Of a stretch of DNA of 63,393 bases, positions 1 through 63,393 are shown in pieces. This stretch comes from Odoribacter sp. OttesenSCG-928-L07 (lineage in GTDB: Bacteria > Bacteroidota > Bacteroidia > Bacteroidales > BM520). The translations under genes were made by a program, and so were the position numbers. Positions within the stretch are counted from its first letter, which is position 1; each line of letters opens with the position of its first letter. The notes under the pieces are model-generated. The model had not been told where the DNA came from, made no database searches, and saw only the letters and a list, made by a program, of their open reading frames with translations. Where the stretch lies: the NCBI GenBank assembly GCA_030265965.1, contig JAJDHA010000001.1, positions 1-63,393 on the forward strand. Direction: 5' to 3'.

Positions 1-47
1 CATCGGGAATTTCGAACGGTAGCCTCGTGATATGTGCCATTTTCCCA

Positions 48-66
48 CGCGCGCCATAGGTGCGCG
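48..66. repeat. GC-rich REP-like hairpin
   Basis: CGCGCGCC-ATA-GGTGCGCG (8-bp stem, one G-T pair) in a GC-rich patch at the window edge, preceded by CGGTAGC at 17-23. Confidence 0.4.
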
Positions 67-136
67 ACGAAACGATGTAAACAAAACAGTTGAGAAATGA
101 AAGTTTCGAAATGTTTTATCAAAAGTTAAATTTTGT

Positions 137-144
137 TATATTTG
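137..144 (+). promoter_or_regulatory. Bacteroidetes sigma-A -7 element
   Basis: TATATTTG matches TAnnTTTG, 26 nt before the ATG at 171. Confidence 0.65.
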
Positions 145-170
145 CATAAAATTACAAAATCAAAAATAGA

Positions 171-1409
171 ATGAAAAAACTTATTTCAATATCAATCTTT
201 ATTTTCATTGCAACTTGTCTTTTTGCGCAGGTTAATCCTATTGAACAGGAGATTATAAATCAGAAAGAAACAAAGTCAGTAATAATATACAAAGGCAAAG
301 AATACATGAAGGAAAAACTAATCGAAGGGGATCTTGATAAATTTAAAGAAATCAAAGATTATTTAATTTATAATATTGAGGATGAATATCATTCTGTCTT
401 TAGTAGTGATGAATATATACTTGTTTTGTATTACACCCGTGAATATGAAACTTTAGGAAATATAATTTTAATGGATATTCATAATAGAAATAAAAGTTAC
501 TTCATCTATGGAAATGAGATATTAAAATATAATTTAAGTAGTGTTCTGGTAAAAAAGGCAGAGGTTGATGCTGACAAAATTAAATCATGGATATTTGAAT
601 CAAATATTGCACATGATCTTAGAGATTTCTTAATTTTATACTTCAATTATATATATAGCTCAAAATTAGGCTTTTCTCAAGATAATTTAAACGAATTATC
701 TGAACAATTTGTAAAGAAATATCCAAAGAGTAAGTATATTTCTTACATTTTGGGTAACATAAGTAATATGAGAAATAAACTTTATGTTAAAAGCAATTGG
801 GGATGGACTATTAATGTTGGATTAGGCTGCGGTATTTTGTCGGGGACATTGAAAGATTATTACAAACATTATGGAATCATTGATGTATCTTTTGATATAT
901 TTTATAAAAAATTTGCGTTACTTTCTGACATGTATTTCGGTCTAAGTAAAAACAAAAAGCCACTTGAATATTCGACAGGAATGCTGAATAAAGGCTCCAG
1001 ATATAGTACTGTATCTATTAATACTGCTTTTGGATATGGCATTTACAATAATCATAAAATAAAAATTACTCCATACATAGGAGTTGGTTACATAAGTATT
1101 GGTCCTGAAAGTGATAAATTACCAGACGAAGTAAGGGAATTGGAATTGGAATCTATAACATATAACATTGGATGCTTTTTTGATTATAAAACATCAAGTA
1201 GAGAAAATTCCTATTCTGTTTTTACCCATCATTCGAATCTCACTTTGTTTTATTTTAGAATGGGTTATTCCTATAATATTCCAAGATTTGAAAAAAAACA
1301 TCCTGAAATAACAGGTGGGGTACATCTAATCAAAGTAATGGTAGGATGGGAGTTTAGAAAATGGGTTAAAAACAAAAATCTCAAAGCAGAAAATCCTTGG
1401 TTAAACTAA
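171..1409 (+). CDS. Secreted hypothetical protein with probable C-terminal outer-membrane beta-barrel
   Basis: Signal peptide MKKLISISIFIFIATCLFA; helical N-half; C-half has aromatic amphipathic strands (WGWTINVGLG, ITPYIGVGY, VMVGWEF). Confidence 0.6.
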   Translation: MKKLISISIFIFIATCLFAQVNPIEQEIINQKETKSVIIYKGKEYMKEKLIEGDLDKFKEIKDYLIYNIEDEYHSVFSSDEYILVLYYTREYETLGNIILMDIHNRNKSYFIYGNEILKYNLSSVLVKKAEVDADKIKSWIFESNIAHDLRDFLILYFNYIYSSKLGFSQDNLNELSEQFVKKYPKSKYISYILGNISNMRNKLYVKSNWGWTINVGLGCGILSGTLKDYYKHYGIIDVSFDIFYKKFALLSDMYFGLSKNKKPLEYSTGMLNKGSRYSTVSINTAFGYGIYNNHKIKITPYIGVGYISIGPESDKLPDEVRELELESITYNIGCFFDYKTSSRENSYSVFTHHSNLTLFYFRMGYSYNIPRFEKKHPEITGGVHLIKVMVGWEFRKWVKNKNLKAENPWLN

Positions 1410-1835
1410 CTCAATATTCACCGCATTCATCCCCCTATTACCTTTCTCCAAAGTAAAAGTAACAATATTTCCTTCGGCGATATTTTCAGGCGCCATGCTG
1501 ATGTGGAAAAAATATTTATTTACACTTGCTAAGTCCTTTATAAATCCAAATCCTTTAGCTTCATTGAAATGTTCAACACGACCTTTTAAAACAAGAATTT
1601 CTTCCTTGTCTTTTTTCGGAATTGAAATAATAATATCCTCTTGCTCAATATCTTCCTCTTTATCTTGCAATTCAGGCGGCGTTGATGTAATATTCCCGTG
1701 AGCATCAACGTAAGCTATCATATCATCGAAGTCGGATTTACCCGTAATCTTCTTTTCTTCCTTACGTTTTTGCTTATCTAATTTCTTTTGTTGTCTCTTT
1801 TTTTCGTTTTCTCTTTTGTTTGATGATATTGCCAT
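1401..1835 (-). CDS. Cold-shock domain protein (Bacteroidetes long form)
   Basis: C-terminal CSD: GRVEHFNEAKGFGFI, YFFHIS, GMNAVNI; Lys-rich N-terminus. Confidence 0.9.
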   Translation of the reverse strand: MAISSNKRENEKKRQQKKLDKQKRKEEKKITGKSDFDDMIAYVDAHGNITSTPPELQDKEEDIEQEDIIISIPKKDKEEILVLKGRVEHFNEAKGFGFIKDLASVNKYFFHISMAPENIAEGNIVTFTLEKGNRGMNAVNIELV

Positions 1836-1867
1836 ATATAAAATTTTGATTATTAATCTATTAAAAC

Positions 1868-2992
1868 TTAAACTGCTGTTACAGCCTGATTGATTTTTAC
1901 TCCCATTAATTTTTGAATACCGTTAACCAATTTTCTTTCTTCTTGGGAACAAAATGATACGGCTCTGCCTGAATGTCCTGCTCTACCTGTTCTTCCAATA
2001 CGATGAATGTATGTTTCAGGTACTTCCGGAAGATCGAAATTTATCACCAAAGGTAATTCATTTATATCAATTCCGCGCGAAGCAATATCTGTAGCAACTA
2101 TTACTCGAGTTTTCCCGGTCTTAAAATTAGATAGAGCTGTTTGTCGAGAAGTTTGACTTTTATTTCCGTGCAAAGCTTCACTTCCGATACCTGCTTTAAC
2201 AAGTTTTTTCACAATATTGTTAGCATTATGTTTTGTGCGTGAAAAAACTAATACCGATTGATTTTTCTCTTCTTTTAAAATAGAAATCAACAGATTACTT
2301 TTATCTTTTTTCTCCACAAAGTACAATAATTGTTCAATTTGTTCTGTTGGTGCTGATTCTGTCGAAATATTAATTCTAACAGGATTCTTTAATATCTTAT
2401 TTGTTAATGATGTTATTGAAGAAGGAATTGTTGCAGAGAACAATAGAGTTTGTCTTCTCTCAGGAAGTTTTGATATAATACGTTTTATATCATTAATAAA
2501 TCCCATATCAAGCATTCTATCTGCTTCATCCAACACAAAATAACGAATATCATTTAATTTGATATAACCTTGATTTATTAAGTCGAGCAAACGCCCCGGT
2601 GTCGCTACGAGTATATCAATACCCTTACGCAACATTTTATTTTGAGGCTCTTGGTTCACTCCGCCGAATATTACTCCATGTTTTATGTTTGTATATTTTG
2701 CATAATCTTTAATACAGTCGCTGATTTGCAAAGCAAGCTCGCGTGTGGGAGTTAATATTAATGCTTGTATTTTACGCGATTTATCTTGAATTTGTTGCGA
2801 TTGCAATAATTGAATAATAGGTATTGTAAATGATGCTGTTTTCCCAGTGCCTGTTTTTGCGCAACCAATAATATCTCTTTTAGAAAGTATTACTGGTATG
2901 GCTTGTTCTTGTATCTCAGTAGGCTTTTCATAACCTTGTTCTTCTACTGCTTTTAATATTTGTGGTATTATGTTTAATTCTTTAAATGTCAT
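1868..2992 (-). CDS. DEAD-box RNA helicase (RhlE-like)
   Basis: AKTGTGKT, PTRELA, TPGRL, DEAD, SAT, HRIGRTGRAG. Confidence 0.95.
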   Translation of the reverse strand: MTFKELNIIPQILKAVEEQGYEKPTEIQEQAIPVILSKRDIIGCAKTGTGKTASFTIPIIQLLQSQQIQDKSRKIQALILTPTRELALQISDCIKDYAKYTNIKHGVIFGGVNQEPQNKMLRKGIDILVATPGRLLDLINQGYIKLNDIRYFVLDEADRMLDMGFINDIKRIISKLPERRQTLLFSATIPSSITSLTNKILKNPVRINISTESAPTEQIEQLLYFVEKKDKSNLLISILKEEKNQSVLVFSRTKHNANNIVKKLVKAGIGSEALHGNKSQTSRQTALSNFKTGKTRVIVATDIASRGIDINELPLVINFDLPEVPETYIHRIGRTGRAGHSGRAVSFCSQEERKLVNGIQKLMGVKINQAVTAV

Positions 2993-3352
2993 GTTTTTTT
3001 CTAATTATATATTTTTCCTCTATTTTCGTCGATCAATCTCAGATCTCATTTATAATATATGTATCAAAATCTTAATAAAATAAATTCTACCATTACCTAT
3101 ATGAGACAACATAAGCAGTTTAAACTTTAAATAAGATTAAATGGAAAATTTCTAAAGGGGATGGATTCGAAACTCTAAAAATAATTTGTTTAAGTCATTA
3201 TCGTTAACATTATAACTTAAACTTGTAATGTAAATGTTCATTAAAAATTGTTTAAATAAATACTAAGTGATTGAGAGGGAAAGATTAAAAGGAGAGACAA
3301 CAAATAATAATGAAGAACTGTACTAAAAAAAATTCTAACTCAATTTCGATTG

Positions 3353-3360
3353 CAAAGATA
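3353..3360 (-). promoter_or_regulatory. -7 element of helicase/cold-shock operon
   Basis: TATCTTTG on minus strand, ~360 nt upstream of the helicase ATG. Confidence 0.6.
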
Positions 3361-3497
3361 ACACAATTATTGATTGATAAGCTATTTCGACAATAATTTA
3401 TTATTTTTACTATACTGAAATACAAAAATTAATTCTGTTTGCACAATCAATTGCAATTTATTATTTTTGCACGATATTAACAACAAAACTAAAATCT

Positions 3498-4079
3498 ATG
3501 AGAAATCACATTTTTATTTTAATCATTTTATTTGGGGTCATTATGAATTCATGTAACACTAATGAAAAACAATTCGAAAGAATTGATATTAAAGATTTAA
3601 AAGAAAATACTTTTGAACTATTTAACGACAATTGGTTTGTTGTAACAGCAGGAGAAGACAATAACTTTAATCCTATGACTATCAGCTGGGGTGGCTTTGG
3701 TATATTATGGGGATATCCTGTTGCCACAATTTATATTAGAGATTCGCGCTATACTTATCAGTTTATTGATGAGGGACATTATTTTACTTTATGCGCTTTT
3801 GACGAAGAATACAGAGATAAAGCATCTTACTTTGGAACCGTTTCAGGCAGAGATGAAGATAAAATTAAAAATTCCGGTTTAACTCCTCAATACACATTAC
3901 AAGGTAATATGTATTTTAAAGAAGCGCGGTTAGTAATCGAATGCGAAAAGATCTTTTTTAATGATATGATTAAAGAAAATATTCTTGATGATAAAGCAAG
4001 AGATTTTTACAGCGGAGCTGAAGAAGCATACCATACAATGTTCGTTGGCAAGATTATTAATGTTTGGGAGAAAAAATAA
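3498..4079 (+). CDS. Flavin reductase-like (flavoredoxin) protein with lipoprotein-type signal
   Basis: NPMTISWGGFGILW, RDSRYT, GTVSGRDEDKI, YHTMFVGKI; hydrophobic N-terminus ending MNSC. Confidence 0.85.
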   Translation: MRNHIFILIILFGVIMNSCNTNEKQFERIDIKDLKENTFELFNDNWFVVTAGEDNNFNPMTISWGGFGILWGYPVATIYIRDSRYTYQFIDEGHYFTLCAFDEEYRDKASYFGTVSGRDEDKIKNSGLTPQYTLQGNMYFKEARLVIECEKIFFNDMIKENILDDKARDFYSGAEEAYHTMFVGKIINVWEKK

Positions 4080-4852
4080 TGATTTTCTATTTTTCTGGGA
4101 CAGATAATTCTCTGTGGGTTACGAGAAATCTTGCCGAATATCTTGAAGATGAAAAGGTAATTGCAATTGGAGATTATTTTTCACTTGGAAATGAATTAAT
4201 TCCGAAATTTTCAGTAGAAGAAAATGAAAGAATTGGATTTGTATTTCCAACTCACTCTTGGGGAATTCCTCCAATAGTAAAACAATTTATCAAAAAGCTT
4301 GAAATTGATAATTATAAAAAGAATCTCATATATGCTATAGTAACATGTGGTGATCAATGTGGCTATACCGATAAAATGCTTCAAAAACTTTTTCGAGAAA
4401 AAGCATGGAAAACAGAGCATATCTATTCTTTACAAATGCCAAATAATTATATTATATTTCCATCATTTGATGTTGATAATAAAGAACTTGAAGAGCAGAA
4501 AAAAGTTAGAGCAGAAAAAACCTTACCTGTAATTATGCAATTGATATTAGATGATTACCCACTGGATTATTATACAAAAGGGAATGCAGCATTTCTTAAA
4601 TCTCGAATAATACATCCTCTTTTCTGCAAGTATGCCATGAATGACAAAGATTTTTATGCTGATGACAAATGTATTTCATGCGGAATATGCTCAAATGTCT
4701 GTCCGGTAAAGAATGTAATTTTACATGAAGCTAAACCCAAGTGGTTGGGAAACTGCACTCAATGTCTTGCTTGCATTCATCATTGTCCGGAAACCGCAAT
4801 ACAATATGGTAATAAAACCCAGAATAAGGGAAGATATACTTTTTACAATTAG
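4079..4852 (+). CDS. EFR1-family ferredoxin (flavodoxin domain + 2x4Fe-4S)
   Basis: MIFYFSGTDNS flavodoxin start; CISCGICSNVCP and CTQCLACIHHCP; ATG overlaps upstream stop (TAATG). Confidence 0.85.
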   Translation: MIFYFSGTDNSLWVTRNLAEYLEDEKVIAIGDYFSLGNELIPKFSVEENERIGFVFPTHSWGIPPIVKQFIKKLEIDNYKKNLIYAIVTCGDQCGYTDKMLQKLFREKAWKTEHIYSLQMPNNYIIFPSFDVDNKELEEQKKVRAEKTLPVIMQLILDDYPLDYYTKGNAAFLKSRIIHPLFCKYAMNDKDFYADDKCISCGICSNVCPVKNVILHEAKPKWLGNCTQCLACIHHCPETAIQYGNKTQNKGRYTFYN

Positions 4853-4873
4853 AATTTGAGTTAACTGATGAAC

Positions 4874-5851
4874 TTACTTTATCTTAATATTTATCGTAAG
4901 TTTGTTGTACCATTCAATTGTTTGACTGTCGTACCGATTATAGTCAAACTTTGACATTATTGCAATGCTATAATTACTTGTGCGAAATAGAATAATTTCA
5001 TTTTCAAGATTAACATTAAATTTACTTATCCATTTTTCCGATAAGAATTTATCTTCTCCCGGAAAAAATATTCTTCCGCTATTTTTTATTCTTACATAAT
5101 GTTTAAAATCTTTTTCAAAATAGAAATTTATTGACAAGCCTAATCTGTTAATCAAAACTTTACCTGAATTTACTCCATTAATAATTTTTTCATCTAAATT
5201 TTCATAAATCTTTTGGTTGAGCATTATCGTTGATTGTACTGATGCAAAGTTTACCGAAAAACGTTTTGTAACTTTCTTATTATCTTCGAAATAAAATCCT
5301 AAGGAATATTGAAATTGACCCGGTGATAAAAAACTTGAAATCAACAAACCATCTTCAAAAGAATTAAATAATTGAGAGTTAAAAGCACTAATAACGTTAA
5401 ATTTTATTTTCTTTGATTTGTATATAATCGATTGATTTAGATTTAACTCATCTAAGGTGATTGAAAACTTTTTATTTGATTCAAAATTATATCCAAAAGA
5501 ATAGTTTGAAATCAAATTATAATTGATGTTTTTTGATAAATATTTCAATGAAAAATATGTTGATACATCGCCGCTAAGATTGTACATTGAAATATTTTCC
5601 TCGATAAACTCATTCGAATTGACGCCTAAGGTTACAAAGTACAATTCGGCGTTTAGCAACCAACTTTTTTGGGGAACATAAAGAGGAATGCTTTCATCTA
5701 AGATCATCTTGTAATAATCATTTGACAGATAATCTTTTAGTGAAACGCATAACGAAATTTGATTGTTTATTTTATTTGGATAATATACGTTTAAAAATGT
5801 ATTCTCCATCATAAATAAAATCGCCAACACAGTGAAATAAAATACATCCAT
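4874..5851 (-). CDS. Hypothetical outer-membrane beta-barrel (DUF3078-like)
   Basis: Beta-strand-rich with SSFLSPG segment and C-terminal KLTINIKIK strand; family call is by resemblance only. Confidence 0.45.
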   Translation of the reverse strand: MDVFYFTVLAILFMMENTFLNVYYPNKINNQISLCVSLKDYLSNDYYKMILDESIPLYVPQKSWLLNAELYFVTLGVNSNEFIEENISMYNLSGDVSTYFSLKYLSKNINYNLISNYSFGYNFESNKKFSITLDELNLNQSIIYKSKKIKFNVISAFNSQLFNSFEDGLLISSFLSPGQFQYSLGFYFEDNKKVTKRFSVNFASVQSTIMLNQKIYENLDEKIINGVNSGKVLINRLGLSINFYFEKDFKHYVRIKNSGRIFFPGEDKFLSEKWISKFNVNLENEIILFRTSNYSIAIMSKFDYNRYDSQTIEWYNKLTINIKIK

Positions 5852-5888
5852 TCATATATTATCAATTTAATTTGCTTATTTTTTATAA

Positions 5889-5914
5889 ACGGTTCCCGTT
5901 TTTGCGGGAACCGT
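5889..5914 (-). terminator. Intergenic hairpin (weak terminator or stabiliser)
   Basis: ACGGTTCCCG-N6-CGGGAACCGT perfect 10-bp stem; only a short U tail on the minus strand. Confidence 0.6.
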
Positions 5915-5948
5915 GTGAAAAAACTACTAGTAAAACTTGTCAATATTC

Positions 5949-6461
5949 CTATAATGGAATATGAATTTTCACTTTACCGTTTTCAAAACTTACTTTGTAA
6001 CTTCCGGCACTAACTTTCTTTTCTCCTCTTATACCCAATTCCATCATAACTTCTGCCGGAATAGTAAACGCTTGGTCGAACTTAATTCCGCTTTTACTTG
6101 ATGAAATGTTCTTTGATAAGATGTCATCTCCCTTAATATCAGATTCTTCAAGAAAAAGTACAAGTTCTTTGCCTGTGTTTTCTATTTCACCAAACATTCC
6201 ATCATCATTACCCTTGCTGTTTTTGCCAAAAGTTACAGACAATCTTATTTCGCAAATTCCAAAACCGGGAACACAATCACCATTAATCCATCTTCCCCAG
6301 TAAATCCTAAGTCTTAGTTTAGGCCTCTTTTCTTGTGCTAAACTTAAAGCTTCAGATTCTACTTCATCATTTACAACCGGAATACTGCTTGTATTCGCAT
6401 AATTTAATCCGACACACATAACCGTGATCAGAATTAATAAAAACATTTTTTTCATAATCAT
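5949..6461 (-). CDS. Secreted hypothetical protein with Cys pair
   Basis: Signal peptide MKKMFLLILITVMCVGLNYA; motif WGRWINGDCVPGFGIC. Confidence 0.7.
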   Translation of the reverse strand: MIMKKMFLLILITVMCVGLNYANTSSIPVVNDEVESEALSLAQEKRPKLRLRIYWGRWINGDCVPGFGICEIRLSVTFGKNSKGNDDGMFGEIENTGKELVLFLEESDIKGDDILSKNISSSKSGIKFDQAFTIPAEVMMELGIRGEKKVSAGSYKVSFENGKVKIHIPL

Positions 6462-6654
6462 TTAATTTTTAATTGCGTCTACTCTTTTAGGATTTTCGAC
6501 TTACTCCTTAGTTTTAGGATCCTACTTTTATATTAATATGCACAAAACATGAGAACATTACCTTATATTAACTTTTTTTAATGATATTTTCATTTTTAGC
6601 TCAAAATAAAGTCTTGTATTTTATTATCTTTGCAGCGTTAAAGAAAATTTTATC

Positions 6655-7143
6655 ATGAAATTTAAAGGTATCTGTTTATTAATATTAGCCACTATTGTAC
6701 TATCAAGTTGTAATAAGCAAAAGGTATATTTTACACAAAATTATACTTTTGAAAATGGAATATGGCCACGCTTTGAACATGTTAAGTTTGAAGTGCCAAT
6801 TAATCCTGATAATAGTTATGATATGATCCTTGAAGTCAATTATGATCCGAATATTAATTATAATGTTTTACCACTGCATATTATTACAACAACTGATGAT
6901 GGAGAGGAGCGAATTAAGGAATTTCAATTCAGGTTAAAGGATGCTTATGAGTTTCGTGGTGAAATGCAAGATAATGGTACTATAACTTACTCTCAAGTTA
7001 TTAGAGCAAATTTTTCTGTAAATCAAGCTACAAAATACAATATTGATATTGAATGTTTCTATCCAAAATATGAAATACCTTTTATTAATTCTCTAACATT
7101 AAAGTTAGTAAAAGCGCCTTCATCTAAAGTCAAGAAGAATTAG
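6655..7143 (+). CDS. GldH-like lipoprotein
   Basis: Lipobox LSSC; W-x6-FEV and YNVLPL motifs; size typical of GldH family; TATCTTTG promoter at 6625-6632. Confidence 0.6.
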   Translation: MKFKGICLLILATIVLSSCNKQKVYFTQNYTFENGIWPRFEHVKFEVPINPDNSYDMILEVNYDPNINYNVLPLHIITTTDDGEERIKEFQFRLKDAYEFRGEMQDNGTITYSQVIRANFSVNQATKYNIDIECFYPKYEIPFINSLTLKLVKAPSSKVKKN

Positions 7144-7161
7144 TATCCTAAATAAAATTTT

Positions 7162-7719
7162 ATGGATATTATTAATGTAATTGAAAAATATTTCCCTCCG
7201 GAAACAGATTCTTATAAGATATATATTCAACATGTTAAAGCTGTTGCAAATGCTGTGGAAAAAATTTGCGACTACAATAAACATCTTAATATTGACAAAA
7301 GTTTTGTCAAAAATGCTGCTCTGTTACATGATATTGGAATATGTATGGTAGATGCGCCAAAACTTCATTGCTATGGATTTGTGCCTTATATTCAACATGG
7401 AATAATGGGGCGACTTATTCTTGAAGATGAAAAACTTGAAGAATATGCTTTGGTTTGTGAAAGACATATTGGAACGGGAATTTTTAAGGATGATATCATC
7501 TCCAACAAATTACCACTTCCCATAAAAGATATGTACCCGATAAGTATCGAGGAAAAAGTTGTGGCTTACGCTGATAAGTTTTTTTCTAAATCTCAAAATG
7601 AACTCGCAAAACCTAAAGCAATTGAAGATATAAAAAATGATATTGCTAAATACGGCAAAAAACATTTGATAATCTTTGATGAATGGTGCAAATTATTCGG
7701 CTATAAATACATTTATTAA
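7162..7719 (+). CDS. HD/HDIG-domain phosphohydrolase
   Basis: H..AV, ALLHDIG, HG..G, CERHIGTG, YADKFFSK. Confidence 0.9.
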   Translation: MDIINVIEKYFPPETDSYKIYIQHVKAVANAVEKICDYNKHLNIDKSFVKNAALLHDIGICMVDAPKLHCYGFVPYIQHGIMGRLILEDEKLEEYALVCERHIGTGIFKDDIISNKLPLPIKDMYPISIEEKVVAYADKFFSKSQNELAKPKAIEDIKNDIAKYGKKHLIIFDEWCKLFGYKYIY

Positions 7720-7729
7720 TATAAATAAG

Positions 7730-8881
7730 ATGGAACAAAAAAAAATAGGAATACTCGGTTCTACGGGTTCAATAGGAACGCAAACAATAGAAATTGTTAA
7801 AGAACATCCTGAACTGTTTGTAATTGAAGCATTAGCTGCCGGAAGTAATGCCGAACTTTTAATCAAACAAGCGCTTGATTGTAATCCGAATGCTGTTGTA
7901 ATTGCCGACAAAAACAAATACAAATATGTTGCAGATATTTTGCAACCAAAAGGAATAAAGGTTTATACTGGTACGGAATCTGTAAATAAGTTTTGCGATG
8001 TTGCTGAAATGGATACTATTGTTCATGGTATTACCGGATTTGCAGGCTTCTCACCAACTTATTACGCTATCCTTGCCGGTAAAACCATTGCGTTGGCTAA
8101 TAAGGAAAGTTTGGTTGTTGGTAATGATATTATTATTGAACTTGCTCGCAAACACAAATCTGCAATTTTACCCGTTGATTCGGAACATTCAGCAATCTTC
8201 CAATGTTTGCAAGGTGAAGGACTTAATGAAATTCAACGATTGATTCTCACGGCATCAGGCGGACCTTTCAGAAATTATGATATTTCCGACTTGGAAAGTG
8301 TTACTCCTGAGATGGCTCTAAATCACCCTACATGGAAAATGGGCGCAAAAATCACAATCGACTCCGCAAGCTTAATGAATAAAGGCTTTGAAATAATTGA
8401 AGCAAAACTCCTCTTTGATGTTGATGTAAATAATATTGATGTGGTTATTCATCCTCAATCGATTATCCACTCAATGGTTGAGTTTGTAGACAATTCTATT
8501 AAAGCGCAAATGGGCTATCCGTCAATGAAAATTCCAATTCAGTACGCTTTATCCTATCCTTATCGAGTTCAATCTCAAAGTAAAACGTTTGACTTCAACC
8601 AATTTAACCAATTAACTTTTGAACAAGTTGATCATAAAAAATTTCCATGTTTAAATTTAGCTAAAGAAGCATGTAAAATTGGAGGAAGTATGACCGCCGT
8701 TTTAAATGCCGCCAACGAAGCCGCTGTTTATTCATTCTTAGATAATAAAATAAAATTTACCGATATTCCTAAAATTATTACTAAGGCAATGGAAAATCAC
8801 AATGTGATAAATAATCCAACTTATGATGATTTATTGGCGGTGGATAAGGAGACAAGAGAACAAATAATATATGCCTATTAA
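7730..8881 (+). CDS. dxr: 1-deoxy-D-xylulose-5-phosphate reductoisomerase
   Basis: LGSTGSIG, LANKESLV, PVDSEHSA, TASGGPFR, WKMGAKITIDSA; start moved to ATG 7730. Confidence 0.97.
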   Translation: MEQKKIGILGSTGSIGTQTIEIVKEHPELFVIEALAAGSNAELLIKQALDCNPNAVVIADKNKYKYVADILQPKGIKVYTGTESVNKFCDVAEMDTIVHGITGFAGFSPTYYAILAGKTIALANKESLVVGNDIIIELARKHKSAILPVDSEHSAIFQCLQGEGLNEIQRLILTASGGPFRNYDISDLESVTPEMALNHPTWKMGAKITIDSASLMNKGFEIIEAKLLFDVDVNNIDVVIHPQSIIHSMVEFVDNSIKAQMGYPSMKIPIQYALSYPYRVQSQSKTFDFNQFNQLTFEQVDHKKFPCLNLAKEACKIGGSMTAVLNAANEAAVYSFLDNKIKFTDIPKIITKAMENHNVINNPTYDDLLAVDKETREQIIYAY

Positions 8882-8886
8882 ACTTC

Positions 8887-8923
8887 TACTCAAGGTTTGT
8901 TATACTATCACAAACCTTGAGTA
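8887..8923. terminator. Hairpin between convergent dxr and T9SS-cargo gene
   Basis: TACTCAAGGTTTGT / ACAAACCTTGAGTA perfect 14-bp inverted repeat. Confidence 0.75.
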
Positions 8924-8938
8924 AAAGTCATATTATTT

Positions 8939-10261
8939 TTACTTAACAATAAATTTATCAGTATATATTTTGTTGTTATACTGCAAATTATAAAAATACA
9001 ATCCGGGTGCCCAACCTTTTACAGAAACAGATTCTCTATATTCACCTGATGCCACAGCAACTGGTTTGGAAAATATTGTTCGACCATGAATATCTGTTAT
9101 ATTTAATGCCACATTTGCACTTTCATTCAAATCAATATTAATTGTAATTAAGTTATTGGTGGGATTTGGGTAAACTGTAAACTTAACATTGCTATCAAAT
9201 TCTTGTTTTTCAATTCCAACAACAATATTATCAGGGATAGGGGCAATAATAACACCAAGTCCGTCTCCTCTAGATGAGAAAACGCTGCAAATAATATTTC
9301 CATCAGCAAAAACAAACCCCATTGGACAATCATAAAATGTAAGTTCAGGAATAGGAGAGTACCCTGGAAAATCATCTTTAAAATCAATCCAAGTTTCACC
9401 ATTATCTAAGGTGTACCATACACCATCAATAACGTGTCCTATAAACAATGCATCTCCATAAAAATCAAGAACTCTTACACTCGTTGAAAGGCCATCGGGT
9501 ATATTCATAACTGTCCAGTTCTCACCATCCGAAGTATAACGGATAGCTTGAGGAATTCCATGCGCATTATGATTAACATATAATATATCGTTGTGAACAA
9601 CTGCTCCTGAGTTGTACCAAGCATCATTTATCATATTCCATAAATCACTATCCTCATCATAAGTCCAAATACCAAAAGCTGCCAAGTTATACAATTTACC
9701 TTTATAAGCTCTGAGTCCGTAACACCATTGGCCACCATCTTCGGGGTTCTCTAATAAAAGTGATTCTCTGTCTGTCATTACCCATGTTTCACCCCAATCT
9801 TCACTGTAGGCAATACCTAAATATAAAACAGAAGCATATATTCTTTCATTATGATATTCCATTGCATAAATGGGATAACTATCAGTGATATTTTCTCCAA
9901 TGGCTTCGGAAAGATTGGATAATGTCCATGTTTCGCCGTTATCGTGCGAAATAGCAATGTTTCCAAAAAGTCCTCCCATATAAACAGAATTTTCAACCAC
10001 GACATAAGCTGAATAATTATAACCGGCAACATTGCATTCTTCCCAAGAACCAGCATTATCTTTTGAGATGTAGAGTTTCCCGTTATTATCCGGATATTTA
10101 TCTACAGCCGCAATTATATTACCATTTGCCGTTTTACATATTGTCCAAGTCGATGCTTCGGGAAAGTTTGCCGGTTTCCATTGCTGTGATAATGCTAAGT
10201 TGAAATTTAATGAGATTATTCCCATTAAGAAAATTGAAATTAAGGTAGATTTTTTCATCAT
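8939..10261 (-). CDS. T9SS-secreted beta-propeller protein (Asp-box repeats + type A C-terminal sorting domain)
   Basis: Repeated S-x-D-x-G-x-(T/S)-W (SKDNAGSW, SHDNGETW, SEDWGETW, TLDNGETW); C-terminal VYPNP...DIHGR...PGLYFY...KFIVK; likely start MMKKST. Confidence 0.85.
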   Translation of the reverse strand: MMKKSTLISIFLMGIISLNFNLALSQQWKPANFPEASTWTICKTANGNIIAAVDKYPDNNGKLYISKDNAGSWEECNVAGYNYSAYVVVENSVYMGGLFGNIAISHDNGETWTLSNLSEAIGENITDSYPIYAMEYHNERIYASVLYLGIAYSEDWGETWVMTDRESLLLENPEDGGQWCYGLRAYKGKLYNLAAFGIWTYDEDSDLWNMINDAWYNSGAVVHNDILYVNHNAHGIPQAIRYTSDGENWTVMNIPDGLSTSVRVLDFYGDALFIGHVIDGVWYTLDNGETWIDFKDDFPGYSPIPELTFYDCPMGFVFADGNIICSVFSSRGDGLGVIIAPIPDNIVVGIEKQEFDSNVKFTVYPNPTNNLITINIDLNESANVALNITDIHGRTIFSKPVAVASGEYRESVSVKGWAPGLYFYNLQYNNKIYTDKFIVK

Positions 10262-10375
10262 AACTATAAGTTTTAAGATTTTTAAATATAAATATTTATG
10301 TAAATGAAAAATGACATACATCCATTCAAGTACAAGTGCAAAGATATTGTATTAATATCCCAACAACCAAATTTT

Positions 10376-10397
10376 AAAGGTATACAAAGGGGATACA
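10376..10397. promoter_or_regulatory. Tandem 11-bp direct repeat upstream of the cargo-gene promoter
   Basis: AAAGGTATACA / AAGGGGATACA, 30-51 bp upstream of minus-strand TATCTTTG (10339-10346). Confidence 0.45.
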
Positions 10398-10521
10398 TAA
10401 TATAAATATTAATATTGAATGTCAATATATTATAATTTATATATTATTTCATCTTAAAAATAATGAGTTTTGTTTCGTCTAAAATGTGTTACTTTGCATT
10501 TAATATATTTTTCAGTCTTTT

Positions 10522-12213
10522 ATGAAACATATTTTATTTAAAACAGCAATTGTTTTCGGAATCGTTTGTTATTCAACCGGAGCATTTTCTCAAAAAAGCA
10601 ATATAAGTGATTTTTGGGAAGTAAGCCAAAAGGTGGAGGATATTTTACCATATAATTATTCCGAATCAATGGAACTACTAAATGATTTATACAATATTGC
10701 CGATTTATATCCTGAAAACAGTAACTATTACACAACATGCCTTTATTTGGAAAGTTTGATTAACTATAATAATTTCAAATATGACTCTCTCCTAATAAAT
10801 AAACTAAATGATCATTTAACATATCTACAGCATTATGAAGGAAGCAGTTTATTCAACATTGCTTTAACTGAATATGCTATAGCCGTTAATAACATAGTTT
10901 TGAACGAGTTTTTAGATAGTTTTTTTGCGGCAATGCATGCATTAGAAAACTTTAAAATCGAAAACAACACCTACTACATTGCAAAAACATTAAATCTTCT
11001 TGGAAATATCTCAAACCAAATTCATAGTCATCATTTAGCAAATGATTATTTTGTTGAAGCTTTGTCGTATCTTACTCCTACCGACAATTTATATTATCGT
11101 GTTAAATGCAACTTATATATGGCAAATTCCTTTCTACAAAATCATCCTCTATCATTGGTTGATTCTCTGTTATCATTAGTTGAACCTATAAAAACCGGTA
11201 ATCACCCATCATCCTTACTTCATTTATATGCGAATCTGAGCGGAATTTATTCATTCCTTGGGCAATATGAAAAATCATTTAAGTATTTGAAGATTATTGC
11301 CGCTTTACTTGATGAAAATCCCGAAATTAATAACAAATATTTTTACTATAATTTAAACTATAATACTGCCTATTATTATAATCAATTGAGCATGCATGAT
11401 TCTGCATTATATTATTTTGAGAAAACTTATGATATAGCTTTAATACTTAACAACCAGAACTTATCAAGTAGTTGCTTATTAGAAATATCAAATATATATA
11501 GTGGTTTAGATCAAAAAGACAGCGCATATTATTATCTGACGAAATATGTTGAGTTACAAGATAACATAAATAATAGAGCAAAAATGTTTGAAACATACCG
11601 CACTTATATAAATGCCATAATAAATTATTCGAAAAAAGAACTTAAAATAAAGGAAAAGGAACTCTACATGCGAAATATAGGTCTGATAATTTCAATTATT
11701 GCTGTAATAATAAGTATGCTATTGATGATTATGCTGTTAATAATAATTAAACAAAAAAAGAATAAACAACAACTTCTAAAAGAAAGTCTCGACTCAAAAG
11801 TAAGAGAAATAACTTCATATTCGATGCTACTTTCAAACAAGAATAACTTGCTTGTAAACATTATGGATAATGTAAATGAGCTGACTTCCAACGATAATAA
11901 CAAAACAAGGATTGAAGAAATTAACAATTTAATAAAAAACAACCTTCATACTGATCTTGATTGGGAAACTTTTGTAATGCACTTTGAAAAAGTTCATCCG
12001 AATTTCTTCAAAAATCTAAAAAAGAAATGTGATGATTTGACCACAACAAATCTTCGATTTTGCGCATATATTAGAATTGGATTGTCAACTAAAGAAATTG
12101 CAACGATTCAGAATATTGCAACAACATCTGTTAAAGTTGCACGTTTTAGACTAAAGAAAAAATTTGGATTGAACGAAAATGACAGCTTGGATGAATTTAT
12201 TACTAGAATGTAA
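10522..12213 (+). CDS. Membrane-spanning TPR + LuxR-type HTH regulator
   Basis: Signal peptide, TPR-like helices, one TM segment, C-terminal DWETFVMHFEKVHPNFF...LRFCAYIRIGLSTKEIA...RFRLKKK. Confidence 0.88.
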   Translation: MKHILFKTAIVFGIVCYSTGAFSQKSNISDFWEVSQKVEDILPYNYSESMELLNDLYNIADLYPENSNYYTTCLYLESLINYNNFKYDSLLINKLNDHLTYLQHYEGSSLFNIALTEYAIAVNNIVLNEFLDSFFAAMHALENFKIENNTYYIAKTLNLLGNISNQIHSHHLANDYFVEALSYLTPTDNLYYRVKCNLYMANSFLQNHPLSLVDSLLSLVEPIKTGNHPSSLLHLYANLSGIYSFLGQYEKSFKYLKIIAALLDENPEINNKYFYYNLNYNTAYYYNQLSMHDSALYYFEKTYDIALILNNQNLSSSCLLEISNIYSGLDQKDSAYYYLTKYVELQDNINNRAKMFETYRTYINAIINYSKKELKIKEKELYMRNIGLIISIIAVIISMLLMIMLLIIIKQKKNKQQLLKESLDSKVREITSYSMLLSNKNNLLVNIMDNVNELTSNDNNKTRIEEINNLIKNNLHTDLDWETFVMHFEKVHPNFFKNLKKKCDDLTTTNLRFCAYIRIGLSTKEIATIQNIATTSVKVARFRLKKKFGLNENDSLDEFITRM

Positions 12214-12418
12214 TTTAAAGTATTTACATACAAGCAAATTAGTCATATAAATAATACTTTTTCAAAACAGAATCCTTTTATGCTTTTTTAATTAATTTAC
12301 AATTTTCAAACCGATTTTCTTTATTACCTTTGTCAATTGTGTTAATTTGTTGTGGCTTAACTACAATTTACACAAGGTTAAAACGTTATATTCAAGAAAA
12401 AAATGAAAAAATAATTTT

Positions 12419-13900
12419 ATGGTAGTATTTATAAAAATCGTACAATTGTTATTATGTCTGTCCCTTTTAGTTATCGTTCATGAGTTCGGACATTTTATCG
12501 CAGCTAAAATATTTAAAGTTAGAGTAGAAAAATTTTATCTGTTTTTTAATCCGAAGTTTTCCATTTTAAGAGCTAAGAAATTTAATGACAAATGGCATTT
12601 TAAATTCTTCTCAAAAAACATTGTTAATGAACGACCAAAACTTGATGAATACGGTAATCAAATGACTGATTCAAAGGGTCGAATGATTTATGAACAAATT
12701 CCTATTGAAGAATTGAGCGACGACAATTGGATGAAATATCCTGAAACAACAGAATGGGGAATCGGCTGGGTGCCATTAGGCGGATATGTCAAAATCGCTG
12801 GGATGATCGATGAATCAATGGATATGGAACAAATGAAGAATGAACCTCAACATTATGAATTTCGTTCAAAACCTGCTTGGCAACGATTAATAATAATGCT
12901 CGGCGGTATTATTATGAATATCGTTGCAGCAATGGTTATTTATATCGGATTATTAGCAGCTTACGGTGAAGCTTATCTTCCAACAGATAATGTAAAATAC
13001 GGAATTACAGTCGATTCATTAGGTTATGAAATGGGATTAAGAACCGGAGATAAAATTTTAAGCATTGACAACAACAAGGTTGAATCATTTTATAAAATTC
13101 CGGAAGAAATACTTCTTGAGCAAGCATCTACAATACAAGTTCTTAGAGATGGCGAAAAAGTTAATGTAACGATTCCCCAAGAAACAATGGGCAAAATCGT
13201 TAAAGCTCAAGAACTATTTATGAGTCCGCGCATTCCTTTTAACGTTGGCGGATTTTCTGAAGATTCTCCGGCAAAAATTGCAGGAATTGAAGTCAATGAT
13301 AGAATTATCGGCATAAATCATAATTACATGGATTTCTTCGATGAATACAAACCGGAATTACAAAAATATGCTAATCAGGATATTATTGTAAGTGTTATAA
13401 GAAATAATGACACATTAGATTATCCCGTTCATTTAAGTGAAGAAGCATTGCTCGGCGTATTTGTTACAGCATCAGGGGTTTTTGATTTCGCCGAAAAAAA
13501 TTATTCCTTCTTTGAAGCAGTCCCCGCCGGTTGTGCAAAAGCATTCACCGGAATTGGAAGTTATTTGAAACAACTGAAATTATTGTTCTCACCGGAAGTT
13601 AAAGCATACGAATCTGTTGGTAGTTTCATAACAATAGGAAGCATTTTCCCGGGAACTTGGGATTGGCAAGCCTTTTGGCAATTAACAGCATTCATCTCAA
13701 TCATTCTTGCGATAATGAATTTATTACCAATTCCGGCACTTGACGGAGGTCACGTTATTTTTACTCTTTACGAAATGATAACGAGAAGAAAACCAAGCGA
13801 TAAATTCTTGGAATACGCTCAAATAATAGGAATGCTCTTGATATTTGCATTGTTCGCTTTGGCAATGTGGAATGATATCACACGCTTTATTATAAAATAA
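12419..13900 (+). CDS. rseP: RIP metalloprotease RseP
   Basis: [17 protein letters not shown] region, [12 protein letters not shown]; promoter TACCTTTG 12325-12332. Confidence 0.95.
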
Positions 13901-13905
13901 TTATT

Positions 13906-15420
13906 ATGCAAAAAGTACTTTTAATGATATTAGACGGTTGGGGTATTGGCGATGGTTCGAAAGCTGATGTTATTAGCAATACACCTACACCGAATATAGA
14001 TAGATTGACAAAAAAATATCCGCATGCTACTTTGAAAACCAGCGGCGAAGATGTTGGACTTCCTGAAGGCCAAATGGGTAACTCCGAAGTAGGACATTTG
14101 AATATTGGCGCTGGAAGAGTTGTATATCAAGATCTTGTAAGAATAAACAAAGCATGTGAAGATAATTCAATCACGAAAATTCCAACGATTGTCGATGCAA
14201 TGAATTATGCGAAAGAAAATAATGTTGCAATACATTTTATCGGATTAGTTTCTGATGGTTGCGTTCATTCATCCGACAAACATTTATACAAACTTTGCGA
14301 TATCACAAAAGAATATGGCATTGAAGATGTTTTCATTCACGCAATTACTGATGGAAGAGATACCGACCCGCACAGTGGATTAGGTTTTATTAAAAATCTA
14401 AACAAACATTTGGAAACAAGTAATGGAAAAATCGCAACTGTTGCAGGTAGATACTATACAATGGATAGAGATAAACGTTGGGAGCGAGTAAAGCGCGGCT
14501 ATGATGCAATGGTTAATGGTATTGGAATTGTTGCACATTCTGCAGAAGAAGCTATAGAGAAATCTTATGTTAAGGATGTTACCGATGAATTCATCATTCC
14601 TACCGTAATACTTGATGATAACAATAAGCCCATTGCTTGCATCAAAGATAATGATGTTGTTATTAGTTTCAATTTTCGCAATGACCGCGCCCGTCAATAT
14701 ACGCGAGCGCTTACGCAGGAAGCATTTCCGGAATACGATATGAAACCATTAAATTTGTATTATCTAACAATGACTCCTTATGATGATACATTTAAAAATC
14801 TTCATGTTATCTTCGACAAAGAACATGTGCATGTTACCTTAGGAGAAGTTGTGTCAAAAAATTTATTGCGCCAAATAAGAATTGCGGAAACTGAAAAATA
14901 TGCTCACGTTACTTTCTTTTTTAATGGAGGTGTTGAAACTGAATTTCCGGGAGAAAAACGTATCTTAATTCCTTCTCCGAAAGTTGCAACTTATGACCTT
15001 CAACCGGAAATGAGCGCTTATGAAGTTAAAAATGCAATTGTCGAAGAAATCAATAATGAATCTGCTGACTTCATCTGTTTAAATTTTGCTAATGGCGATA
15101 TGGTAGGACATACCGGTGTTTACAGCGCAATTCAAAAAGCAATTACTGTTGTTGACGAATGTGTCGGCGAAATTGTGGATGCTTCGGAAAAACATGATTA
15201 CACGGTTATTATCATAGCCGATCATGGTAATGCCGACTACGCTTTGAATAGCGACGGCAGTCCGAATACCGCACACTCGCTAAATGTTGTACCAATAATT
15301 CTTGTTAGTGACAAATACACTAATGTAAATGACGGCAGACTATCCGATATTGCACCTACTATTTTAAAGATAATGGGAATAGAAATTCCGAAAGAAATGA
15401 CAGGAAATATTTTAGTTTGA
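13906..15420 (+). CDS. gpmI: 2,3-BPG-independent phosphoglycerate mutase
   Basis: [38 protein letters not shown]. Confidence 0.97.
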
Positions 15421-15437
15421 AAAAATAAATTTCACTT

Positions 15438-16997
15438 ATGCTTAACACATTATCAAATATATTAACAAAACTGTTATCGGTAATTATCTTGATTATGTTA
15501 AGCGTTTTTTGTAATGCTCAATCCGAAGTCGAAAAAAAGTCAACCGACGATGAAAAAAAACCAACATTAATACAACTAATTCAGGCTGACGTTGCAAATA
15601 ATCATCGTTCTACAAATAATCAAATTTTAATAGGCAACGTTATCTTTAAACATGACGAAGCCTTCCTTTATTGCGATAGCGCATATTTGAATAAGAGTCG
15701 CAACGATTTAGAAGCTTTTGGTAAAGTACATGTTATTGAAAGTGACACAATCAATTTGTACGGAAAACATTTGATTTACAACGGTAATACAAAACTTGCA
15801 GAAATTAGTCGTGAGGTTTTATTGACAGATCCAACTACTAATCTTCGCACCGAAATTTTATTTTACGACAGAGCAAAACAAGTTGCGTATTATAATACCG
15901 GAGCAACAATTATTAATAGTGATAAAACTTTGGTAAGCAAACGAGGTATTTATAATTTAGATAATAAAGATTTCGATTTTTTTATTGATGTGGTAATAAC
16001 AGACCCTGAATATGTTTTAGAGGCAGATACGGTTTTTTATAATAGTAATACTGAAATTGCAAGAACAATTAGCAAAACAATTATTCACAATGGCGAAAAT
16101 ACAATATATTGTGAAAAGGGAATTTATGATTCTAAAGTTAAAAAATCATTTTTAAAAACAAATGTTGAAATACACTATAATGAATATATAGTTTTTTGTG
16201 ATAGCGCTTATTATAATGAATCAATAGAATATGCAGAGGCTTATAAAGATGTAATTACAATCGATACCGCAAATAATGTCAAATCTTGGTCGGAATATCT
16301 CGAATACAACAAAATAGGAGAATACGCATTTATTTCTGAGGATGCAGTAGCAAGAGCAGTAAACGAAGGCGATACTATTTTCCTTTTTGCAGACACTTTG
16401 TTCGCAAAATTTAATAATGAAACTGAAACTATTGATAAAGCATTCGCATATAATAATACAAAAATATTTAGTAATGATTATCAGTCTGCATGCGATTCGT
16501 TAGTGTATTATCATTCAGATTCAATCGCTGTGTTATATAATAGTCCTGCTTTGTGGTCGGGAAATAATCAAATTACCGGTGATTCAATTACATTCATAGT
16601 TAAAAATGAAACTCTTGAAAAAATTACTGCAACACCAAACGGATTTATTATTTCAGAAGATAGTCTCGGCGCATATAATCAAATTAAAGGCAAACTTATT
16701 GACTTATTTTTTGAAAACAATAAACTCGACAATGTTTTTGTTAATGGCAATTCTGAGATTTTATATTTTCTTAGAGAAGATGATGGGACAATGATTGGTC
16801 CTTATTATATCATTTCATCCGATTCAAGAATTTTCTTTAATGAAAATGAAATTTCGAAATTAATTAACCTTAGTAATCCTAAATCAGAACTTACACCTGA
16901 AGAAAAATCAGTAAAAGAAAAAGAAATTTTAACAGGATTCAAAAATAAATTTGATGAAATACCTGAAAAACCTACAAATAATAAGTTTTTTCGGTAA
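15438..16997 (+). CDS. OstA-like (LptA/LptD-N beta-jellyroll) envelope protein
   Basis: GNVIFKHD..LYCDSAY...AFGKV and repeated ADT/CDS strands; signal peptide. Confidence 0.75.
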   Translation: MLNTLSNILTKLLSVIILIMLSVFCNAQSEVEKKSTDDEKKPTLIQLIQADVANNHRSTNNQILIGNVIFKHDEAFLYCDSAYLNKSRNDLEAFGKVHVIESDTINLYGKHLIYNGNTKLAEISREVLLTDPTTNLRTEILFYDRAKQVAYYNTGATIINSDKTLVSKRGIYNLDNKDFDFFIDVVITDPEYVLEADTVFYNSNTEIARTISKTIIHNGENTIYCEKGIYDSKVKKSFLKTNVEIHYNEYIVFCDSAYYNESIEYAEAYKDVITIDTANNVKSWSEYLEYNKIGEYAFISEDAVARAVNEGDTIFLFADTLFAKFNNETETIDKAFAYNNTKIFSNDYQSACDSLVYYHSDSIAVLYNSPALWSGNNQITGDSITFIVKNETLEKITATPNGFIISEDSLGAYNQIKGKLIDLFFENNKLDNVFVNGNSEILYFLREDDGTMIGPYYIISSDSRIFFNENEISKLINLSNPKSELTPEEKSVKEKEILTGFKNKFDEIPEKPTNNKFFR

Positions 16998-17149
16998 TAT
17001 TAATGAATCTTAATTTTCTTTGCTTGTTTTTTCAAAAAACAAACCAATCAAACCATTGTTAATCAAGATTGTAAAATTTGTTAACATTTATTAACATTTT
17101 TTATTGAAAAAACTTGTCACAAAATCAAATTTATTTATACCTTTGTCAA

Positions 17150-17295
17150 GTTCTTTTTTTTGTATTTACAATGTGGTTGGTCGTCAGTTCGTCCCTTCCT
17201 TTTAGTTCCTAAAATAATGTGTGTATATATTTACCCCCCCTTTAGAAACGACCAACCCATTAAAGGTAGAAGCGATTGCTTCTACCTTTTTTTTT
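17150..17295 (+). ncRNA. Candidate standalone small RNA
   Basis: Promoter TACCTTTG 17138-17145; stem GGTTGGTCGT (17175-84)/ACGACCAACC (17248-57); terminator 17262-17295; pgi has its own promoter after it. Confidence 0.6.
17262..17295 (+). terminator. Rho-independent terminator
   Basis: AAAGGTAGAAGC-GATT-GCTTCTACCTTT followed by T run. Confidence 0.85.
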
Positions 17296-17315
17296 GTATA
17301 TTTGCCAAAAAAATT

Positions 17316-18605
17316 ATGAAAGCAATAAGTGTAAACAACAAGTTCTCAGAACAATTTATTCCAATCGAATTAAACAATATCATAATTAATGAATTAATTT
17401 CCGCCTATAATACATTAATTGATAAAACGGGCAAAGGGAAGGAATTTACCGGTTGGATTGACACGCCAAAATCTATTCTTGATTCATCTTTATTATATGA
17501 AGTAAATGAACACATCGGAAGTTTAAAAAACAAAATTGATTCTGTTGTAGTTATCGGGATTGGCGGTTCTTATCTTGGAGCAAAAGCAATTATTGATGCA
17601 TTAAATTATCAACATATTTCAAATGGAATAAAAATTCATTATGCCGGCAATGATCTTAACGGAATCAACCTGAGCAATTTACTCAACAACTTGGAACGTG
17701 AAGATTATGCTGTGGTAGTAATTTCAAAATCAGGGACTACAATAGAACCTGCAATAGCTTTCAGAATAATTAAGGAACATATTGAAAAGAAATACGGCAC
17801 TTCTGAAGCCGCAAATAGAATTATTGCAATTACAGACAAAGAAAAAGGTAAATTGCGCGAAACTGCTAATCAAAATAATTACAAAACATTCGTTATTCCT
17901 GATGATGTCGGCGGAAGATTTTCTGTGTTGACTCCCGTAGGATTGGTGCCGCTTGCTTTTGCCGGAATAGATATTAACGAACTTGTTAGAGGAGCCAATG
18001 ATATGGCAGAAATATGTACAAAGGAAAATGATATATCAAAAAACCCTGCTTTACAATATGCAATGACAAGATATAGCTTGCACGCATTAGGATTTGATGT
18101 TGAGATTCTTGTAAATTACCTCAACCAGCTTAACTCACTCTGTGAATGGTGGAAACAACTTTTTGGTGAAAGTGAAGGAAAAGATGGAAAAGGTTTATTT
18201 CCGGCAAGCACTTCATTTACAACAGATTTACATTCATTAGGACAATTTATCCAAGATGGCTCAAAAATACTCTTTGAAACAATTCTACATATAGAAAATA
18301 TTGACAAAGATGTCATAATTCCAAAAATTGAAAATGATTTCGACGGATTAAATTATCTTGCAGGAAAAAGTTTGCATCAAATAAATAAAATCGCTGAGGA
18401 AGCAACAACCCAAGCTCATGTTGACGGCGGTGTGCCAAACATTACCATTAATATTCCACAATTAAATGAGTATTATCTCGGACAATTAATATATATGTTC
18501 GAATTTGCTTGCGGCATTGGCGGTTATATGCTTGATGTAAATCCTTTCGACCAACCCGGAGTTGAAGCGTATAAAAAGAATATGTTTAAACTACTGCAAT
18601 ATTAA
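17316..18605 (+). CDS. pgi: Glucose-6-phosphate isomerase
   Basis: [43 protein letters not shown]; ATG 17316 follows promoter TATATTTG 17297-17304. Confidence 0.96.
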
Positions 18606-21372
18606 TAATTCTTTTCGGCACAAAAATAAATTTTTTGACCTCTTTACCTTCAGTCCATTTTTGCGCTTCAGGAGTTGCGAGAACTATTTTTTCAACCTCA
18701 TCTTGACTTAATGTTAAAGGTAAATTAATTTTAAATCTAACTTTTCCATTAAACGAAACAGGATATTCAAAACTATCTTCATGAACATATTTTGCATCGA
18801 AAACAGGATATGCTGCATATTCAACCGTTGTGTCATGTCCCGACAATTGCCATAATTCTTCTGCAATATGCGGTGCGTAAGGCGAAATTAAAACGGTAAG
18901 TTCATCTAAAATTTTTCTTTTATTACATTTTAACTCTGATAATTCATTTACTGCAATCATAAAACTTGCAACAGCCGTATTAAAAGAAAAGTTTTTAATA
19001 TCGGTTTCAACCTTATTGATTGTTTTATGTAAAACCTTCAACTCTTCTGCGGTTGGCTCTTCATCAGAGAGAATAAAGTTGTTATCTCTATCATGATATA
19101 ATCTCCACAATTTTTTCAAGAAACGAAATACACCTTCTATTCCGTTGGTATCCCATGGTTTATGCGATTCCAATGGTCCCAAAAACATTTCGTAGAGACG
19201 TAAAGTATCTGCGCCGTATTTTTCAACCAAGTCATCAGGATTTTGCACATTGAATTTCGACTTCGACATTTTTTCGATTTCCCAACCGCAAATGTATTTT
19301 CCATCTTCTAAGATAAATTCTGCACTTGCGTTTTCGGGACTTTGTTTTTTGAAAGCTTCAATATCGAGTTCATCATTTTTTACAATATTAATATCGACGT
19401 GCAAAGCAGAGGTGTCATAATCATTTTTCAGATTCAAAGAAACATATTTATTTGTGCCGTTTATACGATAAACGAAATTCGAACGTCCTTGTATTTTACC
19501 TTGATTGATAAGTTTTTGATACGGTTCCTCAGTAATAGCCACACCAATATCGAACAAAAATTTATCCCAAACACGCGAATAAATCAAATGACCTGATGCA
19601 TGTTCGTCGCCGCCCAAATACAAATCTACATTAACCCAATAACTTGCAGCTTCTTTTGAAACCAACTCATTATTGTTTTTCGAATCCATGTATCTCAGAT
19701 AATAAGCGCTTGAACCTGCAAATCCGGGCATTGTATTTACTTCTAAGGGATAACCTTTGTAAGTCCAATTTTTAGCGCGCGCCAAAGGAGGTTCGCCGCT
19801 TTCAGTCGGTAAAAACTTATCAACTTCCGGCAATTCCAAAGGCAAATCCTTTTCATCCATTGCGTAAGGAATTCCATCTTTATAATAGATTGGGAACGGT
19901 TCGCCCCAATATCTTTGTCTGCTGAAGATTGCATCACGAAGACGATAATTGATTTTTCCTTTACCGACATTCATCTCTTCAAGTTTTTTCACAACTGTAG
20001 AAATTGCTTCTTTCACATTCATTCCAGTAATAAATCCGGAGTTAATAATCACACCATCTTTAGAATCATAAGATTCTTCCCAAGTTGAAGTATCTTTTGG
20101 CTCATCGCCGGGAGCACAAACAACTTGTAAAACAGGAAGTCCGAAATGGCGAGCAAAAGCAAAATCTCTACTATCATGACCCGGAACAGCCATTATTGCG
20201 CCGGTTCCATAACCAGAAAGAACGTAATCGGCAATCCAAATTGGAACTTTTTCGTTTGTCAACGGATTTATTCCGTAAGCTCCGGTAAATACTCCGCTCA
20301 CAGTTTTAACTTCCGTCATTCTTTCGCGTTCGCTACGATTTTTAGCGTAGGTAACGTATTCTTCAACTTGAGCTTTGTTTTCAGGTTTAGTGATTATATC
20401 GACATAATCGTGTTCAGGAGCAAGTACCATAAAAGTTGAACCCCAGAGAGTATCAGGACGGGTTGTGAAGATTTCCAACTTCATATCAGGATGATTTTCA
20501 ATACCGAAGAAAACAGTTGCGCCTTCGGAGCGACCAATCCAGTTTCTTTGCATTTCTTTTAGGGATTCAGACCAATCGACAGTATTGAGTCCGTCGAGCA
20601 AACGTTGAGCGTAAGCTGTAATTCTCAAAATCCATTGCTGCATCTTTTTTCTTTCCACAGGAAATCCGCCTCTTTCAGATAATCCGTTGATTACTTCATC
20701 ATTAGCCAAAACAGTTCCGAGAGCAGGACACCAATTAACCCAAGTTTCAGCCAAATAAGCAAGACGATAATTCATAAGAATTTCTTGTTGTTCTGCTTCC
20801 GATTTAGAGTTCCACTCATCGGCGGTAAACGACATTGGCTCAGTACAAGCCAAATCCAAATCTTTTGTTCCTTGCAATGAAAAGACTTCGACAAGCTCAT
20901 CAATTGGCCGCGCACTATTCGCCTGATTGCAATAATAAGAATTAAATAATTGAATAAAAACCCATTGAGTCCATTTGTAATATTTCGGGTCAGAAGTTAC
21001 AACTTCTCTATCCCAGTCGAAAGAAAAACCAATTTTATCAAGTTGTTCTCTATATCTTTTGATATTTTTTTCGGTAGTAATAGCAGGATGTGTTCCTGTT
21101 TGGATTGCGTATTGTTCTGCAGGAAGTCCGAAAGCATCATAGCCCATCGGGTGCAACACATTAAAACCTTTGTGGCGCATAAATCGCGCATAAATATCCG
21201 AAGCAATGTAACCCAAAGGGTGACCGACATGCAAACCTGCTCCCGAAGGATAAGGAAACATATCAAGCACATAATATTTTTTCTTATTATTATCTATTTC
21301 CGTTTTAAACGTTTTATTTTCAGCCCAATACTTTTGCCATTTTTTTTCTATTTCCGAATGTTTATATTCCAT
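18586..21372 (-). CDS. leuS: Leucine--tRNA ligase
   Basis: [44 protein letters not shown]. Confidence 0.98.
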
Positions 21373-21398
21373 AAAAGCAATTATTCTAATTAAAAATT

Positions 21399-21980
21399 TT
21401 ATTTGTGTTGATTAATATATTGTTGAATTTGACTTTCAATAACTTTAGGGTAGCACTCATATTCAAGAACATGAATTTTTTGTGCTAATGATTCTGCTGT
21501 ATCATCATTTTCAACATTACATTTAGCTTGAAAAATGATTTTACCTTCATCATAAATATTGTTCACATAATGAATTGTAATTCCCGATTCTGTTTCCTTA
21601 GCATCAATTACCGCATTATGAACATTAGTGCCGTACATTCCTTTTCCGCCGAATTTTGGCAGAAGCGCAGGATGAATATTAATGATTTTATTTGGGTATG
21701 CATCCACAATAAAATCCGGAACTAAGAGAAGGAATCCTGCGAGGATAATGAATTCGATTTCATTTTCTTGAAGAATTTTGAGAACACCTTCGCTATCTTT
21801 TAATTCTTTTGGTGAAAAAACGACGCAGGGAATATTCAACTTTTTTGCTCTTTCGATAACGTAAGCATCATTCTTATTTGTAAGAAACAACTTAACATTA
21901 ACCTTAGGATTTCCTTTAAAATAATTTGCGATATTTTCAGCGTTAGAACCATTTCCGGATGCGAATATTGCGATATTCAT
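21399..21980 (-). CDS. purN: Phosphoribosylglycinamide formyltransferase
   Basis: [28 protein letters not shown]; promoter at 22005-22012. Confidence 0.96.
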
Positions 21981-22020
21981 TGCTATTAAAAATTAAATTA
22001 GCTGCAAAGATAGGATTTTC

Positions 22021-22052
22021 AGTTGAAAGTTGGGAGTTGAGGGTTGAAAGTT
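22021..22052. repeat. Tandem heptamer array (left island border)
   Basis: AGTTGAA-AGTTGGG-AGTTGAG-GGTTGAA-AGTT. Confidence 0.75.
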
Positions 22053-22122
22053 TTTTGGATAAATCTTTTTTTGAGTCGATTTATTATTTTAAATTTACTT
22101 TACTGTTATAAAAAACTAATAA

Positions 22123-25100
22123 CTATTTATTTCTTTTAAAATTCTCCGCTTGTTCAAAAATTTCCACATAAACTTCATCGCGTTCCACAGGAGGATATCC
22201 GTATTCATCTAACAATAATATCAAACCAACTTTCAATGCAGATTTAATATCATCGCGTTTATTCCAATCAGGGTATTTCGCTTGTGAATCTACAAGGTTT
22301 TTTACTCCTTTAGCTAATTCAATCATTTTATCATCAGGGTAAGTAAAGTCATATTTAGTACACAATGATTTGAGTATGTCGTAAAAAGCCTTTTCTTCGA
22401 AATCAATACCCATTGCATCACCTGCGGAAAACTCTTTATGAACTTCCCAAATCAAATTGGTTAGCTGTTCCGCTATTTCTTCATAAACTTCACTTCTTAA
22501 AATATCGTTTGCATCTCGCTGATTGTATCGTTCCACCAAACTCTCCATTTTTTTACTGAAGTCGATCCCTTTCATGCGGTTTACCTTTTTCAGTTCTCCG
22601 ATTACTTTCGCCAACAGCTTTTGGAGCAGCTTGATTTTTGTATTGGGCAGCTTTATCTTATCTATCTTTGCCAAATAATCTTCATCGAAAATGTCTTGTT
22701 CAGTTTCATCTTCCGAACCCATTTTGAAGAGTTCTTCCACGCCGTCACTTATCAAAGCGTCTTTTATCATTTCCTGCACTTTGGCATTCATCTGTGCTGT
22801 ATCGGGAGCATCGCCTTTGGTCAATTTAAAAACGATAGAACGAACAGCCAAATAGAAGTGTGTATAATCTCGTTCTTCCTGCGTGAGTTGTTCGCTGCCG
22901 GTGCAAATATCATACGCTGCTTTCAGGCGTTTCACCAAATCCATAAAACGAGTTTCAAATTCTTTGGTGCACTGTATATATTCAGCGGCTTTGTTCAAAC
23001 AGTTCAATTGTTCCAATGTACCACCTGAGAAATAAGCTGAGCTATCGAATTTGTGAAACAGTTTTGTCAACAGATCCAAATGATCTTTTACCACCACAAG
23101 CGACTGGGTGATATCTTCAAAATTATCTTTGTCGCCTTTATTGTAGTGAGCCAAAGCAAGGTTCATTTGTTTCTTGATTCCGATATAATCGACCACCAAA
23201 CCTTTGTTTTTACCTTCAAACTTACGATTTACGCGCGAAATCGTTTGTATCAGATTGTGTTGTTGTATCGGCTTATCAATATAAATGGTATCGAGAAACG
23301 GCACGTCGAAACCTGTGAGCCACATATCGACCACAATGGCAATTTTGAAGTTTGACTTTTCATTCTTGAATTGTCGGTCGAGTTCTTTACGATACTCCTT
23401 TGTTCCCAATAAATCATATAACTTTTTGTCGTCGTCTTTATTGCGAGTCATCACAAGTTTGATACGTTCCATCGGTTTCAACTCACGTTTGTCTTTATCG
23501 GTAAGTTCAACACCCTCTTCCGCGAATCGGACTTCTCCCCATTCAGGACGAAGCGCCAGTACCTTTTTATAAAAATCGTAGGCGATAGTACGATTGCTGC
23601 ACACAAACATGGCTTTACCTTTTACCGAAGAACCTTCAGAAATACGATTTTCGTAGTGTGTAACAAAGTCTTCGGCTAATGCCTGCAAACGGTCAGGATC
23701 GCCAAGAATAACATGTAATCGGGCAGACTCTTGTTTACTTTTCTCTATTTGATATTCGTTTGCTCCTTCTTCGGCTACATCGTTATAATATTGTTCTATT
23801 TTTTGTAGTTCGCTGTTATTCAAAACTACTTTGGCAGCCCGTCCTTCATATACAATGCGAACGGTAATTTCATCGCGAACTGATTCGGTCATAGTATAGG
23901 CATCCATCACTTTACCAAACACATCGAGTGTGGCATCGATGGGAGTACCAGTGAATCCTACATACACTGCGTTTGGCAATGAATCGTGCAGGTATTTGGC
24001 AAATCCGAAAGTTTTGGATACACCTTTCTCGCTTATTTTTATTTTTTGGTCCAGATTGGTTTGACTGCGATGGGCTTCGTCCGAAATACAAATTACATTT
24101 TGACGGTCAGTTAATAATTCGGTATCCTCGGTGAACTTATGAATAGTGGTTAGAAAAACGCCGCCGCTTTCACGTCCTTGCAACAATTCACGCAAATCAT
24201 TTCGACTTTCAACACTAATGACATTATTGTCTCCAATGTATTGTTTGGCATTGGTAAATTGTCCGGCTAATTGGTCGTCCAAATCGGTACGATCGGTAAT
24301 CAATACAATGGTAGGGCTGCCAAAGTATTCGCTTTTCATCAATAGCCGGGTAAGGAAAAGCATTGTATAACTTTTCCCGCAACCTGTTGCCCCAAAATAA
24401 GTACCACCTTTTCCATTTCCAAACGGTTTTTGAGCCTGTTTTATGTTGTCATATAGTGCTCGAGCCGCGTAATATTGCGGATAGCGACAAACTATTTTCT
24501 CGTTCTTTTTCGATGAATCTGGAAAGTAAACGAAGTTTCGCAGTACATCCCGCAATCTATTTTTCTGGAACATACCTTGAACCAAGGTATACATAGAATC
24601 TATGCCATCCACATCTTTATTCATGCCGGCAATGCGTCGCCATGCATAGAAGAAATCGTAAGGAGCGAAAAACGAACCTACTTTGTTGTTTATACCATCG
24701 CTGATTACACAAAAAGCATTGTATTTGAACAGTTCGGGAATATCACGTTCGTAACGGACAGTCAACTGTGTATAAGCATCGTGAATGGTAGTATCTTCTC
24801 GAATGGCACTTTTGAATTCGAAAACCACCAAAGGCAAACCATTGATATATAGAATGCCATCAGGAATGCGTTTTTCCGAACCTTGAATTTCCAACTGAGT
24901 TATAAAGCGGTAGATATTTGCATCCGTTTTGTATTCAGCTTGTGGTTCAGCGACAACGGAAATTAGTTCTTCGGCAGTGTAAGTCTGATTCTCCAATCCC
25001 GAATAATCAATCAGCTGGATATAAACATCTTTATGCGTATGATCTTCACGTTTGAGAATAAATCCATCGGACAACATTTTCATAAAATGTTTATTGCTCT

Positions 25101-25329
25101 CGTACAGATCAGAAGCGGGAAGCGATTTCAGCTCCAACAGAATAGATTTGATTTCCGTATCGGTAATACCGTGATTAGCATAACGCTTTTTCAGGAAATT
25201 GCACAAATCGTCTTCTATCAGTACTTCATCAGGCTGGCGGGTAAGCGTATTGCCCAAGCAATGCGGATAACCTTCTTGTGAAAGAAGTTCGGCAAATGCT
25301 TGTTCGAGTTTGGCTTCGGTGAATTTCAT
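22123..25329 (-). CDS. hsdR: Type I restriction enzyme subunit R
   Basis: RIPDGILYINGLPLVVFEFKS nuclease motif, ATGCGKS, DEAHR, FTGTP, MWLTGFD, QTISRVNR. Confidence 0.96.
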   Translation of the reverse strand: MKFTEAKLEQAFAELLSQEGYPHCLGNTLTRQPDEVLIEDDLCNFLKKRYANHGITDTEIKSILLELKSLPASDLYESNKHFMKMLSDGFILKREDHTHKDVYIQLIDYSGLENQTYTAEELISVVAEPQAEYKTDANIYRFITQLEIQGSEKRIPDGILYINGLPLVVFEFKSAIREDTTIHDAYTQLTVRYERDIPELFKYNAFCVISDGINNKVGSFFAPYDFFYAWRRIAGMNKDVDGIDSMYTLVQGMFQKNRLRDVLRNFVYFPDSSKKNEKIVCRYPQYYAARALYDNIKQAQKPFGNGKGGTYFGATGCGKSYTMLFLTRLLMKSEYFGSPTIVLITDRTDLDDQLAGQFTNAKQYIGDNNVISVESRNDLRELLQGRESGGVFLTTIHKFTEDTELLTDRQNVICISDEAHRSQTNLDQKIKISEKGVSKTFGFAKYLHDSLPNAVYVGFTGTPIDATLDVFGKVMDAYTMTESVRDEITVRIVYEGRAAKVVLNNSELQKIEQYYNDVAEEGANEYQIEKSKQESARLHVILGDPDRLQALAEDFVTHYENRISEGSSVKGKAMFVCSNRTIAYDFYKKVLALRPEWGEVRFAEEGVELTDKDKRELKPMERIKLVMTRNKDDDKKLYDLLGTKEYRKELDRQFKNEKSNFKIAIVVDMWLTGFDVPFLDTIYIDKPIQQHNLIQTISRVNRKFEGKNKGLVVDYIGIKKQMNLALAHYNKGDKDNFEDITQSLVVVKDHLDLLTKLFHKFDSSAYFSGGTLEQLNCLNKAAEYIQCTKEFETRFMDLVKRLKAAYDICTGSEQLTQEERDYTHFYLAVRSIVFKLTKGDAPDTAQMNAKVQEMIKDALISDGVEELFKMGSEDETEQDIFDEDYLAKIDKIKLPNTKIKLLQKLLAKVIGELKKVNRMKGIDFSKKMESLVERYNQRDANDILRSEVYEEIAEQLTNLIWEVHKEFSAGDAMGIDFEEKAFYDILKSLCTKYDFTYPDDKMIELAKGVKNLVDSQAKYPDWNKRDDIKSALKVGLILLLDEYGYPPVERDEVYVEIFEQAENFKRNK

Positions 25330-25330
25330 A
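25319..25330. repeat. 12-bp direct repeat, copy at hsdR start
   Basis: GTGAATTTCATA; identical copy at 26600-26611. Confidence 0.7.
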
Positions 25331-25335
25331 CGGCT

Positions 25336-26355
25336 TTATTCTTTATCGTTATTTTCCGACTGTTCTTTTAACTCTTTGATTGCCCTATCGAAATCGCTTT
25401 CGTATTGCAACATTTCTTTTCGACGATATTCTTCAAATTCTTGTGTTGCTTTTTCTATGGCTTGTTTGTGTGAAATAGTCCCTGCATTATTGAGCAAAGG
25501 ACGGTTGCCTACCATCAGAATATTATCTAACTTTTCAATCCATTGCTGCATGGTCATAGCTTGTTGTTCTAAGGCTTGCAATTCAGCAAAATCAAGATAC
25601 TGAGATACTAACAAATTCAAGACTTGCAACTCTTTTTCCGAAAGATAGTTTTTTGCAATTTTTACATCATCGCGCGTTATGTAATCGCCTTTGAAATTGG
25701 TCATGCCCACCATGGGTTTTTCGGAATCTACCCGCTGATAAATAACCTCAGCCGCTGTATGTTGATGAGCGGCATAGTGCATTTTATTCTGAACGGTTGC
25801 AAAAAACGATCTAGTAACATCTGAGTTTGGATCATAATCAATCGCAGTAGCATAAATATCAGTTACTTGTTGATATAGATTGCGTTCGCTGGAACGAATA
25901 TCCCGAACACGTTGTAACAGTTCCCGAAAATAACGATTTCCATTCCCTTTCAATCGCTCATCGTCCATCGTAAATCCTTTTTGGATATATTCGTGCAGAC
26001 GTTGTGTTGCCCATTGCCGAAATCGTGTAGCCACTTGGGATTTCACACGATAACCGATGGCGATAATCATATCTAAATTATAGTTTGGAATATTCCGTTT
26101 TACAGAACGCTTACCTTCCGTTTGAACCTGTAAGAAATTCTTACAAGTTCGATCTTCCTGTAATTCAGCTTCTTGGTAGATATTTCGGATATGCTGCACA
26201 ATATTCTCGCGCGTTGTATCAAACAGCAAAGCAATCTGCTGTTGCGAAAGCCAAACATCTTGACCATCAAAACGGACATTGACATTTGTTATCCCATTGT
26301 CGTCTTGATAAAGAACGAACTGACTATTTGAGGGTTGAGGGTTATTGTTTGACAT
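25336..26355 (-). CDS. RhuM-family (virulence RhuM-like) protein
   Basis: VWLSQQQIALLF, YNLDMIIAIGYRVKSQVATRFRQWAT, RDIRSSER, QNKMHYA, AKNYL. Confidence 0.9.
   Translation of the reverse strand: MSNNNPQPSNSQFVLYQDDNGITNVNVRFDGQDVWLSQQQIALLFDTTRENIVQHIRNIYQEAELQEDRTCKNFLQVQTEGKRSVKRNIPNYNLDMIIAIGYRVKSQVATRFRQWATQRLHEYIQKGFTMDDERLKGNGNRYFRELLQRVRDIRSSERNLYQQVTDIYATAIDYDPNSDVTRSFFATVQNKMHYAAHQHTAAEVIYQRVDSEKPMVGMTNFKGDYITRDDVKIAKNYLSEKELQVLNLLVSQYLDFAELQALEQQAMTMQQWIEKLDNILMVGNRPLLNNAGTISHKQAIEKATQEFEEYRRKEMLQYESDFDRAIKELKEQSENNDKE
26125..26149. repeat. In-frame palindrome in rhuM
   Basis: AAC-CTGTAAG-AAATT-CTTACAA-GTT (one mismatch); encodes TCKNFLQV. Confidence 0.85.
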
Positions 26356-26459
26356 TATTGAATTATTTTAATTATACTGTACCATTTCTCTTGTTCTTCG
26401 TCCCAGATGGTACGAACTTTCTTTTCTTCGAATGGCTTTATGGATTCTTGGTTGGGCAT
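26355..26459 (-). pseudogene. Bro-N-family 5' remnant (34 aa)
   Basis: MPNQESIKPFEEKKVRTIWDEEQEKWYSIIKIIQ*, resembling the Bro-N start FEEKKVRTVWDEEQEKWYFS; stop overlaps rhuM ATG (TAATG). Confidence 0.7.
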
Positions 26460-26496
26460 GCTACACGCGGATTTATAAGTTTTGAAATAACTATTT

Positions 26497-26622
26497 CTAT
26501 TTTGGAACAGTTGCTTTATTTTCCAATCGAGCTTCTACTTTTACAGCTCCGCTGTCGGATTGGTAAAGAAGGATTTCGCCTTTTGAGGGATTGAATTTAG
26601 TGAATTTCATATTCTTCTTCAT
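26497..26622 (-). pseudogene. RhuM-family 5' remnant (41 aa)
   Basis: MKKNMKFTKFNPSKGEILLYQSDSGAVKVEARLENKATVPK*; EILLYQ..G..KVEARLE parallels QIVIYQAADGTTKLEVRLKE of 30330..31328. Confidence 0.7.
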
Positions 26623-28575
26623 TTATTGAAAATCATCTGGTAAATACTGTTTGTATTTCTCTTCAAGTAGAGATAGTGCATCTTCATTTGTTTGAAGATT
26701 TAAATTTAACTTATCTTTTATATACTTGTATTTTGATCTTGCTGTTTGAATTATGTCGCTCCAACGAAGGATAAACACATTTACATGTTCTGATTCTATA
26801 ATGTGACCATAACGTCTGTGTTGCTGCTCTACGCTTGTTTTTAATTCATCTTTAATGTCTCTTGTTAATAAAATAAAAGTCCATTTAGTTTTTTCTTTGG
26901 GAAATCGAGCATCATTACTGACTTTAGCAGCATAAGATTCTATTTGTGTTTTTTCAGGAAACCCTGCATCTTTAATTGGTCGTTTTAATTCAATTACCAA
27001 ATTTTCGTAATAATCAGCTTTTCCTAAATTGTATTGTTTCCATAGACATACATCAGGAATCGTTTCTAATTCTGAATTATCTTCAGAATTTACCACTTCT
27101 TCGAAATCATCTCGTCCTAAATCTTTTAGATATTGTTTTAGAACATTTTTAAGAGTTAAATCATCCGCACCATAAGTATAATCATCACCAAAAATCCAAG
27201 TTTCATTCACTACAATTTTGTGTAAATGCTTTCTCTCTTTTACTTTTTTTGAATGTTCAGGATCATATATAAGCAATTCTAATCCGCTTAGAAAATCAAG
27301 CCTATCTGTCACTAAACGCATAGTGTCAATCATATTCTCCAAAGAAGTTTTCTCTAACAATTCAGCCAACTCTTCTTTCTTATCGTCAGGCAATCCTATA
27401 ACTTCAGTGAGAATCTTTTGCAAACTAGCAGTGTTTGTCTCTAATGCCTCTTTAACTAAAGACAATGTTAATTTCTTGCTTATATTATCTTGTTCACTAA
27501 AAGAAGGTAGATATTCATTTATTTGAAGAGCAACTATATCAAAAACTTGGCGTTTTGCTATTTCAACATTTCCTTTTGCTTCTTCGTGATAGGGATATAA
27601 ATTTGACATTTTAAGATCTTCTATAAATTCTTTAGAATAATAGTGCAATCTTTTTCTGACATATTCTCGTGCTATTTTTTTACTTTGTTCAACGACTTTT
27701 ACTAACTCTGGATTAGCCTCAGCTAAATTTAATTCATTTTGTCTATGTAAAGATTCAATATATATTGATTGAATAAAAATTGAAATCGGCAAACTTGAGC
27801 GTATCCCAAGCGTGGCTTCAAGAAATGGAATTCCTTTTTCATTACATAAATATGTTTTCCTTTTATTCTCAAATTTCCATTCTATTATTTTAATTTCAAA
27901 TTTATACGTCAGGTTATTAATATCTGTTTTTATTATTTCCGTATATTGATTTTTTATAAGGTTGTCAAAATCTAATTTTTTATTGTTAATATATATTTGA
28001 AAATATGGATAACTTAAGTAATACAAAGCAAATCTTTCTTCTAGTTCTCTGAAATTATCTTTTAAAAAAACTTCATTTGCAATTTTATCATTGATATTGT
28101 TGATTGTGACCTTAAATCCCTTTTTCATGCCATTAACAGTCTCAATGTCGCTTAATTTAGGATTTCGAAGACTATTTTTATCAATAGCAACAGTAAAATG
28201 ATTAGAAAAATCATCTATGATCTGATAACTATCGAAATGCACCAGATCTCCAAGAGCTAAAGCTTTATACCTGCCTTTTCCTTCCTTGCCATGATAAACC
28301 CTTCCTGCAGGACTAACATTATTTTGTTTCTTATCTGAGCCTCCAAGTTTTTGAAAGACATCTTCTGCTAATTGATAAGATAATCCAATACCATCATCTT
28401 CTATAGATATGTACTCGTATTTGCCAAGTACATTTTTCTCAAAATTTATTCTTATTTCATTTGCATCAGCATCAAGAGAATTCCAAATTAACTCTGAGAT
28501 AGCATTGATTCCATTAGATCTTGTTAAAGACTCAATGTGATCCTGCTGGACAATTATTTCTAATTCCTTTGACAT
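26623..28575 (-). CDS. GHKL (HATPase_c/MORC-like) ATPase fused to C-terminal PD-(D/E)xK nuclease
   Basis: ELIWNSLDA (N-box), DDGIG (G1), GKEGKGR (G2); C-terminal IPDVCLW...VIELKRP. Confidence 0.8.
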   Translation of the reverse strand: MSKELEIIVQQDHIESLTRSNGINAISELIWNSLDADANEIRINFEKNVLGKYEYISIEDDGIGLSYQLAEDVFQKLGGSDKKQNNVSPAGRVYHGKEGKGRYKALALGDLVHFDSYQIIDDFSNHFTVAIDKNSLRNPKLSDIETVNGMKKGFKVTINNINDKIANEVFLKDNFRELEERFALYYLSYPYFQIYINNKKLDFDNLIKNQYTEIIKTDINNLTYKFEIKIIEWKFENKRKTYLCNEKGIPFLEATLGIRSSLPISIFIQSIYIESLHRQNELNLAEANPELVKVVEQSKKIAREYVRKRLHYYSKEFIEDLKMSNLYPYHEEAKGNVEIAKRQVFDIVALQINEYLPSFSEQDNISKKLTLSLVKEALETNTASLQKILTEVIGLPDDKKEELAELLEKTSLENMIDTMRLVTDRLDFLSGLELLIYDPEHSKKVKERKHLHKIVVNETWIFGDDYTYGADDLTLKNVLKQYLKDLGRDDFEEVVNSEDNSELETIPDVCLWKQYNLGKADYYENLVIELKRPIKDAGFPEKTQIESYAAKVSNDARFPKEKTKWTFILLTRDIKDELKTSVEQQHRRYGHIIESEHVNVFILRWSDIIQTARSKYKYIKDKLNLNLQTNEDALSLLEEKYKQYLPDDFQ

Positions 28576-28582
28576 GTTTTTT

Positions 28583-29776
28583 TTAATTTTTTATTGTTGC
28601 CATCTTCGAAAGAAGTAGCGATTGTAATTCTTTTAACTTTTTATCTTGTTCAGCAAACAGCTCTATATTTTTATCAAGAATAGATATAGTGTCTTCAAAT
28701 AGTTGAATAGTTTTATTGTTCGGAATGATAATTTTACTCTGATATAACGCCTCTTTTGTTATTGAGCCAAATATTGTTCCTTCGTCATTAGACACATCAA
28801 ATTCATTTCTAATTGCTAACATCAAATGAAAAAGAAATGAATTGTGTTTTGTTTTGCTATTCAAAGAGGCAATACCTCGACCAATTGCACAATCATTCTT
28901 TGTTATATTCAAGTCTCCTACTGGAGCTCTCACACTCATTAATATATCTCCCTTTTTAGCTCTTTTTTTAGGTTCAGTAGTGTAAGTTGTTATATCAGGA
29001 AATCTTATTCCAAAGTCTGTTCGCCCCTGATAAAATATCATCCCATTTCCTTCGGAATTATACGACTCACCTTCAGGTGACTGTCCCATAATGATATTTG
29101 CAATATCCGACAAAGCTCCCACTCTCCACCCCCTCGGAATCTCCCCCAACTCACTATCCACCATTTCGCCACCCGAACTTTTATACGACTTCCCGTCTTC
29201 ATTTGGAAACTCAAAATCCACAAACCACTGCTTGTAAATAGCCTGTGCAGTTTCTTCGAGTTTTTGTATCAGTTGGTTGTTGAGGTCTATACGACGTTGC
29301 ACGGCATTGTATTCGGCTACTATCTCGCGTTGTTTTTCGGGAGAGGGAATGGGGAGTTCAGTATTGCACAATTCTTCCCAATCAAACATTTCCCTAACGC
29401 TTCCATGACTTCTGAAACGAGCATATCTGTCAAACTCGGGACGCCGAAACCACATCATTAGATACTCAGGAAGAAGGCTTTCTGTGTCAGTAATTTCAAA
29501 AACAGTATATGCTTGAGAAACTAATGCCGTACCTCCATTCGCATACATTGCAATACCAATTTTGTCTCCTCTTCGAGAAGTGTCTGGGATATATGTGAAT
29601 TGAGTGTTTCTTACTGTTTTGTATTTTGTAAAGTCAGTTCCAACAGTATTTGCTACAGATTTAATAAATTCTTTTGACACAGAAACACCAAGTAGATTGT
29701 CTTCCCGTCCTTCAAGATTCCGCACATCCACTTCCCGAATATAATCACCCAATCGTTTATAATTGCTCATTCTCAT
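28583..29776 (-). CDS. hsdS: Type I R-M specificity subunit S
   Basis: Two TRDs around conserved LPIPSPEKQREIV...LEETAQAIYKQWFVDFEFP...ELGEIPRGW; ends LKELQSLLLSKM. Confidence 0.93.
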   Translation of the reverse strand: MRMSNYKRLGDYIREVDVRNLEGREDNLLGVSVSKEFIKSVANTVGTDFTKYKTVRNTQFTYIPDTSRRGDKIGIAMYANGGTALVSQAYTVFEITDTESLLPEYLMMWFRRPEFDRYARFRSHGSVREMFDWEELCNTELPIPSPEKQREIVAEYNAVQRRIDLNNQLIQKLEETAQAIYKQWFVDFEFPNEDGKSYKSSGGEMVDSELGEIPRGWRVGALSDIANIIMGQSPEGESYNSEGNGMIFYQGRTDFGIRFPDITTYTTEPKKRAKKGDILMSVRAPVGDLNITKNDCAIGRGIASLNSKTKHNSFLFHLMLAIRNEFDVSNDEGTIFGSITKEALYQSKIIIPNNKTIQLFEDTISILDKNIELFAEQDKKLKELQSLLLSKMATIKN

Positions 29777-30323
29777 CTCTCAATTTTATGAACTCATTTT
29801 CTATTTCTTCTATCGTTGGTAAGCTATCTTTCAATTCTTTGGGCAAATGCTCGGTAATTTGAAATTCGCTTACTCCCATAGGTTTGTTTATATCGCGTAA
29901 TGAAAACTCGACTTCAATGCTATTCTTTTCGCGGCACAGTAAAATGCCAATCGTTTGTTGTCCGACAAAAGCAAATCCTTTACCTAATTCCAATGGAATT
30001 TTTGTAACGGGTTGTTGCACAATTTGTCCAACAGGTTGTTGGATTAATTTATCGTGATAGAAAACATAGAATTGCTTGCAATAAAATAAGTTACTCCTTG
30101 ATAAACCTTTCATGTCAGGAAATTCTGATTGCAGATCTTTAGCCGCCTGCTCTATCAGTTTATTACCCCACACGTTCTCTTTTTCGGAAATCATTTTGCC
30201 TAATTCCCAATAAAATTCAATCAATGCAGAATTGACAGCAATAGCTGCCTTAATTTGCGTTGAACGAATTTTGGTTTTTAGCTCTAAAATCCATTTTTTA
30301 TAACTGTTATCGGATATATTCAT
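29757..30323 (-). pseudogene. Internally deleted YhcG/DUF1016 protein (ORF still open)
   Basis: N-domain AVNSALIEFYWELG...WG...DLQSEFPDMKGLSRSNL joined to LELGKGFAFVG and then TIGILLC...LPTIEEIE; central region and nuclease motif missing. Confidence 0.75.
30003..30049. repeat. Tandem pair of in-frame hairpins in YhcG remnant
   Basis: TCCAACA-GGT-TGTTGGA (30027-43) and degenerate TGTAACG-GGT-TGTTGCA (30003-19), period 24 nt; encodes IQQPVGQI-VQQPVTKI. Confidence 0.75.
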
Positions 30324-30329
30324 ACCGCC

Positions 30330-31328
30330 TCAATTGTTTTTATTAATCAGATTGACTACTAATTTTACCATCACATCTTTCTCTTCCGAGCGGCTTTCGG
30401 CAATCATCAGGGTTAAAGCTACTAATGTATTGTTTTCAATCAACCTTGTTCCATCGGGCTTGTAAAGGATTCCGTTTTTCTCTAAAAACCAAAGGAACAG
30501 AAAAGCTGCAATCCGCTTATTCCCATCGCTGAAAGAATGATTTTTGGTTACTAAGTACAAGAGCATTGCCGCTTTTTCTTCAATACTTGGATAAAGTTCT
30601 TTACCATCGAATGTTTGATAAATGGTATTGATTGAGCTATGAAACGATCCGTCTTTTTCATTACCAAACAAGGAGCTTCCGCCAAATTTTTTGTGTAATA
30701 TAGAAATCGCCTCTTTTGCATTTTCGTAAGTGGCTCGAAAATCCTCTTTTGTAGTGGTTTGTTCGATACTCAACTGTTTATAGTCATATTTATCCAATGT
30801 ATCTAAAGCATACGTGTAATCACTTATCACTTGCAAGAGACCTGTAGCTTCGTCTGCCGATAGTTCTTTGCTTTGCAAAACATTCGATAGTAGTTTGACG
30901 GTTAGTTTCAGGTCGTTGTATTGTTGCAATTGTATCTTGTTATTAACGGCATAGCCTTTTACAAGATACTCTTTTAAAATACGGTTTGCCCAAATGCGGA
31001 ATTGAATTCCTCTGCTTGACTTTACTCGATAACCAACAGACAAAACCATGTCCAGACTATAAAATTCTATATTTCTTTCAACTTCTCGATCCCCTTCTTT
31101 TTGAACTGTCGCAAAATTTGCGACAGTTGGAATTTCAGCCAACTCTTCCTTTAAAGCATTATTAACATGCTTCCCTATTGTTTTAACATCCCTATCAAAC
31201 AATTCAGCCATCTGCTGACGATTGAGCCATACGGTTTCTTCTTTCAGCCTCACTTCCAACTTTGTAGTCCCATCGGCAGCCTGATAAATAACTATCTGAT
31301 TATCATCAACCATCTTTTCATCTTTCAT
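30330..31328 (-). CDS. RhuM-N + Fic/Doc fusion protein
   Basis: ETVWLNRQQMAELF, YSLDMVLSVGYRVKS..GIQFRIWAN; Doc-type motif HSFSDGNKR. Confidence 0.9.
   Translation of the reverse strand: MKDEKMVDDNQIVIYQAADGTTKLEVRLKEETVWLNRQQMAELFDRDVKTIGKHVNNALKEELAEIPTVANFATVQKEGDREVERNIEFYSLDMVLSVGYRVKSSRGIQFRIWANRILKEYLVKGYAVNNKIQLQQYNDLKLTVKLLSNVLQSKELSADEATGLLQVISDYTYALDTLDKYDYKQLSIEQTTTKEDFRATYENAKEAISILHKKFGGSSLFGNEKDGSFHSSINTIYQTFDGKELYPSIEEKAAMLLYLVTKNHSFSDGNKRIAAFLFLWFLEKNGILYKPDGTRLIENNTLVALTLMIAESRSEEKDVMVKLVVNLINKNN
31104..31128. repeat. Perfect in-frame palindrome in rhuM-fic
   Basis: AACTGTCGCAAA-A-TTTGCGACAGTT, 12-bp perfect arms; encodes TVANFATV. Confidence 0.9.
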
Positions 31329-31343
31329 TGTTTAGCCTCTTTT

Positions 31344-32954
31344 TTATTCAATACCATATCCCAATTCTTTAAACACTTTAATCAATTCCAGTTTCGATTG
31401 TTCTTCGGCTTGCAACAATTCTTTAAACTCGGCTTGTAATGTTTTCATCTTTTCGTCGAAGTCGATATTCTCATCACGATTCTTAAAAGCAATGTATTTG
31501 CTCGGAACTAAGGAAAAATCTTTTGCTTCTACTTCTTCATGCGAAGCTGAATAGCAATATTCAGGGATATTGAAAACTTCACGTTGAGACGCACGGCCGT
31601 GTTGAGACGCACGGCCGTGCGTCTCTATCGTAGCGGTCTGCCAATCGTGATAGGTTGCTGCAACCCGTCTGATATCTTCTATTGAAAATTGAGTAAACTT
31701 CTTCTCAAAGGGTTCGCCCATTTGGCGCAGGTCCATAAACAAGATTTCGCCTTTGCGGTGGCGATAGTTGCGGATTTCATCGCCTACCTGTACGGTTCGT
31801 TGGGTCTTATTTCGGTTCAATATCCAAAGTGTAACGCTAATATCGGTTGTATAAAACATATTTCGAGGCAAAACCAAAATCGCTTCCACCAAATCATTTT
31901 CAATCAGTTTTCGGCGAATTTTATATTCTTCACCTCCACCGCTTAATGCACCATTGGCAAGAATAAAACCTGCTACGCCGTTTTCAGAAAGTTTGCTTGC
32001 CATATTGAGAATCCAGCCGTAATTGGCATTGCTTTTGGGCGGCACATCGTAGCCACGCCAACGCGGATCGTCAATCAGTTCATCTTCGGCTCGCCAGTCT
32101 TTTTGGTTGAATGGCGGATTTGCCATAATGTAATCGGCTTTCAGGTCTTTGTGTTGGTCGTCTGAAAACGTATTGGCGGCTTTCGCTCCCAAATTGGCGG
32201 AAATACCCCGAATGGCAAGATTCATTTTTGCCAGTTTATAGGTGGTATTGGTGTATTCCTGTCCGTAAATGGAAACTTCGCGTTTGTTACCGTGATGACT
32301 TTCGATAAATTTAATGGATTGTACAAACATGCCACCTGAACCGCAAGCAGGATCGTAAATGATACCCTTGTAAGGTTCAATCATTTCGGCAATCAGGTTT
32401 ACAATACTTTTGGGCGTATAAAACTCTCCTTTCCCTTTTCCTTCCGCTAAAGCGAATTTTGAAAGGAAGTATTCATATACACGTCCAACAATATCCTGCT
32501 CTTTATCTTTTAGGGTGTTTATCTCACTGATTTCATCAATCAACGAAGCCAGTTTGGATGATTCCAAACCTAAGCGAGAGAAATAATTATCGGGTAATGC
32601 CCCTTTCAGGCTTTTGTTGTTTTTCTCTATGGTATGGAGAGCAGTGTCGATAATCAGAGCCAAATCGTCTTGTTTGGCTTTTTCTTTGATGTAATTCCAA
32701 CGTGATATTTCTTCGAGAAAAAACACATTGCTCATGTTGTAGAATTCGGGCATCTCTACGTACTTCTCTTTTCCGTCGGCAATGAGCTTAGATCTGTGTT
32801 CCTCGAACTTATCACTGACAAATTTCAGGAATATCAACCCCAACACCACATGTTTGTATTCCGAAGGCTCAACACTTCCACGCAATTTGTTTGCCGACTC
32901 CCACAGACTTACCTCTATTGGTTTTTCTTGTTTTTCATTTGCTTTTTTAGCCAT
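31344..32954 (-). CDS. hsdM: Type I R-M N6-adenine methyltransferase subunit M
   Basis: LWESANKLRG, GEFYTP, YDPACGSGGMF, ANPPFN; promoter TACCTTTG at 33080-33087 (minus). Confidence 0.96.
   Translation of the reverse strand: MAKKANEKQEKPIEVSLWESANKLRGSVEPSEYKHVVLGLIFLKFVSDKFEEHRSKLIADGKEKYVEMPEFYNMSNVFFLEEISRWNYIKEKAKQDDLALIIDTALHTIEKNNKSLKGALPDNYFSRLGLESSKLASLIDEISEINTLKDKEQDIVGRVYEYFLSKFALAEGKGKGEFYTPKSIVNLIAEMIEPYKGIIYDPACGSGGMFVQSIKFIESHHGNKREVSIYGQEYTNTTYKLAKMNLAIRGISANLGAKAANTFSDDQHKDLKADYIMANPPFNQKDWRAEDELIDDPRWRGYDVPPKSNANYGWILNMASKLSENGVAGFILANGALSGGGEEYKIRRKLIENDLVEAILVLPRNMFYTTDISVTLWILNRNKTQRTVQVGDEIRNYRHRKGEILFMDLRQMGEPFEKKFTQFSIEDIRRVAATYHDWQTATIETHGRASQHGRASQREVFNIPEYCYSASHEEVEAKDFSLVPSKYIAFKNRDENIDFDEKMKTLQAEFKELLQAEEQSKLELIKVFKELGYGIE
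31583..31625. repeat. REP-like palindrome with tandem partial duplication inside hsdM
   Basis: Perfect 22-bp palindrome GAGACGCACGGCCGTGCGTCTC (31604-25); 18-nt unit GTTGAGACGCACGGCCGT repeated twice. Confidence 0.85.
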
Positions 32955-33140
32955 TTCTCACATCTATTCTTTATGATCAAAAAAATATACTAATTTACAA
33001 TCTTATAACAATAATATTAAAGTTTCCACGAGAGACTGATATTACTATTGCAAGCTGAATAATGAATTTAATTCGGCACCAAAGGTAAGAAATTTTATTG
33101 AATTTTTAAGCATTGCTCCTATTTTACATTGTGTCAAAAA

Positions 33141-33173
33141 CAATTTTCAACTTTCAACCCTCAATTTTCAATT
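33141..33173. repeat. Tandem heptamer array (right island border)
   Basis: CAATTTT-CAACTTT-CAACCCT-CAATTTT-CAATT; 33149-33164 is the exact reverse complement of 22037-22052. Confidence 0.75.
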
Positions 33174-33203
33174 AAATAAACTATCTTTGCAAAAAATTTT
33201 TCG

Positions 33204-34136
33204 ATGTCAAAAAATGTAAATATTTTTGCGGGTCGTTCTTCCGAGTATCTTGGCAGACAAATAGCTGAAAAGTATGGTACTACTTTAGGCAATGTAATTT
33301 TTGATGTTTTTTCTGATGGCGAATTTAAGCCTTCATTTGAACAAAACATTAGAGGAAATTCTGTGTATATTGTTCAATCTACTTTTCCACCAGCTGATAA
33401 TTTGTTGGAATTGTTAATGCTTGTTGATGCTGCTCGTAGAGCTTCTGCAAAACATATAGTAGCTATCATTCCTTATTTCGGTTATGCTCGTCAAGATAGA
33501 AAAGATCAACCGCGAGTTCCTATTACATCAAAACTTATAGCAAATCTTCTTACAGCTTCTGGGCTTGATCGTTTGGTTACTTTAGATTTACATGCCGATC
33601 AAATTCAAGGTTTTTTTGATATCCCTGTTGACCATTTATATGCGTCTTCTGTTTTTGTTCCGATTATTAAAGATTTAGGGCTTGAAGATATTACATTTGC
33701 TTCGCCTGATGCAGGTGGAACAAAAAGAGCAGCTTCTTATGCAAAAGCTTTCGGTACCGACTTTGTAATGTGTTACAAACAAAGATCTAAACCAAATGAA
33801 ATTGAAAAAATGGCTCTTATCGGAAACGTGAAAAATAGACACGTTTTACTTTTAGACGATATGATTGATACCGGAGGAACTATTACAAAAGCAGCAAAAT
33901 TAATCAAGAGCAAAGGGGCAAAAAGCGTTATGGCTTTTGCAACTCACGCTGTTTTATCCGGAAATGCATATAAGAGTATCGAAAAATCTGTTTTTAACAA
34001 AATATTCTTAACGGATTCAATTCCTTTAAGGGAAAATTCTTCTAAAATAGAAATTGTACCAACTGCGGATTTATTCGCACAGGTCATACATAAAATTGAA
34101 AATTGCGAATCAGTAAGTTCACTGTTCGAATTCTAA
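33204..34136 (+). CDS. prs: Ribose-phosphate pyrophosphokinase
   Basis: FSDGE, PYFGYARQDRKD, DLHADQIQGFF, SPDAGG, DDMIDTGGT; promoter TATCTTTG 33182-33189. Confidence 0.97.
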   Translation: MSKNVNIFAGRSSEYLGRQIAEKYGTTLGNVIFDVFSDGEFKPSFEQNIRGNSVYIVQSTFPPADNLLELLMLVDAARRASAKHIVAIIPYFGYARQDRKDQPRVPITSKLIANLLTASGLDRLVTLDLHADQIQGFFDIPVDHLYASSVFVPIIKDLGLEDITFASPDAGGTKRAASYAKAFGTDFVMCYKQRSKPNEIEKMALIGNVKNRHVLLLDDMIDTGGTITKAAKLIKSKGAKSVMAFATHAVLSGNAYKSIEKSVFNKIFLTDSIPLRENSSKIEIVPTADLFAQVIHKIENCESVSSLFEF

Positions 34137-34165
34137 TAAATATTTATTAATAAAAATTTAAAATT

Positions 34166-34753
34166 ATGAAAAGTATCTCATTGAGCGGTTCTTTAAGAAA
34201 GAACGTAGGGAAAAAAGATTCAAGACAAATTAGAAAAGATGAAATGATTCCTGCTGTTATTTACGGTGGAAATGAACAATATCAAATCATCCTTTCTGAA
34301 AAAGAGTTTGGAAAAGTTATTTTTACACCTGAAACTTACATTGTTAATGTAAATATTGACGGTAAAACTGTACAAACTATTCTTAAGGATATTCAATATC
34401 ATCCTGTAAGTGATAGAGTTCTACACGCTGACCTCTATGAAATTAGCGAAACTAAACCTTTTACTGTTTCTTTACCGATTATTTTAACCGGTACTTCAAA
34501 AGGTGTTTTGCGCGGTGGTAAATTACAACAAAGAATGCGTAAAATTCGCGTTAACGGATTATTACACAACATTCCCGATTGTATCGAAATCGACATTACA
34601 GACCTCGATGCCGGCTCTCCAATAAGAATTGAAGATGTTGATGTTAAGTATGAAAATCTTAAATTCGTCGATTCTAAACGTAATGTCATTGTTGATATTA
34701 AATCTTCTCGTTCTATGACTTCAGACGAAGAAGGTGCAGAAGAAGAAAAATAA
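34166..34753 (+). CDS. rplY: 50S ribosomal protein L25/Ctc
   Basis: GKKDSRQIR..MIPAVIYGG, IQYHPVSDRVLHADLY, GVLRGG; follows prs. Confidence 0.95.
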   Translation: MKSISLSGSLRKNVGKKDSRQIRKDEMIPAVIYGGNEQYQIILSEKEFGKVIFTPETYIVNVNIDGKTVQTILKDIQYHPVSDRVLHADLYEISETKPFTVSLPIILTGTSKGVLRGGKLQQRMRKIRVNGLLHNIPDCIEIDITDLDAGSPIRIEDVDVKYENLKFVDSKRNVIVDIKSSRSMTSDEEGAEEEK

Positions 34754-34775
34754 GATTCTTAATTATATGTATAAT

Positions 34776-34807
34776 AAAAAAGCTGCCCGATTGGAGCAGC
34801 TTTTTTT
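34776..34807 (+). terminator. Rho-independent terminator of prs-rplY
   Basis: AAAAAAGCTGC-loop-GCAGCTTTTTTT. Confidence 0.85.
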
Positions 34808-35069
34808 ATAAAAAAACTTGAAGCTTATATCAAATATGTTTTCTATTGATATGAATTCCTTGCAGGAATTTGAGTTTGTGCTTGCGCGTTGCCAATTGTT
34901 TTTTTTAATAATTTATAATAGCACATCGAAATAAGATTTAGCCCAATTCACCTTTAACATAATGTAGCTGTTTGTATTATTAACATTATTTATGCAAATA
35001 ATTGAAATGAAAACTATAGAGATATTATTGTGAGAATAATACGGACTTAATCTATCATCATATTAATGA

Positions 35070-35657
35070 CTACTGCAAAACCTGATTTATCTGTTCTGTA
35101 ACTGTTGTAATAAACTCTTTATAATCTTTAGGATTATGTCTATTATGATAAAATAATAACATTCCTGCAACACAATAATTCAACTGTTTTTTTAATACTT
35201 CTGCTTGTTCAGCTGAAAACACTTTTTTCTTCACGCAATATGCAAAGTCATCCTTACATAAATCATTAAGAGAATTATATATCAGATCGCAAATCTGTTC
35301 TTTATTTCCTATGTTTCCCATTCGCTCTAAGAAAAATAATTCGTATGCCCCGGGATATTCAAGGAAATATTTAACGTATAAAACAGAAATATCGCGTATC
35401 CTTTCTTTTCCTTGAATAGAATTTTCTACTCGCTCAGAGATAAAATCATTGCATTCTTCTACAAAAACCTTCACACTTTCAAAAATTAATTCATTTAAAT
35501 CTTTGAAATAATTGTATAAACTTGCAAAAGAATAACCGGCATTGTCTGCCACACTTCGTACATTAACGCTTCTTAATCCTTCTGTCTTCAATAAGTTAAC
35601 AGTAGAGTCGATGAAATATTTTTTTACTCTCTGTTCTTGAATTTCTTTTTTGTTCAT
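35070..35657 (-). CDS. TetR/AcrR-family regulator
   Basis: N-terminal HTH VNVRSVADNAGYSFASLYNYFKDLNEL. Confidence 0.9.
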   Translation of the reverse strand: MNKKEIQEQRVKKYFIDSTVNLLKTEGLRSVNVRSVADNAGYSFASLYNYFKDLNELIFESVKVFVEECNDFISERVENSIQGKERIRDISVLYVKYFLEYPGAYELFFLERMGNIGNKEQICDLIYNSLNDLCKDDFAYCVKKKVFSAEQAEVLKKQLNYCVAGMLLFYHNRHNPKDYKEFITTVTEQINQVLQ

Positions 35658-35695
35658 TTTAACCTCGTTTAATTATTTTAATCGTGCAAAGATAA

Positions 35696-35708
35696 TGAAC
35701 ATTGTTCA
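35696..35708. promoter_or_regulatory. Putative TetR autoregulatory operator
   Basis: TGAACA-T-TGTTCA palindrome abutting the minus-strand -7 element (35687-35694). Confidence 0.6.
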
Positions 35709-35861
35709 ATTTTGCAAATATTTTTTTCAACAATAATATTTTGCTATTTTCGCGTTTTAAATATTTAATATGTCTCAAATGAATTAATATTGGTTTTAAT
35801 TCATGTTTCGTCATTAAATAATATTATAAGTATTAACAACATAAATTTGATTTCTAATAAA

Positions 35862-36878
35862 ATGTTTAAAAAATTTCTAACAATAAATATCCTGATTTTT
35901 TATTATTGTTCCACACTTTTTTCGCAAAATTTAATTCAAGATAACAATTTTGAGAATTTTGATGAAAATACAATCACTGCTAATGTAGAAATTCCAATCG
36001 ATTCTATTGTTAAAGTTTCGCCGGAAGATGTTCTTTACGAAAAAATTGCAATTGATACTATCGACAGCAAGGATAAATTTATCAAGATAATTCTTTTCGA
36101 TGATCATACATGGAATTACCTTGATTTGCATAAGCCTCAAATTTCGGAAGATATTTTGACTTATTATTGGGATTCCGAAAAAATACATTCTTATAAGGAA
36201 TTAGACATTAAAACTTTGCCTGATGAAATTCCAATTGCTTTAATCGATTCGTTAAGCGGATTTTGTTCGCCTTTTGTTGCAAAAGTTAGTTCACCATACT
36301 GTTTCAGAGGTAAACGCGAACATAATGGAGTTGATCTTAAAGTACAAATCGGAGATACCATTAGAGCTGCATTTGATGGCAAAGTAAGAATAGCAAAAGC
36401 TTCAAGATATACTGGTGGCTATGGTAATTTAGTTGTAATAAGGCATACAAACGGACTCGAAACATATTACGGACATTTGTCTAAAATAATTGTTGAAGAA
36501 GATGAATATGTTAAAGCTGGTGAAGTAATAGGATTGGGCGGCTCATCTGGGCGAAGTACAGGCTCTCATCTTCATTTTGAAACACGCTATTGTGGGCAAT
36601 CTTTCGATCCTCAAAGAATAATCGACTTTGAAACGGGTTCACTAAAAAGTTTTTCCATAGTTTTGAAAAAACATTATTTCAGCATCTACTCCAATCACAA
36701 GCAAACTGATGAACAATCACTTGCCGCATCTCAACGTATTGTACACACTATTCGATCAGGTGATACGTTAAGTGGATTGGCTTCAAAATACGGAACCACC
36801 ATTGATAAAATTTGCAAATTGAATAATATTTCTAAGTCAACGACTTTAAGAATTGGAAATAAGTTAATTGTAAGATAA
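35862..36878 (+). CDS. M23 peptidase with C-terminal LysM
   Basis: HNGVD, AAFDGKVR, GYGN, YGHLS, GRSTGSHLHFE; LysM HTIRSGDTLSGLA. Confidence 0.92.
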   Translation: MFKKFLTINILIFYYCSTLFSQNLIQDNNFENFDENTITANVEIPIDSIVKVSPEDVLYEKIAIDTIDSKDKFIKIILFDDHTWNYLDLHKPQISEDILTYYWDSEKIHSYKELDIKTLPDEIPIALIDSLSGFCSPFVAKVSSPYCFRGKREHNGVDLKVQIGDTIRAAFDGKVRIAKASRYTGGYGNLVVIRHTNGLETYYGHLSKIIVEEDEYVKAGEVIGLGGSSGRSTGSHLHFETRYCGQSFDPQRIIDFETGSLKSFSIVLKKHYFSIYSNHKQTDEQSLAASQRIVHTIRSGDTLSGLASKYGTTIDKICKLNNISKSTTLRIGNKLIVR

Positions 36879-36983
36879 CCTTAGTTGATATTGAAGAGGG
36901 TAGGAGAAATAAAATATCCCCATAATTAGGGATGCTTCTTTACGTTTTTCTTTAGTACTTTTGCAAATTAGAGTTTTGCAAAA

Positions 36984-39461
36984 ATGGATGAAAAAAAATA
37001 CGTTTCTTTAGCTGATATTTCTACAAAGAGTTCTTGTGTGGTGATTAGTGTTCATGGGCACGGCGGATTTCGTCATCGTGTTATGGAACTTGGCTTTGTA
37101 AAAGGTGTAGAAGTTACAGTAGTAAAAAACGCACCATTACTTGACCCTATTGAATATGAGGTTATGAATACTCATGTATCTTTACGAAGAAGTGAAGCGG
37201 AACGTATCGAAGTTGTCGAATTGCAAGATTCAACAAAAGATGAAGTCAATTACAACGGACTCATTATTGAAGATATTGAAAAGAAAATAAAGGAAAAAAC
37301 AAAAACAATTTCTGTTGCTCTCGTAGGTAATCCTAACAGCGGCAAAACCTCATTCTTCAATCACGCTACAGGATTGCGCGAAAAAGTTGGTAATTATAGC
37401 GGCGTTACAGTTGAGTCGAAAGTTGGAACTTTCTATTGGAATGGCTATACAATTAATATGATTGATTTGCCCGGAACGTATTCTACAACGGAATTTACTC
37501 AAGAAGAGGTTTTTGTTCGAGAATATATTTCAAAAGATCTTCCTGATGTTGTGCTTAATATTGTAAATGCTTCTAACCTGGAAAGAAGCATGTTTCTTAC
37601 CACTCAACTTATTGACATGAATGTCAGAATGGTGATGGCTTTAAACATGTACGACGAACTGGAAAAAAGCGGTGCATCGGTTGACTACGTAAATCTTGGT
37701 AATATGCTCGGATTTCCGATCGTTCCTACTGTCTCAACAAAAGGAAAAGGAATTGATAATGTGTTGAAATGTATTGTTGATGTTTATGAAGATAAAAAAG
37801 GTATTTCAAAGCACATTCATATAAATTTTGGAAACGATATAGAAGAAGCCTTAACCGATATTAAATCTAAATTAGCAATTAATCAAGATGAAGTAAATAT
37901 TTTCCCGCTTAGATTTGTGGCTCTGAAAATCCTTGAAAATGACTCAATTACAAAAACTGAAATTGAAAAATTTGATAACAGTAACGAAATATTAAAAGTT
38001 GCTACAGATTACAGAGAAAAAATTGAAAAATCTTACAAAGAAGATATTGATTCAATTATTACTAATGCAAGATTCGGTTTTATTAGAGGTGCGTTGAAAG
38101 AAACTTTTAAATCGGGTGTTAATCCGAAAAAAAGATTGGCTTATTCATTAGATGTTGTTCTAACCAACAAATGGCTTGGATTTCCTGTCTTGTTCCTATT
38201 CTTATGGATAATGTTCCAAACTACTTTTACTCTTGGAGCTTATCCTCAAGCATGGATAGAATCAGGAATAAATTGGCTCGGCGATTTAGTGTCAAGGAAT
38301 CTTCGCACTGGAATAATTAATGATCTTATTGTTAATGGTATCATTCAAGGTGTTGGCGGTGTTCTCGTTTTCTTGCCTAATATCTTGATTCTCTTCTGGT
38401 TTATTTCTGTCCTGGAAGATAGCGGATACATGTCGCGTGCAGCATTTATTATGGATAAACTTATGCATAGAATAGGTTTACACGGAAAATCTTTTATTCC
38501 TTTTCTTATTGGCTTTGGCTGTTCTGTTCCGGCAATAATGGCAACAAGAACATTGGAAAATAAAAAAGACAGAATTATTACAATGCTTGCAATTCCGTTT
38601 ATGTCGTGTTCGGCAAGACTACCTGTTTATATTCTTTTTGTTTCTGCATTCTTCGCTAAACACAAAGGCTTAGTAATGCTAAGCTTATATCTTATCGGAA
38701 TAATGTTTGGAATATTAACAGCATTAATCTTAAAGAAAACTGTTTTTAAAAACGTATCAGATGAGTTTGTAATAGAACTTCCACCATATAGAGTTCCAAC
38801 TTTAAAAAATTCACTCATTCACATGTGGGATAAAAGCGTCCAATATATAAAAAAGATAGGTTCTGTAATTTTGTTGGCTTCTATTATTATTTGGGCTCTG
38901 CAATATTTTCCACAAGAAAATAAACAAACAAAAATTCTTGCAATGCAAATAGAAATGGTGGAAGATAGTTTGGACGATACTTTTGATAATAAGGAAGAAA
39001 TATTATCAAAACTGGAACTTGAAAAACTTTCTGCTCAACGCGAACATTCATATATCGGGCAAATAGGTCATTTTATTGAGCCTGCTGTACGACCATTGGG
39101 CTTTGATTGGAGAATGGGAGTAAGTATTTTAACCGGTTTTGCTGCAAAAGAAATTATTGTGTCATCATTGGGAATATTATATCAGGCTGAGTCAGAAGCC
39201 GATGAATCTTCAGAAAAATTAATAACAACATTGCAGAATGTTGAATATACCTCCGGACCAAAAGTCGGGGAGAAAGTATTCTCTCCTTTAGTTGCTTATG
39301 CATTTATGCTGTTTGTTCTGCTGTATTTTCCATGTTTTGCAACACTCGTAACAATACGAAAAGAAGCCGGACTGAAATGGGCGGCTTTCTCAATGGTTTA
39401 TACAACATTAATTGCCTGGATAGTATCTTTTACTGTCTATCAGATAGGCATGCTGTTTTAA
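36984..39461 (+). CDS. feoB: Ferrous iron transporter B with fused N-terminal FeoA
   Basis: FeoA (RHRVMELGF, APLLDPIEY, LRRSEA); GNPNSGKT, GNYSGVT, DLPG, NMYD; GFGCSVPA, PFMSCSARLP; promoter 36956-36963. Confidence 0.96.
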   Translation: MDEKKYVSLADISTKSSCVVISVHGHGGFRHRVMELGFVKGVEVTVVKNAPLLDPIEYEVMNTHVSLRRSEAERIEVVELQDSTKDEVNYNGLIIEDIEKKIKEKTKTISVALVGNPNSGKTSFFNHATGLREKVGNYSGVTVESKVGTFYWNGYTINMIDLPGTYSTTEFTQEEVFVREYISKDLPDVVLNIVNASNLERSMFLTTQLIDMNVRMVMALNMYDELEKSGASVDYVNLGNMLGFPIVPTVSTKGKGIDNVLKCIVDVYEDKKGISKHIHINFGNDIEEALTDIKSKLAINQDEVNIFPLRFVALKILENDSITKTEIEKFDNSNEILKVATDYREKIEKSYKEDIDSIITNARFGFIRGALKETFKSGVNPKKRLAYSLDVVLTNKWLGFPVLFLFLWIMFQTTFTLGAYPQAWIESGINWLGDLVSRNLRTGIINDLIVNGIIQGVGGVLVFLPNILILFWFISVLEDSGYMSRAAFIMDKLMHRIGLHGKSFIPFLIGFGCSVPAIMATRTLENKKDRIITMLAIPFMSCSARLPVYILFVSAFFAKHKGLVMLSLYLIGIMFGILTALILKKTVFKNVSDEFVIELPPYRVPTLKNSLIHMWDKSVQYIKKIGSVILLASIIIWALQYFPQENKQTKILAMQIEMVEDSLDDTFDNKEEILSKLELEKLSAQREHSYIGQIGHFIEPAVRPLGFDWRMGVSILTGFAAKEIIVSSLGILYQAESEADESSEKLITTLQNVEYTSGPKVGEKVFSPLVAYAFMLFVLLYFPCFATLVTIRKEAGLKWAAFSMVYTTLIAWIVSFTVYQIGMLF

Positions 39462-39473
39462 TTGATATATTTC

Positions 39474-40082
39474 ATGATTAAGAAGATCTCTATTCTAATA
39501 ATTTTATTTTTATTTTCATTGCAGATATTTTCTCAAGAGTTAGGTAACAAGATGAGATATAGCGGTTATGCCGGAGGAATGATGATAAATACAGGGTACC
39601 TTTTTGGGGGTAACTACACTTTGAATGGCAATTCGGGATCAATTAACGGAGTTCCTTTCGGAATTGGAGGCGCAATGAAGTTTTGTTTCGGGAAACATCT
39701 TCGTGTCGGATTCGAAGGATATACAACAACTTTATCATACAATGATAACGGAAGCTCAGTTAGTCTCGGTTGGGGCGGTGTTCTTGCCGATTGTAAATGG
39801 GATTTTGAAAAGATAACTTTATTTGTCGGAATAACTTTCGGTGGCGGTAGTTATAAGCATATTCTTAATACAGAAATTCAATATAATCAAGAAAATACAT
39901 ATTATTTGAGAAAAACTCCTGTGATGGTCGGAGTTCCATTCATTGGAATAGAATACGCCCCAACAAAAAGAATGCGCCTGACAGCAAAAATTGATATGGT
40001 TACATATCTTTCTCCTTGGAAAAATGATTTTGTAAACGGACCAAGACTTTATTTGGGGTTTTTGTTTGCTCGAAAAAAATAA
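39474..40082 (+). CDS. Hypothetical small outer-membrane beta-barrel
   Basis: Signal peptide, Gly/aromatic strands, C-terminal GPRLYLGFLF. Confidence 0.6.
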   Translation: MIKKISILIILFLFSLQIFSQELGNKMRYSGYAGGMMINTGYLFGGNYTLNGNSGSINGVPFGIGGAMKFCFGKHLRVGFEGYTTTLSYNDNGSSVSLGWGGVLADCKWDFEKITLFVGITFGGGSYKHILNTEIQYNQENTYYLRKTPVMVGVPFIGIEYAPTKRMRLTAKIDMVTYLSPWKNDFVNGPRLYLGFLFARKK

Positions 40083-40177
40083 TTGAAAATAGGAGCATTA
40101 TATATGACTCACAATACAACAACATAATATAAAATAGAAAATTTAAGGTTATCTTTGTGCATCCAAATGCAATTAAT

Positions 40178-42370
40178 ATGAGATTAAAACTATTATTTCT
40201 TATTTTTCTTTTTACTGTAACATTCTCTGTTAATGCTCAAATAACAATTGTAAAAAACGGCATTCCTAAATCGCATATTGTTGTGAATAACAATAATGAG
40301 CACAATATGGAAGCAGCAATTTTATTACAAGATTTTATCATTAGAATAAGTGGAACAAATCTGCAAATTATTAATAATTCAACTCCAAATAAAGGCGATA
40401 TAGCAATCGGATTTGGAAATATTGACGGATTAACGGAAGATGGGTTTCGTTTGGAAACGAAAAAAGGAATTCTATACATAAGTAGCGGCGGCGACAAAGG
40501 AGCTATTTACGGTGTAGTTACATTGTTGGAAAATCATCTTGGAGTTTCGTATTATGCAAGTAATACTTACACATTAAACAAAAGTAAAACGATAATAATT
40601 CCGGAACTTAACAGCGCAGAAAATCCTGCTTTTCGATACAGACAAACTCAAAATTACGCTATTGAAGAAGATAGTATTTTCAAATATTGGTTTCGCTTCG
40701 AAAAACCAAAAGAGGTTTTTGCAAATAATTTGTGGGTTCATACATTCAACGATTTGCTCCCATCTTCAAAATACGGAGCAACAAATCCGGAGTATTATTC
40801 TTTTATTAATGGAGAACATCGTCCCGGAAGACATAGTCAATGGTGTTTGACAAATCCGGATGTTTTTGAAATTGTTTCTCAAAAAATAGATTCAATATTT
40901 AAAGCGAATCCCGATAAAAATATTATTTCAGTTAGTCAAAACGACGGAAATAATACTAATTGTACTTGTCCTAAATGTAAAGCGCTCGATGAATATGAAG
41001 GCAGTCCGTCGGGAACAATAATTCATTTTGTGAATAAACTGGCAGAACGCTTCCCTGATAAAGAAATTTCCACACTTGCTTATGTTTATACGATGCATCC
41101 GCCGAAACATGTAAAGCCTTTACCAAATGTAAATATAATGCTGTGTAATATTGATTGCACACGAGAAGTTCCTTTAACAGATAATGCTTCTGGACAAGAA
41201 TTTATGAAAGCATTAAACGCTTGGTCGGCAATAAGTAATAATATTTTTATTTGGGATTATGGGATTAATTTTGATAATTATGTGTCGCCTTTCCCAAATT
41301 TTCATATCATTCAAAAAAATATTCAAATATTTAAAGAGCATAATGCAACAATGCATTTTTCGCAAACCGGAGGAGTAAAAGGTGGTGATTTTTCTGAAAT
41401 GCGTGCGTATATTATAAGTAAATTAATGTGGAATCCTTACTTAAATGCTGATTCTCTGATGCGAACATTTTTGAATGGATATTATGGAGCAGCAGCGCCA
41501 TACATTTATCAATATGAAAAAATGTTGGAAGGAGCTTTGCTGGCAAGTAAAAAGCCATTACGACTGTACGATACGCCTGTAACTCATAAAGACGGAATGT
41601 TAAATGCAAATTGTTTAAAACATTATAACGAGCTTTTCGATAAGGCTGAACAAGCTGTTGCAGATGATACTGTGTTATTAAACAGAGTGCAATTGTCACG
41701 ATTGCCAATTCAGTATGCGGAATTGGAAATTGCAAGAGTTGAAGGAAATTACAACAAGGGAATTATTAAATCTAAACTATTGCTATTTAATGAAAGAACA
41801 AGCAAGTTTGGAGTGAAAACATTAAATGAAAAAGTGTATCCTCCGGCAGAATATTGTCAAATATATTCTGACCGATATTTATCTGATGATATTGATAATC
41901 TTGCAAAAGATGCAAAGATTATTTGGATTACCGAGCCTTACGGTCATTATAAAGATTTGGGAGAAACAGCTTTGACCGACGGACTTTTGGGCGGTACGAG
42001 TTTTAATGAAAGTTGGGTTGGTTGGCTTGGAATAGATGGCATTTGGGTATTAGATTTGGGTGAAGAAAAGGAAATATCATCAATTGAAGGCGATTTTTTA
42101 CATCATTTAGGTGCATGGATATTTTTACCGTCAAAAGTGACATATTCAACCTCTTGCGATAATATTACCTACGAAAAATTCGGAGAAGAGTCTTTGGATG
42201 AAGATAAAAATATGAGAATAAAATTTGTAGGCGTAAAATGTACTGCGCCGGAAAAAGTATCTGCCAGATATATCAAGATAGAAGCCGAAAGCATAAAAAG
42301 ATGTCCCGATTGGCATTACGGAATCGGATACGATGCATGGTTTTTTATTGACGAGATAACAGTACAATAA
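40178..42370 (+). CDS. DUF4838-domain putative glycoside hydrolase with C-terminal F5/8-like module
   Basis: GAIYGV..LLE..LG, PAFRYR, QWCLTNP, SQNDG, STLAY, IWDY; C-terminal LTDG...DLG...FIDEI. Confidence 0.75.
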   Translation: MRLKLLFLIFLFTVTFSVNAQITIVKNGIPKSHIVVNNNNEHNMEAAILLQDFIIRISGTNLQIINNSTPNKGDIAIGFGNIDGLTEDGFRLETKKGILYISSGGDKGAIYGVVTLLENHLGVSYYASNTYTLNKSKTIIIPELNSAENPAFRYRQTQNYAIEEDSIFKYWFRFEKPKEVFANNLWVHTFNDLLPSSKYGATNPEYYSFINGEHRPGRHSQWCLTNPDVFEIVSQKIDSIFKANPDKNIISVSQNDGNNTNCTCPKCKALDEYEGSPSGTIIHFVNKLAERFPDKEISTLAYVYTMHPPKHVKPLPNVNIMLCNIDCTREVPLTDNASGQEFMKALNAWSAISNNIFIWDYGINFDNYVSPFPNFHIIQKNIQIFKEHNATMHFSQTGGVKGGDFSEMRAYIISKLMWNPYLNADSLMRTFLNGYYGAAAPYIYQYEKMLEGALLASKKPLRLYDTPVTHKDGMLNANCLKHYNELFDKAEQAVADDTVLLNRVQLSRLPIQYAELEIARVEGNYNKGIIKSKLLLFNERTSKFGVKTLNEKVYPPAEYCQIYSDRYLSDDIDNLAKDAKIIWITEPYGHYKDLGETALTDGLLGGTSFNESWVGWLGIDGIWVLDLGEEKEISSIEGDFLHHLGAWIFLPSKVTYSTSCDNITYEKFGEESLDEDKNMRIKFVGVKCTAPEKVSARYIKIEAESIKRCPDWHYGIGYDAWFFIDEITVQ

Positions 42371-42396
42371 ACAATCAGTCGGTTGTACGTCTTTTC

Positions 42397-44862
42397 TTAT
42401 TTTTCTTCTAACTTATCTGAAATCAACTTCTGTACTTTCTCACGCATCTGAATGTAACTTTCGTTAACTTGCGGATAAATTGGTTCTAAAAATTCAATTG
42501 AAACTCTTGTTCCAAAACGTGGAAGAAAGCTTTTAATAACGGCAACATTTGTACCTTTAGTAACAATAGGAACAACAGGAATTTTTAATTCAGTACTCAA
42601 AATGGCAAACAAATCTTTGAAATCATTCATGCCGGTTTTAGATCGTGTGCCTTCAGGGTATATAGCTACATTTTTGTTGTTTGATAATACATACATCAAT
42701 TTTTGTAAAGACTCCCTCAGGTTCGAATTAATATCCATTAAGATTATATTATTTCTATTTGCCAGAAACTTCATGAAAAAATTCTTGAAATGTTTATTTT
42801 TAGCAAAGAAATAAGTTTTCTTTCTAACTTGTTTTTTCAATTGAGTAAATAGAACAACTCCATCGAGCATACTTTGATGGTTAGAAACAAAGATGCAAGT
42901 TTCTTCAGGAATATTTTCTTTACCGGTACTTTTGAATTTATAGCAAATATTTATTAACCCGCGGCAAATTCCCATGAGAAAACTGTTTAGAGCGCCGGCA
43001 CGAGGTAACTTTATCGGTGGAATATCGGAGGATAAAATATCTTTCCATGACAAATCTTCGTTTTGTAAATTAATAGTATTGTTGCTTTCCTCAACAAATG
43101 CGCTCATTTTAGCTAAAGTATCAAGAACTTCAATATCCTTTTCATTTAAACTGACTCCGAAATTAGTTTCAACAAAAGCCATTAAAGCAATTCGTGTCAA
43201 TGAATCCATTCCGAGATCAATTTCAAAATGATCGTTTGCTTTTGGAGTTTTTCCAGTTTCTTTTGCAATGAAATTTCTTAAAAGAATATATTGTTCACTT
43301 TTGCCGGAATCACTTTCAACGGTGTTATCTTCTACAACTTCAATAAGATCTGCAAACTTAAATCGTTGCAATTTTCCAAGTCGATTCTTTGGCAACTCGG
43401 TTGATATTATATGATATTGTTTTATTCTTTTGTATTGTGATACAGAAGAGTTGAAGTTAATAATATCTTGTTTTATTAATGAATTTATATCACCTAAGGA
43501 AGTCTCTCTAATTTCTTCCATTTCAGGAATAATTAATGCTTGTAAAATTCCTTCATGCATAAAAACTCCGATTTCTTTAGTGTATGGCGACATGCTCATA
43601 AACTTTCTTTCTAACTCTTCAGGAATAATATTCTTACCATTAGATGTAACAATAATTTCTTTTATTCTTCCCGTTAACTTTACGCCGTACTTGTCGATAA
43701 TTCCCAAATCGCCGGTATGTAACCATCCGTCAATAATCACTTCTGCTGTTTCTTCCGGTCGATTGTAATAACCTTGCATAACATTATCGCCTTTAACACA
43801 TATTTCCCCGTCGATTGATTTTACTTCGGCTCCATCCAAAGGTAATCCGGCATATCCGAGTTTCCATTTTTCCGGATGAGTAAAGCTAATCATTGGTGAA
43901 GTTTCAGTCATTCCATAACCATCGAGAATTTCAAATCCCAATGTTTTAAAAATTTTGCCTGTTTCTATAGACAAAGCAGCGCCTCCTGAAACAAGATATT
44001 TCAAATGTCCGCCGAACTTTTTATGAACGGAAGAAAAGAGCATATTAGAAAGTCCTCTTATCTGAAGACCGGCAGCGATTTTATAAATAATCTTTGTTAT
44101 TAACTTGGCATTAATCTTATCCATAACACCTTTAGCCAATAAAGCATACAAACGCGGAACTCCTATAATTAAATTAATCTTTCCCTTATTTAAGGTTTTT
44201 ATAATACTTTCGCTATTCATTCCTTCGGCAATAAAAATACTTTCACCGATGTATAATGGAGCCATTAACGAACCCAAAAGAGGAAAAACATGATGCAACG
44301 GCAACAAAATCATCATGGTTCGTTCTTCTGTGATAATGGGCACTTGCTTACAAACTGCATTCAGATTGAAAAGAATATTTTTGTATGAAAGCATCACTCC
44401 TTTCGATGTTCCTGTTGTTCCTGAGGTATAGATTATCAAGGCTGTTTTTTCAATATCTTCAATCAAAAAATCAATTATTGGAAGTGTGTGAACTTCAGAA
44501 ACATCAATATCTTTTGCTGTGATTAGTTTAGCTGTAAGTTTTTCTTCGTTAACAATTATGGAAAGACTTTCCTTTTTTTCTTCTGATGAGAAGATAATGT
44601 CAGGGTTACAATCTTTTAATATGTAAGCAATTTCGTCGGGAGTAGATTGTACATCAATAGGAATTGCAATTGCATTTGTGCGCAATGCGCCATAGAAAGC
44701 ATACACCCATTCTAAAGAGTTTTCGCCAATAATACATATTCTTTCTACATTATCATTTTTTGCAAAAGCTTCGGCGTAAGCCAATGAGTATTGCAATAAT
44801 TGCGAATATGTGATGTCTGTGTCTTTATATGATAAAGCTAATTTTTCGCTTTGTTTTAACAT
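42397..44862 (-). CDS. Acyl-CoA/ACP synthetase - ACP - acyltransferase fusion
   Basis: YTSGTTGTSKG, GYGMTE, WLHTGD; carrier motif DLGMDSL; PlsC motifs NHQSMLD and PEGTRS. Confidence 0.88.
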   Translation of the reverse strand: MLKQSEKLALSYKDTDITYSQLLQYSLAYAEAFAKNDNVERICIIGENSLEWVYAFYGALRTNAIAIPIDVQSTPDEIAYILKDCNPDIIFSSEEKKESLSIIVNEEKLTAKLITAKDIDVSEVHTLPIIDFLIEDIEKTALIIYTSGTTGTSKGVMLSYKNILFNLNAVCKQVPIITEERTMMILLPLHHVFPLLGSLMAPLYIGESIFIAEGMNSESIIKTLNKGKINLIIGVPRLYALLAKGVMDKINAKLITKIIYKIAAGLQIRGLSNMLFSSVHKKFGGHLKYLVSGGAALSIETGKIFKTLGFEILDGYGMTETSPMISFTHPEKWKLGYAGLPLDGAEVKSIDGEICVKGDNVMQGYYNRPEETAEVIIDGWLHTGDLGIIDKYGVKLTGRIKEIIVTSNGKNIIPEELERKFMSMSPYTKEIGVFMHEGILQALIIPEMEEIRETSLGDINSLIKQDIINFNSSVSQYKRIKQYHIISTELPKNRLGKLQRFKFADLIEVVEDNTVESDSGKSEQYILLRNFIAKETGKTPKANDHFEIDLGMDSLTRIALMAFVETNFGVSLNEKDIEVLDTLAKMSAFVEESNNTINLQNEDLSWKDILSSDIPPIKLPRAGALNSFLMGICRGLINICYKFKSTGKENIPEETCIFVSNHQSMLDGVVLFTQLKKQVRKKTYFFAKNKHFKNFFMKFLANRNNIILMDINSNLRESLQKLMYVLSNNKNVAIYPEGTRSKTGMNDFKDLFAILSTELKIPVVPIVTKGTNVAVIKSFLPRFGTRVSIEFLEPIYPQVNESYIQMREKVQKLISDKLEEK

Positions 44863-44873
44863 GTTTGATTATT

Positions 44874-47800
44874 TTAATTTTTACGTTTAACGCTGATTTT
44901 AACGGCATCTGAATGGCCGCCGAATTCCGGAGCATACATACATTGAATTTTAGAAATACCGCCGGTAAAGTTACCGCTTTGTTGAATATTAACTTTGTAT
45001 TCAATTATATGTGTGCCTTTTGGTAAATATTCTATAAAGAAATTCATCGAATCGTCTTTGATACTTGTATAATACAATAAATTTCCGGCAAAAGAATAAC
45101 CTGAAAGTTTTTGTTCGGGGATGAAACAGGCCGGCAATACGTCTTTCAAATGAACATACTCGTATTCTCTATCACTTGTAATTACCATTCTTACAACAAT
45201 TTTATCTGTATTGTTAATTTCTTCGCCTTTCTTTATTTCGGTATAACTTATTGGTTGACCGTCGTAAGAAGATTTTAATATTTTCCTATCAACAGACAAT
45301 CCTGCCGCTGCCGAACTTACATTTTCATAATCGGTAGTATATTGCCAATACATTGCGCCCCAAGCTGTACCTTCGTTTTCTTTCTCAATTGAAATTTCCG
45401 CAAAGTCTTTGGAAATTTGTGCTGCCGGATAAGTTTCCTTAATGTATCCCGCTCCGGCGCTCGCTTTTGAAAATTCAACAGAATGATTTCCAATCATAAT
45501 CTTATCATTACTTTTAATCATAATCTCTGATGAATTATCCAACAAAAGTGCGAATATCGCTTTACTTGTAGCAGGACCACTTTGCCATGAATTTGTGCGT
45601 TTCTGATTTAACAACCATCTTTGCATCTCGGAAATAGATTTGCTGTCGCTGGAAATAGTATGATAACATTCGATTAACGCCGCCATAGTAACAATCGATG
45701 AACTGTAAGTGAAAGTCTTTTGCATATCTCGCCAATACATTCCTAACTCGGCGCTGTGTAATGCTCTTTCATTTAATGATTGCAAAATAAGACTTGCAGC
45801 TTTTCTGTTGTTAGTATTATGTAAGGTCGTTGCAATCATAGCTTGCATTTCTAATCCGTGAACATTCCAATTTTTTTCAAGATGCGACATAAAAAATTCA
45901 TAAGCTTGTGTATTGTCTTTTGAAACCGGATTGTTTTTTACAAAAATGTGACGAGCGTATAAATATTTAATAACATCAGAAGAAATAACATATTTATCCA
46001 AAGATTTATTCTTTTCTAAATTATTGTATGTTTTGGTAATTTCAGAATCAATATAATTCAAAGCAGGTGTTAATATCATTCTCAATTCATTGGAATATTC
46101 TACAATATTCAAAGAATAAAGATTTGCAAATCCTGTGATAATATTAAGAGTGATATAATAACTCGGATAACTACCATTTTCTATCCAAGTGAAAGCGCCG
46201 GAAGCATGTTGCATGTTTTTTAACTTGCTGAACATTGCGTTTTTCGTATAACTTATATTGTTTTTATCAAACAATAAAGCCATTCTTTCTCTTTGCAATT
46301 CTTCATTTTCTGCGTCCAAAACCCATGGTGTTTCTGAAAGAAGAATATTCTTCAATTCTTGATTTTGTGCTAATTGAGATGCAAAACTTTCAGGATTTGT
46401 TGCTTTAACTTGTTCGTAAATTTCTTGAATTTCCGGATTGTTTTTAACAATATGTTCAGCAATTAGATTTGAATACAACTTGTTGAAAACAGTCAAAGAG
46501 AATATTTCATCACCTTCAGATAAGAATGGTAACGATTGAACTGCGTACCAAATCGGATTAGCAGAATATTCGAAAGTTATTGATTGTGTTGAATATTTCG
46601 AATCGCTGTATTTCTTATTAAATCCATCAAAAGTAAATTTATTCAAACCTTTCTTGTTAATTGTAAGAGGTAACGATTCTGTTATCAGAATCTTTGTTGT
46701 TAACACAGGAATAATATGTTCTTCGACATCTTTATGTGAAGTTGTTTCAGCTCCGCAACGGATTTTTAGTAATCCTGCGTTTTCAGGAACGATTAATCTC
46801 CAACTTACATAAGAAGACGAGTTTTCATTAACATTAAAATGTGTTGTACTCACATCAACAACTTCTTTTGTAATATCTTTCCCGAATAAATCATAAACCT
46901 CTATAAATGCGCTTCCATAATGACTTTCGGTTGATAAGTTGGAAATTCTTGCACTATATTCAATTACATCTTTTTCGTATAATACTTTCGGCGTATTTGC
47001 TTGAATAAAAATATCCTTCTTGGAAATTATCTCAGTTTCAAAATATCCTGTCGACAAATCTTTTGTATGTGCCCAAGCTCTAAATTTCCATTTTGTCATA
47101 CTCTCAGGAACAAGAAATTCAAATTCAACATTGCCGTCTTTATTAACTTTCAGTTGAGGATAGAAGAATGCTGTTTCTTTAAAATCACGACGAATACTTT
47201 GAGTTTGGTCTTTATCTGTTTCGGAATCTTGGCTTGGCATTGATTCATCACGAACATCCAACATTGTGTCATCATTACCTTCAACTTCGTAATTATTAAT
47301 CATATCAGAGCTAAGAACCATTTCTTCTAGAACAACATCTCCTTTAGCAGATGACGACCTTTCTTTGTACATAATATTTTGATTTCTCGGAACTCCTCCA
47401 AAATAAATCGGGTAATACATATCCATCAAATTGAAATCATCATATTCTCTAGTCTCAATCTTTTTCGTATCAAAAACATAAGGATTTAATGTCCACTGGC
47501 GTGATAAATGATTAATATTACTGAATGAAAAACTATATTTCGACTTTGCTGAACGTGAGAAATTAAAACGCGGATTACTTTCTTTTGTAAAATAATCTAA
47601 CGACATATCGTACATTGTTGCAAGAAGTTCCGCATCAACAATATTGTTTTTGTAATCTCTTAAAGAAAGCGACCATTTTTCAGTAGTATTTGGAGTAATA
47701 AAACTTCTTTCGGTTAATAATTTAATATCAAGATTTTTATTATCAAAAGGTACTTCAATGTTTAATGATTTATTATATGATCTATTGTTGAACGCAGCGC

Positions 47801-50800
47801 CGGCAATAATTTTAATACTTCCTCTATCTTCTTCTTTTACATCAAAAGAAAGAACTTTCGTGCCGTTTAGACTTACAAAGTCATCATAAATAACTCGTTT
47901 CGGAGAATAAACAATTAAACGAATATTAGATTTCTTTTGTGATGAAGAAAGATAAATATCGAATTTATCTTCCGGTTTAGCTGAGGTTTTTGAAGTAAGC
48001 AAACTAATACCTTCTTGCGAGAAAACAGATTGTTTAGTTTTATCATAAGTACAGAAATAGAACTCTTTACTTACATCATTTCCAAACTTATCTTTAGTAG
48101 AAGCTTCAATAACATAATATCCTGCCGCAAGTTTTAAATCTTTAATATTAATTTTTCCGTCTGAATCATTAATTGTGGCAATTAAATTACCTTTTTCCCA
48201 ATCCTTGTATGAGTATTCGTTTTTGTAAGCATCTTTCGGAAGTTTATTTTTAAAATCTTTTTCCGAGTAGCTAAAAACATCCGGATTACTCGCCCATAAG
48301 CGCGGTCTAACAATATTTTCCGGTTCAGTAAGCTTATGAATCTTAACTTGAATATCGACTTTTATCGGTTCGTTATCTGTATTTGTTGTTTTAATTATAT
48401 ATTCATCCTCAACATATTCCGAATTATTAGAACTTAAAAAGACACTTTTGTTTGATATACGAAGTGAATAGCTTCCGGAAATTGTTTCGCCTGAATTATC
48501 TGTAACATCAACATTAATTGTGAAATAATATATTGGATCGATGAAATATGTTTTGTTTGTCGGACAAACTGCATTAAAACAAATTATTCCATTGCCATCT
48601 TCATCTAAGTTTAAAATTCCATTTGAAATAGCAACATTATTTGAACTGAAATATCTAAAATAAGAAACTCTTGAAATTGAATATTTTACATTTGCATTAT
48701 TTAGGGAAATTCCTGTTAATGATTTTGCGTTAACTTTCACACAAACTTCTTTATTGGCAATATTTTGTTCAGAAGTTTTCTCAAAGCTAATCTCAAAAGA
48801 AGGTCGTTTATATTCTTCTACTCTGAAATAAGTTGAATAATTACCATCAGTTATAGTATAAATTCCGGGTTTGCAATTATTTGGTAAAATAAATTCTCCG
48901 TTACAAGAACCAAACTCATTAGTTCTTAATTTGAAAGTTTGAAGATCTTTGTAATTATTATCTTTCAAAGAAATGTTCATAAGTTTATTAGGTTCTGCAG
49001 AGTAATTTTCCTCATAACCTTTGTGAGCAATAACCTTAAAGTAAACAGTTTGTCCCGGACGATAAATAGCTCTATCAATAAAGAATGACGACTGTTGTCT
49101 TTCATGACTGCTGTCTGTATATGTATTGCTGGAATTATCAAACAAAAACTTATCGCCATCTTTATTAATTACGATAGAATAAGAGTTGTAATAAGACGTT
49201 TTACCACTTAATTTTTTTAATTCATCTTTGTTGACAATTAACTTTCCTTTATCATTTGTTGATTTTTTATCAATAAGAATTTGTTTTTTATTATCGCCCC
49301 AACCATCAGTAAAATAGAATGATACTTCGCAATTTTTCAATGTTTGTCCGGAGTTTCTATCGCTAATAATTAATTCAAAATTATTTTCAGTATTTAAAAC
49401 CAGAGAATTAAGTTTTGTAACTTGGAAGGTTGCTAATGCAATTTTGTCTTCCTTTTTATTAAAAGTGTTTTTATTGCAAGTAATAACAACATAAGCGCCG
49501 TTTTTCAGAGGAGGTAAAATGATTTCAGTAGTGTGAGTTCTATAATCATTGCTTTTCGGAATATCTAATTTAAATTCTTCAACAGCTTGTTTAGACAGGA
49601 AAAGATCTAAATTTTTATCACTTTGTAGATTAGAATAAATGTTTTTACCAAAATATTCATTTTCAAAGTCTAAAGGAATTATTCTTACAAATATTTCTTC
49701 AATATTTTTATAGGATATACTTGCAGGGAAATATTCATTAGGATAATTATTTCCTACAACAGTTATGTTATTAATTTCTTGACTTTCAATTTCGTACATT
49801 AGATTATAACAACGTTTTCCACCGTTAGTTTCCGGAAATTGATCATATGCTTTTTTGCAATAAGCTAAAGAGTTAACAAGATAATCTTTGTATTCATCTG
49901 ATATCTCCGGATTGTATTCAAAAGCTTTTTGATAATAATAATTAGCAATTGTGTACATAATATCTGCCGCTGATTCGTGTTGCGCAAAATTTCTTTCCAA
50001 AGTAAAAAGCGCCTCAAGATATTTTTGTTCCTTATCATCAAACTCAGAGATATTGTTATAAACGAATTGTAATCTAAGAAGTTCAGCATCAACAAATGGA
50101 GTTGGATCATTTGCATGAAATTTCAATATATCTTGAAACAGTCTTACACCCATTTCAAGATAATCGTTAGTATTTTCAGGTAGAACTAATCTTAAGAAAG
50201 TATTATATGTTGAAAGATAATCTTGATTATTTAAAGTTTTGCCCAATAAATTATTTTCAAAATCCGAAAGAAATTCTAAAGCTCTGAACGCAAGAATATC
50301 ATATAAAGTTGGACGGAGTTTTCTGTTAGGATTTTCTTCTTTTTCCAAAATTACTTTGTAGTTTTCAATAGAGATATTTTGTAATTTTGAAGCGTTTTCA
50401 AGAGATTTTAAATAATAATCATAAGATTTCTCGAGTAAATTTTCTCTACTCCAAGTATTAATGTCGTCAGATTTTTCAGAGGTGTTGGCAAGATTTGCAA
50501 TTTTCCAATAATTGTTTTGCAAAAATTGAGTATATAGCTGAGCTGTAAGTGAATAATATATGTTCTTTTCCGGAAATTTGCTTTTAGTTAATATTTCTTC
50601 AAAATCATTTATAGAGTTTTGGAGAAAATCTTCAGCATATTGGGAAGAAATTTTAACTTTATAAATTGAAACAGCAATTAATTGTGAAGAATTATTTTCC
50701 TTTTTTGCTTGAGTTTCAATCTCGTTTATTATCTTTAATGCAGATTCGGGTAATTTTTTGTTGAAAAGTTCATCAACTTCATTCCATTTTTCCTTATAAT

Positions 50801-50873
50801 CAAATGGAGTTTGTGCGCATGCACCAAGCATTATTGCGTTTAACAATAAAATTATACAAAATCTTTTAGGCAT
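44874..50873 (-). CDS. Alpha-2-macroglobulin family protein
   Basis: DRAIYRPGQTVYFK, FRVEEYKRP, RRDFKETAFFYPQL, PESMTKWKF, QCMYAPEF. Confidence 0.9.
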   Translation of the reverse strand: MPKRFCIILLLNAIMLGACAQTPFDYKEKWNEVDELFNKKLPESALKIINEIETQAKKENNSSQLIAVSIYKVKISSQYAEDFLQNSINDFEEILTKSKFPEKNIYYSLTAQLYTQFLQNNYWKIANLANTSEKSDDINTWSRENLLEKSYDYYLKSLENASKLQNISIENYKVILEKEENPNRKLRPTLYDILAFRALEFLSDFENNLLGKTLNNQDYLSTYNTFLRLVLPENTNDYLEMGVRLFQDILKFHANDPTPFVDAELLRLQFVYNNISEFDDKEQKYLEALFTLERNFAQHESAADIMYTIANYYYQKAFEYNPEISDEYKDYLVNSLAYCKKAYDQFPETNGGKRCYNLMYEIESQEINNITVVGNNYPNEYFPASISYKNIEEIFVRIIPLDFENEYFGKNIYSNLQSDKNLDLFLSKQAVEEFKLDIPKSNDYRTHTTEIILPPLKNGAYVVITCNKNTFNKKEDKIALATFQVTKLNSLVLNTENNFELIISDRNSGQTLKNCEVSFYFTDGWGDNKKQILIDKKSTNDKGKLIVNKDELKKLSGKTSYYNSYSIVINKDGDKFLFDNSSNTYTDSSHERQQSSFFIDRAIYRPGQTVYFKVIAHKGYEENYSAEPNKLMNISLKDNNYKDLQTFKLRTNEFGSCNGEFILPNNCKPGIYTITDGNYSTYFRVEEYKRPSFEISFEKTSEQNIANKEVCVKVNAKSLTGISLNNANVKYSISRVSYFRYFSSNNVAISNGILNLDEDGNGIICFNAVCPTNKTYFIDPIYYFTINVDVTDNSGETISGSYSLRISNKSVFLSSNNSEYVEDEYIIKTTNTDNEPIKVDIQVKIHKLTEPENIVRPRLWASNPDVFSYSEKDFKNKLPKDAYKNEYSYKDWEKGNLIATINDSDGKINIKDLKLAAGYYVIEASTKDKFGNDVSKEFYFCTYDKTKQSVFSQEGISLLTSKTSAKPEDKFDIYLSSSQKKSNIRLIVYSPKRVIYDDFVSLNGTKVLSFDVKEEDRGSIKIIAGAAFNNRSYNKSLNIEVPFDNKNLDIKLLTERSFITPNTTEKWSLSLRDYKNNIVDAELLATMYDMSLDYFTKESNPRFNFSRSAKSKYSFSFSNINHLSRQWTLNPYVFDTKKIETREYDDFNLMDMYYPIYFGGVPRNQNIMYKERSSSAKGDVVLEEMVLSSDMINNYEVEGNDDTMLDVRDESMPSQDSETDKDQTQSIRRDFKETAFFYPQLKVNKDGNVEFEFLVPESMTKWKFRAWAHTKDLSTGYFETEIISKKDIFIQANTPKVLYEKDVIEYSARISNLSTESHYGSAFIEVYDLFGKDITKEVVDVSTTHFNVNENSSSYVSWRLIVPENAGLLKIRCGAETTSHKDVEEHIIPVLTTKILITESLPLTINKKGLNKFTFDGFNKKYSDSKYSTQSITFEYSANPIWYAVQSLPFLSEGDEIFSLTVFNKLYSNLIAEHIVKNNPEIQEIYEQVKATNPESFASQLAQNQELKNILLSETPWVLDAENEELQRERMALLFDKNNISYTKNAMFSKLKNMQHASGAFTWIENGSYPSYYITLNIITGFANLYSLNIVEYSNELRMILTPALNYIDSEITKTYNNLEKNKSLDKYVISSDVIKYLYARHIFVKNNPVSKDNTQAYEFFMSHLEKNWNVHGLEMQAMIATTLHNTNNRKAASLILQSLNERALHSAELGMYWRDMQKTFTYSSSIVTMAALIECYHTISSDSKSISEMQRWLLNQKRTNSWQSGPATSKAIFALLLDNSSEIMIKSNDKIMIGNHSVEFSKASAGAGYIKETYPAAQISKDFAEISIEKENEGTAWGAMYWQYTTDYENVSSAAAGLSVDRKILKSSYDGQPISYTEIKKGEEINNTDKIVVRMVITSDREYEYVHLKDVLPACFIPEQKLSGYSFAGNLLYYTSIKDDSMNFFIEYLPKGTHIIEYKVNIQQSGNFTGGISKIQCMYAPEFGGHSDAVKISVKRKN

Positions 50874-50929
50874 AATGGGTAGATTTAAATTAATAATTGA
50901 GGGAGCGGGATATCAAAAACCATTCCAAC

Positions 50930-51454
50930 TTATCTGAAAGATTCATCATACACATTTTCAGAATCATATAAATCTTTATGATATATTGAAATAGAATCTT
51001 GTTCTTGAAGTATTGGGGAATATGGTTCATCAAAGATTGAAATAAATTCCTTTACAAAAAAGGATGCTTTAAAATCTTTATGAATATTATTTAGTAAATG
51101 TTCTGCATCAAGTCTGCTTCTGAAGTTACCAACTTTTACTCTGTAGTTTGGCGCTTTAAAAGTTACGTATGCCGGAATATCGGGAAAGAGTTTGTAAAAT
51201 GCTTCAGCAGCATCGTAAGCGCCTTGTTTTGAGTGGTTTCCTGAGTTAGAGTATATTTGTACTCTATAACCCATATAACCGGAATGATAAACATCATAAG
51301 TGAGTTTTTTATTCAAAATTGAAAAAAATTCCGGTTCCGCAATAACATTCACCTTTTCTTTAGAACCAATAGAACTTTGTCCGGATAATGGAATAACAAA
51401 ATTCAGAATTAATAATAATAATAAGATGTTTTTATAATTTGAATCTAATTGCAT
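50930..51454 (-). CDS. SPOR-domain protein
   Basis: GYRVQIY...F.APNYRVKVGNFRSRLDA; promoter at 51479-51486 implies start at ATG 51454. Confidence 0.85.
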   Translation of the reverse strand: MQLDSNYKNILLLLLILNFVIPLSGQSSIGSKEKVNVIAEPEFFSILNKKLTYDVYHSGYMGYRVQIYSNSGNHSKQGAYDAAEAFYKLFPDIPAYVTFKAPNYRVKVGNFRSRLDAEHLLNNIHKDFKASFFVKEFISIFDEPYSPILQEQDSISIYHKDLYDSENVYDESFR

Positions 51455-51564
51455 AAGTTGTAAATGAACGGTTTTTTGCAAAGGTAAATTAAAAAAAACT
51501 TTATTATGTATAAAAAATTAAAAAAAATATTGCAAATTGTAAAATAAAATGTTATTTTTGTACG

Positions 51565-51800
51565 ATTTTATTTTAGATATAAGATTGGTTTTCATTTTGA
51601 AATATATTTTTTAAAATGAAATTTTAAGAGTAACAATAATGGAGTACATATTATCGGGATAAATGCCGATAAAATGTTTCGTAATATGAGAGGTAAAGTT
51701 TATGAAATAATTAAAGAAAGTACTTTGTTATTGAGTGTAGTTTTCATATTTTTTGTGTTGTGAATTAAGGCGAACTAATTTTGTTCGCCTTAATTCTTTA
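51565..51800 (+). ncRNA. Candidate sRNA or attenuated ruvB leader
   Basis: Promoter TATTTTTG 51553-60; hairpins 51590-51621 and 51647-51676; 14-bp terminal stem 51762-51796; no ORF in the provided track. Confidence 0.45.
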
Positions 51801-51824
51801 ATAAATTAAAATAGATTGATGTAA

Positions 51825-52847
51825 ATGAATGATAATTTGAATGCGGATTCGGAGATATTATCTCAAAAAGATAAGAAATATGAAATTGCTTTAAGGCCTT
51901 GTGACTTTGAGAGTTTTTCCGGACAAGAAGCAATTATTGATAATCTGAAAGTTTTTTGTGCTGCTGCAAAACAACGCAACGAGCCTTTGGATCATGTGCT
52001 TTTGCACGGTCCTCCGGGATTAGGAAAAACAACTTTATCTTACATTATTGCTAATGAACTCGGTGTAAATCTGAGAGCTACATCTGGTCCTGTTTTGGAA
52101 AAACCGGGAAATCTTGCAGGGTTACTTACCAATCTCGAACCTCACGATGTTCTGTTTATTGATGAAATTCACAGATTGTCGCCAATAACCGAAGAATACC
52201 TATATTCTGCAATGGAAGATTATAAAATAGATATTATGATTGATACCGGAGCAAATAGCAGGAGCATTCAAATAAGTCTTAATCCGTTTACTCTTGTTGG
52301 TGCAACAACTCGCTCAGGATTGCTTACTGCTCCGCTGAGATCGCGTTTCGGGATTACTTCACGATTAAATTATTACGATTCTAAAACTTTATCTAAGATT
52401 TTGTTGAGATCAGCAAATCTTCTTGATATTGAAATTGAAAATGATGCCGCTTATGAAATCGCACGACGCAGCAGAGGTACACCACGAATAGCCAACTTGT
52501 TGCTTAGAAGAGTTCGAGATTTTGCTCAAATTAAAGGTACAGGAATTATTGATATGGATATTGCTAAAAAAGCCCTGCTCGCTCTTAATGTCGATCTTAA
52601 TGGTTTGGATGAAATGGATAATAAGATATTATCAACAATTATAGAAAAATTTGGCGGCGGACCTGTTGGAATTTCAACAATTGCAACGGCTGTTTCTGAA
52701 GATGCAGGTACAATAGAAGAAGTTTACGAGCCTTTCTTGATACAAGAAGGTTATCTCATTAGAACACCACGCGGACGACAAGCTACTGAGTTGGCTTATA
52801 CGCATTTTGGTAAAAGTCCGTTTAATCGTGATGGGGGATTGTTTTAG
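51825..52847 (+). CDS. ruvB: Holliday junction helicase RuvB
   Basis: [42 protein letters not shown]. Confidence 0.97.
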
Positions 52848-52877
52848 TTCAAGGTTTGAGTTGGGGGATAATTATAC

Positions 52878-52949
52878 TGTCTTTTTGTCATAAAAATTAA
52901 TTACAATAATGCCATTTTGTCATAAATTTTAGCTTGGTATATTGTTTGT
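52878..52949 (+). promoter_or_regulatory. Sigma54-type promoter with two upstream boxes
   Basis: TGGTATATTGTTTGT (52935-49) fits TGGCACG-N4-TTGC spacing; TGTCTTTTTGTCATAAA (52878-94) and TGCCATTTTGTCATAAA (52910-26). Confidence 0.6.
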
Positions 52950-53024
52950 TTAAGCGTCATGAAAATAAAAGTTTAAAACAAATAATAAAAAATAATAATC
53001 TAAAATTTTAACAAGGAGGCAATT

Positions 53025-53450
53025 ATGAGAATCGCAAAAGTAAATGATCAATCAGATTTAACAAGAGTATTTGATGATTTTTTCAACACAGGCATGGATC
53101 GTATTAAAAATTTTTACGCACCATCAGTAAATATTTCCGAAGAGGAAAAGGAATATACCATTGAAGTAGCTGCACCGGGCAAAGAAAAAAGTGATTTCAA
53201 TGTAAGTTTATTTGATAATGTTTTAACAATTTCTTCTACTTCTGAAAACAAATCAGAAGAAAAACAAAGTACAGATAAAAATTACATTCATCAAGAGTAC
53301 AGCTATAGCGCTTTCGAAAGATCTTTCGTATTATCAGATGATATTGATCAAGAGAATATAGACGCTAAATATGACAAAGGGGTGTTGAATATAACATTAC
53401 CTAAGAAAGAAATAGCACAGAAGAAGAATAAAAGTATTGCTATTTCATAA
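53025..53450 (+). CDS. Hsp20/alpha-crystallin small heat-shock protein
   Basis: PSVNISE, IEVAAPG, F.RSFVL, IDAKYDKGVLNITLPK. Confidence 0.93.
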   Translation: MRIAKVNDQSDLTRVFDDFFNTGMDRIKNFYAPSVNISEEEKEYTIEVAAPGKEKSDFNVSLFDNVLTISSTSENKSEEKQSTDKNYIHQEYSYSAFERSFVLSDDIDQENIDAKYDKGVLNITLPKKEIAQKKNKSIAIS

Positions 53451-53473
53451 TCATTAATTTTCTTATTACACAG

Positions 53474-53507
53474 AAAAAGCCGTTAGATCCCCTCTAACGG
53501 CTTTTTT
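53474..53507. terminator. Bidirectional terminator
   Basis: AAAAAGCCGTTAGA-N5-TCTAACGGCTTTTTT between convergent genes. Confidence 0.88.
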
Positions 53508-53529
53508 GATGTTTCAAACTTTAAATATT

Positions 53530-54396
53530 TTAAGCTAATTCTTGATCGATTTCTTCGCGAACTTTGGTTGCGATATCATTATCTACCAAGATTCTACCAC
53601 AAAATTCACATACAATAATTTTTTTGTGCATCTTAATATCGAGTTGGCGTTGCGGTGGAATTTTATTAAAACATCCGGCGCAAGCATCACGTTCAATTGG
53701 AACAACTGCTAAACCGTTGCGAACATTTTGACGAATTCTTGTATAAGCATTCAACAAGCGATCTTCAATATAACCTTCATGAGTTTTTGATAAAGCAATT
53801 AAAGCTTCTTCGTCGTTGATAGTTTCTTGGATAATGCTGTCAAGTTCCGATTTTTTTACTTTTAAATCTTCACGTATTTGTTGCAAAGTCTTCTCAGCAA
53901 CATCAATATTTGCTTGCAGTCTTTCAATTGTTAAGGTATTTTCCTTGATTCTTTTTTCCGCAAGTTGAATTTCAAGTGTTTGATATTCTATTTCTTTATT
54001 GATAGAGTCGTATTCACGATTATTTCTAATAAGTTTATTTTGACTTTCATACTTTTTAATCAACTCATTAGATTCTTCTATTTTGTTTTTTTGTTCACTT
54101 ATTGAAGTCTGACATTTAACAATCTCAGATTTACTGTTATTAACGCGTGTTTGTAATCCTTCGATTTCATCTTCAAGGTCTTGTACCTCAATAGGAAGTT
54201 CGCCTCTGACGATTCTTATTTCATCAATTTTAGAATCGATTAATTGCAAGCCATATAAAGATTCAAGTTTCTTTTCAATTGTAACTTCTTGACTGTTTTG
54301 AACCTCACTATTTTGTTTTTTTGCAGTATTTTTTTCAGGATTTTTATTGTTTTCTTCAAGATTTTTATTTTCCTCAACGACTTTTTTCTTTGCCAT
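53530..54396 (-). CDS. Coiled-coil protein with C4 zinc ribbon (DUF164-like)
   Basis: LQLIDSKID..RGELP, long coiled coil, CAGCFNKIPPQ...CEFCGRIL. Confidence 0.88.
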   Translation of the reverse strand: MAKKKVVEENKNLEENNKNPEKNTAKKQNSEVQNSQEVTIEKKLESLYGLQLIDSKIDEIRIVRGELPIEVQDLEDEIEGLQTRVNNSKSEIVKCQTSISEQKNKIEESNELIKKYESQNKLIRNNREYDSINKEIEYQTLEIQLAEKRIKENTLTIERLQANIDVAEKTLQQIREDLKVKKSELDSIIQETINDEEALIALSKTHEGYIEDRLLNAYTRIRQNVRNGLAVVPIERDACAGCFNKIPPQRQLDIKMHKKIIVCEFCGRILVDNDIATKVREEIDQELA

Positions 54397-54559
54397 ATTC
54401 TATAAGTGTTTTATTAATAATAATTTATGAAAGTAGAATTAGATATCACAAATTCTTGCAAAAGTAAGATTTTTTTTCCACAAAAAGAATTTTTTTTTAA
54501 ATTTTTATCATAACTTTGCAGGGTGTTGATTAAAATAATGATATTGACAAAATTTTATC

Positions 54560-55630
54560 GTGAGTTATAAAAGATTATATCTATATCCAGCAGCTTTAAT
54601 ATACGGATTTATCATTCGCGCACGAAATGCATTTTTTAATTGGGGTTTGTTCAAACAAATTAATCATAAAAATGTATTTGTTATCGGTGTTGGAAATCTT
54701 ACTACCGGCGGAACGGGAAAAACTCCGATGGTTGAATATTTAATTAGAAAATTAAGTAACAACTATAAAGTTGTTGTTCTTAGTCGCGGATACGGAAGAA
54801 AAAGCAGAGGCTTTCGGTTGGTAACACCTTCTGACACAATTCAAAATTCTGGCGATGAACCCTTACAAATTGCTACAAAATTTGAAAATATTAAAGTTGT
54901 GGTACAGGAAGATCGTAATGCGGGAATAAAAAATATTATGAAAAAAATTCCTGATACGGAAATAATTCTTCTTGATGATTCTTTCCAACACAGGAAAGTG
55001 AAGCCTGATATCAACATACTGCTTACAGATTATTTTGACTTATATGCAAACGATTTCTTATTGCCTGTAGGTGGACTTAGAGAGCATAAACATGAAGCTA
55101 AACGTGCTGATGTGGTCATCGTTACTAAGTGTGACAAATTCATATCGCCAATTACAAAAAGATATTTCAAAGAAACTTTAAATTTATTAGAACATCAAAG
55201 ATTATTAACATCATATATTGTTTATGAAGATTTAAAGCATTATGAAAAATCTATTCCGTTTAATTTTGACAAGAAAAAATATACTACAGCAATATGTTTT
55301 TCAGGAATTGCGAATAATTATTGGTTTATTAATGAAATGAAAAATATTTTTTCGGATATAGAAATATTTGAATTTGGGGATCATCACAATTATTCTGTCA
55401 AAGAAATAAAAAAGATTGTACAAAAGTTTAAAGACAATTACGGTAATCGAAAAGTTGTTGTAACTACGGAAAAAGATTTAATGCGATTGAAAAACAAGAA
55501 ATTTGAATCAATCTTAAAAGAAATACCGCTTTTTTATCTACCGATAAAAACAGAATTTCACGATTCTCAGGGTGATGAACTGATAAAAATAATCAAAGAA
55601 AAACTACTCGTCAAAGTCCAAAACAGTTAA
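54560..55630 (+). CDS. lpxK: Tetraacyldisaccharide 4'-kinase
   Basis: VGNLTTGGTGKTP, LSRGYGR, GDEP, LDDSFQHR, LLPVGGLRE, TTEKD. Confidence 0.95.
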   Translation: MSYKRLYLYPAALIYGFIIRARNAFFNWGLFKQINHKNVFVIGVGNLTTGGTGKTPMVEYLIRKLSNNYKVVVLSRGYGRKSRGFRLVTPSDTIQNSGDEPLQIATKFENIKVVVQEDRNAGIKNIMKKIPDTEIILLDDSFQHRKVKPDINILLTDYFDLYANDFLLPVGGLREHKHEAKRADVVIVTKCDKFISPITKRYFKETLNLLEHQRLLTSYIVYEDLKHYEKSIPFNFDKKKYTTAICFSGIANNYWFINEMKNIFSDIEIFEFGDHHNYSVKEIKKIVQKFKDNYGNRKVVVTTEKDLMRLKNKKFESILKEIPLFYLPIKTEFHDSQGDELIKIIKEKLLVKVQNS

Positions 55631-56107
55631 ACTGTATTTCCAAGGTTTATCTAAATGATATTTTCTTTTATTAAGTGGTGTAACTGCCGCGGCGGCTGCC
55701 ATAAGAGATATTGGTACAACATAATCGGCTGTTGACATTTCTGTCCCTTCTTGGGTTATCAATGCATTAATACCCGTAAGTCCAAGATAAATTGCACCTG
55801 CACCACCTACTGCAGGTTGAAGAAGCTGAATTACCCTTCTATCAACAAAAACCTTTGTAATCTTAGAAATTTCATACTCATTAGAATAATTTACAATAAT
55901 TATATCATCCTCAATCACATTGATCTTTCCTCTAACTTTAATGCAAATATCATTATCACAGTATTTGAAAGATATTTCATCTCCAACGAAATATTTAGCA
56001 TTATATTTAGTGCCGTTTTTTTTCACCAATATCATTTTTTGTGACATCGCAGGCAAGGTAAAAAGCATTAATAATAACACAATACATATATGCAACTTAT
56101 TATTCAT
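55604..56107 (-). CDS. Hypothetical secreted/membrane protein
   Basis: Signal peptide plus two hydrophobic Gly/Ala segments; promoter 56128-56135. Confidence 0.6.
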   Translation of the reverse strand: MNNKLHICIVLLLMLFTLPAMSQKMILVKKNGTKYNAKYFVGDEISFKYCDNDICIKVRGKINVIEDDIIIVNYSNEYEISKITKVFVDRRVIQLLQPAVGGAGAIYLGLTGINALITQEGTEMSTADYVVPISLMAAAAAVTPLNKRKYHLDKPWKYSLTVLDFDE

Positions 56108-56196
56108 ACGATTCTAATTATATTCGACAAAGATAGCATTTTTTTATTTGCAAAATAACAGCTATCTTTGAAGCGAAAAAATTATTATGATTTTTT

Positions 56197-56967
56197 ATGT
56201 CGATTGATCAAAAAAAATATTACTTTCTGTCTGATTTTCATCTTGGTATCCCCGATAACAAAAGTTCGAGAGAAAGAGAGATAATACTTATAAATTGGTT
56301 TAATGAAGTAAAAACCGATGCAAAAGAAATATATATCTTAGGTGATATATTCGATTTTTGGTTTGAATACTCTAAGGTAGTACCAAAAGGTTATGTAAGG
56401 TTTCTTGCAAAGCTGGCTGAACTGATTGAATCAGGCGTGAAAATTCATGTTTTTCATGGAAATCACGATCTTTGGGAATTTAAATATTTACGCGATGAAA
56501 TAGGTGTTATATACCATCGCAAACCTGAAACAATAGAATGTAACGGTAAAAAAATTCACTTGGCTCACGGCGACGGATTAGGTCCTGATGATATCTTCTA
56601 TAAATTATTATTAAGAATTTTTGAAGGAAAATTCAATCAATTTTTATTCAAATGGATTCATCCCGATTTAGGAATACGATTCGCATTGAGTTTATCAAAC
56701 AAGCATAGATATATAAAACGTCATGAAAGAGGTAAAGACATACAAATCAATCTCGACAATGAATTACTATATAAATATGCCCTTGAAAAAAATAAAGATA
56801 ATACTGAAATCGATTACTTTATTTTTGGTCATAGACATATTCCAATCATTGCTGATATTCCCGACAGCAAAGCTAAGTTTGCATTACTGGGCGATTGGAT
56901 GACTCATTATACTTATTGTATTGTTGATGAATCGGGAAATTTAACTTTAAATAAATTCATTTCTTAA
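56197..56967 (+). CDS. lpxH: UDP-2,3-diacylglucosamine diphosphatase
   Basis: SDFHLG, GDIFDFWFEY, GNHD, HGDG, GHRH, LGDW. Confidence 0.88.
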   Translation: MSIDQKKYYFLSDFHLGIPDNKSSREREIILINWFNEVKTDAKEIYILGDIFDFWFEYSKVVPKGYVRFLAKLAELIESGVKIHVFHGNHDLWEFKYLRDEIGVIYHRKPETIECNGKKIHLAHGDGLGPDDIFYKLLLRIFEGKFNQFLFKWIHPDLGIRFALSLSNKHRYIKRHERGKDIQINLDNELLYKYALEKNKDNTEIDYFIFGHRHIPIIADIPDSKAKFALLGDWMTHYTYCIVDESGNLTLNKFIS

Positions 56968-56981
56968 TAAAAGGTCTAAAT

Positions 56982-57548
56982 ATGAATACATTACTTGTTG
57001 TTGATGTGCAAAATGATTTTCTTCCGGGAGGACAATTGGGCATTAATAATGCAGATTCAATAATAGAAAAAATCAATGAAATTACAAAACTTTTTGATTA
57101 TTGTATTTTTACTAAAGATTGGCACCCAGCTAATCATTCGAGCTTTATAAACATTTGGCCAAAGCATTGTATTCAATATAGCTCAGGCGCTGAATTTTCT
57201 AAAAACTTAATTGTTCCCAAAGATGCAATAATAATATACAAAGGAATGGATAATGTAATTGATTCGTATTCCGCCTTTTTCGACAATGATAAAACTTCTG
57301 AAACACCTCTTAACAGTATATTATTAAGTAAAAAAGTTGATACTATATATATTTGTGGATTAGCAACCGATTATTGTGTAAAATATTCTGTAATGGATGC
57401 TTTGTCGTTAGGATATAAAACTTACGTTATTGCAGATCTTACCAGAGCAGTTAATGTTTGTCCAAATGATTATGAAACAGCAATAGAAGAAATGAAAAAT
57501 GCAGGTGCAATAATTGTTACATCCGATGATTTAAAACTCAACAAATAA
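56982..57548 (+). CDS. pncA: Nicotinamidase/pyrazinamidase
   Basis: VDVQNDFLPGG, DWHP..H, WPKHC, DSYSAF, GLATDYCV. Confidence 0.93.
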   Translation: MNTLLVVDVQNDFLPGGQLGINNADSIIEKINEITKLFDYCIFTKDWHPANHSSFINIWPKHCIQYSSGAEFSKNLIVPKDAIIIYKGMDNVIDSYSAFFDNDKTSETPLNSILLSKKVDTIYICGLATDYCVKYSVMDALSLGYKTYVIADLTRAVNVCPNDYETAIEEMKNAGAIIVTSDDLKLNK

Positions 57549-57558
57549 AATCAAGAAA

Positions 57559-58722
57559 ATGATTAAATCAATATTAGACAATGATTTTTACAAATTTACG
57601 ATGCAAAAAGCAACGATAAATTTATTTCCGCGCGCAATAGTTAAATATGAGTTTATTAATAGAGCAGGAACGTTATTTCCTGACGGATTCGACAAAATTT
57701 TAATGGAGAATATCAAAGAAATGCGCAGTATAAAACTCACTAAGGATGAAAAAGATTACCTAATTTCGAGATGTTACTTTTTAGATCCGGCATATATCGA
57801 CTTCCTTGCCGGTTATCGTTTCGACCCTGACGAAGTAACCGTAACTTGTATTGATGGAAAATTAGAAATAAGTATTATTGGATATTGGTATAGAGCAATT
57901 TTATGGGAGATACCACTAATGGCTTTAGTCTCAGAATTGTATTTTAATATTTTAGGAGAACCGATACTGCCAGAAAATGAAATTCAAAAAAATGCGGAAG
58001 AGAAAATGAAATTCTATGAATCTCTCTGTGTTCGTGTTTCTGATTTTGGTACTCGCCGTAGATATTCATATAATAATCATGATAAAATAATTCAAACTCT
58101 AATAAAATTCTCTGACTCAACTTTCTTAGGCACTTCTAATGTGCATTTTGCTCAAAAATATAATGTTAGCCCAATGGGAACTCAAGCACATGAATGGTTT
58201 ATGTTTCATGCAGCAAAATACGGATTTAAAATGGCAACTAAATTTGCACTTGAACATTGGATAGATATTTATCGCGGCGATCTCGGAATTGCGCTCTCGG
58301 ATACTTTTACAACAGATCTTTTTTACCTTTATTTTGATACAAAGTTTGCAAAATTATTCGACGGTGTACGCCACGATTCCGGCGACCCAATCGTGTTCGC
58401 AGAAAAAACAATCAATCATTATAAAAAACTCGGTATTGATCCTACTACAAAATCAATTGTTTTCTCCGATTCGTTAACCCCGGAAAGAGTAAAAGAAATT
58501 CGCGATTATTGCTCGGGGAAAATTAGATTCTCATTCGGAATAGGAACTAACTTTACTAACGATGTTGGTGTTACACCTTTAAATATCGTTATCAAAATGA
58601 CAGAAGCTAAACCTGAAGGTAGAAATTGGGTAAATACAATAAAATTATCTGACGAAGCAAGCAAAAATACCGGCGATCCATATACAATCGACCTCTGTAA
58701 AAGAGTTATTGAAATACATTAA
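57559..58722 (+). CDS. pncB: Nicotinate phosphoribosyltransferase
   Basis: LDNDFYKFTM, DFGTRRR, GTSNV, GTQAHEW, RHDSGDP, FGIGTN, KLSD. Confidence 0.95.
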   Translation: MIKSILDNDFYKFTMQKATINLFPRAIVKYEFINRAGTLFPDGFDKILMENIKEMRSIKLTKDEKDYLISRCYFLDPAYIDFLAGYRFDPDEVTVTCIDGKLEISIIGYWYRAILWEIPLMALVSELYFNILGEPILPENEIQKNAEEKMKFYESLCVRVSDFGTRRRYSYNNHDKIIQTLIKFSDSTFLGTSNVHFAQKYNVSPMGTQAHEWFMFHAAKYGFKMATKFALEHWIDIYRGDLGIALSDTFTTDLFYLYFDTKFAKLFDGVRHDSGDPIVFAEKTINHYKKLGIDPTTKSIVFSDSLTPERVKEIRDYCSGKIRFSFGIGTNFTNDVGVTPLNIVIKMTEAKPEGRNWVNTIKLSDEASKNTGDPYTIDLCKRVIEIH

Positions 58723-58729
58723 AACAATA

Positions 58730-61700
58730 ATGAAAAAATTATTTTCAATAATTGCTTTTTTGTTTTGTGCATTATTATTTTATGGACAAGATTCTGAAGT
58801 GTTATTTTCTCCGAGTAATGACCTGAATTTGCAATTCAATTCTTATATCGAAAATATTGGGAAAGATTTTACAAAAGAAGATATTCAAAATATAAAGACA
58901 AACTTTTCACAAATCATAAGTAACAATAAATTCAATTATTTTTTTGAAGAACAATTATGCAATTCATTAAATTGTCTCAAAATAAATAATACATCCTTTC
59001 CTATTATTAAGGTTTTTATATCTGCCTATTTGAATATGTTGAACAGCAATTTCAACGAGAAAGATTGTGAAAACTGGACAAGAGCAATTTGCAGCATTAA
59101 TCCGAATTTGCAACTATTTAATCTTTGGGAGGAACTTTTTGCAAATTATACAGTAAGCATTACTTCCTTCGGCAAATGGCAAGTTTTAAATTCAGCAAAA
59201 ATGGAATTAGTTTACAATAATGATGCTCCGCATATTGTTTTTGAAAAAGGAATGTTAACATGTCCGTTGAATGATAGTATTAAAATTCATGACTGTTCCG
59301 GAAAGATTAATCTTATTTCAAAAGAGTTTACCGGCATTCATGGTTTCATTTATTGGGAAAAGGCAGGAATGAATAGAGATTCTGTTTTTGCTGAATTACC
59401 TGCAACATACAAATTAACTCTTGATAATATTACAATTACTGTAGAAGCTGCCAAATTATACCACAAAAAGTACTTCTCAGGTAATGCTTTGTTAGGAAAG
59501 GTTACAGACAGATGCATTCAAGGTACTAACGAAGCGAATGCGAGATATCCGAAGTTTAATGTTTATTCTGAAAACCCAGTATTAATACAAAATATTTATC
59601 CTAATATTAATTATTTTGGTGGATTTGAATTAGAAGGAAGTCAAATAATAGGTTCAAACAATAAAAATCTTGATGCGGAAATCACTATTCAACACAATGG
59701 TAAAAAAAGTGTTGTATTGAAATCAAAACATTTTAATTTAAAAAAGGATAGTTTTGCTGCAAGTGAAACAAACTTTAAACTTATTACAGCAAAAGATACT
59801 ATTTCACATTCCAACGCAAGTGCTAAATATTCTCTGAAAAACAATGAATTGGAAATAATTCGTGACCCCAAAAAGAGGGGAGGCGCTCCCTTTTCCAGCA
59901 CTTACCACAAACTAAATATTTATTGTGATTATGTGAATTGGAAACTTGGAAGTGATGAAATAAGATTTACGTCCGGAACATCCATTGTTAAAGAAGGAAA
60001 AGCATTCTTCGAATCAAAAAATTTCTTTTCAAAAGATAGATTTCGCCAATTTGAAGCTGCCGACGGAACTAATTCAATCATTCAACTTGTTAAATTCACA
60101 AGAAAAAAATCTGATATTTTTTATCTTTACGAATATGCTGAATTCTGTAAAAAAGGTGAGGATCAGGTGAAAACAAGCTTGTTGCTTATGTCAAATTTGG
60201 AACTCTTAGATTATGACTTGGAAAACGACAGAATTACAGTTAATAAAAAATTGTACGATTATGTTGCTGCGTATAGTGAGAATAGAGATTATGATATTAT
60301 AAGCATTTTTTCTGATGTAAAAGGAATAGATAATGCTGTTTTAGATTATAATACAGACTTATTAACTATTAGTGGAGTTAGTAAAATAGTGTTTAGCGAA
60401 AAAAATAATGTAATCTTATATCCATCTGATAACAAAATAAATGTTCTTGATGAACTTACCTTAGAATATGGTGGTTATTTGCAAGCTGGATTAGTGGATT
60501 TTTATGTACAATCAGGAACTTTCGATTATCATAATTTTAAAATGAAGTTAACGCAAATCGATTCGATGAGCTTTTTCGTTAATACTGAAGAACTTGACCA
60601 GTATGGGAAACCAATTGTTTCAAAAGTAAACAGTCCTATCCAAAATCTTTCAGGAATACTTGAGATAAATAAGATTTTCAATAAATCAGGTAATTTAGAT
60701 TATCCGGAATATCCGATTTTCACATGTGATGATTTTGCACATATCTATTATGATGATCAAGATGGTTGTTATCAGGCTTATAACAGAGATGAATTTTATT
60801 TTCAGGTTGAGCCGTTTGCCATAAATAATATGCAAGATTTCTTGCCTAATAATCTTTCATTAGAAGGAGAATTTGTTTCCGCAGGAATCTTTCCGAACTT
60901 CAAGGAAAAAGCTACAATAATGCCAGATCTTTCATTAGGATTTATCCATCAAACCCCGCCGGAAGGTTATCCGATGTATGGTGGAAAAGGTAAATTCTTT
61001 AATACAATTGTTTTAGGTAATGGTTGCTTGAAAGGTCAAGGTAGAATTGATTATATTACAGCATCATTAAAATCTGAAGATTTCGCAATTTATCCGGATT
61101 CTGTAATTGCTGTTGTCGAGCATTTAAATATTAATGAACTTGTTTCTACTGTTGAATATCCTCAAGTAGCTGGTAATACATCAACAATGTTTTGGAATGT
61201 TAATGAAAACTTTATGGATTTCAATACAGTTTCAGGCGAGCCGTATTACTTTTTTAATAACTTCATAAGTCTGGAAGGCAACCTATTATATTCTCCGGAA
61301 TATTTAAAAGGGAATGGAATTATTAACAAAGATAATGGAATAATTATTTCTAATGATTTTGAATTTAAGGCACAAAGTTTTTATGCTGATTCATCACATT
61401 TTCAATTATATCTTCCCGGAAATAAATATTTGGCAATTGAAGTAGATAATTATAATGCGTCTTTAAATGTAAATAATCAATCGGTAAACTTTAATGCTAA
61501 TAATAAAGATAGTTGTGGATTATATTTTAAAGAAAATGCTTATTTTGTTGAATATGACAAATTTGAATGGAAAATCAACGAAAACTCTTTAATCTTAGGA
61601 GATAAAGATTTTCAATCGCAGATCTTAACAGATTCCTCATTAAATAATATTATTAACTCAAATGTAGAAGCATATCTTGCAACTTCATTAAGTAAAAAGA

Positions 61701-63247
61701 CTGATTCTTTGCAATTTTATACTAAAAATGGCTATTATGATGTTGATGCTTTTGTATTAACATTGAGTGGAATTAATTACATTAAAATTTCGGATGCAGC
61801 AATTTTCCCCAGCGACGGTTCGGTAAAAATTACTGCCGGCGGAACAATGATGCCGGTTTCTGATGGTTTTATGATTATTAATCCTGAAAATAAATACCAT
61901 ACATTATATAATATAAACTTAACAGTAGAATCAAAGGATATACTAAAAGGTTCAGGTTACTACAATTATGTTGATGTTACAAAAAATGTGACTCCAATAT
62001 ATGTTGAAAGTATTACGAGCAACGAAGAGCAGGTAAGAGGTAGGGCTGTTATCTCCGAATTAAGTCCCTTGCTTTTAAATCCGGTTGTAGAATATCAAGG
62101 CATGATAAGTATGAATAATACTTCACCGGAATTGGAATTTAACGGCTACTATAATATTAAACAAGTCTGTTTCGAAAACAAAACATGGATTAAATTGGAT
62201 CATAGTATTGAACCGAATAACATTATTCTTCCTGCTAATGAAAGTAGGTTGTCAAAAGAAAACAAACCGATATATTCAGGTTTGATTTTTTCAAATCCGG
62301 GAGCAATTCTTTATCCGGCATTTTTATCTTCCAAAAATAAGACTACCGATATTTCAATTTTTAATGTTGAAGGATTGTTGAGTTTTAATGGAAATATTTA
62401 TACAATTTCAAACTCAACAGAGACTGCCGATTTGAATAATATTAATGATTCAATAAGAGTTAGCGATTCAGCAAGCTATCTCAATATGGTAAGAGATTTT
62501 CCTAAAGAATATCTTACTCTTGATGCTCAAACCTGTACGATGAGTGGTAGTGGTAAGTTCGATTTTCTGGAAAATCCCGGAAGAATTTCTGTTGTAGCTG
62601 CCGGCGATTTCAACTATAATTTGATGACAGAAAATATTACCGCTGAGGTTTCACTCTTTCTTGATTTCCATTTTAATAATCAAGCATTGAAAATAATGGC
62701 TGATGAAATTCAAAATTCTCTCCAGATAACTGAACAACAAATTGCTAATGAAGATAAATATTACTCAGCATTAAGTTATCTTCTTGATGAAAAAGAATTT
62801 GAATCATATTACAGTGCTATTAGTGATTTTGGGATTGCTCAAATTACTCCCAAATTATTACAATCTAAAATTGCAATATCAAATGTTAAGCTTGTTTGGA
62901 ATGATGTAGATAAAGTGTTTTATTCAGAAGGTCCAATTACGATTTCAGCTATAAATGGTCAAGTTGTAAATAAAGCTATAAATGGAGCTGTTGAAATTTC
63001 TAAATTTGGTGGAACAGAATCTATTACATTGATGTTAGTTGCGAAAAATTTTGAAACACAAATTGAAGAAAATTATTTCTTTCAATACCACAATAACAAT
63101 ATGTTTACTTATTCTACTAACGAAAGGTTTTCCAAGTTAATTCGTACTGATGGGAATAAGACGCGCCGACTAAAACGCAAAGGTGATTTGCCACCGTATC
63201 AATATATTTTAGATACGGATGAAAGGTTTTTATCTTTTGGATTTTAG
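58730..63247 (+). CDS. Large secreted beta-rich hypothetical protein
   Basis: Signal peptide MKKLFSIIAFLFCALLFYG; ~1500 aa, mostly beta-strand pattern; no catalytic motif recognised. Confidence 0.7.
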   Translation: MKKLFSIIAFLFCALLFYGQDSEVLFSPSNDLNLQFNSYIENIGKDFTKEDIQNIKTNFSQIISNNKFNYFFEEQLCNSLNCLKINNTSFPIIKVFISAYLNMLNSNFNEKDCENWTRAICSINPNLQLFNLWEELFANYTVSITSFGKWQVLNSAKMELVYNNDAPHIVFEKGMLTCPLNDSIKIHDCSGKINLISKEFTGIHGFIYWEKAGMNRDSVFAELPATYKLTLDNITITVEAAKLYHKKYFSGNALLGKVTDRCIQGTNEANARYPKFNVYSENPVLIQNIYPNINYFGGFELEGSQIIGSNNKNLDAEITIQHNGKKSVVLKSKHFNLKKDSFAASETNFKLITAKDTISHSNASAKYSLKNNELEIIRDPKKRGGAPFSSTYHKLNIYCDYVNWKLGSDEIRFTSGTSIVKEGKAFFESKNFFSKDRFRQFEAADGTNSIIQLVKFTRKKSDIFYLYEYAEFCKKGEDQVKTSLLLMSNLELLDYDLENDRITVNKKLYDYVAAYSENRDYDIISIFSDVKGIDNAVLDYNTDLLTISGVSKIVFSEKNNVILYPSDNKINVLDELTLEYGGYLQAGLVDFYVQSGTFDYHNFKMKLTQIDSMSFFVNTEELDQYGKPIVSKVNSPIQNLSGILEINKIFNKSGNLDYPEYPIFTCDDFAHIYYDDQDGCYQAYNRDEFYFQVEPFAINNMQDFLPNNLSLEGEFVSAGIFPNFKEKATIMPDLSLGFIHQTPPEGYPMYGGKGKFFNTIVLGNGCLKGQGRIDYITASLKSEDFAIYPDSVIAVVEHLNINELVSTVEYPQVAGNTSTMFWNVNENFMDFNTVSGEPYYFFNNFISLEGNLLYSPEYLKGNGIINKDNGIIISNDFEFKAQSFYADSSHFQLYLPGNKYLAIEVDNYNASLNVNNQSVNFNANNKDSCGLYFKENAYFVEYDKFEWKINENSLILGDKDFQSQILTDSSLNNIINSNVEAYLATSLSKKTDSLQFYTKNGYYDVDAFVLTLSGINYIKISDAAIFPSDGSVKITAGGTMMPVSDGFMIINPENKYHTLYNINLTVESKDILKGSGYYNYVDVTKNVTPIYVESITSNEEQVRGRAVISELSPLLLNPVVEYQGMISMNNTSPELEFNGYYNIKQVCFENKTWIKLDHSIEPNNIILPANESRLSKENKPIYSGLIFSNPGAILYPAFLSSKNKTTDISIFNVEGLLSFNGNIYTISNSTETADLNNINDSIRVSDSASYLNMVRDFPKEYLTLDAQTCTMSGSGKFDFLENPGRISVVAAGDFNYNLMTENITAEVSLFLDFHFNNQALKIMADEIQNSLQITEQQIANEDKYYSALSYLLDEKEFESYYSAISDFGIAQITPKLLQSKIAISNVKLVWNDVDKVFYSEGPITISAINGQVVNKAINGAVEISKFGGTESITLMLVAKNFETQIEENYFFQYHNNNMFTYSTNERFSKLIRTDGNKTRRLKRKGDLPPYQYILDTDERFLSFGF

Positions 63248-63393
63248 TATTCGTATTTATCCTTCCACCTATTTTTTAGAAACTTACGGTGTTCTTCTTC
63301 GCGTAAGTTCTTTTGAGGATCGTAGAACTTCTTGCCGCTTAACTTTTTCGGAAGAAATTCCTGCTCAACAAAATTATCTTGATACGAATGAGC
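63244..63393 (-). CDS. rarA: Replication-associated recombination protein A, C-terminal end (partial)
   Basis: Hand translation AHSYQDNFVEQEFLPKKLSGKKFYDPQKNLREEE...WKDKYEY*, typical RarA/MgsA C-terminus; runs off the window. Confidence 0.8.
   Translation of the reverse strand, partial: AHSYQDNFVEQEFLPKKLSGKKFYDPQKNLREEEHRKFLKNRWKDKYEY

Follow-up and report, generated by a model that had tools for sequence, protein, structure and literature searches.

A type I restriction-modification (R-M) operon of Odoribacter sp. OttesenSCG-928-L07, contained in a 63,393-nt stretch of contig JAJDHA010000001.1 (the window), holds small genes and gene remnants between its core genes, some with palindromes inside their coding sequence, which raises the question of how such passengers enter and leave the operon, and whether the palindromes take part. 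The initial annotation of this DNA got most of its observations right (the operon, the strong palindromes, a 12-nt copy of the hsdR start, the lack of a recombinase), but its interpretation, in which the passengers are mobile cassettes, was only partly right. The best explanation of the whole, to which we give a probability of about 0.62, is a single operon of a widespread type I R-M family, whose two inter-core slots are a recombination hotspot for small defence genes.

Organization of the operon

All of the genes lie on the minus strand. The operon opens with hsdM, the methyltransferase subunit (31344-32954; Pfam N6_Mtase, 5e-100, and HsdM_N; PADLOC MTase_I), followed in the hsdM-hsdS slot by a RhuM N-terminal domain fused to Fic/Doc (30330-31328; Pfam Virulence_RhuM 2-107 and Fic; PADLOC candidate PDC-S23) and a YhcG/DUF1016 remnant (29757-30323; Pfam DUF1016_N 1-92 and YhcG_C 109-157). 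The specificity subunit, hsdS (28583-29776; Pfam Methylase_S; PADLOC Specificity_I), precedes the second slot, which holds a 650-aa GHKL ATPase protein (26623-28575; Pfam HATPase_c_3), a 41-aa RhuM N-terminal remnant (26497-26622), a 34-aa Bro-N/DinD-like remnant (26355-26459) and a full-length RhuM (25336-26355; Pfam, 5e-109; PADLOC candidate PDC-S05), and the restriction subunit, hsdR (22123-25329; Pfam; PADLOC REase_I; 42-locus junction alignment), closes the operon. The gene map thus bears out the six passengers previously counted, and their tight packing as well, the junctions being +15, +6, -20, +7, 0, +37, -1 and +6 nt in operon order, seven of the eight at 20 nt or less. As had been claimed, no recombinase or transposase domain was found among the 14 ORFs scanned.

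The remnants are decayed genes. In alignment the YhcG/DUF1016 remnant consists of three homology blocks separated by two in-frame internal deletions, with the nuclease core missing; residues 9-36 of the 41-aa remnant align to RhuM residues 5-32 (hhalign against the RhuM alignment, probability 91.5%); and the Bro-N/DinD-like remnant, whose stop overlaps the RhuM start (TAATG), is 65% identical (E 1e-10) to the N-terminus of a Bro-N protein that is the final cargo upstream of hsdR in related locus L155. The remnants had been proposed as MITE-like, non-autonomous units, but they are single-copy and have neither terminal inverted repeats nor target duplications. Relatives of the GHKL protein, at 25-30% identity, occupy the identical slot in L155 and L217.

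Inverted heptamer arrays are indeed present at both borders, sharing the 16-mer TTGAGGGTTGAAAGTT at 22037 and, inverted, at 33149, but such arrays number 28 genome-wide and therefore do not mark the island. They belong to the purN and prs promoters as upstream elements: in the purN promoter region (22005-22052, minus strand) the array at 22037-22052 lies upstream of a TAnnTTTG box at 22005-22012, which we take to be the Bacteroidota promoter consensus, and in the prs promoter region (33147-33189, plus strand) the array at 33147-33164 lies upstream of TATCTTTG at 33182-33189. In none of the relatives examined are purN and prs neighbours, and synteny does not define the insertion of the island itself.

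Cargo turnover among related operons

Counterparts of hsdM were found in 80 relatives at 73-91% identity, and the 42 loci with both such an hsdM and hsdR formed the comparison set. The cargo of these operons turns over. Rather than sharing a fixed gene set, 36 of the 42 carry differing cargo, as one to seven co-directional ORFs, and the other six are core-only. A Pfam scan of 101 of the 111 non-hsdS ORFs returned TIR/SLOG/ThsB, Schlafen-AlbA_2, AAA_13, AbiEi/AbiEii, GmrSD, SIR2+HerA, Shedu, AbiH, OLD-like, RT, RhuM, Fic and YhcG domains, and only one transposase gene. Packing is again tight: 145 of 192 junctions measure 20 nt or less, and in 33 of the 42 loci the hsdR ATG stands at -5 to +5 relative to the last stop codon before it.

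The proposal that exchange takes place at gene junctions agrees with these loci, in that borders of presence and absence coincide with gene borders. In a related 24-kb contig everything from the hsdS stop to the hsdR ATG is replaced, and the YhcG remnant and RhuM-Fic are absent; another lacks the YhcG remnant alone (borders 29762->30320); and in L041 only the RhuM+hsdR module is held in common, at 78% nucleotide identity from 4 nt before the RhuM ATG. Across the 42-locus junction alignment the hsdR 5' end, ATGAAATTCACCGAAG, is conserved family-wide, and the sequence upstream of its ATG is unrelated between loci.

Relics of the hsdR start

The reported 12-bp duplication of the hsdR start was confirmed: TATGAAATTCAC at 26600-26611 (minus strand) is identical to 25319-25330. 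At 12 nt this relic is telling only through its position, chance recurrence of such 12-mers being seen within 11 kb. Relics of the hsdR start also lie inside the cargo region of 11 of the 42 related loci, with lengths from about 12 to 114 nt (in L197, hsdR' residues 1-38). Eight relics in seven loci exceed the 14-nt seed, at ~25-30, 35, 47-55 and 80 or more nt, and each length class precedes a different cargo type; where relics of equal length precede the same cargo type, each such group may stem from a single old event that later spread. The seed matches in L151, L155 and L226 are possibly chance or ordinary gene starts.

These relics suggest that the conserved hsd genes serve as anchors for the recombination by which cargo would be gained or replaced. 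The event might be a two-sided homologous replacement. It might also be one-ended, with homology in hsdR, illegitimate joining at the far end, and an hsdR 5' end supplied by the donor; no matching donor and recipient were seen. Arrangements would survive selection only if co-directional and tightly coupled, and old cargo would decay where it sits, so that the hsdR-start relics of varied length and the truncated Bro-N, RhuM-N and YhcG genes would be the scars of past exchanges.

Palindromes within coding sequence

The region contains five palindromes of score 9 or more, against 1.07 +/- 0.77 (maximum 2) in 30 Markov-1 randomisations, and the palindromes of the window are three unrelated things. 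The REP-like palindrome noticed in hsdM proved to be a GTAG-type REP of the kind spread across the genome, inserted in frame and with an 18-nt tandem duplication (31583-31625, palindrome 31586-31625) and encoding THGRASQHGRASQ; there are 22 CACGGCCGTG REP cores in the genome, 79 of 80 HsdM relatives have a gap at this position, and one related contig is 33 nt shorter there. As RNA it folds at -38 kcal/mol (z -6.5).

The other two are the RhuM and YhcG elements. Palindromes had been claimed in both RhuM genes and in the RhuM and YhcG remnants. The first claim held: full-length RhuM has 13-nt arms with one mismatch (T.G) around a 1-nt centre at 26124-26150, which fold as RNA at -15.7 kcal/mol (z -4.07), and RhuM-Fic has perfect 12-nt arms around a 1-nt centre at 31104-31128. 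The 41-aa RhuM remnant has no palindrome, and the inverted repeats of the YhcG remnant at 30021-30049 and 30212-30272 are not significant alone (z -1.64).

In RhuM the palindrome occupies a fixed position in the sequence coding for the N-terminal domain, with a sequence that varies between genes. It is present at the homologous position in 140 of 144 genes (89/90, 29/31, 20/20 and 2/3), across phyla and down to about 35-40% protein identity, and is not clear in only four, among them a high-GC Roseomonas plasmid gene. Palindrome scores average 10.2; synonymous resampling lowers the mean to 4.9, and 978 windows elsewhere in these genes give 4.1. In the arms 84.5% of cells are paired (68.1% shuffled) and covariation is 0.493 (0.173 shuffled; slid controls 0.07-0.11), values reached in 0 of 500 shuffles; one pair, which mostly joins two synonymous third positions, is intact in all 103 sequences, and RNAalifold predicts the same helix.

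YhcG/DUF1016 genes have a similar element at a fixed coding position of their own. Of 95 distinct segments, 70 score 8 or more and the other 25 lack a clear palindrome, and 64 are centred on one common nucleotide; the arms are paired in 82.4% against 58.1%, covariation is 0.550 against 0.159 (0/500), and all 14 pairs show double changes. The shuffle counts for both families overstate significance, since related sequences are not independent. The palindrome occurs as one to three repeats within a linker, E. coli K-12 yhcG having three in tandem, and the repeat at 30021-30049, with 11 of 13 pairs, is probably a degenerate copy, homologous in position; the first internal deletion of the YhcG remnant begins just downstream of it.

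Both palindromes are kept by compensatory changes, synonymous ones included, and are a property of the genes rather than of the operon: only 4 of 80 RhuM loci adjoin a type I R-M gene (140 of 142 neighbour ORFs scanned), so that the RhuM palindrome is gene-intrinsic. That such coding palindromes should be fixed in position across phyla in RhuM and YhcG/DUF1016 genes was unexpected, and we found no earlier report in the literature. We infer that they are selected cis-acting nucleic-acid elements. Most likely each would control the expression or self-recognition of a toxin-like defence protein, either as a DNA site with dyad symmetry or as a cruciform or hairpin. No Rfam family was found at the palindrome sites, and a second copy of a gene's own arm within +/-1.5 kb was seen 8 times for RhuM (12.5 expected) and 12 times for YhcG (4.6 expected).

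The full-RhuM palindrome encodes R69-Q78, the first strand of a beta-hairpin that follows a helix-turn-helix (E71-80/E83-92 in the model). The best Foldseek match of the RhuM model is DdrC, a DNA-binding protein of the Deinococcus DNA-damage response (E 1.2e-3, probability 0.99), but at a TM-score of 0.20-0.29, rmsd of ~19 A and 11% identity this weak likeness may serve as a lead, not as a fold assignment.

Alternative explanations

Were the passengers minimal cassettes, inserted at junctions without an integrase and with the internal palindrome as cis site, one would understand why gene content varies by presence and absence at gene borders, why recombinases are nearly absent, and why the palindromes, like integron attC sites, keep structure rather than sequence; in one anecdotal case, a partial second copy of the palindrome centre immediately precedes the first deletion of the YhcG remnant. 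We nevertheless regard this as highly improbable. The majority of cargo families lack a palindrome (five reach a score of 10 in the 174 kb of ORFs between core genes, three of RhuM type and one of YhcG), and the palindromes lie 200-300 nt inside ORFs, whereas homology breaks at ORF borders or within the hsdR 5' end. RhuM short forms terminate near residues 41, 45, 68+, 85, 88, 92 and 103 rather than at the palindrome (residues 69-78); stand-alone RhuM genes retain it; and no solo copy of either window palindrome occurs in the genome. The hsdR relics differ in length, which disfavours a fixed site. Turnover might instead reflect ordinary two-sided homologous recombination between allelic operons together with independent deletions, the relics being chance matches or convergent gene starts (MKF...). 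The conservation of hsdM and hsdR would suffice for flanking homology, the weak seed matches of L151, L155 and L226 fit, and defence islands of S. aureus are exchanged through homologous recombination after transduction, according to the available text of PMC12829572. This too is unlikely, given that the eight longer relics match hsdR over 25 to 80+ nt exactly at internal junctions, and that 15 seed matches were found where a rough estimate, not a computation, would put about one by chance in ~178 kb. Recombination anchored in the hsd genes, with relics as its scars, is the reading we prefer.

As for function, the RhuM and YhcG palindromes could act as mRNA hairpins (in pausing or attenuation, decay, processing or translation) rather than as symmetric duplex DNA, a reading that we find doubtful but take seriously. 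Mean folding energies of the 31-nt pieces are -11.4 and -11.0 kcal/mol, where shuffled versions give -2.4 and -3.2, the window hairpins stand at z -4.07 and -2.40, changes are compensatory, stem mismatches in RhuM favour G.T over A.C by 11 to 5, and the tandem hairpins of E. coli yhcG resemble RNA stabiliser arrays. Complementarity, however, reaches the centre, which cannot pair in a hairpin, and one member of the innermost YhcG pair is a synonymous third base, at which 53 of 78 genes (68%) have A, compared with a 27% background; YhcG shows no wobble bias (G.T 8, A.C 10, only in segments chosen for a centred palindrome), no U-tract lies 3' of the stems, and folding is equal on both strands. 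Templated mutation is known to correct quasi-palindromes, and fold-back template switching in replication could keep functionless palindromes perfect in a permissive protein segment. Symmetry perfect up to the centre, a highly variable encoded peptide and the one to three repeats in the YhcG linker would all follow, but we consider this quite improbable: there is one homologous position per family, in two families only; 342 kb of cargo and core genes hold just six palindromes of score 10 or more, four of them in RhuM/YhcG; 140 of 144 RhuM genes retain theirs to ~35-40% protein identity; and in RhuM the segment is confidently predicted as a beta-strand rather than a loose linker. A selected element acting in cis, most likely at the level of DNA symmetry or a cruciform or hairpin, remains our preferred reading.

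Comparison with known systems

Integron gene cassettes are promoterless single genes arranged head to tail, whose attC sites keep structure while sequence varies, and the operon resembles them in its head-to-tail single genes and its structure-kept, sequence-variable palindromes. It differs in having no IntI, in palindromes that lie inside the ORF rather than at the cassette 3' end and whose perfect arms contain no extrahelical bases, in junctions that are away from the palindromes, and in cargo that mostly lacks any. C-protein boxes of type II R-M systems are palindromic operators bound by dimeric regulators; likewise, ~25-29 bp of dyad symmetry lies here next to or within defence genes, with a predicted helix-turn-helix just before the RhuM palindrome. 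In contrast to C boxes, the candidate RhuM and YhcG sites would lie inside coding sequence, vary in sequence between genes and lack a nearby second copy.

GTAG-tagged REPs and their RAYT transposases, with REPs inside genes in several species, are described in the available part of PMC3733652. The likeness here is a 28-bp palindrome, GTAG...CTAC, in ~20 mostly extragenic copies, but the copy in hsdM keeps the reading frame and is duplicated in part, and this 74%-complete genome yielded no intact RAYT gene, only a 31-aa fragment match. In Vibrio cholerae, T6SS effector-immunity modules are displaced sequentially through homology-facilitated illegitimate recombination (PMC5361080; defined in PMC3240628, both in the text available). 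There, as here, a conserved neighbour gene is the anchor, modules enter beside it, and old genes and fragments are left in the arrays; here the genes and organisms are others, what remains as a scar is a second copy of the anchor gene's own 5' end, and the route is one that we infer.

Close parallels are found in R-M loci themselves. By the accessible text of PMC12707154 and PMC3710099, the EcoPrrI type IC locus embeds the anticodon nuclease PrrC, and R-M operons with RhuM-like, Doc/Fic and paraMORC genes have been described, the GHKL 'paraMORC' genes in PMC3710099; that text makes no mention that we found of hsdR relics or coding palindromes. Such loci share with ours the placing of defence or toxin genes between type I R-M core genes, and RhuM-like, Fic/Doc and GHKL cargo. 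What sets the present operon apart is that its cargo is multiple and partly decayed, that 36 of 42 allelic operons differ, and that relics would record its entry.

Organization and content of the operon

In the source genome (74% complete, 1.67 Mb, 117 contigs) the interval between purN (21399-21980, - strand) and prs (33204-34136, + strand) is occupied by a single co-directional operon on the - strand, with the genes in the order hsdM, RhuM-N::Fic fusion, YhcG/DUF1016 remnant, hsdS, GHKL, two short remnants, RhuM and hsdR, and with its eight junctions measuring +15, +6, -20, +7, 0, +37, -1 and +6 nt. The operon holds together the components that define a type I R-M system, namely an HsdM with N6_Mtase and HsdM_N, an HsdS with two Methylase_S halves, and an HsdR with HSDR_N, an SF2 ATPase and a C-terminal domain, all identified by Pfam and labeled MTase_I, Specificity_I and REase_I by PADLOC.

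The RhuM protein (25336-26355) is a member of its Pfam family, scoring 363.9 bits against PF13310 (cut-off 33.7), and the RhuM-Fic protein (30330-31328) matches the same profile at 88.7 bits with its N-terminal part only. The GHKL (HATPase_c_3) protein comprises 650 aa, and the short remnants are a 41-aa RhuM N-terminus (hhalign probability 91.5%) and a 34-aa Bro-N/DinD-like piece, 65% to the Bro-N protein of a related hsd operon (L155). The YhcG/DUF1016 ORF matches positions 1-92 of 137 in DUF1016_N (PF17761) and 109-157 of 157 in PF06250; given that the profiles are matched only in part, and that the alignment shows the catalytic core block to be deleted, so that a complete PD-(D/E)xK nuclease domain is absent, this ORF is a remnant and not a functional member of the family. 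PADLOC labels RhuM, RhuM-Fic and YhcG/DUF1016 as PDC-S05, PDC-S23 and PDC-S02, respectively, all of them phage-defence candidates.

Companions of this kind are on record: RhuM-like, Doc and GHKL 'paraMORC' genes in R-M loci in the relevant passages of PMC3710099, and DUF1016, dinD+RhuM and Fic genes between type I core genes in an excerpt of PMC9881135. To the extent of these passages, the statement in the initial annotation that RhuM, Fic, YhcG and Bro-N genes are established passengers of type I R-M loci therefore holds, and the operon type and its cargo are already known. The absence of a recombinase from the island, claimed in the same place, was likewise upheld, Pfam finding no recombinase or transposase domain among the 14 ORFs of 18.5-35.7 kb.

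RNA-library contigs identical to the window, which are no proof of transcription, span parts of hsdR, the RhuM/hsdR junction, hsdS, the YhcG remnant, RhuM-Fic and hsdM. Two RNA-library contigs (run X1; window 30906-31129 and 31624-32021) stop at the RhuM-Fic palindrome (31129) and the REP (31624), ends that may be just assembly breaks at repeats.

Turnover of the cargo

A metagenome scan with HsdM recovered 80 loci at 73-91% identity, 42 of which contain both hsdM and hsdR. Six of the 42 operons consist of core genes only, hsdS overlapping hsdM by 4 nt and either ending 1-5 nt before hsdR or overlapping it; in the remaining 36, 1-7 co-directional ORFs sit between hsdS and hsdR, between hsdM and hsdS, or in both places. 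Junctions in the related operons are tight, 145 of 192 being 20 nt or less. We searched 101 of the 111 non-hsdS ORFs against Pfam, omitting four short ORFs and six from L185 and L194 that repeat those of L181 and L193, and found TIR/SLOG/ThsB, Schlafen-AlbA_2/HATPase_c_4, AAA_13, AbiEi-AbiEii, GmrSD, SIR2-HerA, Shedu and AbiH proteins, OLD-like ATPases, KAP, YobI, reverse transcriptase, a C5-methylase/GHKL/Mrr/Bro-N set, PD-(D/E)xK proteins, RhuM, Fic and YhcG. Apart from one IS1595 transposase, no recombinase was present among these 101 ORFs.

Public contigs with a likeness of at least 90, which belong to related organisms and not to the same strain, were compared with the window; they give no cover over some parts (e.g. 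most of 26.5-28.5 kb), and joints with a side below 30 nt (26460->31600, 31858->32113) were ignored. In a 24-kb DNA contig whose hsdR and hsdM are ~92% identical to those of the window, the interval from 25330 (hsdR ATG) to 28584 (hsdS stop) is swapped for 3816 other nt, and 29761 is joined to 31402 with 50 nt between, leaving it without the YhcG remnant and RhuM-Fic. In a contig from a different run, 29762 and 30320 are joined with 10 nt between, and only the YhcG remnant is missing. A fixed gene set common to all relatives would have told against the exchange of single genes first proposed for this operon; the varied cargo of the 42 operons, together with presence and absence in the two contigs, shows that there is no such set. 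Cargo does move, then, and the limits of what is gained or lost coincide with gene junctions.

Borders and genomic setting

The inverted heptamer arrays reported at the borders do exist, the 16-mer TTGAGGGTTGAAAGTT occurring in the genome only at 22037 and, inverted, at 33149. As markers of an island, however, they fail, for the genome contains 28 such arrays, 24 of them outside ORFs of at least 100 aa and most directly upstream of a TAnnTTTG box, the promoter consensus of Bacteroidota, and a gene start. The arrays in the window are inverted because purN and prs, which they precede, diverge; they are promoter-upstream elements and not island ends. Arrays of (CTTTCAA)n directly upstream of TAnnTTTG boxes are found at many genes (e.g. 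contig C30 67344-67368, contig C41 11290-11314), and the combination looks like a stereotyped, strong promoter-upstream module of Odoribacter sp. OttesenSCG-928-L07.

The gene prs is present in 40 of 41 genomes, and purN is located elsewhere in four of five congeners. Neither purN, hsd nor any other window gene was found in the 6-20 kb upstream of prs in 10 relatives, and purN-prs adjacency was seen in no relative examined. In the closest congener (G001, locus L231), purN and leuS directly follow, on the same strand, the genes homologous to window ORFs 7162-7719 and 7676-8881, while over positions 7162-21980 of the window purN-leuS is inverted relative to G001 and lies ~10 kb from ORFs 7162-8881, which places the R-M island at a rearrangement breakpoint.

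The palindrome of hsdM

The palindrome in hsdM, GAGACGCACGGCCGTGCGTCTC, is one of a family of repeats of which the genome has 22 cores, and most copies of which read GTAGAGACG-CACGGCCGTG-CGTCTCTAC (GTAG...CTAC) and are extragenic, few lying in ORFs of at least 120 aa. These are the traits of the GTAG class of REPs: a short palindrome with a GTAG end, in many, mostly extragenic copies. GTAG-type REPs are defined, and the occurrence of REPs inside genes is noted, in the pertinent section of PMC3733652. The copy in hsdM was inserted in frame, with 18 nt duplicated in tandem, into a variable linker; 79 of the 80 relatives have a gap at the site, and one related contig has 33 nt less here. No intact RAYT (Y1 transposase) was found in the 74%-complete genome, where tblastn gave a fragment of 31 aa on contig C48 and nothing more. 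REP copies also occur as tandem or partial units, with 3-5 copies on some contigs, and low-complexity arrays with a period of 7 nt (GTCACAC/GTCACTT, for example) frequently adjoin them (contigs C27, C30, C37, C41, C47, C63 and others).

A conserved coding palindrome in RhuM genes

The genome contains six RhuM-type genes, and in every one of them the same codons form a near-perfect palindrome (arms of 10-15 nt) whose sequence differs from gene to gene. The palindrome is present in 89 of 90 RhuM genes (80 loci of many phyla and the six own genes), in 29 of 31 from 30 further Bacteroidota genomes, in 20 of 20 on viral contigs, and in two of three on proteobacterial/campylobacterial plasmids, the high-GC Roseomonas plasmid gene having none at the expected place. 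Given that type I R-M genes are immediate neighbours in only 4 of the 80 RhuM loci (140 of 142 neighbour ORFs scanned), the palindrome goes with the gene and not with the operon.

The mean palindrome score is 10.2, compared to 4.9 after synonymous codon resampling (1.9% of resamples reach the observed value); other windows of the same genes average 4.1 with a maximum of 9 (n=978). Across 103 distinct 41-nt segments, 84.5% of cells are paired versus 68.1% after shuffling, and the covariation score is 0.493 versus 0.173 (0/500 shuffles reach the observed value in either case), with slid controls at 0.07-0.11. Double changes are seen in 11 of 14 pairs, and RNAalifold predicts the same helix. One pair, whose two bases are mostly synonymous third positions, is formed in 103/103 segments (GC 81, AU 17, CG 5), and the encoded residues co-vary as the bases dictate (T/V, C/H or Q, A/A, R/R, K/L); mismatches, by inspection, fall mostly where pairing would require a stop codon.

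In an AlphaFold model of RhuM (mean pLDDT 76) the palindrome-encoded residues R69-Q78 are predicted to form the first strand of a beta-hairpin (E71-80/E83-92) that comes after a helix-turn-helix (H38-44, H49-61). Foldseek gave only a weak match to DdrC, and a sequence search returned no solved structure for RhuM or YhcG. The RhuM-type motif is absent, by eye, from E. coli DinD. A LexA site was considered as the identity of the palindrome and dropped, the palindrome not fitting the Gram-positive LexA box. A LexA site at a 'rhuM' gene does figure in an extract of PMC3998124.

Several other features of RhuM genes were recorded. Short N-terminal ORFs of ~85-103 aa (L072 10001-10234, L166 2782-3027, L044 4258-4527, L107 8207-8480) keep the palindrome and stop 8-25 codons past it, two of them right after the motif DGKNY; instead of being debris, they may represent a short form in its own right. 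At four loci (L043, L044, L055, L057) a RhuM gene 83-85% identical to that of the window is followed by a TOTE-type archaeo-eukaryotic primase-helicase gene, which may be a second recurrent RhuM partnership. RhuM genes often stand in tandem pairs (L045, L080, L081, L108), and on the plasmids of Roseomonas (L371), Neotabrizicola (L372) and Aliarcobacter (L373) RhuM overlaps the end of a type I hsdM by 4-8 nt in all three. Contig C24 of the source genome has one RhuM and two YhcG genes within 13 kb (12851-25508), and may hold another defence island. Among cultivable organisms, Bacteroides thetaiotaomicron gave a match in the control search with the RhuM Pfam profile.

A second coding palindrome in YhcG genes

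Because of the remnant in the window, YhcG/DUF1016 genes were checked as well, and a palindrome with the consensus (C)AATT-N7-CA[G/C]TG-N7-AATT(G) was found immediately 5' to the W that is invariant in the LSWSH motif. It scores at least 8 in 70 of 95 distinct segments, and the best palindrome is centred on the same nucleotide in 64 of the 95; in the first YhcG set, 16 of 542 windows taken as background and 32 of 1290 resamplings of synonymous codons attained this score. Pairing extends to 82.4% of cells (58.1% shuffled), covariation is 0.550 versus 0.159 (0/500 shuffles) with slid controls at 0.05-0.10, and double changes occur in 14 of 14 pairs. YhcG genes on viral contigs were found by an alignment-based scan, a single-protein scan giving none.

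Some genes have two units, and yhcG of E. coli K-12 MG1655 (L370) has three in tandem, at 6130-6156, ~6166-6198 and 6202-6240 with arms of 13, 15 and 18 nt (6130-6240 is NC_000913.3 ~3368129-3368239); they encode IHQTMSGEL, IPQTPSAEF and IWQTLSAKS in the linker before the conserved W-equivalent region. The palindrome question is thus addressable at once in the best-known laboratory strain, with yhcG as a ready laboratory model. The window remnant retains a degenerate unit at 30021-49 (11 of 13 pairs), and its first deletion begins right after a partial second unit, a single case.

Codons, including synonymous sites, and even amino acids co-vary in such a way that base symmetry is preserved, and the palindromes of RhuM and YhcG are kept by selection at the nucleotide level. 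They are also specific to these families: 174 kb of inter-core ORFs contain five palindromes scoring at least 10, four of them in RhuM/YhcG genes, and 168 kb of core genes contain one more.

The nature of the coding palindromes

The initial annotation had suggested that the internal palindromes may be cis sites of mobility, to be tested by whether deletion endpoints cluster at them, and that the remnants would then be MITE-like derivatives. Neither proposal was borne out, since RhuM truncation points lie elsewhere than at the palindrome, homology breaks fall at ORF borders and not 200-300 nt inside the ORF where the palindromes lie, and the remnants are single-copy, truncated or internally deleted genes with the hsdR-start copy as their only flanking repeat, unlike MITEs, which have terminal inverted repeats, a target-site duplication and several genomic copies. 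Nor is this an integron, which would have IntI next to attI and an attC at the 3' end of each cassette: no recombinase domain is present in the 14 window-region ORFs or, one IS1595 transposase apart, in the 101 related cargo ORFs, the junctions share no motif or palindrome, and the strong palindromes lie within RhuM genes and hsdM. That the RhuM/YhcG palindrome is a recombination site is the most improbable reading that we considered.

At the innermost pair of the YhcG palindrome the synonymous third base is A in 53 of 78 genes, against a background of 27%. Complementarity runs to the centre, where a hairpin cannot use it, which favours either duplex symmetry, as in a dimer site or a sequence of easy cruciform extrusion, or templated copying. 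An mRNA hairpin would fit the helix predicted for RhuM, but the innermost YhcG pair is of no use to it, and it is rather unlikely. Mismatches are G.T versus A.C in a ratio of 11 to 5 in RhuM and 8 to 10 in YhcG (the YhcG subset having been chosen by the feature itself), a weak wobble bias in the former and none in the latter. Rfam 15 gave no match above threshold, the rows below it being attributable to chance: symR (E 0.33) at the REP and mir-266 (E 0.43) in E. coli yhcG. A second copy of a gene's own arm was not found nearby beyond expectation. Templated copying without function would also give complementarity to the centre; we regard a neutral templated palindrome as highly improbable. The reading that we favour is a DNA-level symmetric site or cruciform, to which we assign a probability of about 0.4.

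A more specific and quite doubtful proposal is that RhuM and YhcG genes each carry, in frame, a dyad-symmetric site or cruciform recognised by their own product. RhuM would read the site via its winged helix-turn-helix, and YhcG via its nuclease domain, whose nearest relatives, according to the portion of PMC1189080 on this domain, are archaeal Holliday-junction resolvases. Such a gene would act as a self-referential switch, sensing DNA topology, replication or phage attack and adjusting how much of a toxin-like defence protein there is or how active it is. Given that the RhuM palindrome encodes the first beta-hairpin (wing) strand after the helix-turn-helix, the site and a candidate DNA-contacting element would, if this is true, change together.

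RhuM and DUF1016 are widespread candidate defence families, and elements of this sort usually mark a regulatory or recognition step. The palindrome would be lost from codon-optimised or recoded RhuM or YhcG genes such as those employed in screens for defence.

hsdR-start relics and a proposed route of cargo entry

The start of hsdR, ATGAAATTCACCGAAG, is conserved in the family, and the sequence just upstream is unrelated between loci. We searched roughly 178 kb for the first 14 nt of hsdR, starting with ATG and with at most two mismatches, where by rough estimate and not by computation chance would give ~1 match, and found copies inside the cargo region in 11 of the 42 loci, in addition to that of the window at 26610. 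Alignment of each relic to the hsdR of its own locus shows that eight of them, in seven loci, run well past the 14-nt seed, with differing endpoints: ~25-30 nt before a Schlafen-type gene (L177, L193, L215), ~35 nt (L215), ~47-55 nt before an AbiEi-type start (L204, L206, L220), and at least 80 nt before a GmrSD pair (L197; hsdR aa 1-38 by tblastn). The window relic measures 12 nt; after it come the remnants of RhuM and Bro-N, and then RhuM.

Schlafen-AlbA_2 is the commonest last cargo before hsdR, and the gene and the 25-30-nt relic that precedes it (L177 6869-6897, L193 14408-14435, L215 5482-5510) seem to travel together as one module. A Tannerella MAG contig (L041) shares only RhuM and hsdR with the window, at 78% nt identity from 4 nt before the RhuM ATG; ~90 nt upstream of its RhuM-hsdR is an ORF (699-1430) for an IS200-like Y1 transposase (Y1_Tnp, PF01797, 24.9 bits).

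Type I R-M operons with extra defence genes have already been described. Searches of the open-access literature yielded no description of the hsdR-start relics or of the RhuM/DUF1016 coding palindromes, for which there is also no Rfam family, and both may be new.

Duplicates of the hsdR 5' end of variable length, together with truncated upstream genes, are what is expected of an event that is homologous in hsdR and illegitimate upstream. Incoming DNA carrying cargo plus hsdR would undergo a homologous crossover within hsdR, and its other end would form an illegitimate joint slightly upstream; the surviving joints would be only those that spare the upstream gene, with the redundant old hsdR start offering a harmless place for the joint. 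From its products alone, we infer entry by homology-facilitated illegitimate recombination, a process recognised by one homologous and one non-homologous or microhomology joint with known donor and recipient, and defined in the corresponding section of PMC3240628. The duplicated hsdR starts are readable scars, and suggest a cargo entry that needs no dedicated recombinase and uses a conserved core gene as a one-sided anchor, an idea open to transformation tests and to a search in other defence hotspots. Such entry beside hsdR resembles the effector-displacement arrays, as far as these are set out in the extract of PMC5361080.

Follow-up and report, generated by a model that had tools for sequence, protein, structure and literature searches.

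The locus raises the question of why two paralogous genes should carry, at the same codons, DNA palindromes of the same geometry and different sequence. Both genes lie on the minus strand of the 63,393-nucleotide stretch of Odoribacter sp. OttesenSCG-928-L07 DNA analysed here (the window). rhuM (25336..26355) encodes a predicted N-terminal winged-helix domain (about residues 10–132), with Pfam Virulence_RhuM following from residue 70 (PF13310, residues 70–314, 363.9 bits, cut-off 33.7). In rhuM-fic (30330..31328), this N-terminal domain and the beginning of the RhuM domain (PF13310, residues 68–176, 88.7 bits, cut-off 33.7) are fused to a Fic/DOC domain (PF02661, residues 211–282, 46.8 bits, cut-off 24); the score against NCBIfam DOC_P1, 35.3 bits, is under that model's cut-off of 38.65. 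The two genes match PADLOC candidate defence family PDC-S05 (rhuM, E 8e-144) and PDC-S23 (rhuM-fic, E 1.5e-142). In E. coli B, one RhuM member is reported to have lowered T7 and T5 plating about 1000-fold (preprint 10.1101/2024.09.26.614923).

At 26125..26149 (rhuM, minus strand), the plus strand reads AACCTGTAAGAAATTCTTACAAGTT, with 11 of 12 arm pairs complementary and the odd pair a T.G on the coding strand. At 31104..31128 (rhuM-fic, minus strand), it reads AACTGTCGCAAAATTTGCGACAGTT, a perfect 25-bp palindrome (12 of 12 pairs) that is homologous to the rhuM site but differs from it in its arms. Both sequences are as the initial annotation had claimed for these coordinates, and codon alignment confirms that the two elements occupy the same codon position while encoding different peptides (TCKNFLQV in rhuM, TVANFATV in rhuM-fic). 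The proposed 3+7+5+7+3 layout stands as a palindrome but not as a subdivision, since 12+1+12 describes the element better. In rhuM it spans codons T70–V77 plus the last base of codon 69, which places it at +207 to +231 of the ORF, away from the promoter. Pairing is frequently absent at pair 11, and codon constraints fix pair 12. The element has no contiguous extension: outward pairs 1–11 beyond its ends are only 0–33% complementary (83 sites), and the 49–61% complementarity at outward pairs 12–14 (83 sites) is attributed to conserved flanking codons. Four 12+1+12 palindromes with at least 11 pairs were found in the entire 63 kb window, these two included, compared to a mean of 0.67 in Markov shuffles of the window (n = 30).

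The palindrome was present at codons T70–V77 in every RhuM homologue mapped. Among genomes and metagenomes from many phyla, all 167 mapped sites have 8–12 of 12 pairs (three tblastn rows were dropped ahead of counting), and all 78 mapped sites on viral contigs score in that same range (two rows dropped ahead of the count). In 102 distinct rows, 92.1% of cells were paired compared to 74.9 ± 0.6% in shuffles (0 of 500 as high), and 218 cells were changed on both sides compared to 62.9 ± 6; because the sequences are kin, these counts overstate the number of independent events. Slid control positions were only 25–47% paired. When arm covariation across many homologues was set against shuffled nulls, as the initial annotation had proposed, 205 of 224 third-codon-position pairs (56 unique sites) were complementary, compared to 77.1 ± 6.7, with a maximum of 102, in 2000 synonymous shuffles. 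Rare AT-rich codons are retained at the site even in GC-rich genomes, the outer A-T pair is invariant at a synonymous position (102 of 102), and G-C is favoured at pair 10 (87 of 102). Furthermore, paralogues within one genome carry different arm sequences, and in ORF6N relatives the DNA core is retained whichever of two frames it is read in. The synonymous-site test and the two ORF6N frames bear out the suggestion that nucleic-acid symmetry, and not the peptide, is under selection.

The arms also covary, base by base, with a protein segment encoded 16–23 codons upstream, at a helix-site distance of about 50–75 nt. In rhuM, codons 47–55 (T-T-R-E-N-I-V-Q-H; 26191..26217, minus strand) encode the turn and start of a predicted recognition helix, of which residues 47–51, 53 and 54 covary with arm bases. 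The corresponding segment of rhuM-fic, codons 46–54 (R-D-V-K-T-I-G-K-H; 31167..31193, minus strand), matches its TGTCGCA arms; the Lys at its residue-54 position pairs with C9, like all 11 other Lys cases. In the genome set, mutual information between column and arm class, normalised to the entropy of the column, is 0.72–0.88 at these seven residues and 0.42–0.62 at other variable columns, including flanking residues 56–69 and 78–94. The metagenome set replicated this pattern (0.74–0.92 at helix residues, 0.37–0.70 elsewhere). Of 28 metagenome sequences (43 keys were unseen), 24 had their arm hexamer predicted correctly by a helix key taken from the genome set; a key from both sets was right for 15 of 17 viral sequences. 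As a control for relatedness, sequence pairs were binned by background identity; in each bin a common helix key was far more frequent among pairs with the same arms, and at 80% identity or more, 175 of 176 same-arm pairs shared it compared to 8 of 59 others.

The coupling is position-specific. Residues 49 and 53 couple to bases 5–6, and residues 50, 54, 47, 48 and 51 to bases 8–10. Glu54 occurs with G9 in 41 of 41 cases, Arg or Lys54 with C9 in 26 of 26, and Leu, Gln, Ile, Met or Tyr54 with A9 in 108 of 108; Lys49 goes with G5 in 48 of 50 and with T6 in 49 of 50. Gln with A, Arg or Lys opposite G, and Glu opposite C form the pattern of classic protein-DNA contacts. Judged by covariation, the recognition-helix residues appear to specify the half-site. 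Since helix and site lie so close together, co-inheritance contributes to their association; linkage as the sole cause is made less likely by the weak coupling of the residues in between and next to the site. The claim that site and specificity covary is upheld by the coupling, the prediction, the relatedness control and the base mapping. The specificity itself had been placed in the palindrome-encoded peptide, and this does not hold: the determinant would be the upstream helix, and the peptide is predicted to form the first strand of a wing.

This assignment rests on an AlphaFold2 model of the RhuM N-terminal domain (pLDDT 81), with helices at 38–44 and 49–61, the latter being the second helix of a helix-turn-helix, and a beta-hairpin wing at 71–92 (strands 71–80 and 83–92). 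The top fold matches are winged-helix DNA-binding domains at modest Z scores of 5–7 (maximum 7.1), among them partition-protein DNA-binding domains (8csh, Z 7.0; 3ez9, Z 7.1). Foldseek returned no match to the domain at E 0.001 or better. A Pfam search of residues 1–69 did not recognise it, neither ORF6N (PF10543) nor Bro-N scoring at E 10 or better. The predicted homodimer scored 0.71 compared to 0.00 for the best control, with at least 78% contact agreement between runs and a partner pLDDT of at least 72; of 30 known homodimers, 20 attain this mark, as does 1 of 23 single chains. The two chains are predicted to meet symmetrically (116:116, 120:120), with helix and wing kept clear of the interface.

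ORF6N and DUF1016 genes have the same in-gene palindrome arrangement as RhuM, and no description of it was found in the literature. ORF6N genes follow the same residue-to-base rule in both reading frames of the site. A shared motif (NFATVQkEGdR and QFATSSwGGtR), the palindrome position and the residue-to-base rule suggest that the RhuM N-terminus may be homologous to the ORF6N/Bro-N type. In the window, a shortened DUF1016/YhcG gene of 188 aa (29757-30323, minus strand) contains two overlapping weak palindromes (9 of 12 pairs each; 30011..30047, minus strand) at the DUF1016_N 'site 2' position. It should also be noted that one source names close RhuM homologues 'Bro-N domain-containing protein'.

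From the helix-arm covariation, the gene very probably contains its own binding site, as first surmised. Our preferred reading, to which we give a probability of about 0.65, is that the palindrome is an in-gene double-stranded DNA operator recognised by the N-terminal winged-helix domain of that gene's own product as a symmetric dimer. Each recognition helix of the dimer would read arm base pairs of about 5–10; the read blocks 5–10 and 16–21 are 11 bp apart centre to centre, about one helical turn. Lying within about 90 nt of each other, recognition helix and site would be passed on and swapped together as a single unit of specificity, and the paralogues of a genome do hold different helix/site pairs.

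Alternatively, the domain may read a folded element, a cruciform or single-stranded DNA hairpin whose stem duplex is one half-site, so that arm-to-arm pairing would be required. We consider this unlikely, although it covers both the helix-arm code and the compensation seen where positions vary inside a single helix class, including Leu-to-Phe changes forced by a synonymous Val change, and the symmetric mismatch spectrum is consistent with DNA. Inside a class, compensation at pair 7-19 sometimes comes at the price of a Leu-to-Phe change, which direct arm-to-arm pairing or template-switch correction would explain more simply. However, an A.G mismatch at this pair is retained in four sequences, and the THK class retains a mid-stem C.T or C.C mismatch (22 of 81 sequences, several phyla) because a perfect complement would need a TGA stop. 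In addition, the predicted symmetric dimer suits a linear palindrome, and ready extrusion of 12-bp arms with a 1-nt centre is not expected.

A hairpin in the mRNA or an antisense RNA, acting in pausing, processing or stability and unread by the protein, would leave co-inheritance as the only link to the helix. The strong compensatory variation, synonymous sites included, and the fixed position in the gene fit such a structure. A sense or antisense stem should favour one type of wobble, whereas the non-complementary cells at pairs 1–10 comprise 22 G.T, 22 A.C and 26 others of 1050 (105 unique sites). G.T and A.C are equal in number, and an Rfam search down to E 10 matched nothing at the site; on both counts the element does not resemble an RNA hairpin. 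The helix-to-base mapping is position-specific and nearly deterministic, with only background coupling at site-adjacent residues, and its resemblance to classic contacts likewise speaks for protein. Our data do not support the hairpin option raised in the initial annotation, and we regard it as improbable.

Still less probable is a recombination or mobility site, serving for example in paralogue module exchange or passenger-gene insertion into type I R-M operons. Two mosaic-looking genes (L005 and L016) have neighbour-like flanks around a foreign helix-plus-site module, and RhuM and DUF1016 genes are reported to be enriched beside invertible hsdS genes (PMC9881135). Against this, full symmetry with a 1-nt centre gives neither polarity nor an even-length crossover core, paralogues of one genome differ in site sequence, and the element lies mid-gene and not at a cassette border. 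Nothing was found pointing to a cis element for moving the gene, as had been suggested. Least probable of all is a neutral palindrome perpetuated by replication template switching, which would yield Watson-Crick compensation without wobble bias and account for amino-acid changes dragged by the other arm, but which fails on the invariant outer pair, the pair-10 preference, the rare AT-rich codons and the helix-residue coupling; template switching may help fast compensation all the same.

Returning to the operator reading, we infer that the protein binds its site. If so, the likeliest consequence, proposed tentatively and at somewhat less than even odds, is promoter-independent negative autoregulation. 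With a dimer on the site, RNA polymerase would be halted at about +207 of the gene, so that fewer full-length transcripts would extend through the part encoding the toxic effector domain and into operon genes further downstream, for example hsdR. No second operator and no further half-sites were found near rhuM or rhuM-fic, so looping to a promoter is unlikely. Repression by a single roadblock about 200 bp into the gene may be weak.

A more doubtful extension is that the operator is also the antidote and sensor of a one-gene defence system. The roadblock would limit the cell's dimers to about one for each copy of the gene, and the effector domain (RhuM, Fic or PD-(D/E)xK nuclease) would be inert while the dimer occupies its own gene. 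Once a phage degraded or remodelled host DNA, or the island was lost, the dimer would be left siteless and the freed effector would stop the cell. Distinct helix/site pairs would let each paralogue be guarded independently. If true, the same principle would apply to RhuM, ORF6N and DUF1016 genes.

Several known systems share parts of this arrangement. lacO2 in lacZ is an intragenic auxiliary operator. At lacI/O3, a roadblock at the end of lacI is described as limiting the repressor's own full-length transcript (PMC3711431). As at these two operators, RhuM would be a dimeric helix-turn-helix repressor on a palindromic operator within coding sequence. Unlike them, the RhuM site sits at a fixed codon position beside the recognition-helix codons, is conserved across phyla and related families, diversifies with the helix, and has no promoter-proximal partner site. 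With parS/ParB, RhuM shares a palindromic site, here a candidate, in the protein's own gene, and its fold matches include partition proteins. parS, inside parB/spo0J, is a conserved palindromic binding site in its own protein's coding sequence, nearly invariant and present at several chromosomal places. RhuM sites, in contrast, occur singly and are hypervariable, the protein changing to match, and RhuM lacks the ParB fold and a partner ATPase. In pT181-family plasmids, the origin lies inside repC and Rep and origin specificities are matched; these Reps are HUH nicking initiators, and close relatives differ at a few specificity residues matching divergent inverted repeats. The likeness is a cis site, putative for RhuM, embedded in the gene of the recognising protein, but RhuM, ORF6N and DUF1016 have no HUH domain and no replication role was seen. 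C proteins of R-M systems act through C-boxes. YefM-YoeB is a type II antitoxin system with a palindromic operator (PMC1802561). In both kinds a small helix-turn-helix dimer acts on palindromes in the autoregulation of toxic or restriction genes, with operator diversity between systems. However, their operators are part of promoters, and DNA binding falls to a protein with a gene of its own, whereas RhuM would hold DNA-binding domain, effector and candidate operator within one ORF.

RhuM (PDC-S05) is a very common one-gene defence candidate, and a built-in operator is a testable hypothesis for its control. Having the operator a short way from the recognition helix within a single gene would be a compact, portable way of carrying regulation between operons, and would explain how passenger genes work without promoters of their own. 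The hundreds of natural helix/site pairs are a ready table of protein-DNA recognition (Glu54-G9, Arg/Lys54-C9, Lys49-G5T6), useful for specificity studies and for building repressors without cross-reaction. More generally, a palindrome conserved within coding sequence can be a site for protein binding and not an RNA structure, and sequence data are enough to distinguish the two.

The two RhuM palindromes lie exactly where the initial annotation placed them, at 26125-26149 in rhuM (11 of 12 pairs) and 31104-31128 in rhuM-fic (12 of 12 pairs). Each is a 25-bp element of two 12-nt arms around a central base, and their codons are aligned between the paralogues, which are 44% identical across 124 residues. 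Both genes are part of a type I restriction-modification operon on the minus strand, in the order hsdM (31344-32954), rhuM-fic (30330-31328), a shortened DUF1016/YhcG gene (29757-30323), hsdS (28583-29776), a GHKL ATPase gene (26623-28575), rhuM (25336-26355) and hsdR (22123-25329). Four palindromes of this geometry with at least 11 pairs occur in the whole 63-kb window, compared to 0.67 expected from Markov shuffles. We read the element as an intragenic DNA operator, likely bound by the N-terminal winged-helix dimer encoded by its own gene, and give this reading a probability of roughly 0.65.

Two further features of the operon were noted. The 650-aa GHKL-type ATPase (HATPase_c_3) encoded between hsdS and rhuM resembles the paraMORC genes of restriction-modification operons described in PMC3710099. 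Near the 3' end of hsdM (about 31577-31626), a GC-rich 18-nt unit duplicated in tandem (encoding HGRASQ twice), in a genome otherwise of 32% GC, yields a near-perfect 24-nt palindrome, which overlaps a symR match too weak to pass threshold (25.1 bits).

To follow the element across the family, the homologous 25 nt were found through the protein alignment, blind to pairing. This gave 83 RhuM sites with 8-12 of 12 pairs each, from the window and 80 genome contigs spanning many bacterial phyla and one archaeal MAG. After 3 tblastn rows were dropped, 80 metagenome loci and four further copies from the window's genome brought the set to 167 mutually related sites, with 1, 14, 46, 73 and 33 sites at 8, 9, 10, 11 and 12 pairs, respectively. 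Viral contigs (n = 80, 2 rows dropped) added 78 sites, all with 8-12 pairs. The arms themselves are highly varied (e.g. TGTAAG, TGTCGG, GTCAAG, ATTAGG, CACAAG and GTTGCA). Pairing extends to 92.1% of cells across 102 distinct rows, compared to 74.9±0.6% in shuffles and 25-47% in slid controls, and changes on both sides are seen in 10 of the 12 pairs. The outermost pair is A-T in all 102, both bases being third codon positions. The more distantly related dinD of E. coli K-12 was rejected as a model for the element; its best palindrome has 9/12 pairs and lies far from the N-terminus. It should also be noted that one locus, L144, carries tandem RhuM-type palindromes (950-974 and 1004-1028; peptides VVRESRTT and SVKKFLTV) in a single 117-aa open frame.

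The initial annotation had proposed selection on DNA or RNA symmetry. The palindrome is centred on the third base of a codon, so that third codon positions face one another across the arms, and the four such pairs are complementary in 205 of 224 cases. When synonymous codons were resampled from the usage of each gene (2000 trials), the null averaged 77.1±6.7 and never exceeded 102, so at these pairs the self-complementarity of RhuM homologues lies far above codon-shuffled controls. Rare AT-rich codons are retained at the site in GC-rich genomes. The THK class keeps one mismatch, since full complementarity would create a TGA stop. Mismatches have no wobble bias (of 1050 cells, 22 are G.T, 22 A.C and 26 other mismatches), and searching 22000-33200 against Rfam (E 10 or better) gave no match at either site. 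An RNA stem on either strand is therefore disfavoured, and the synonymous-codon test argues that selection acts on DNA, leaving the DNA half of the earlier proposal standing.

When sequences are ordered by arm, a motif 16-23 codons upstream of the palindrome sorts with arm type; for example, TTQQNIS occurs with CACAAG, TTKQNIS with GTCAAG, TTPQNIT with TGTAAG and S-RTNVVEH with TGTCGG. Normalised by column entropy, mutual information with arm class reaches 0.72-0.88 at residues 47-51, 53 and 54, but no more than 0.42-0.62 at the remaining variable columns, those immediately flanking the site included. The metagenome set, which is independent, reproduced this coupling. When a helix key was trained on one set, it gave the right arm hexamer for 24 of 28 sequences in another and 15 of 17 in a third. 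The association between key and arm persists at all levels of background identity; among pairs whose identity elsewhere is 80% or higher, the key is shared by 175/176 same-arm pairs, compared to 8/59 different-arm pairs.

The coupling resolves to individual bases of the 25 nt. Residues 49 and 53 co-vary with bases 5-6, and residues 50, 54, 47, 48 and 51 with bases 8-10. At position 54, Glu occurs with G9 (41/41), Arg and Lys with C9 (15/15 and 11/11), and Leu, Gln, Ile, Met or Tyr with A9 (108/108). At position 49, Lys occurs with G5 (48/50) and T6 (49/50), and Gln with C5 (26/28) and A6 (28/28). A helix in the major groove would give this i, i+4 and i+1, i+5 pattern, and the amino acid-base preferences seen also suit such a helix.

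Residues 1-135, modelled with AlphaFold2 (78-row alignment, pLDDT 81, pTM 0.72), contain two short strands, helices at 38-44 and 49-61, a beta-hairpin (71-80 and 83-92) and helices at 94-101 and 107-132. Because a helix is modelled at 49-61, the arm-coupled residues fall where the second helix of a helix-turn-helix begins. The palindrome, in turn, encodes the first strand of the wing in this model. The suggestion that site and specificity co-vary within the palindrome segment is thus borne out for the co-variation, with the determinant located upstream rather than in the palindrome peptide. A wide structural search returned winged-helix DNA-binding domains with modest scores (3ez9, Z 7.1; pSK1 Par DNA-binding domain 8csh, Z 7.0), among them also ParA2, the DdrC N-domain, TFE-alpha, RacA, Xis and MerR relatives. 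Foldseek against the PDB gave no match to the N-terminal domain model at E 0.001 or better, and a PDB sequence search with RhuM gave chance-level rows only.

The predicted homodimer scored 0.71 compared to 0.00 for the best control, with contact agreement between runs of at least 78% and partner pLDDT of at least 72; this mark is attained by 20 of 30 known homodimers and 1 of 23 single chains. The predicted interface is symmetric and formed through residues 94-125, so that helix and wing stay free. The read blocks, bases 5-10 and 16-21, are 11 bp apart from centre to centre, as is usual for helix-turn-helix dimers. No RhuM gene without the N-terminal domain was found in 301 Bacteroidota genomes, where matches to about positions 1-250 of the RhuM profile lay nearly all in open frames of 314-392 aa. 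Homologues to a query of residues 66-339 (120 among the matches listed) were 308-360 aa and nearly all full length. One PADLOC model, 277 positions long, begins its alignment to RhuM at residue 66.

The window's genome (1.67 Mb, 117 contigs) holds 45 such palindromes, including five in RhuM, six in DUF1016_N and five in ORF6N genes. In ORF6N genes, an in-frame 25-bp palindrome (consensus TTGAGGTCRCAAwTTGYGACCTCAA) occurs at a fixed position, both in this genome (contig coordinates C30:95471-95495, C30:96090-96114, C65:6528-6552, C57:5431-5455 and C99:2823-2847) and at loci L118-L147 and L309-L388. At least 9/12 pairs form in 31 of 33 sites mapped in Bacteroidota genomes and 77 of 80 in viral contigs. 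The DNA core GGTCGCAAATTGCGACC is common to two ORF6N subtypes that read it in different frames (LRSQIATS and ELVANCDRF), the latter shifted by one base (L134, L141, L142, L144, L146 and C57:5431-5455). The DNA element is conserved across a change of protein reading frame. In either frame the core tracks a single residue of the helix (G9 where it is Glu, A9 where Gln and C9 where Arg; mutual information 1.39 of 1.50 bits), as RhuM residue 54 does.

Between one and three in-frame 25-bp palindromes are present in each of the DUF1016_N (YhcG) genes, in the window's genome (C27:7231, C41:24008, C41:68589, C66:3729, C69:4504 and C107:8121) and at loci L088-L117. The palindrome directly before the SWSH motif is family-wide, with at least 9/12 pairs in 27 of 30 genes (background 53/2000), and a second, upstream palindrome is limited to one subfamily (3/30). 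By residue-by-base inspection of 27 sequences, this family-wide palindrome appears to follow the GF-x-x-x-NL helix. The operon's own DUF1016/YhcG gene (29757-30323) encodes only 188 aa, matching DUF1016_N positions 1-92 and YhcG_C positions 109-157, and therefore appears internally deleted; its palindrome position has only two overlapping 9/12 palindromes. A separate 25-nt palindrome, AGAGACAGGGCAaTGCCCTGTCTCT, has nine copies in the genome (C2:39391, C23:3796, C28:21823, C41:6989, C46:14669, C55:606, C78:4345, C95:277 and C102:1891). The two copies inspected lie outside long open reading frames, and the family looks like a REP-like or terminator-like repeat.

A whole-genome search with the 12-nt half-sites of all six RhuM copies (at most 1 mismatch) found no second operator near rhuM or rhuM-fic, and additional exact half-site matches fall in unrelated genes. 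Since neither gene has a second site nearby, the simplest regulatory effect would be an elongation roadblock, with the bound site about 207 nt into the gene, much as at lacI O3 (PMC3711431). Three public metatranscriptome runs, all in contig form and two represented by small shares, yielded five short matching pieces, none of which marks transcript ends at the site. Phage defence by RhuM-type genes is shown in a preprint (10.1101/2024.09.26.614923). A bolder reading, that the intragenic site is both antidote and sensor of a one-gene defence, seems improbable to us. The palindromes are unmentioned in the literature searched on RhuM, ORF6N, DUF1016/YhcG and intragenic operators, a search that covered few subscription journals and no supplements.

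The window's genome (74% complete, small) carries six RhuM-type genes, on contigs C1 (two), C24, C39, C53 and C99, with helix motif and palindrome distinct in each, as expected if cross-reaction between them is avoided. Compared to L001-L015, loci L005 and L016 look mosaic, with flanks like those of close relatives and helix and palindrome like those of genes from distant phyla, which suggests that helix and palindrome are exchanged as a unit. As an operator acting by roadblock, the site would be effective behind any promoter at which the gene lands. This promoter-independence would suit genes that are passengers in restriction-modification operons, as described in PMC3710099 and PMC9881135.
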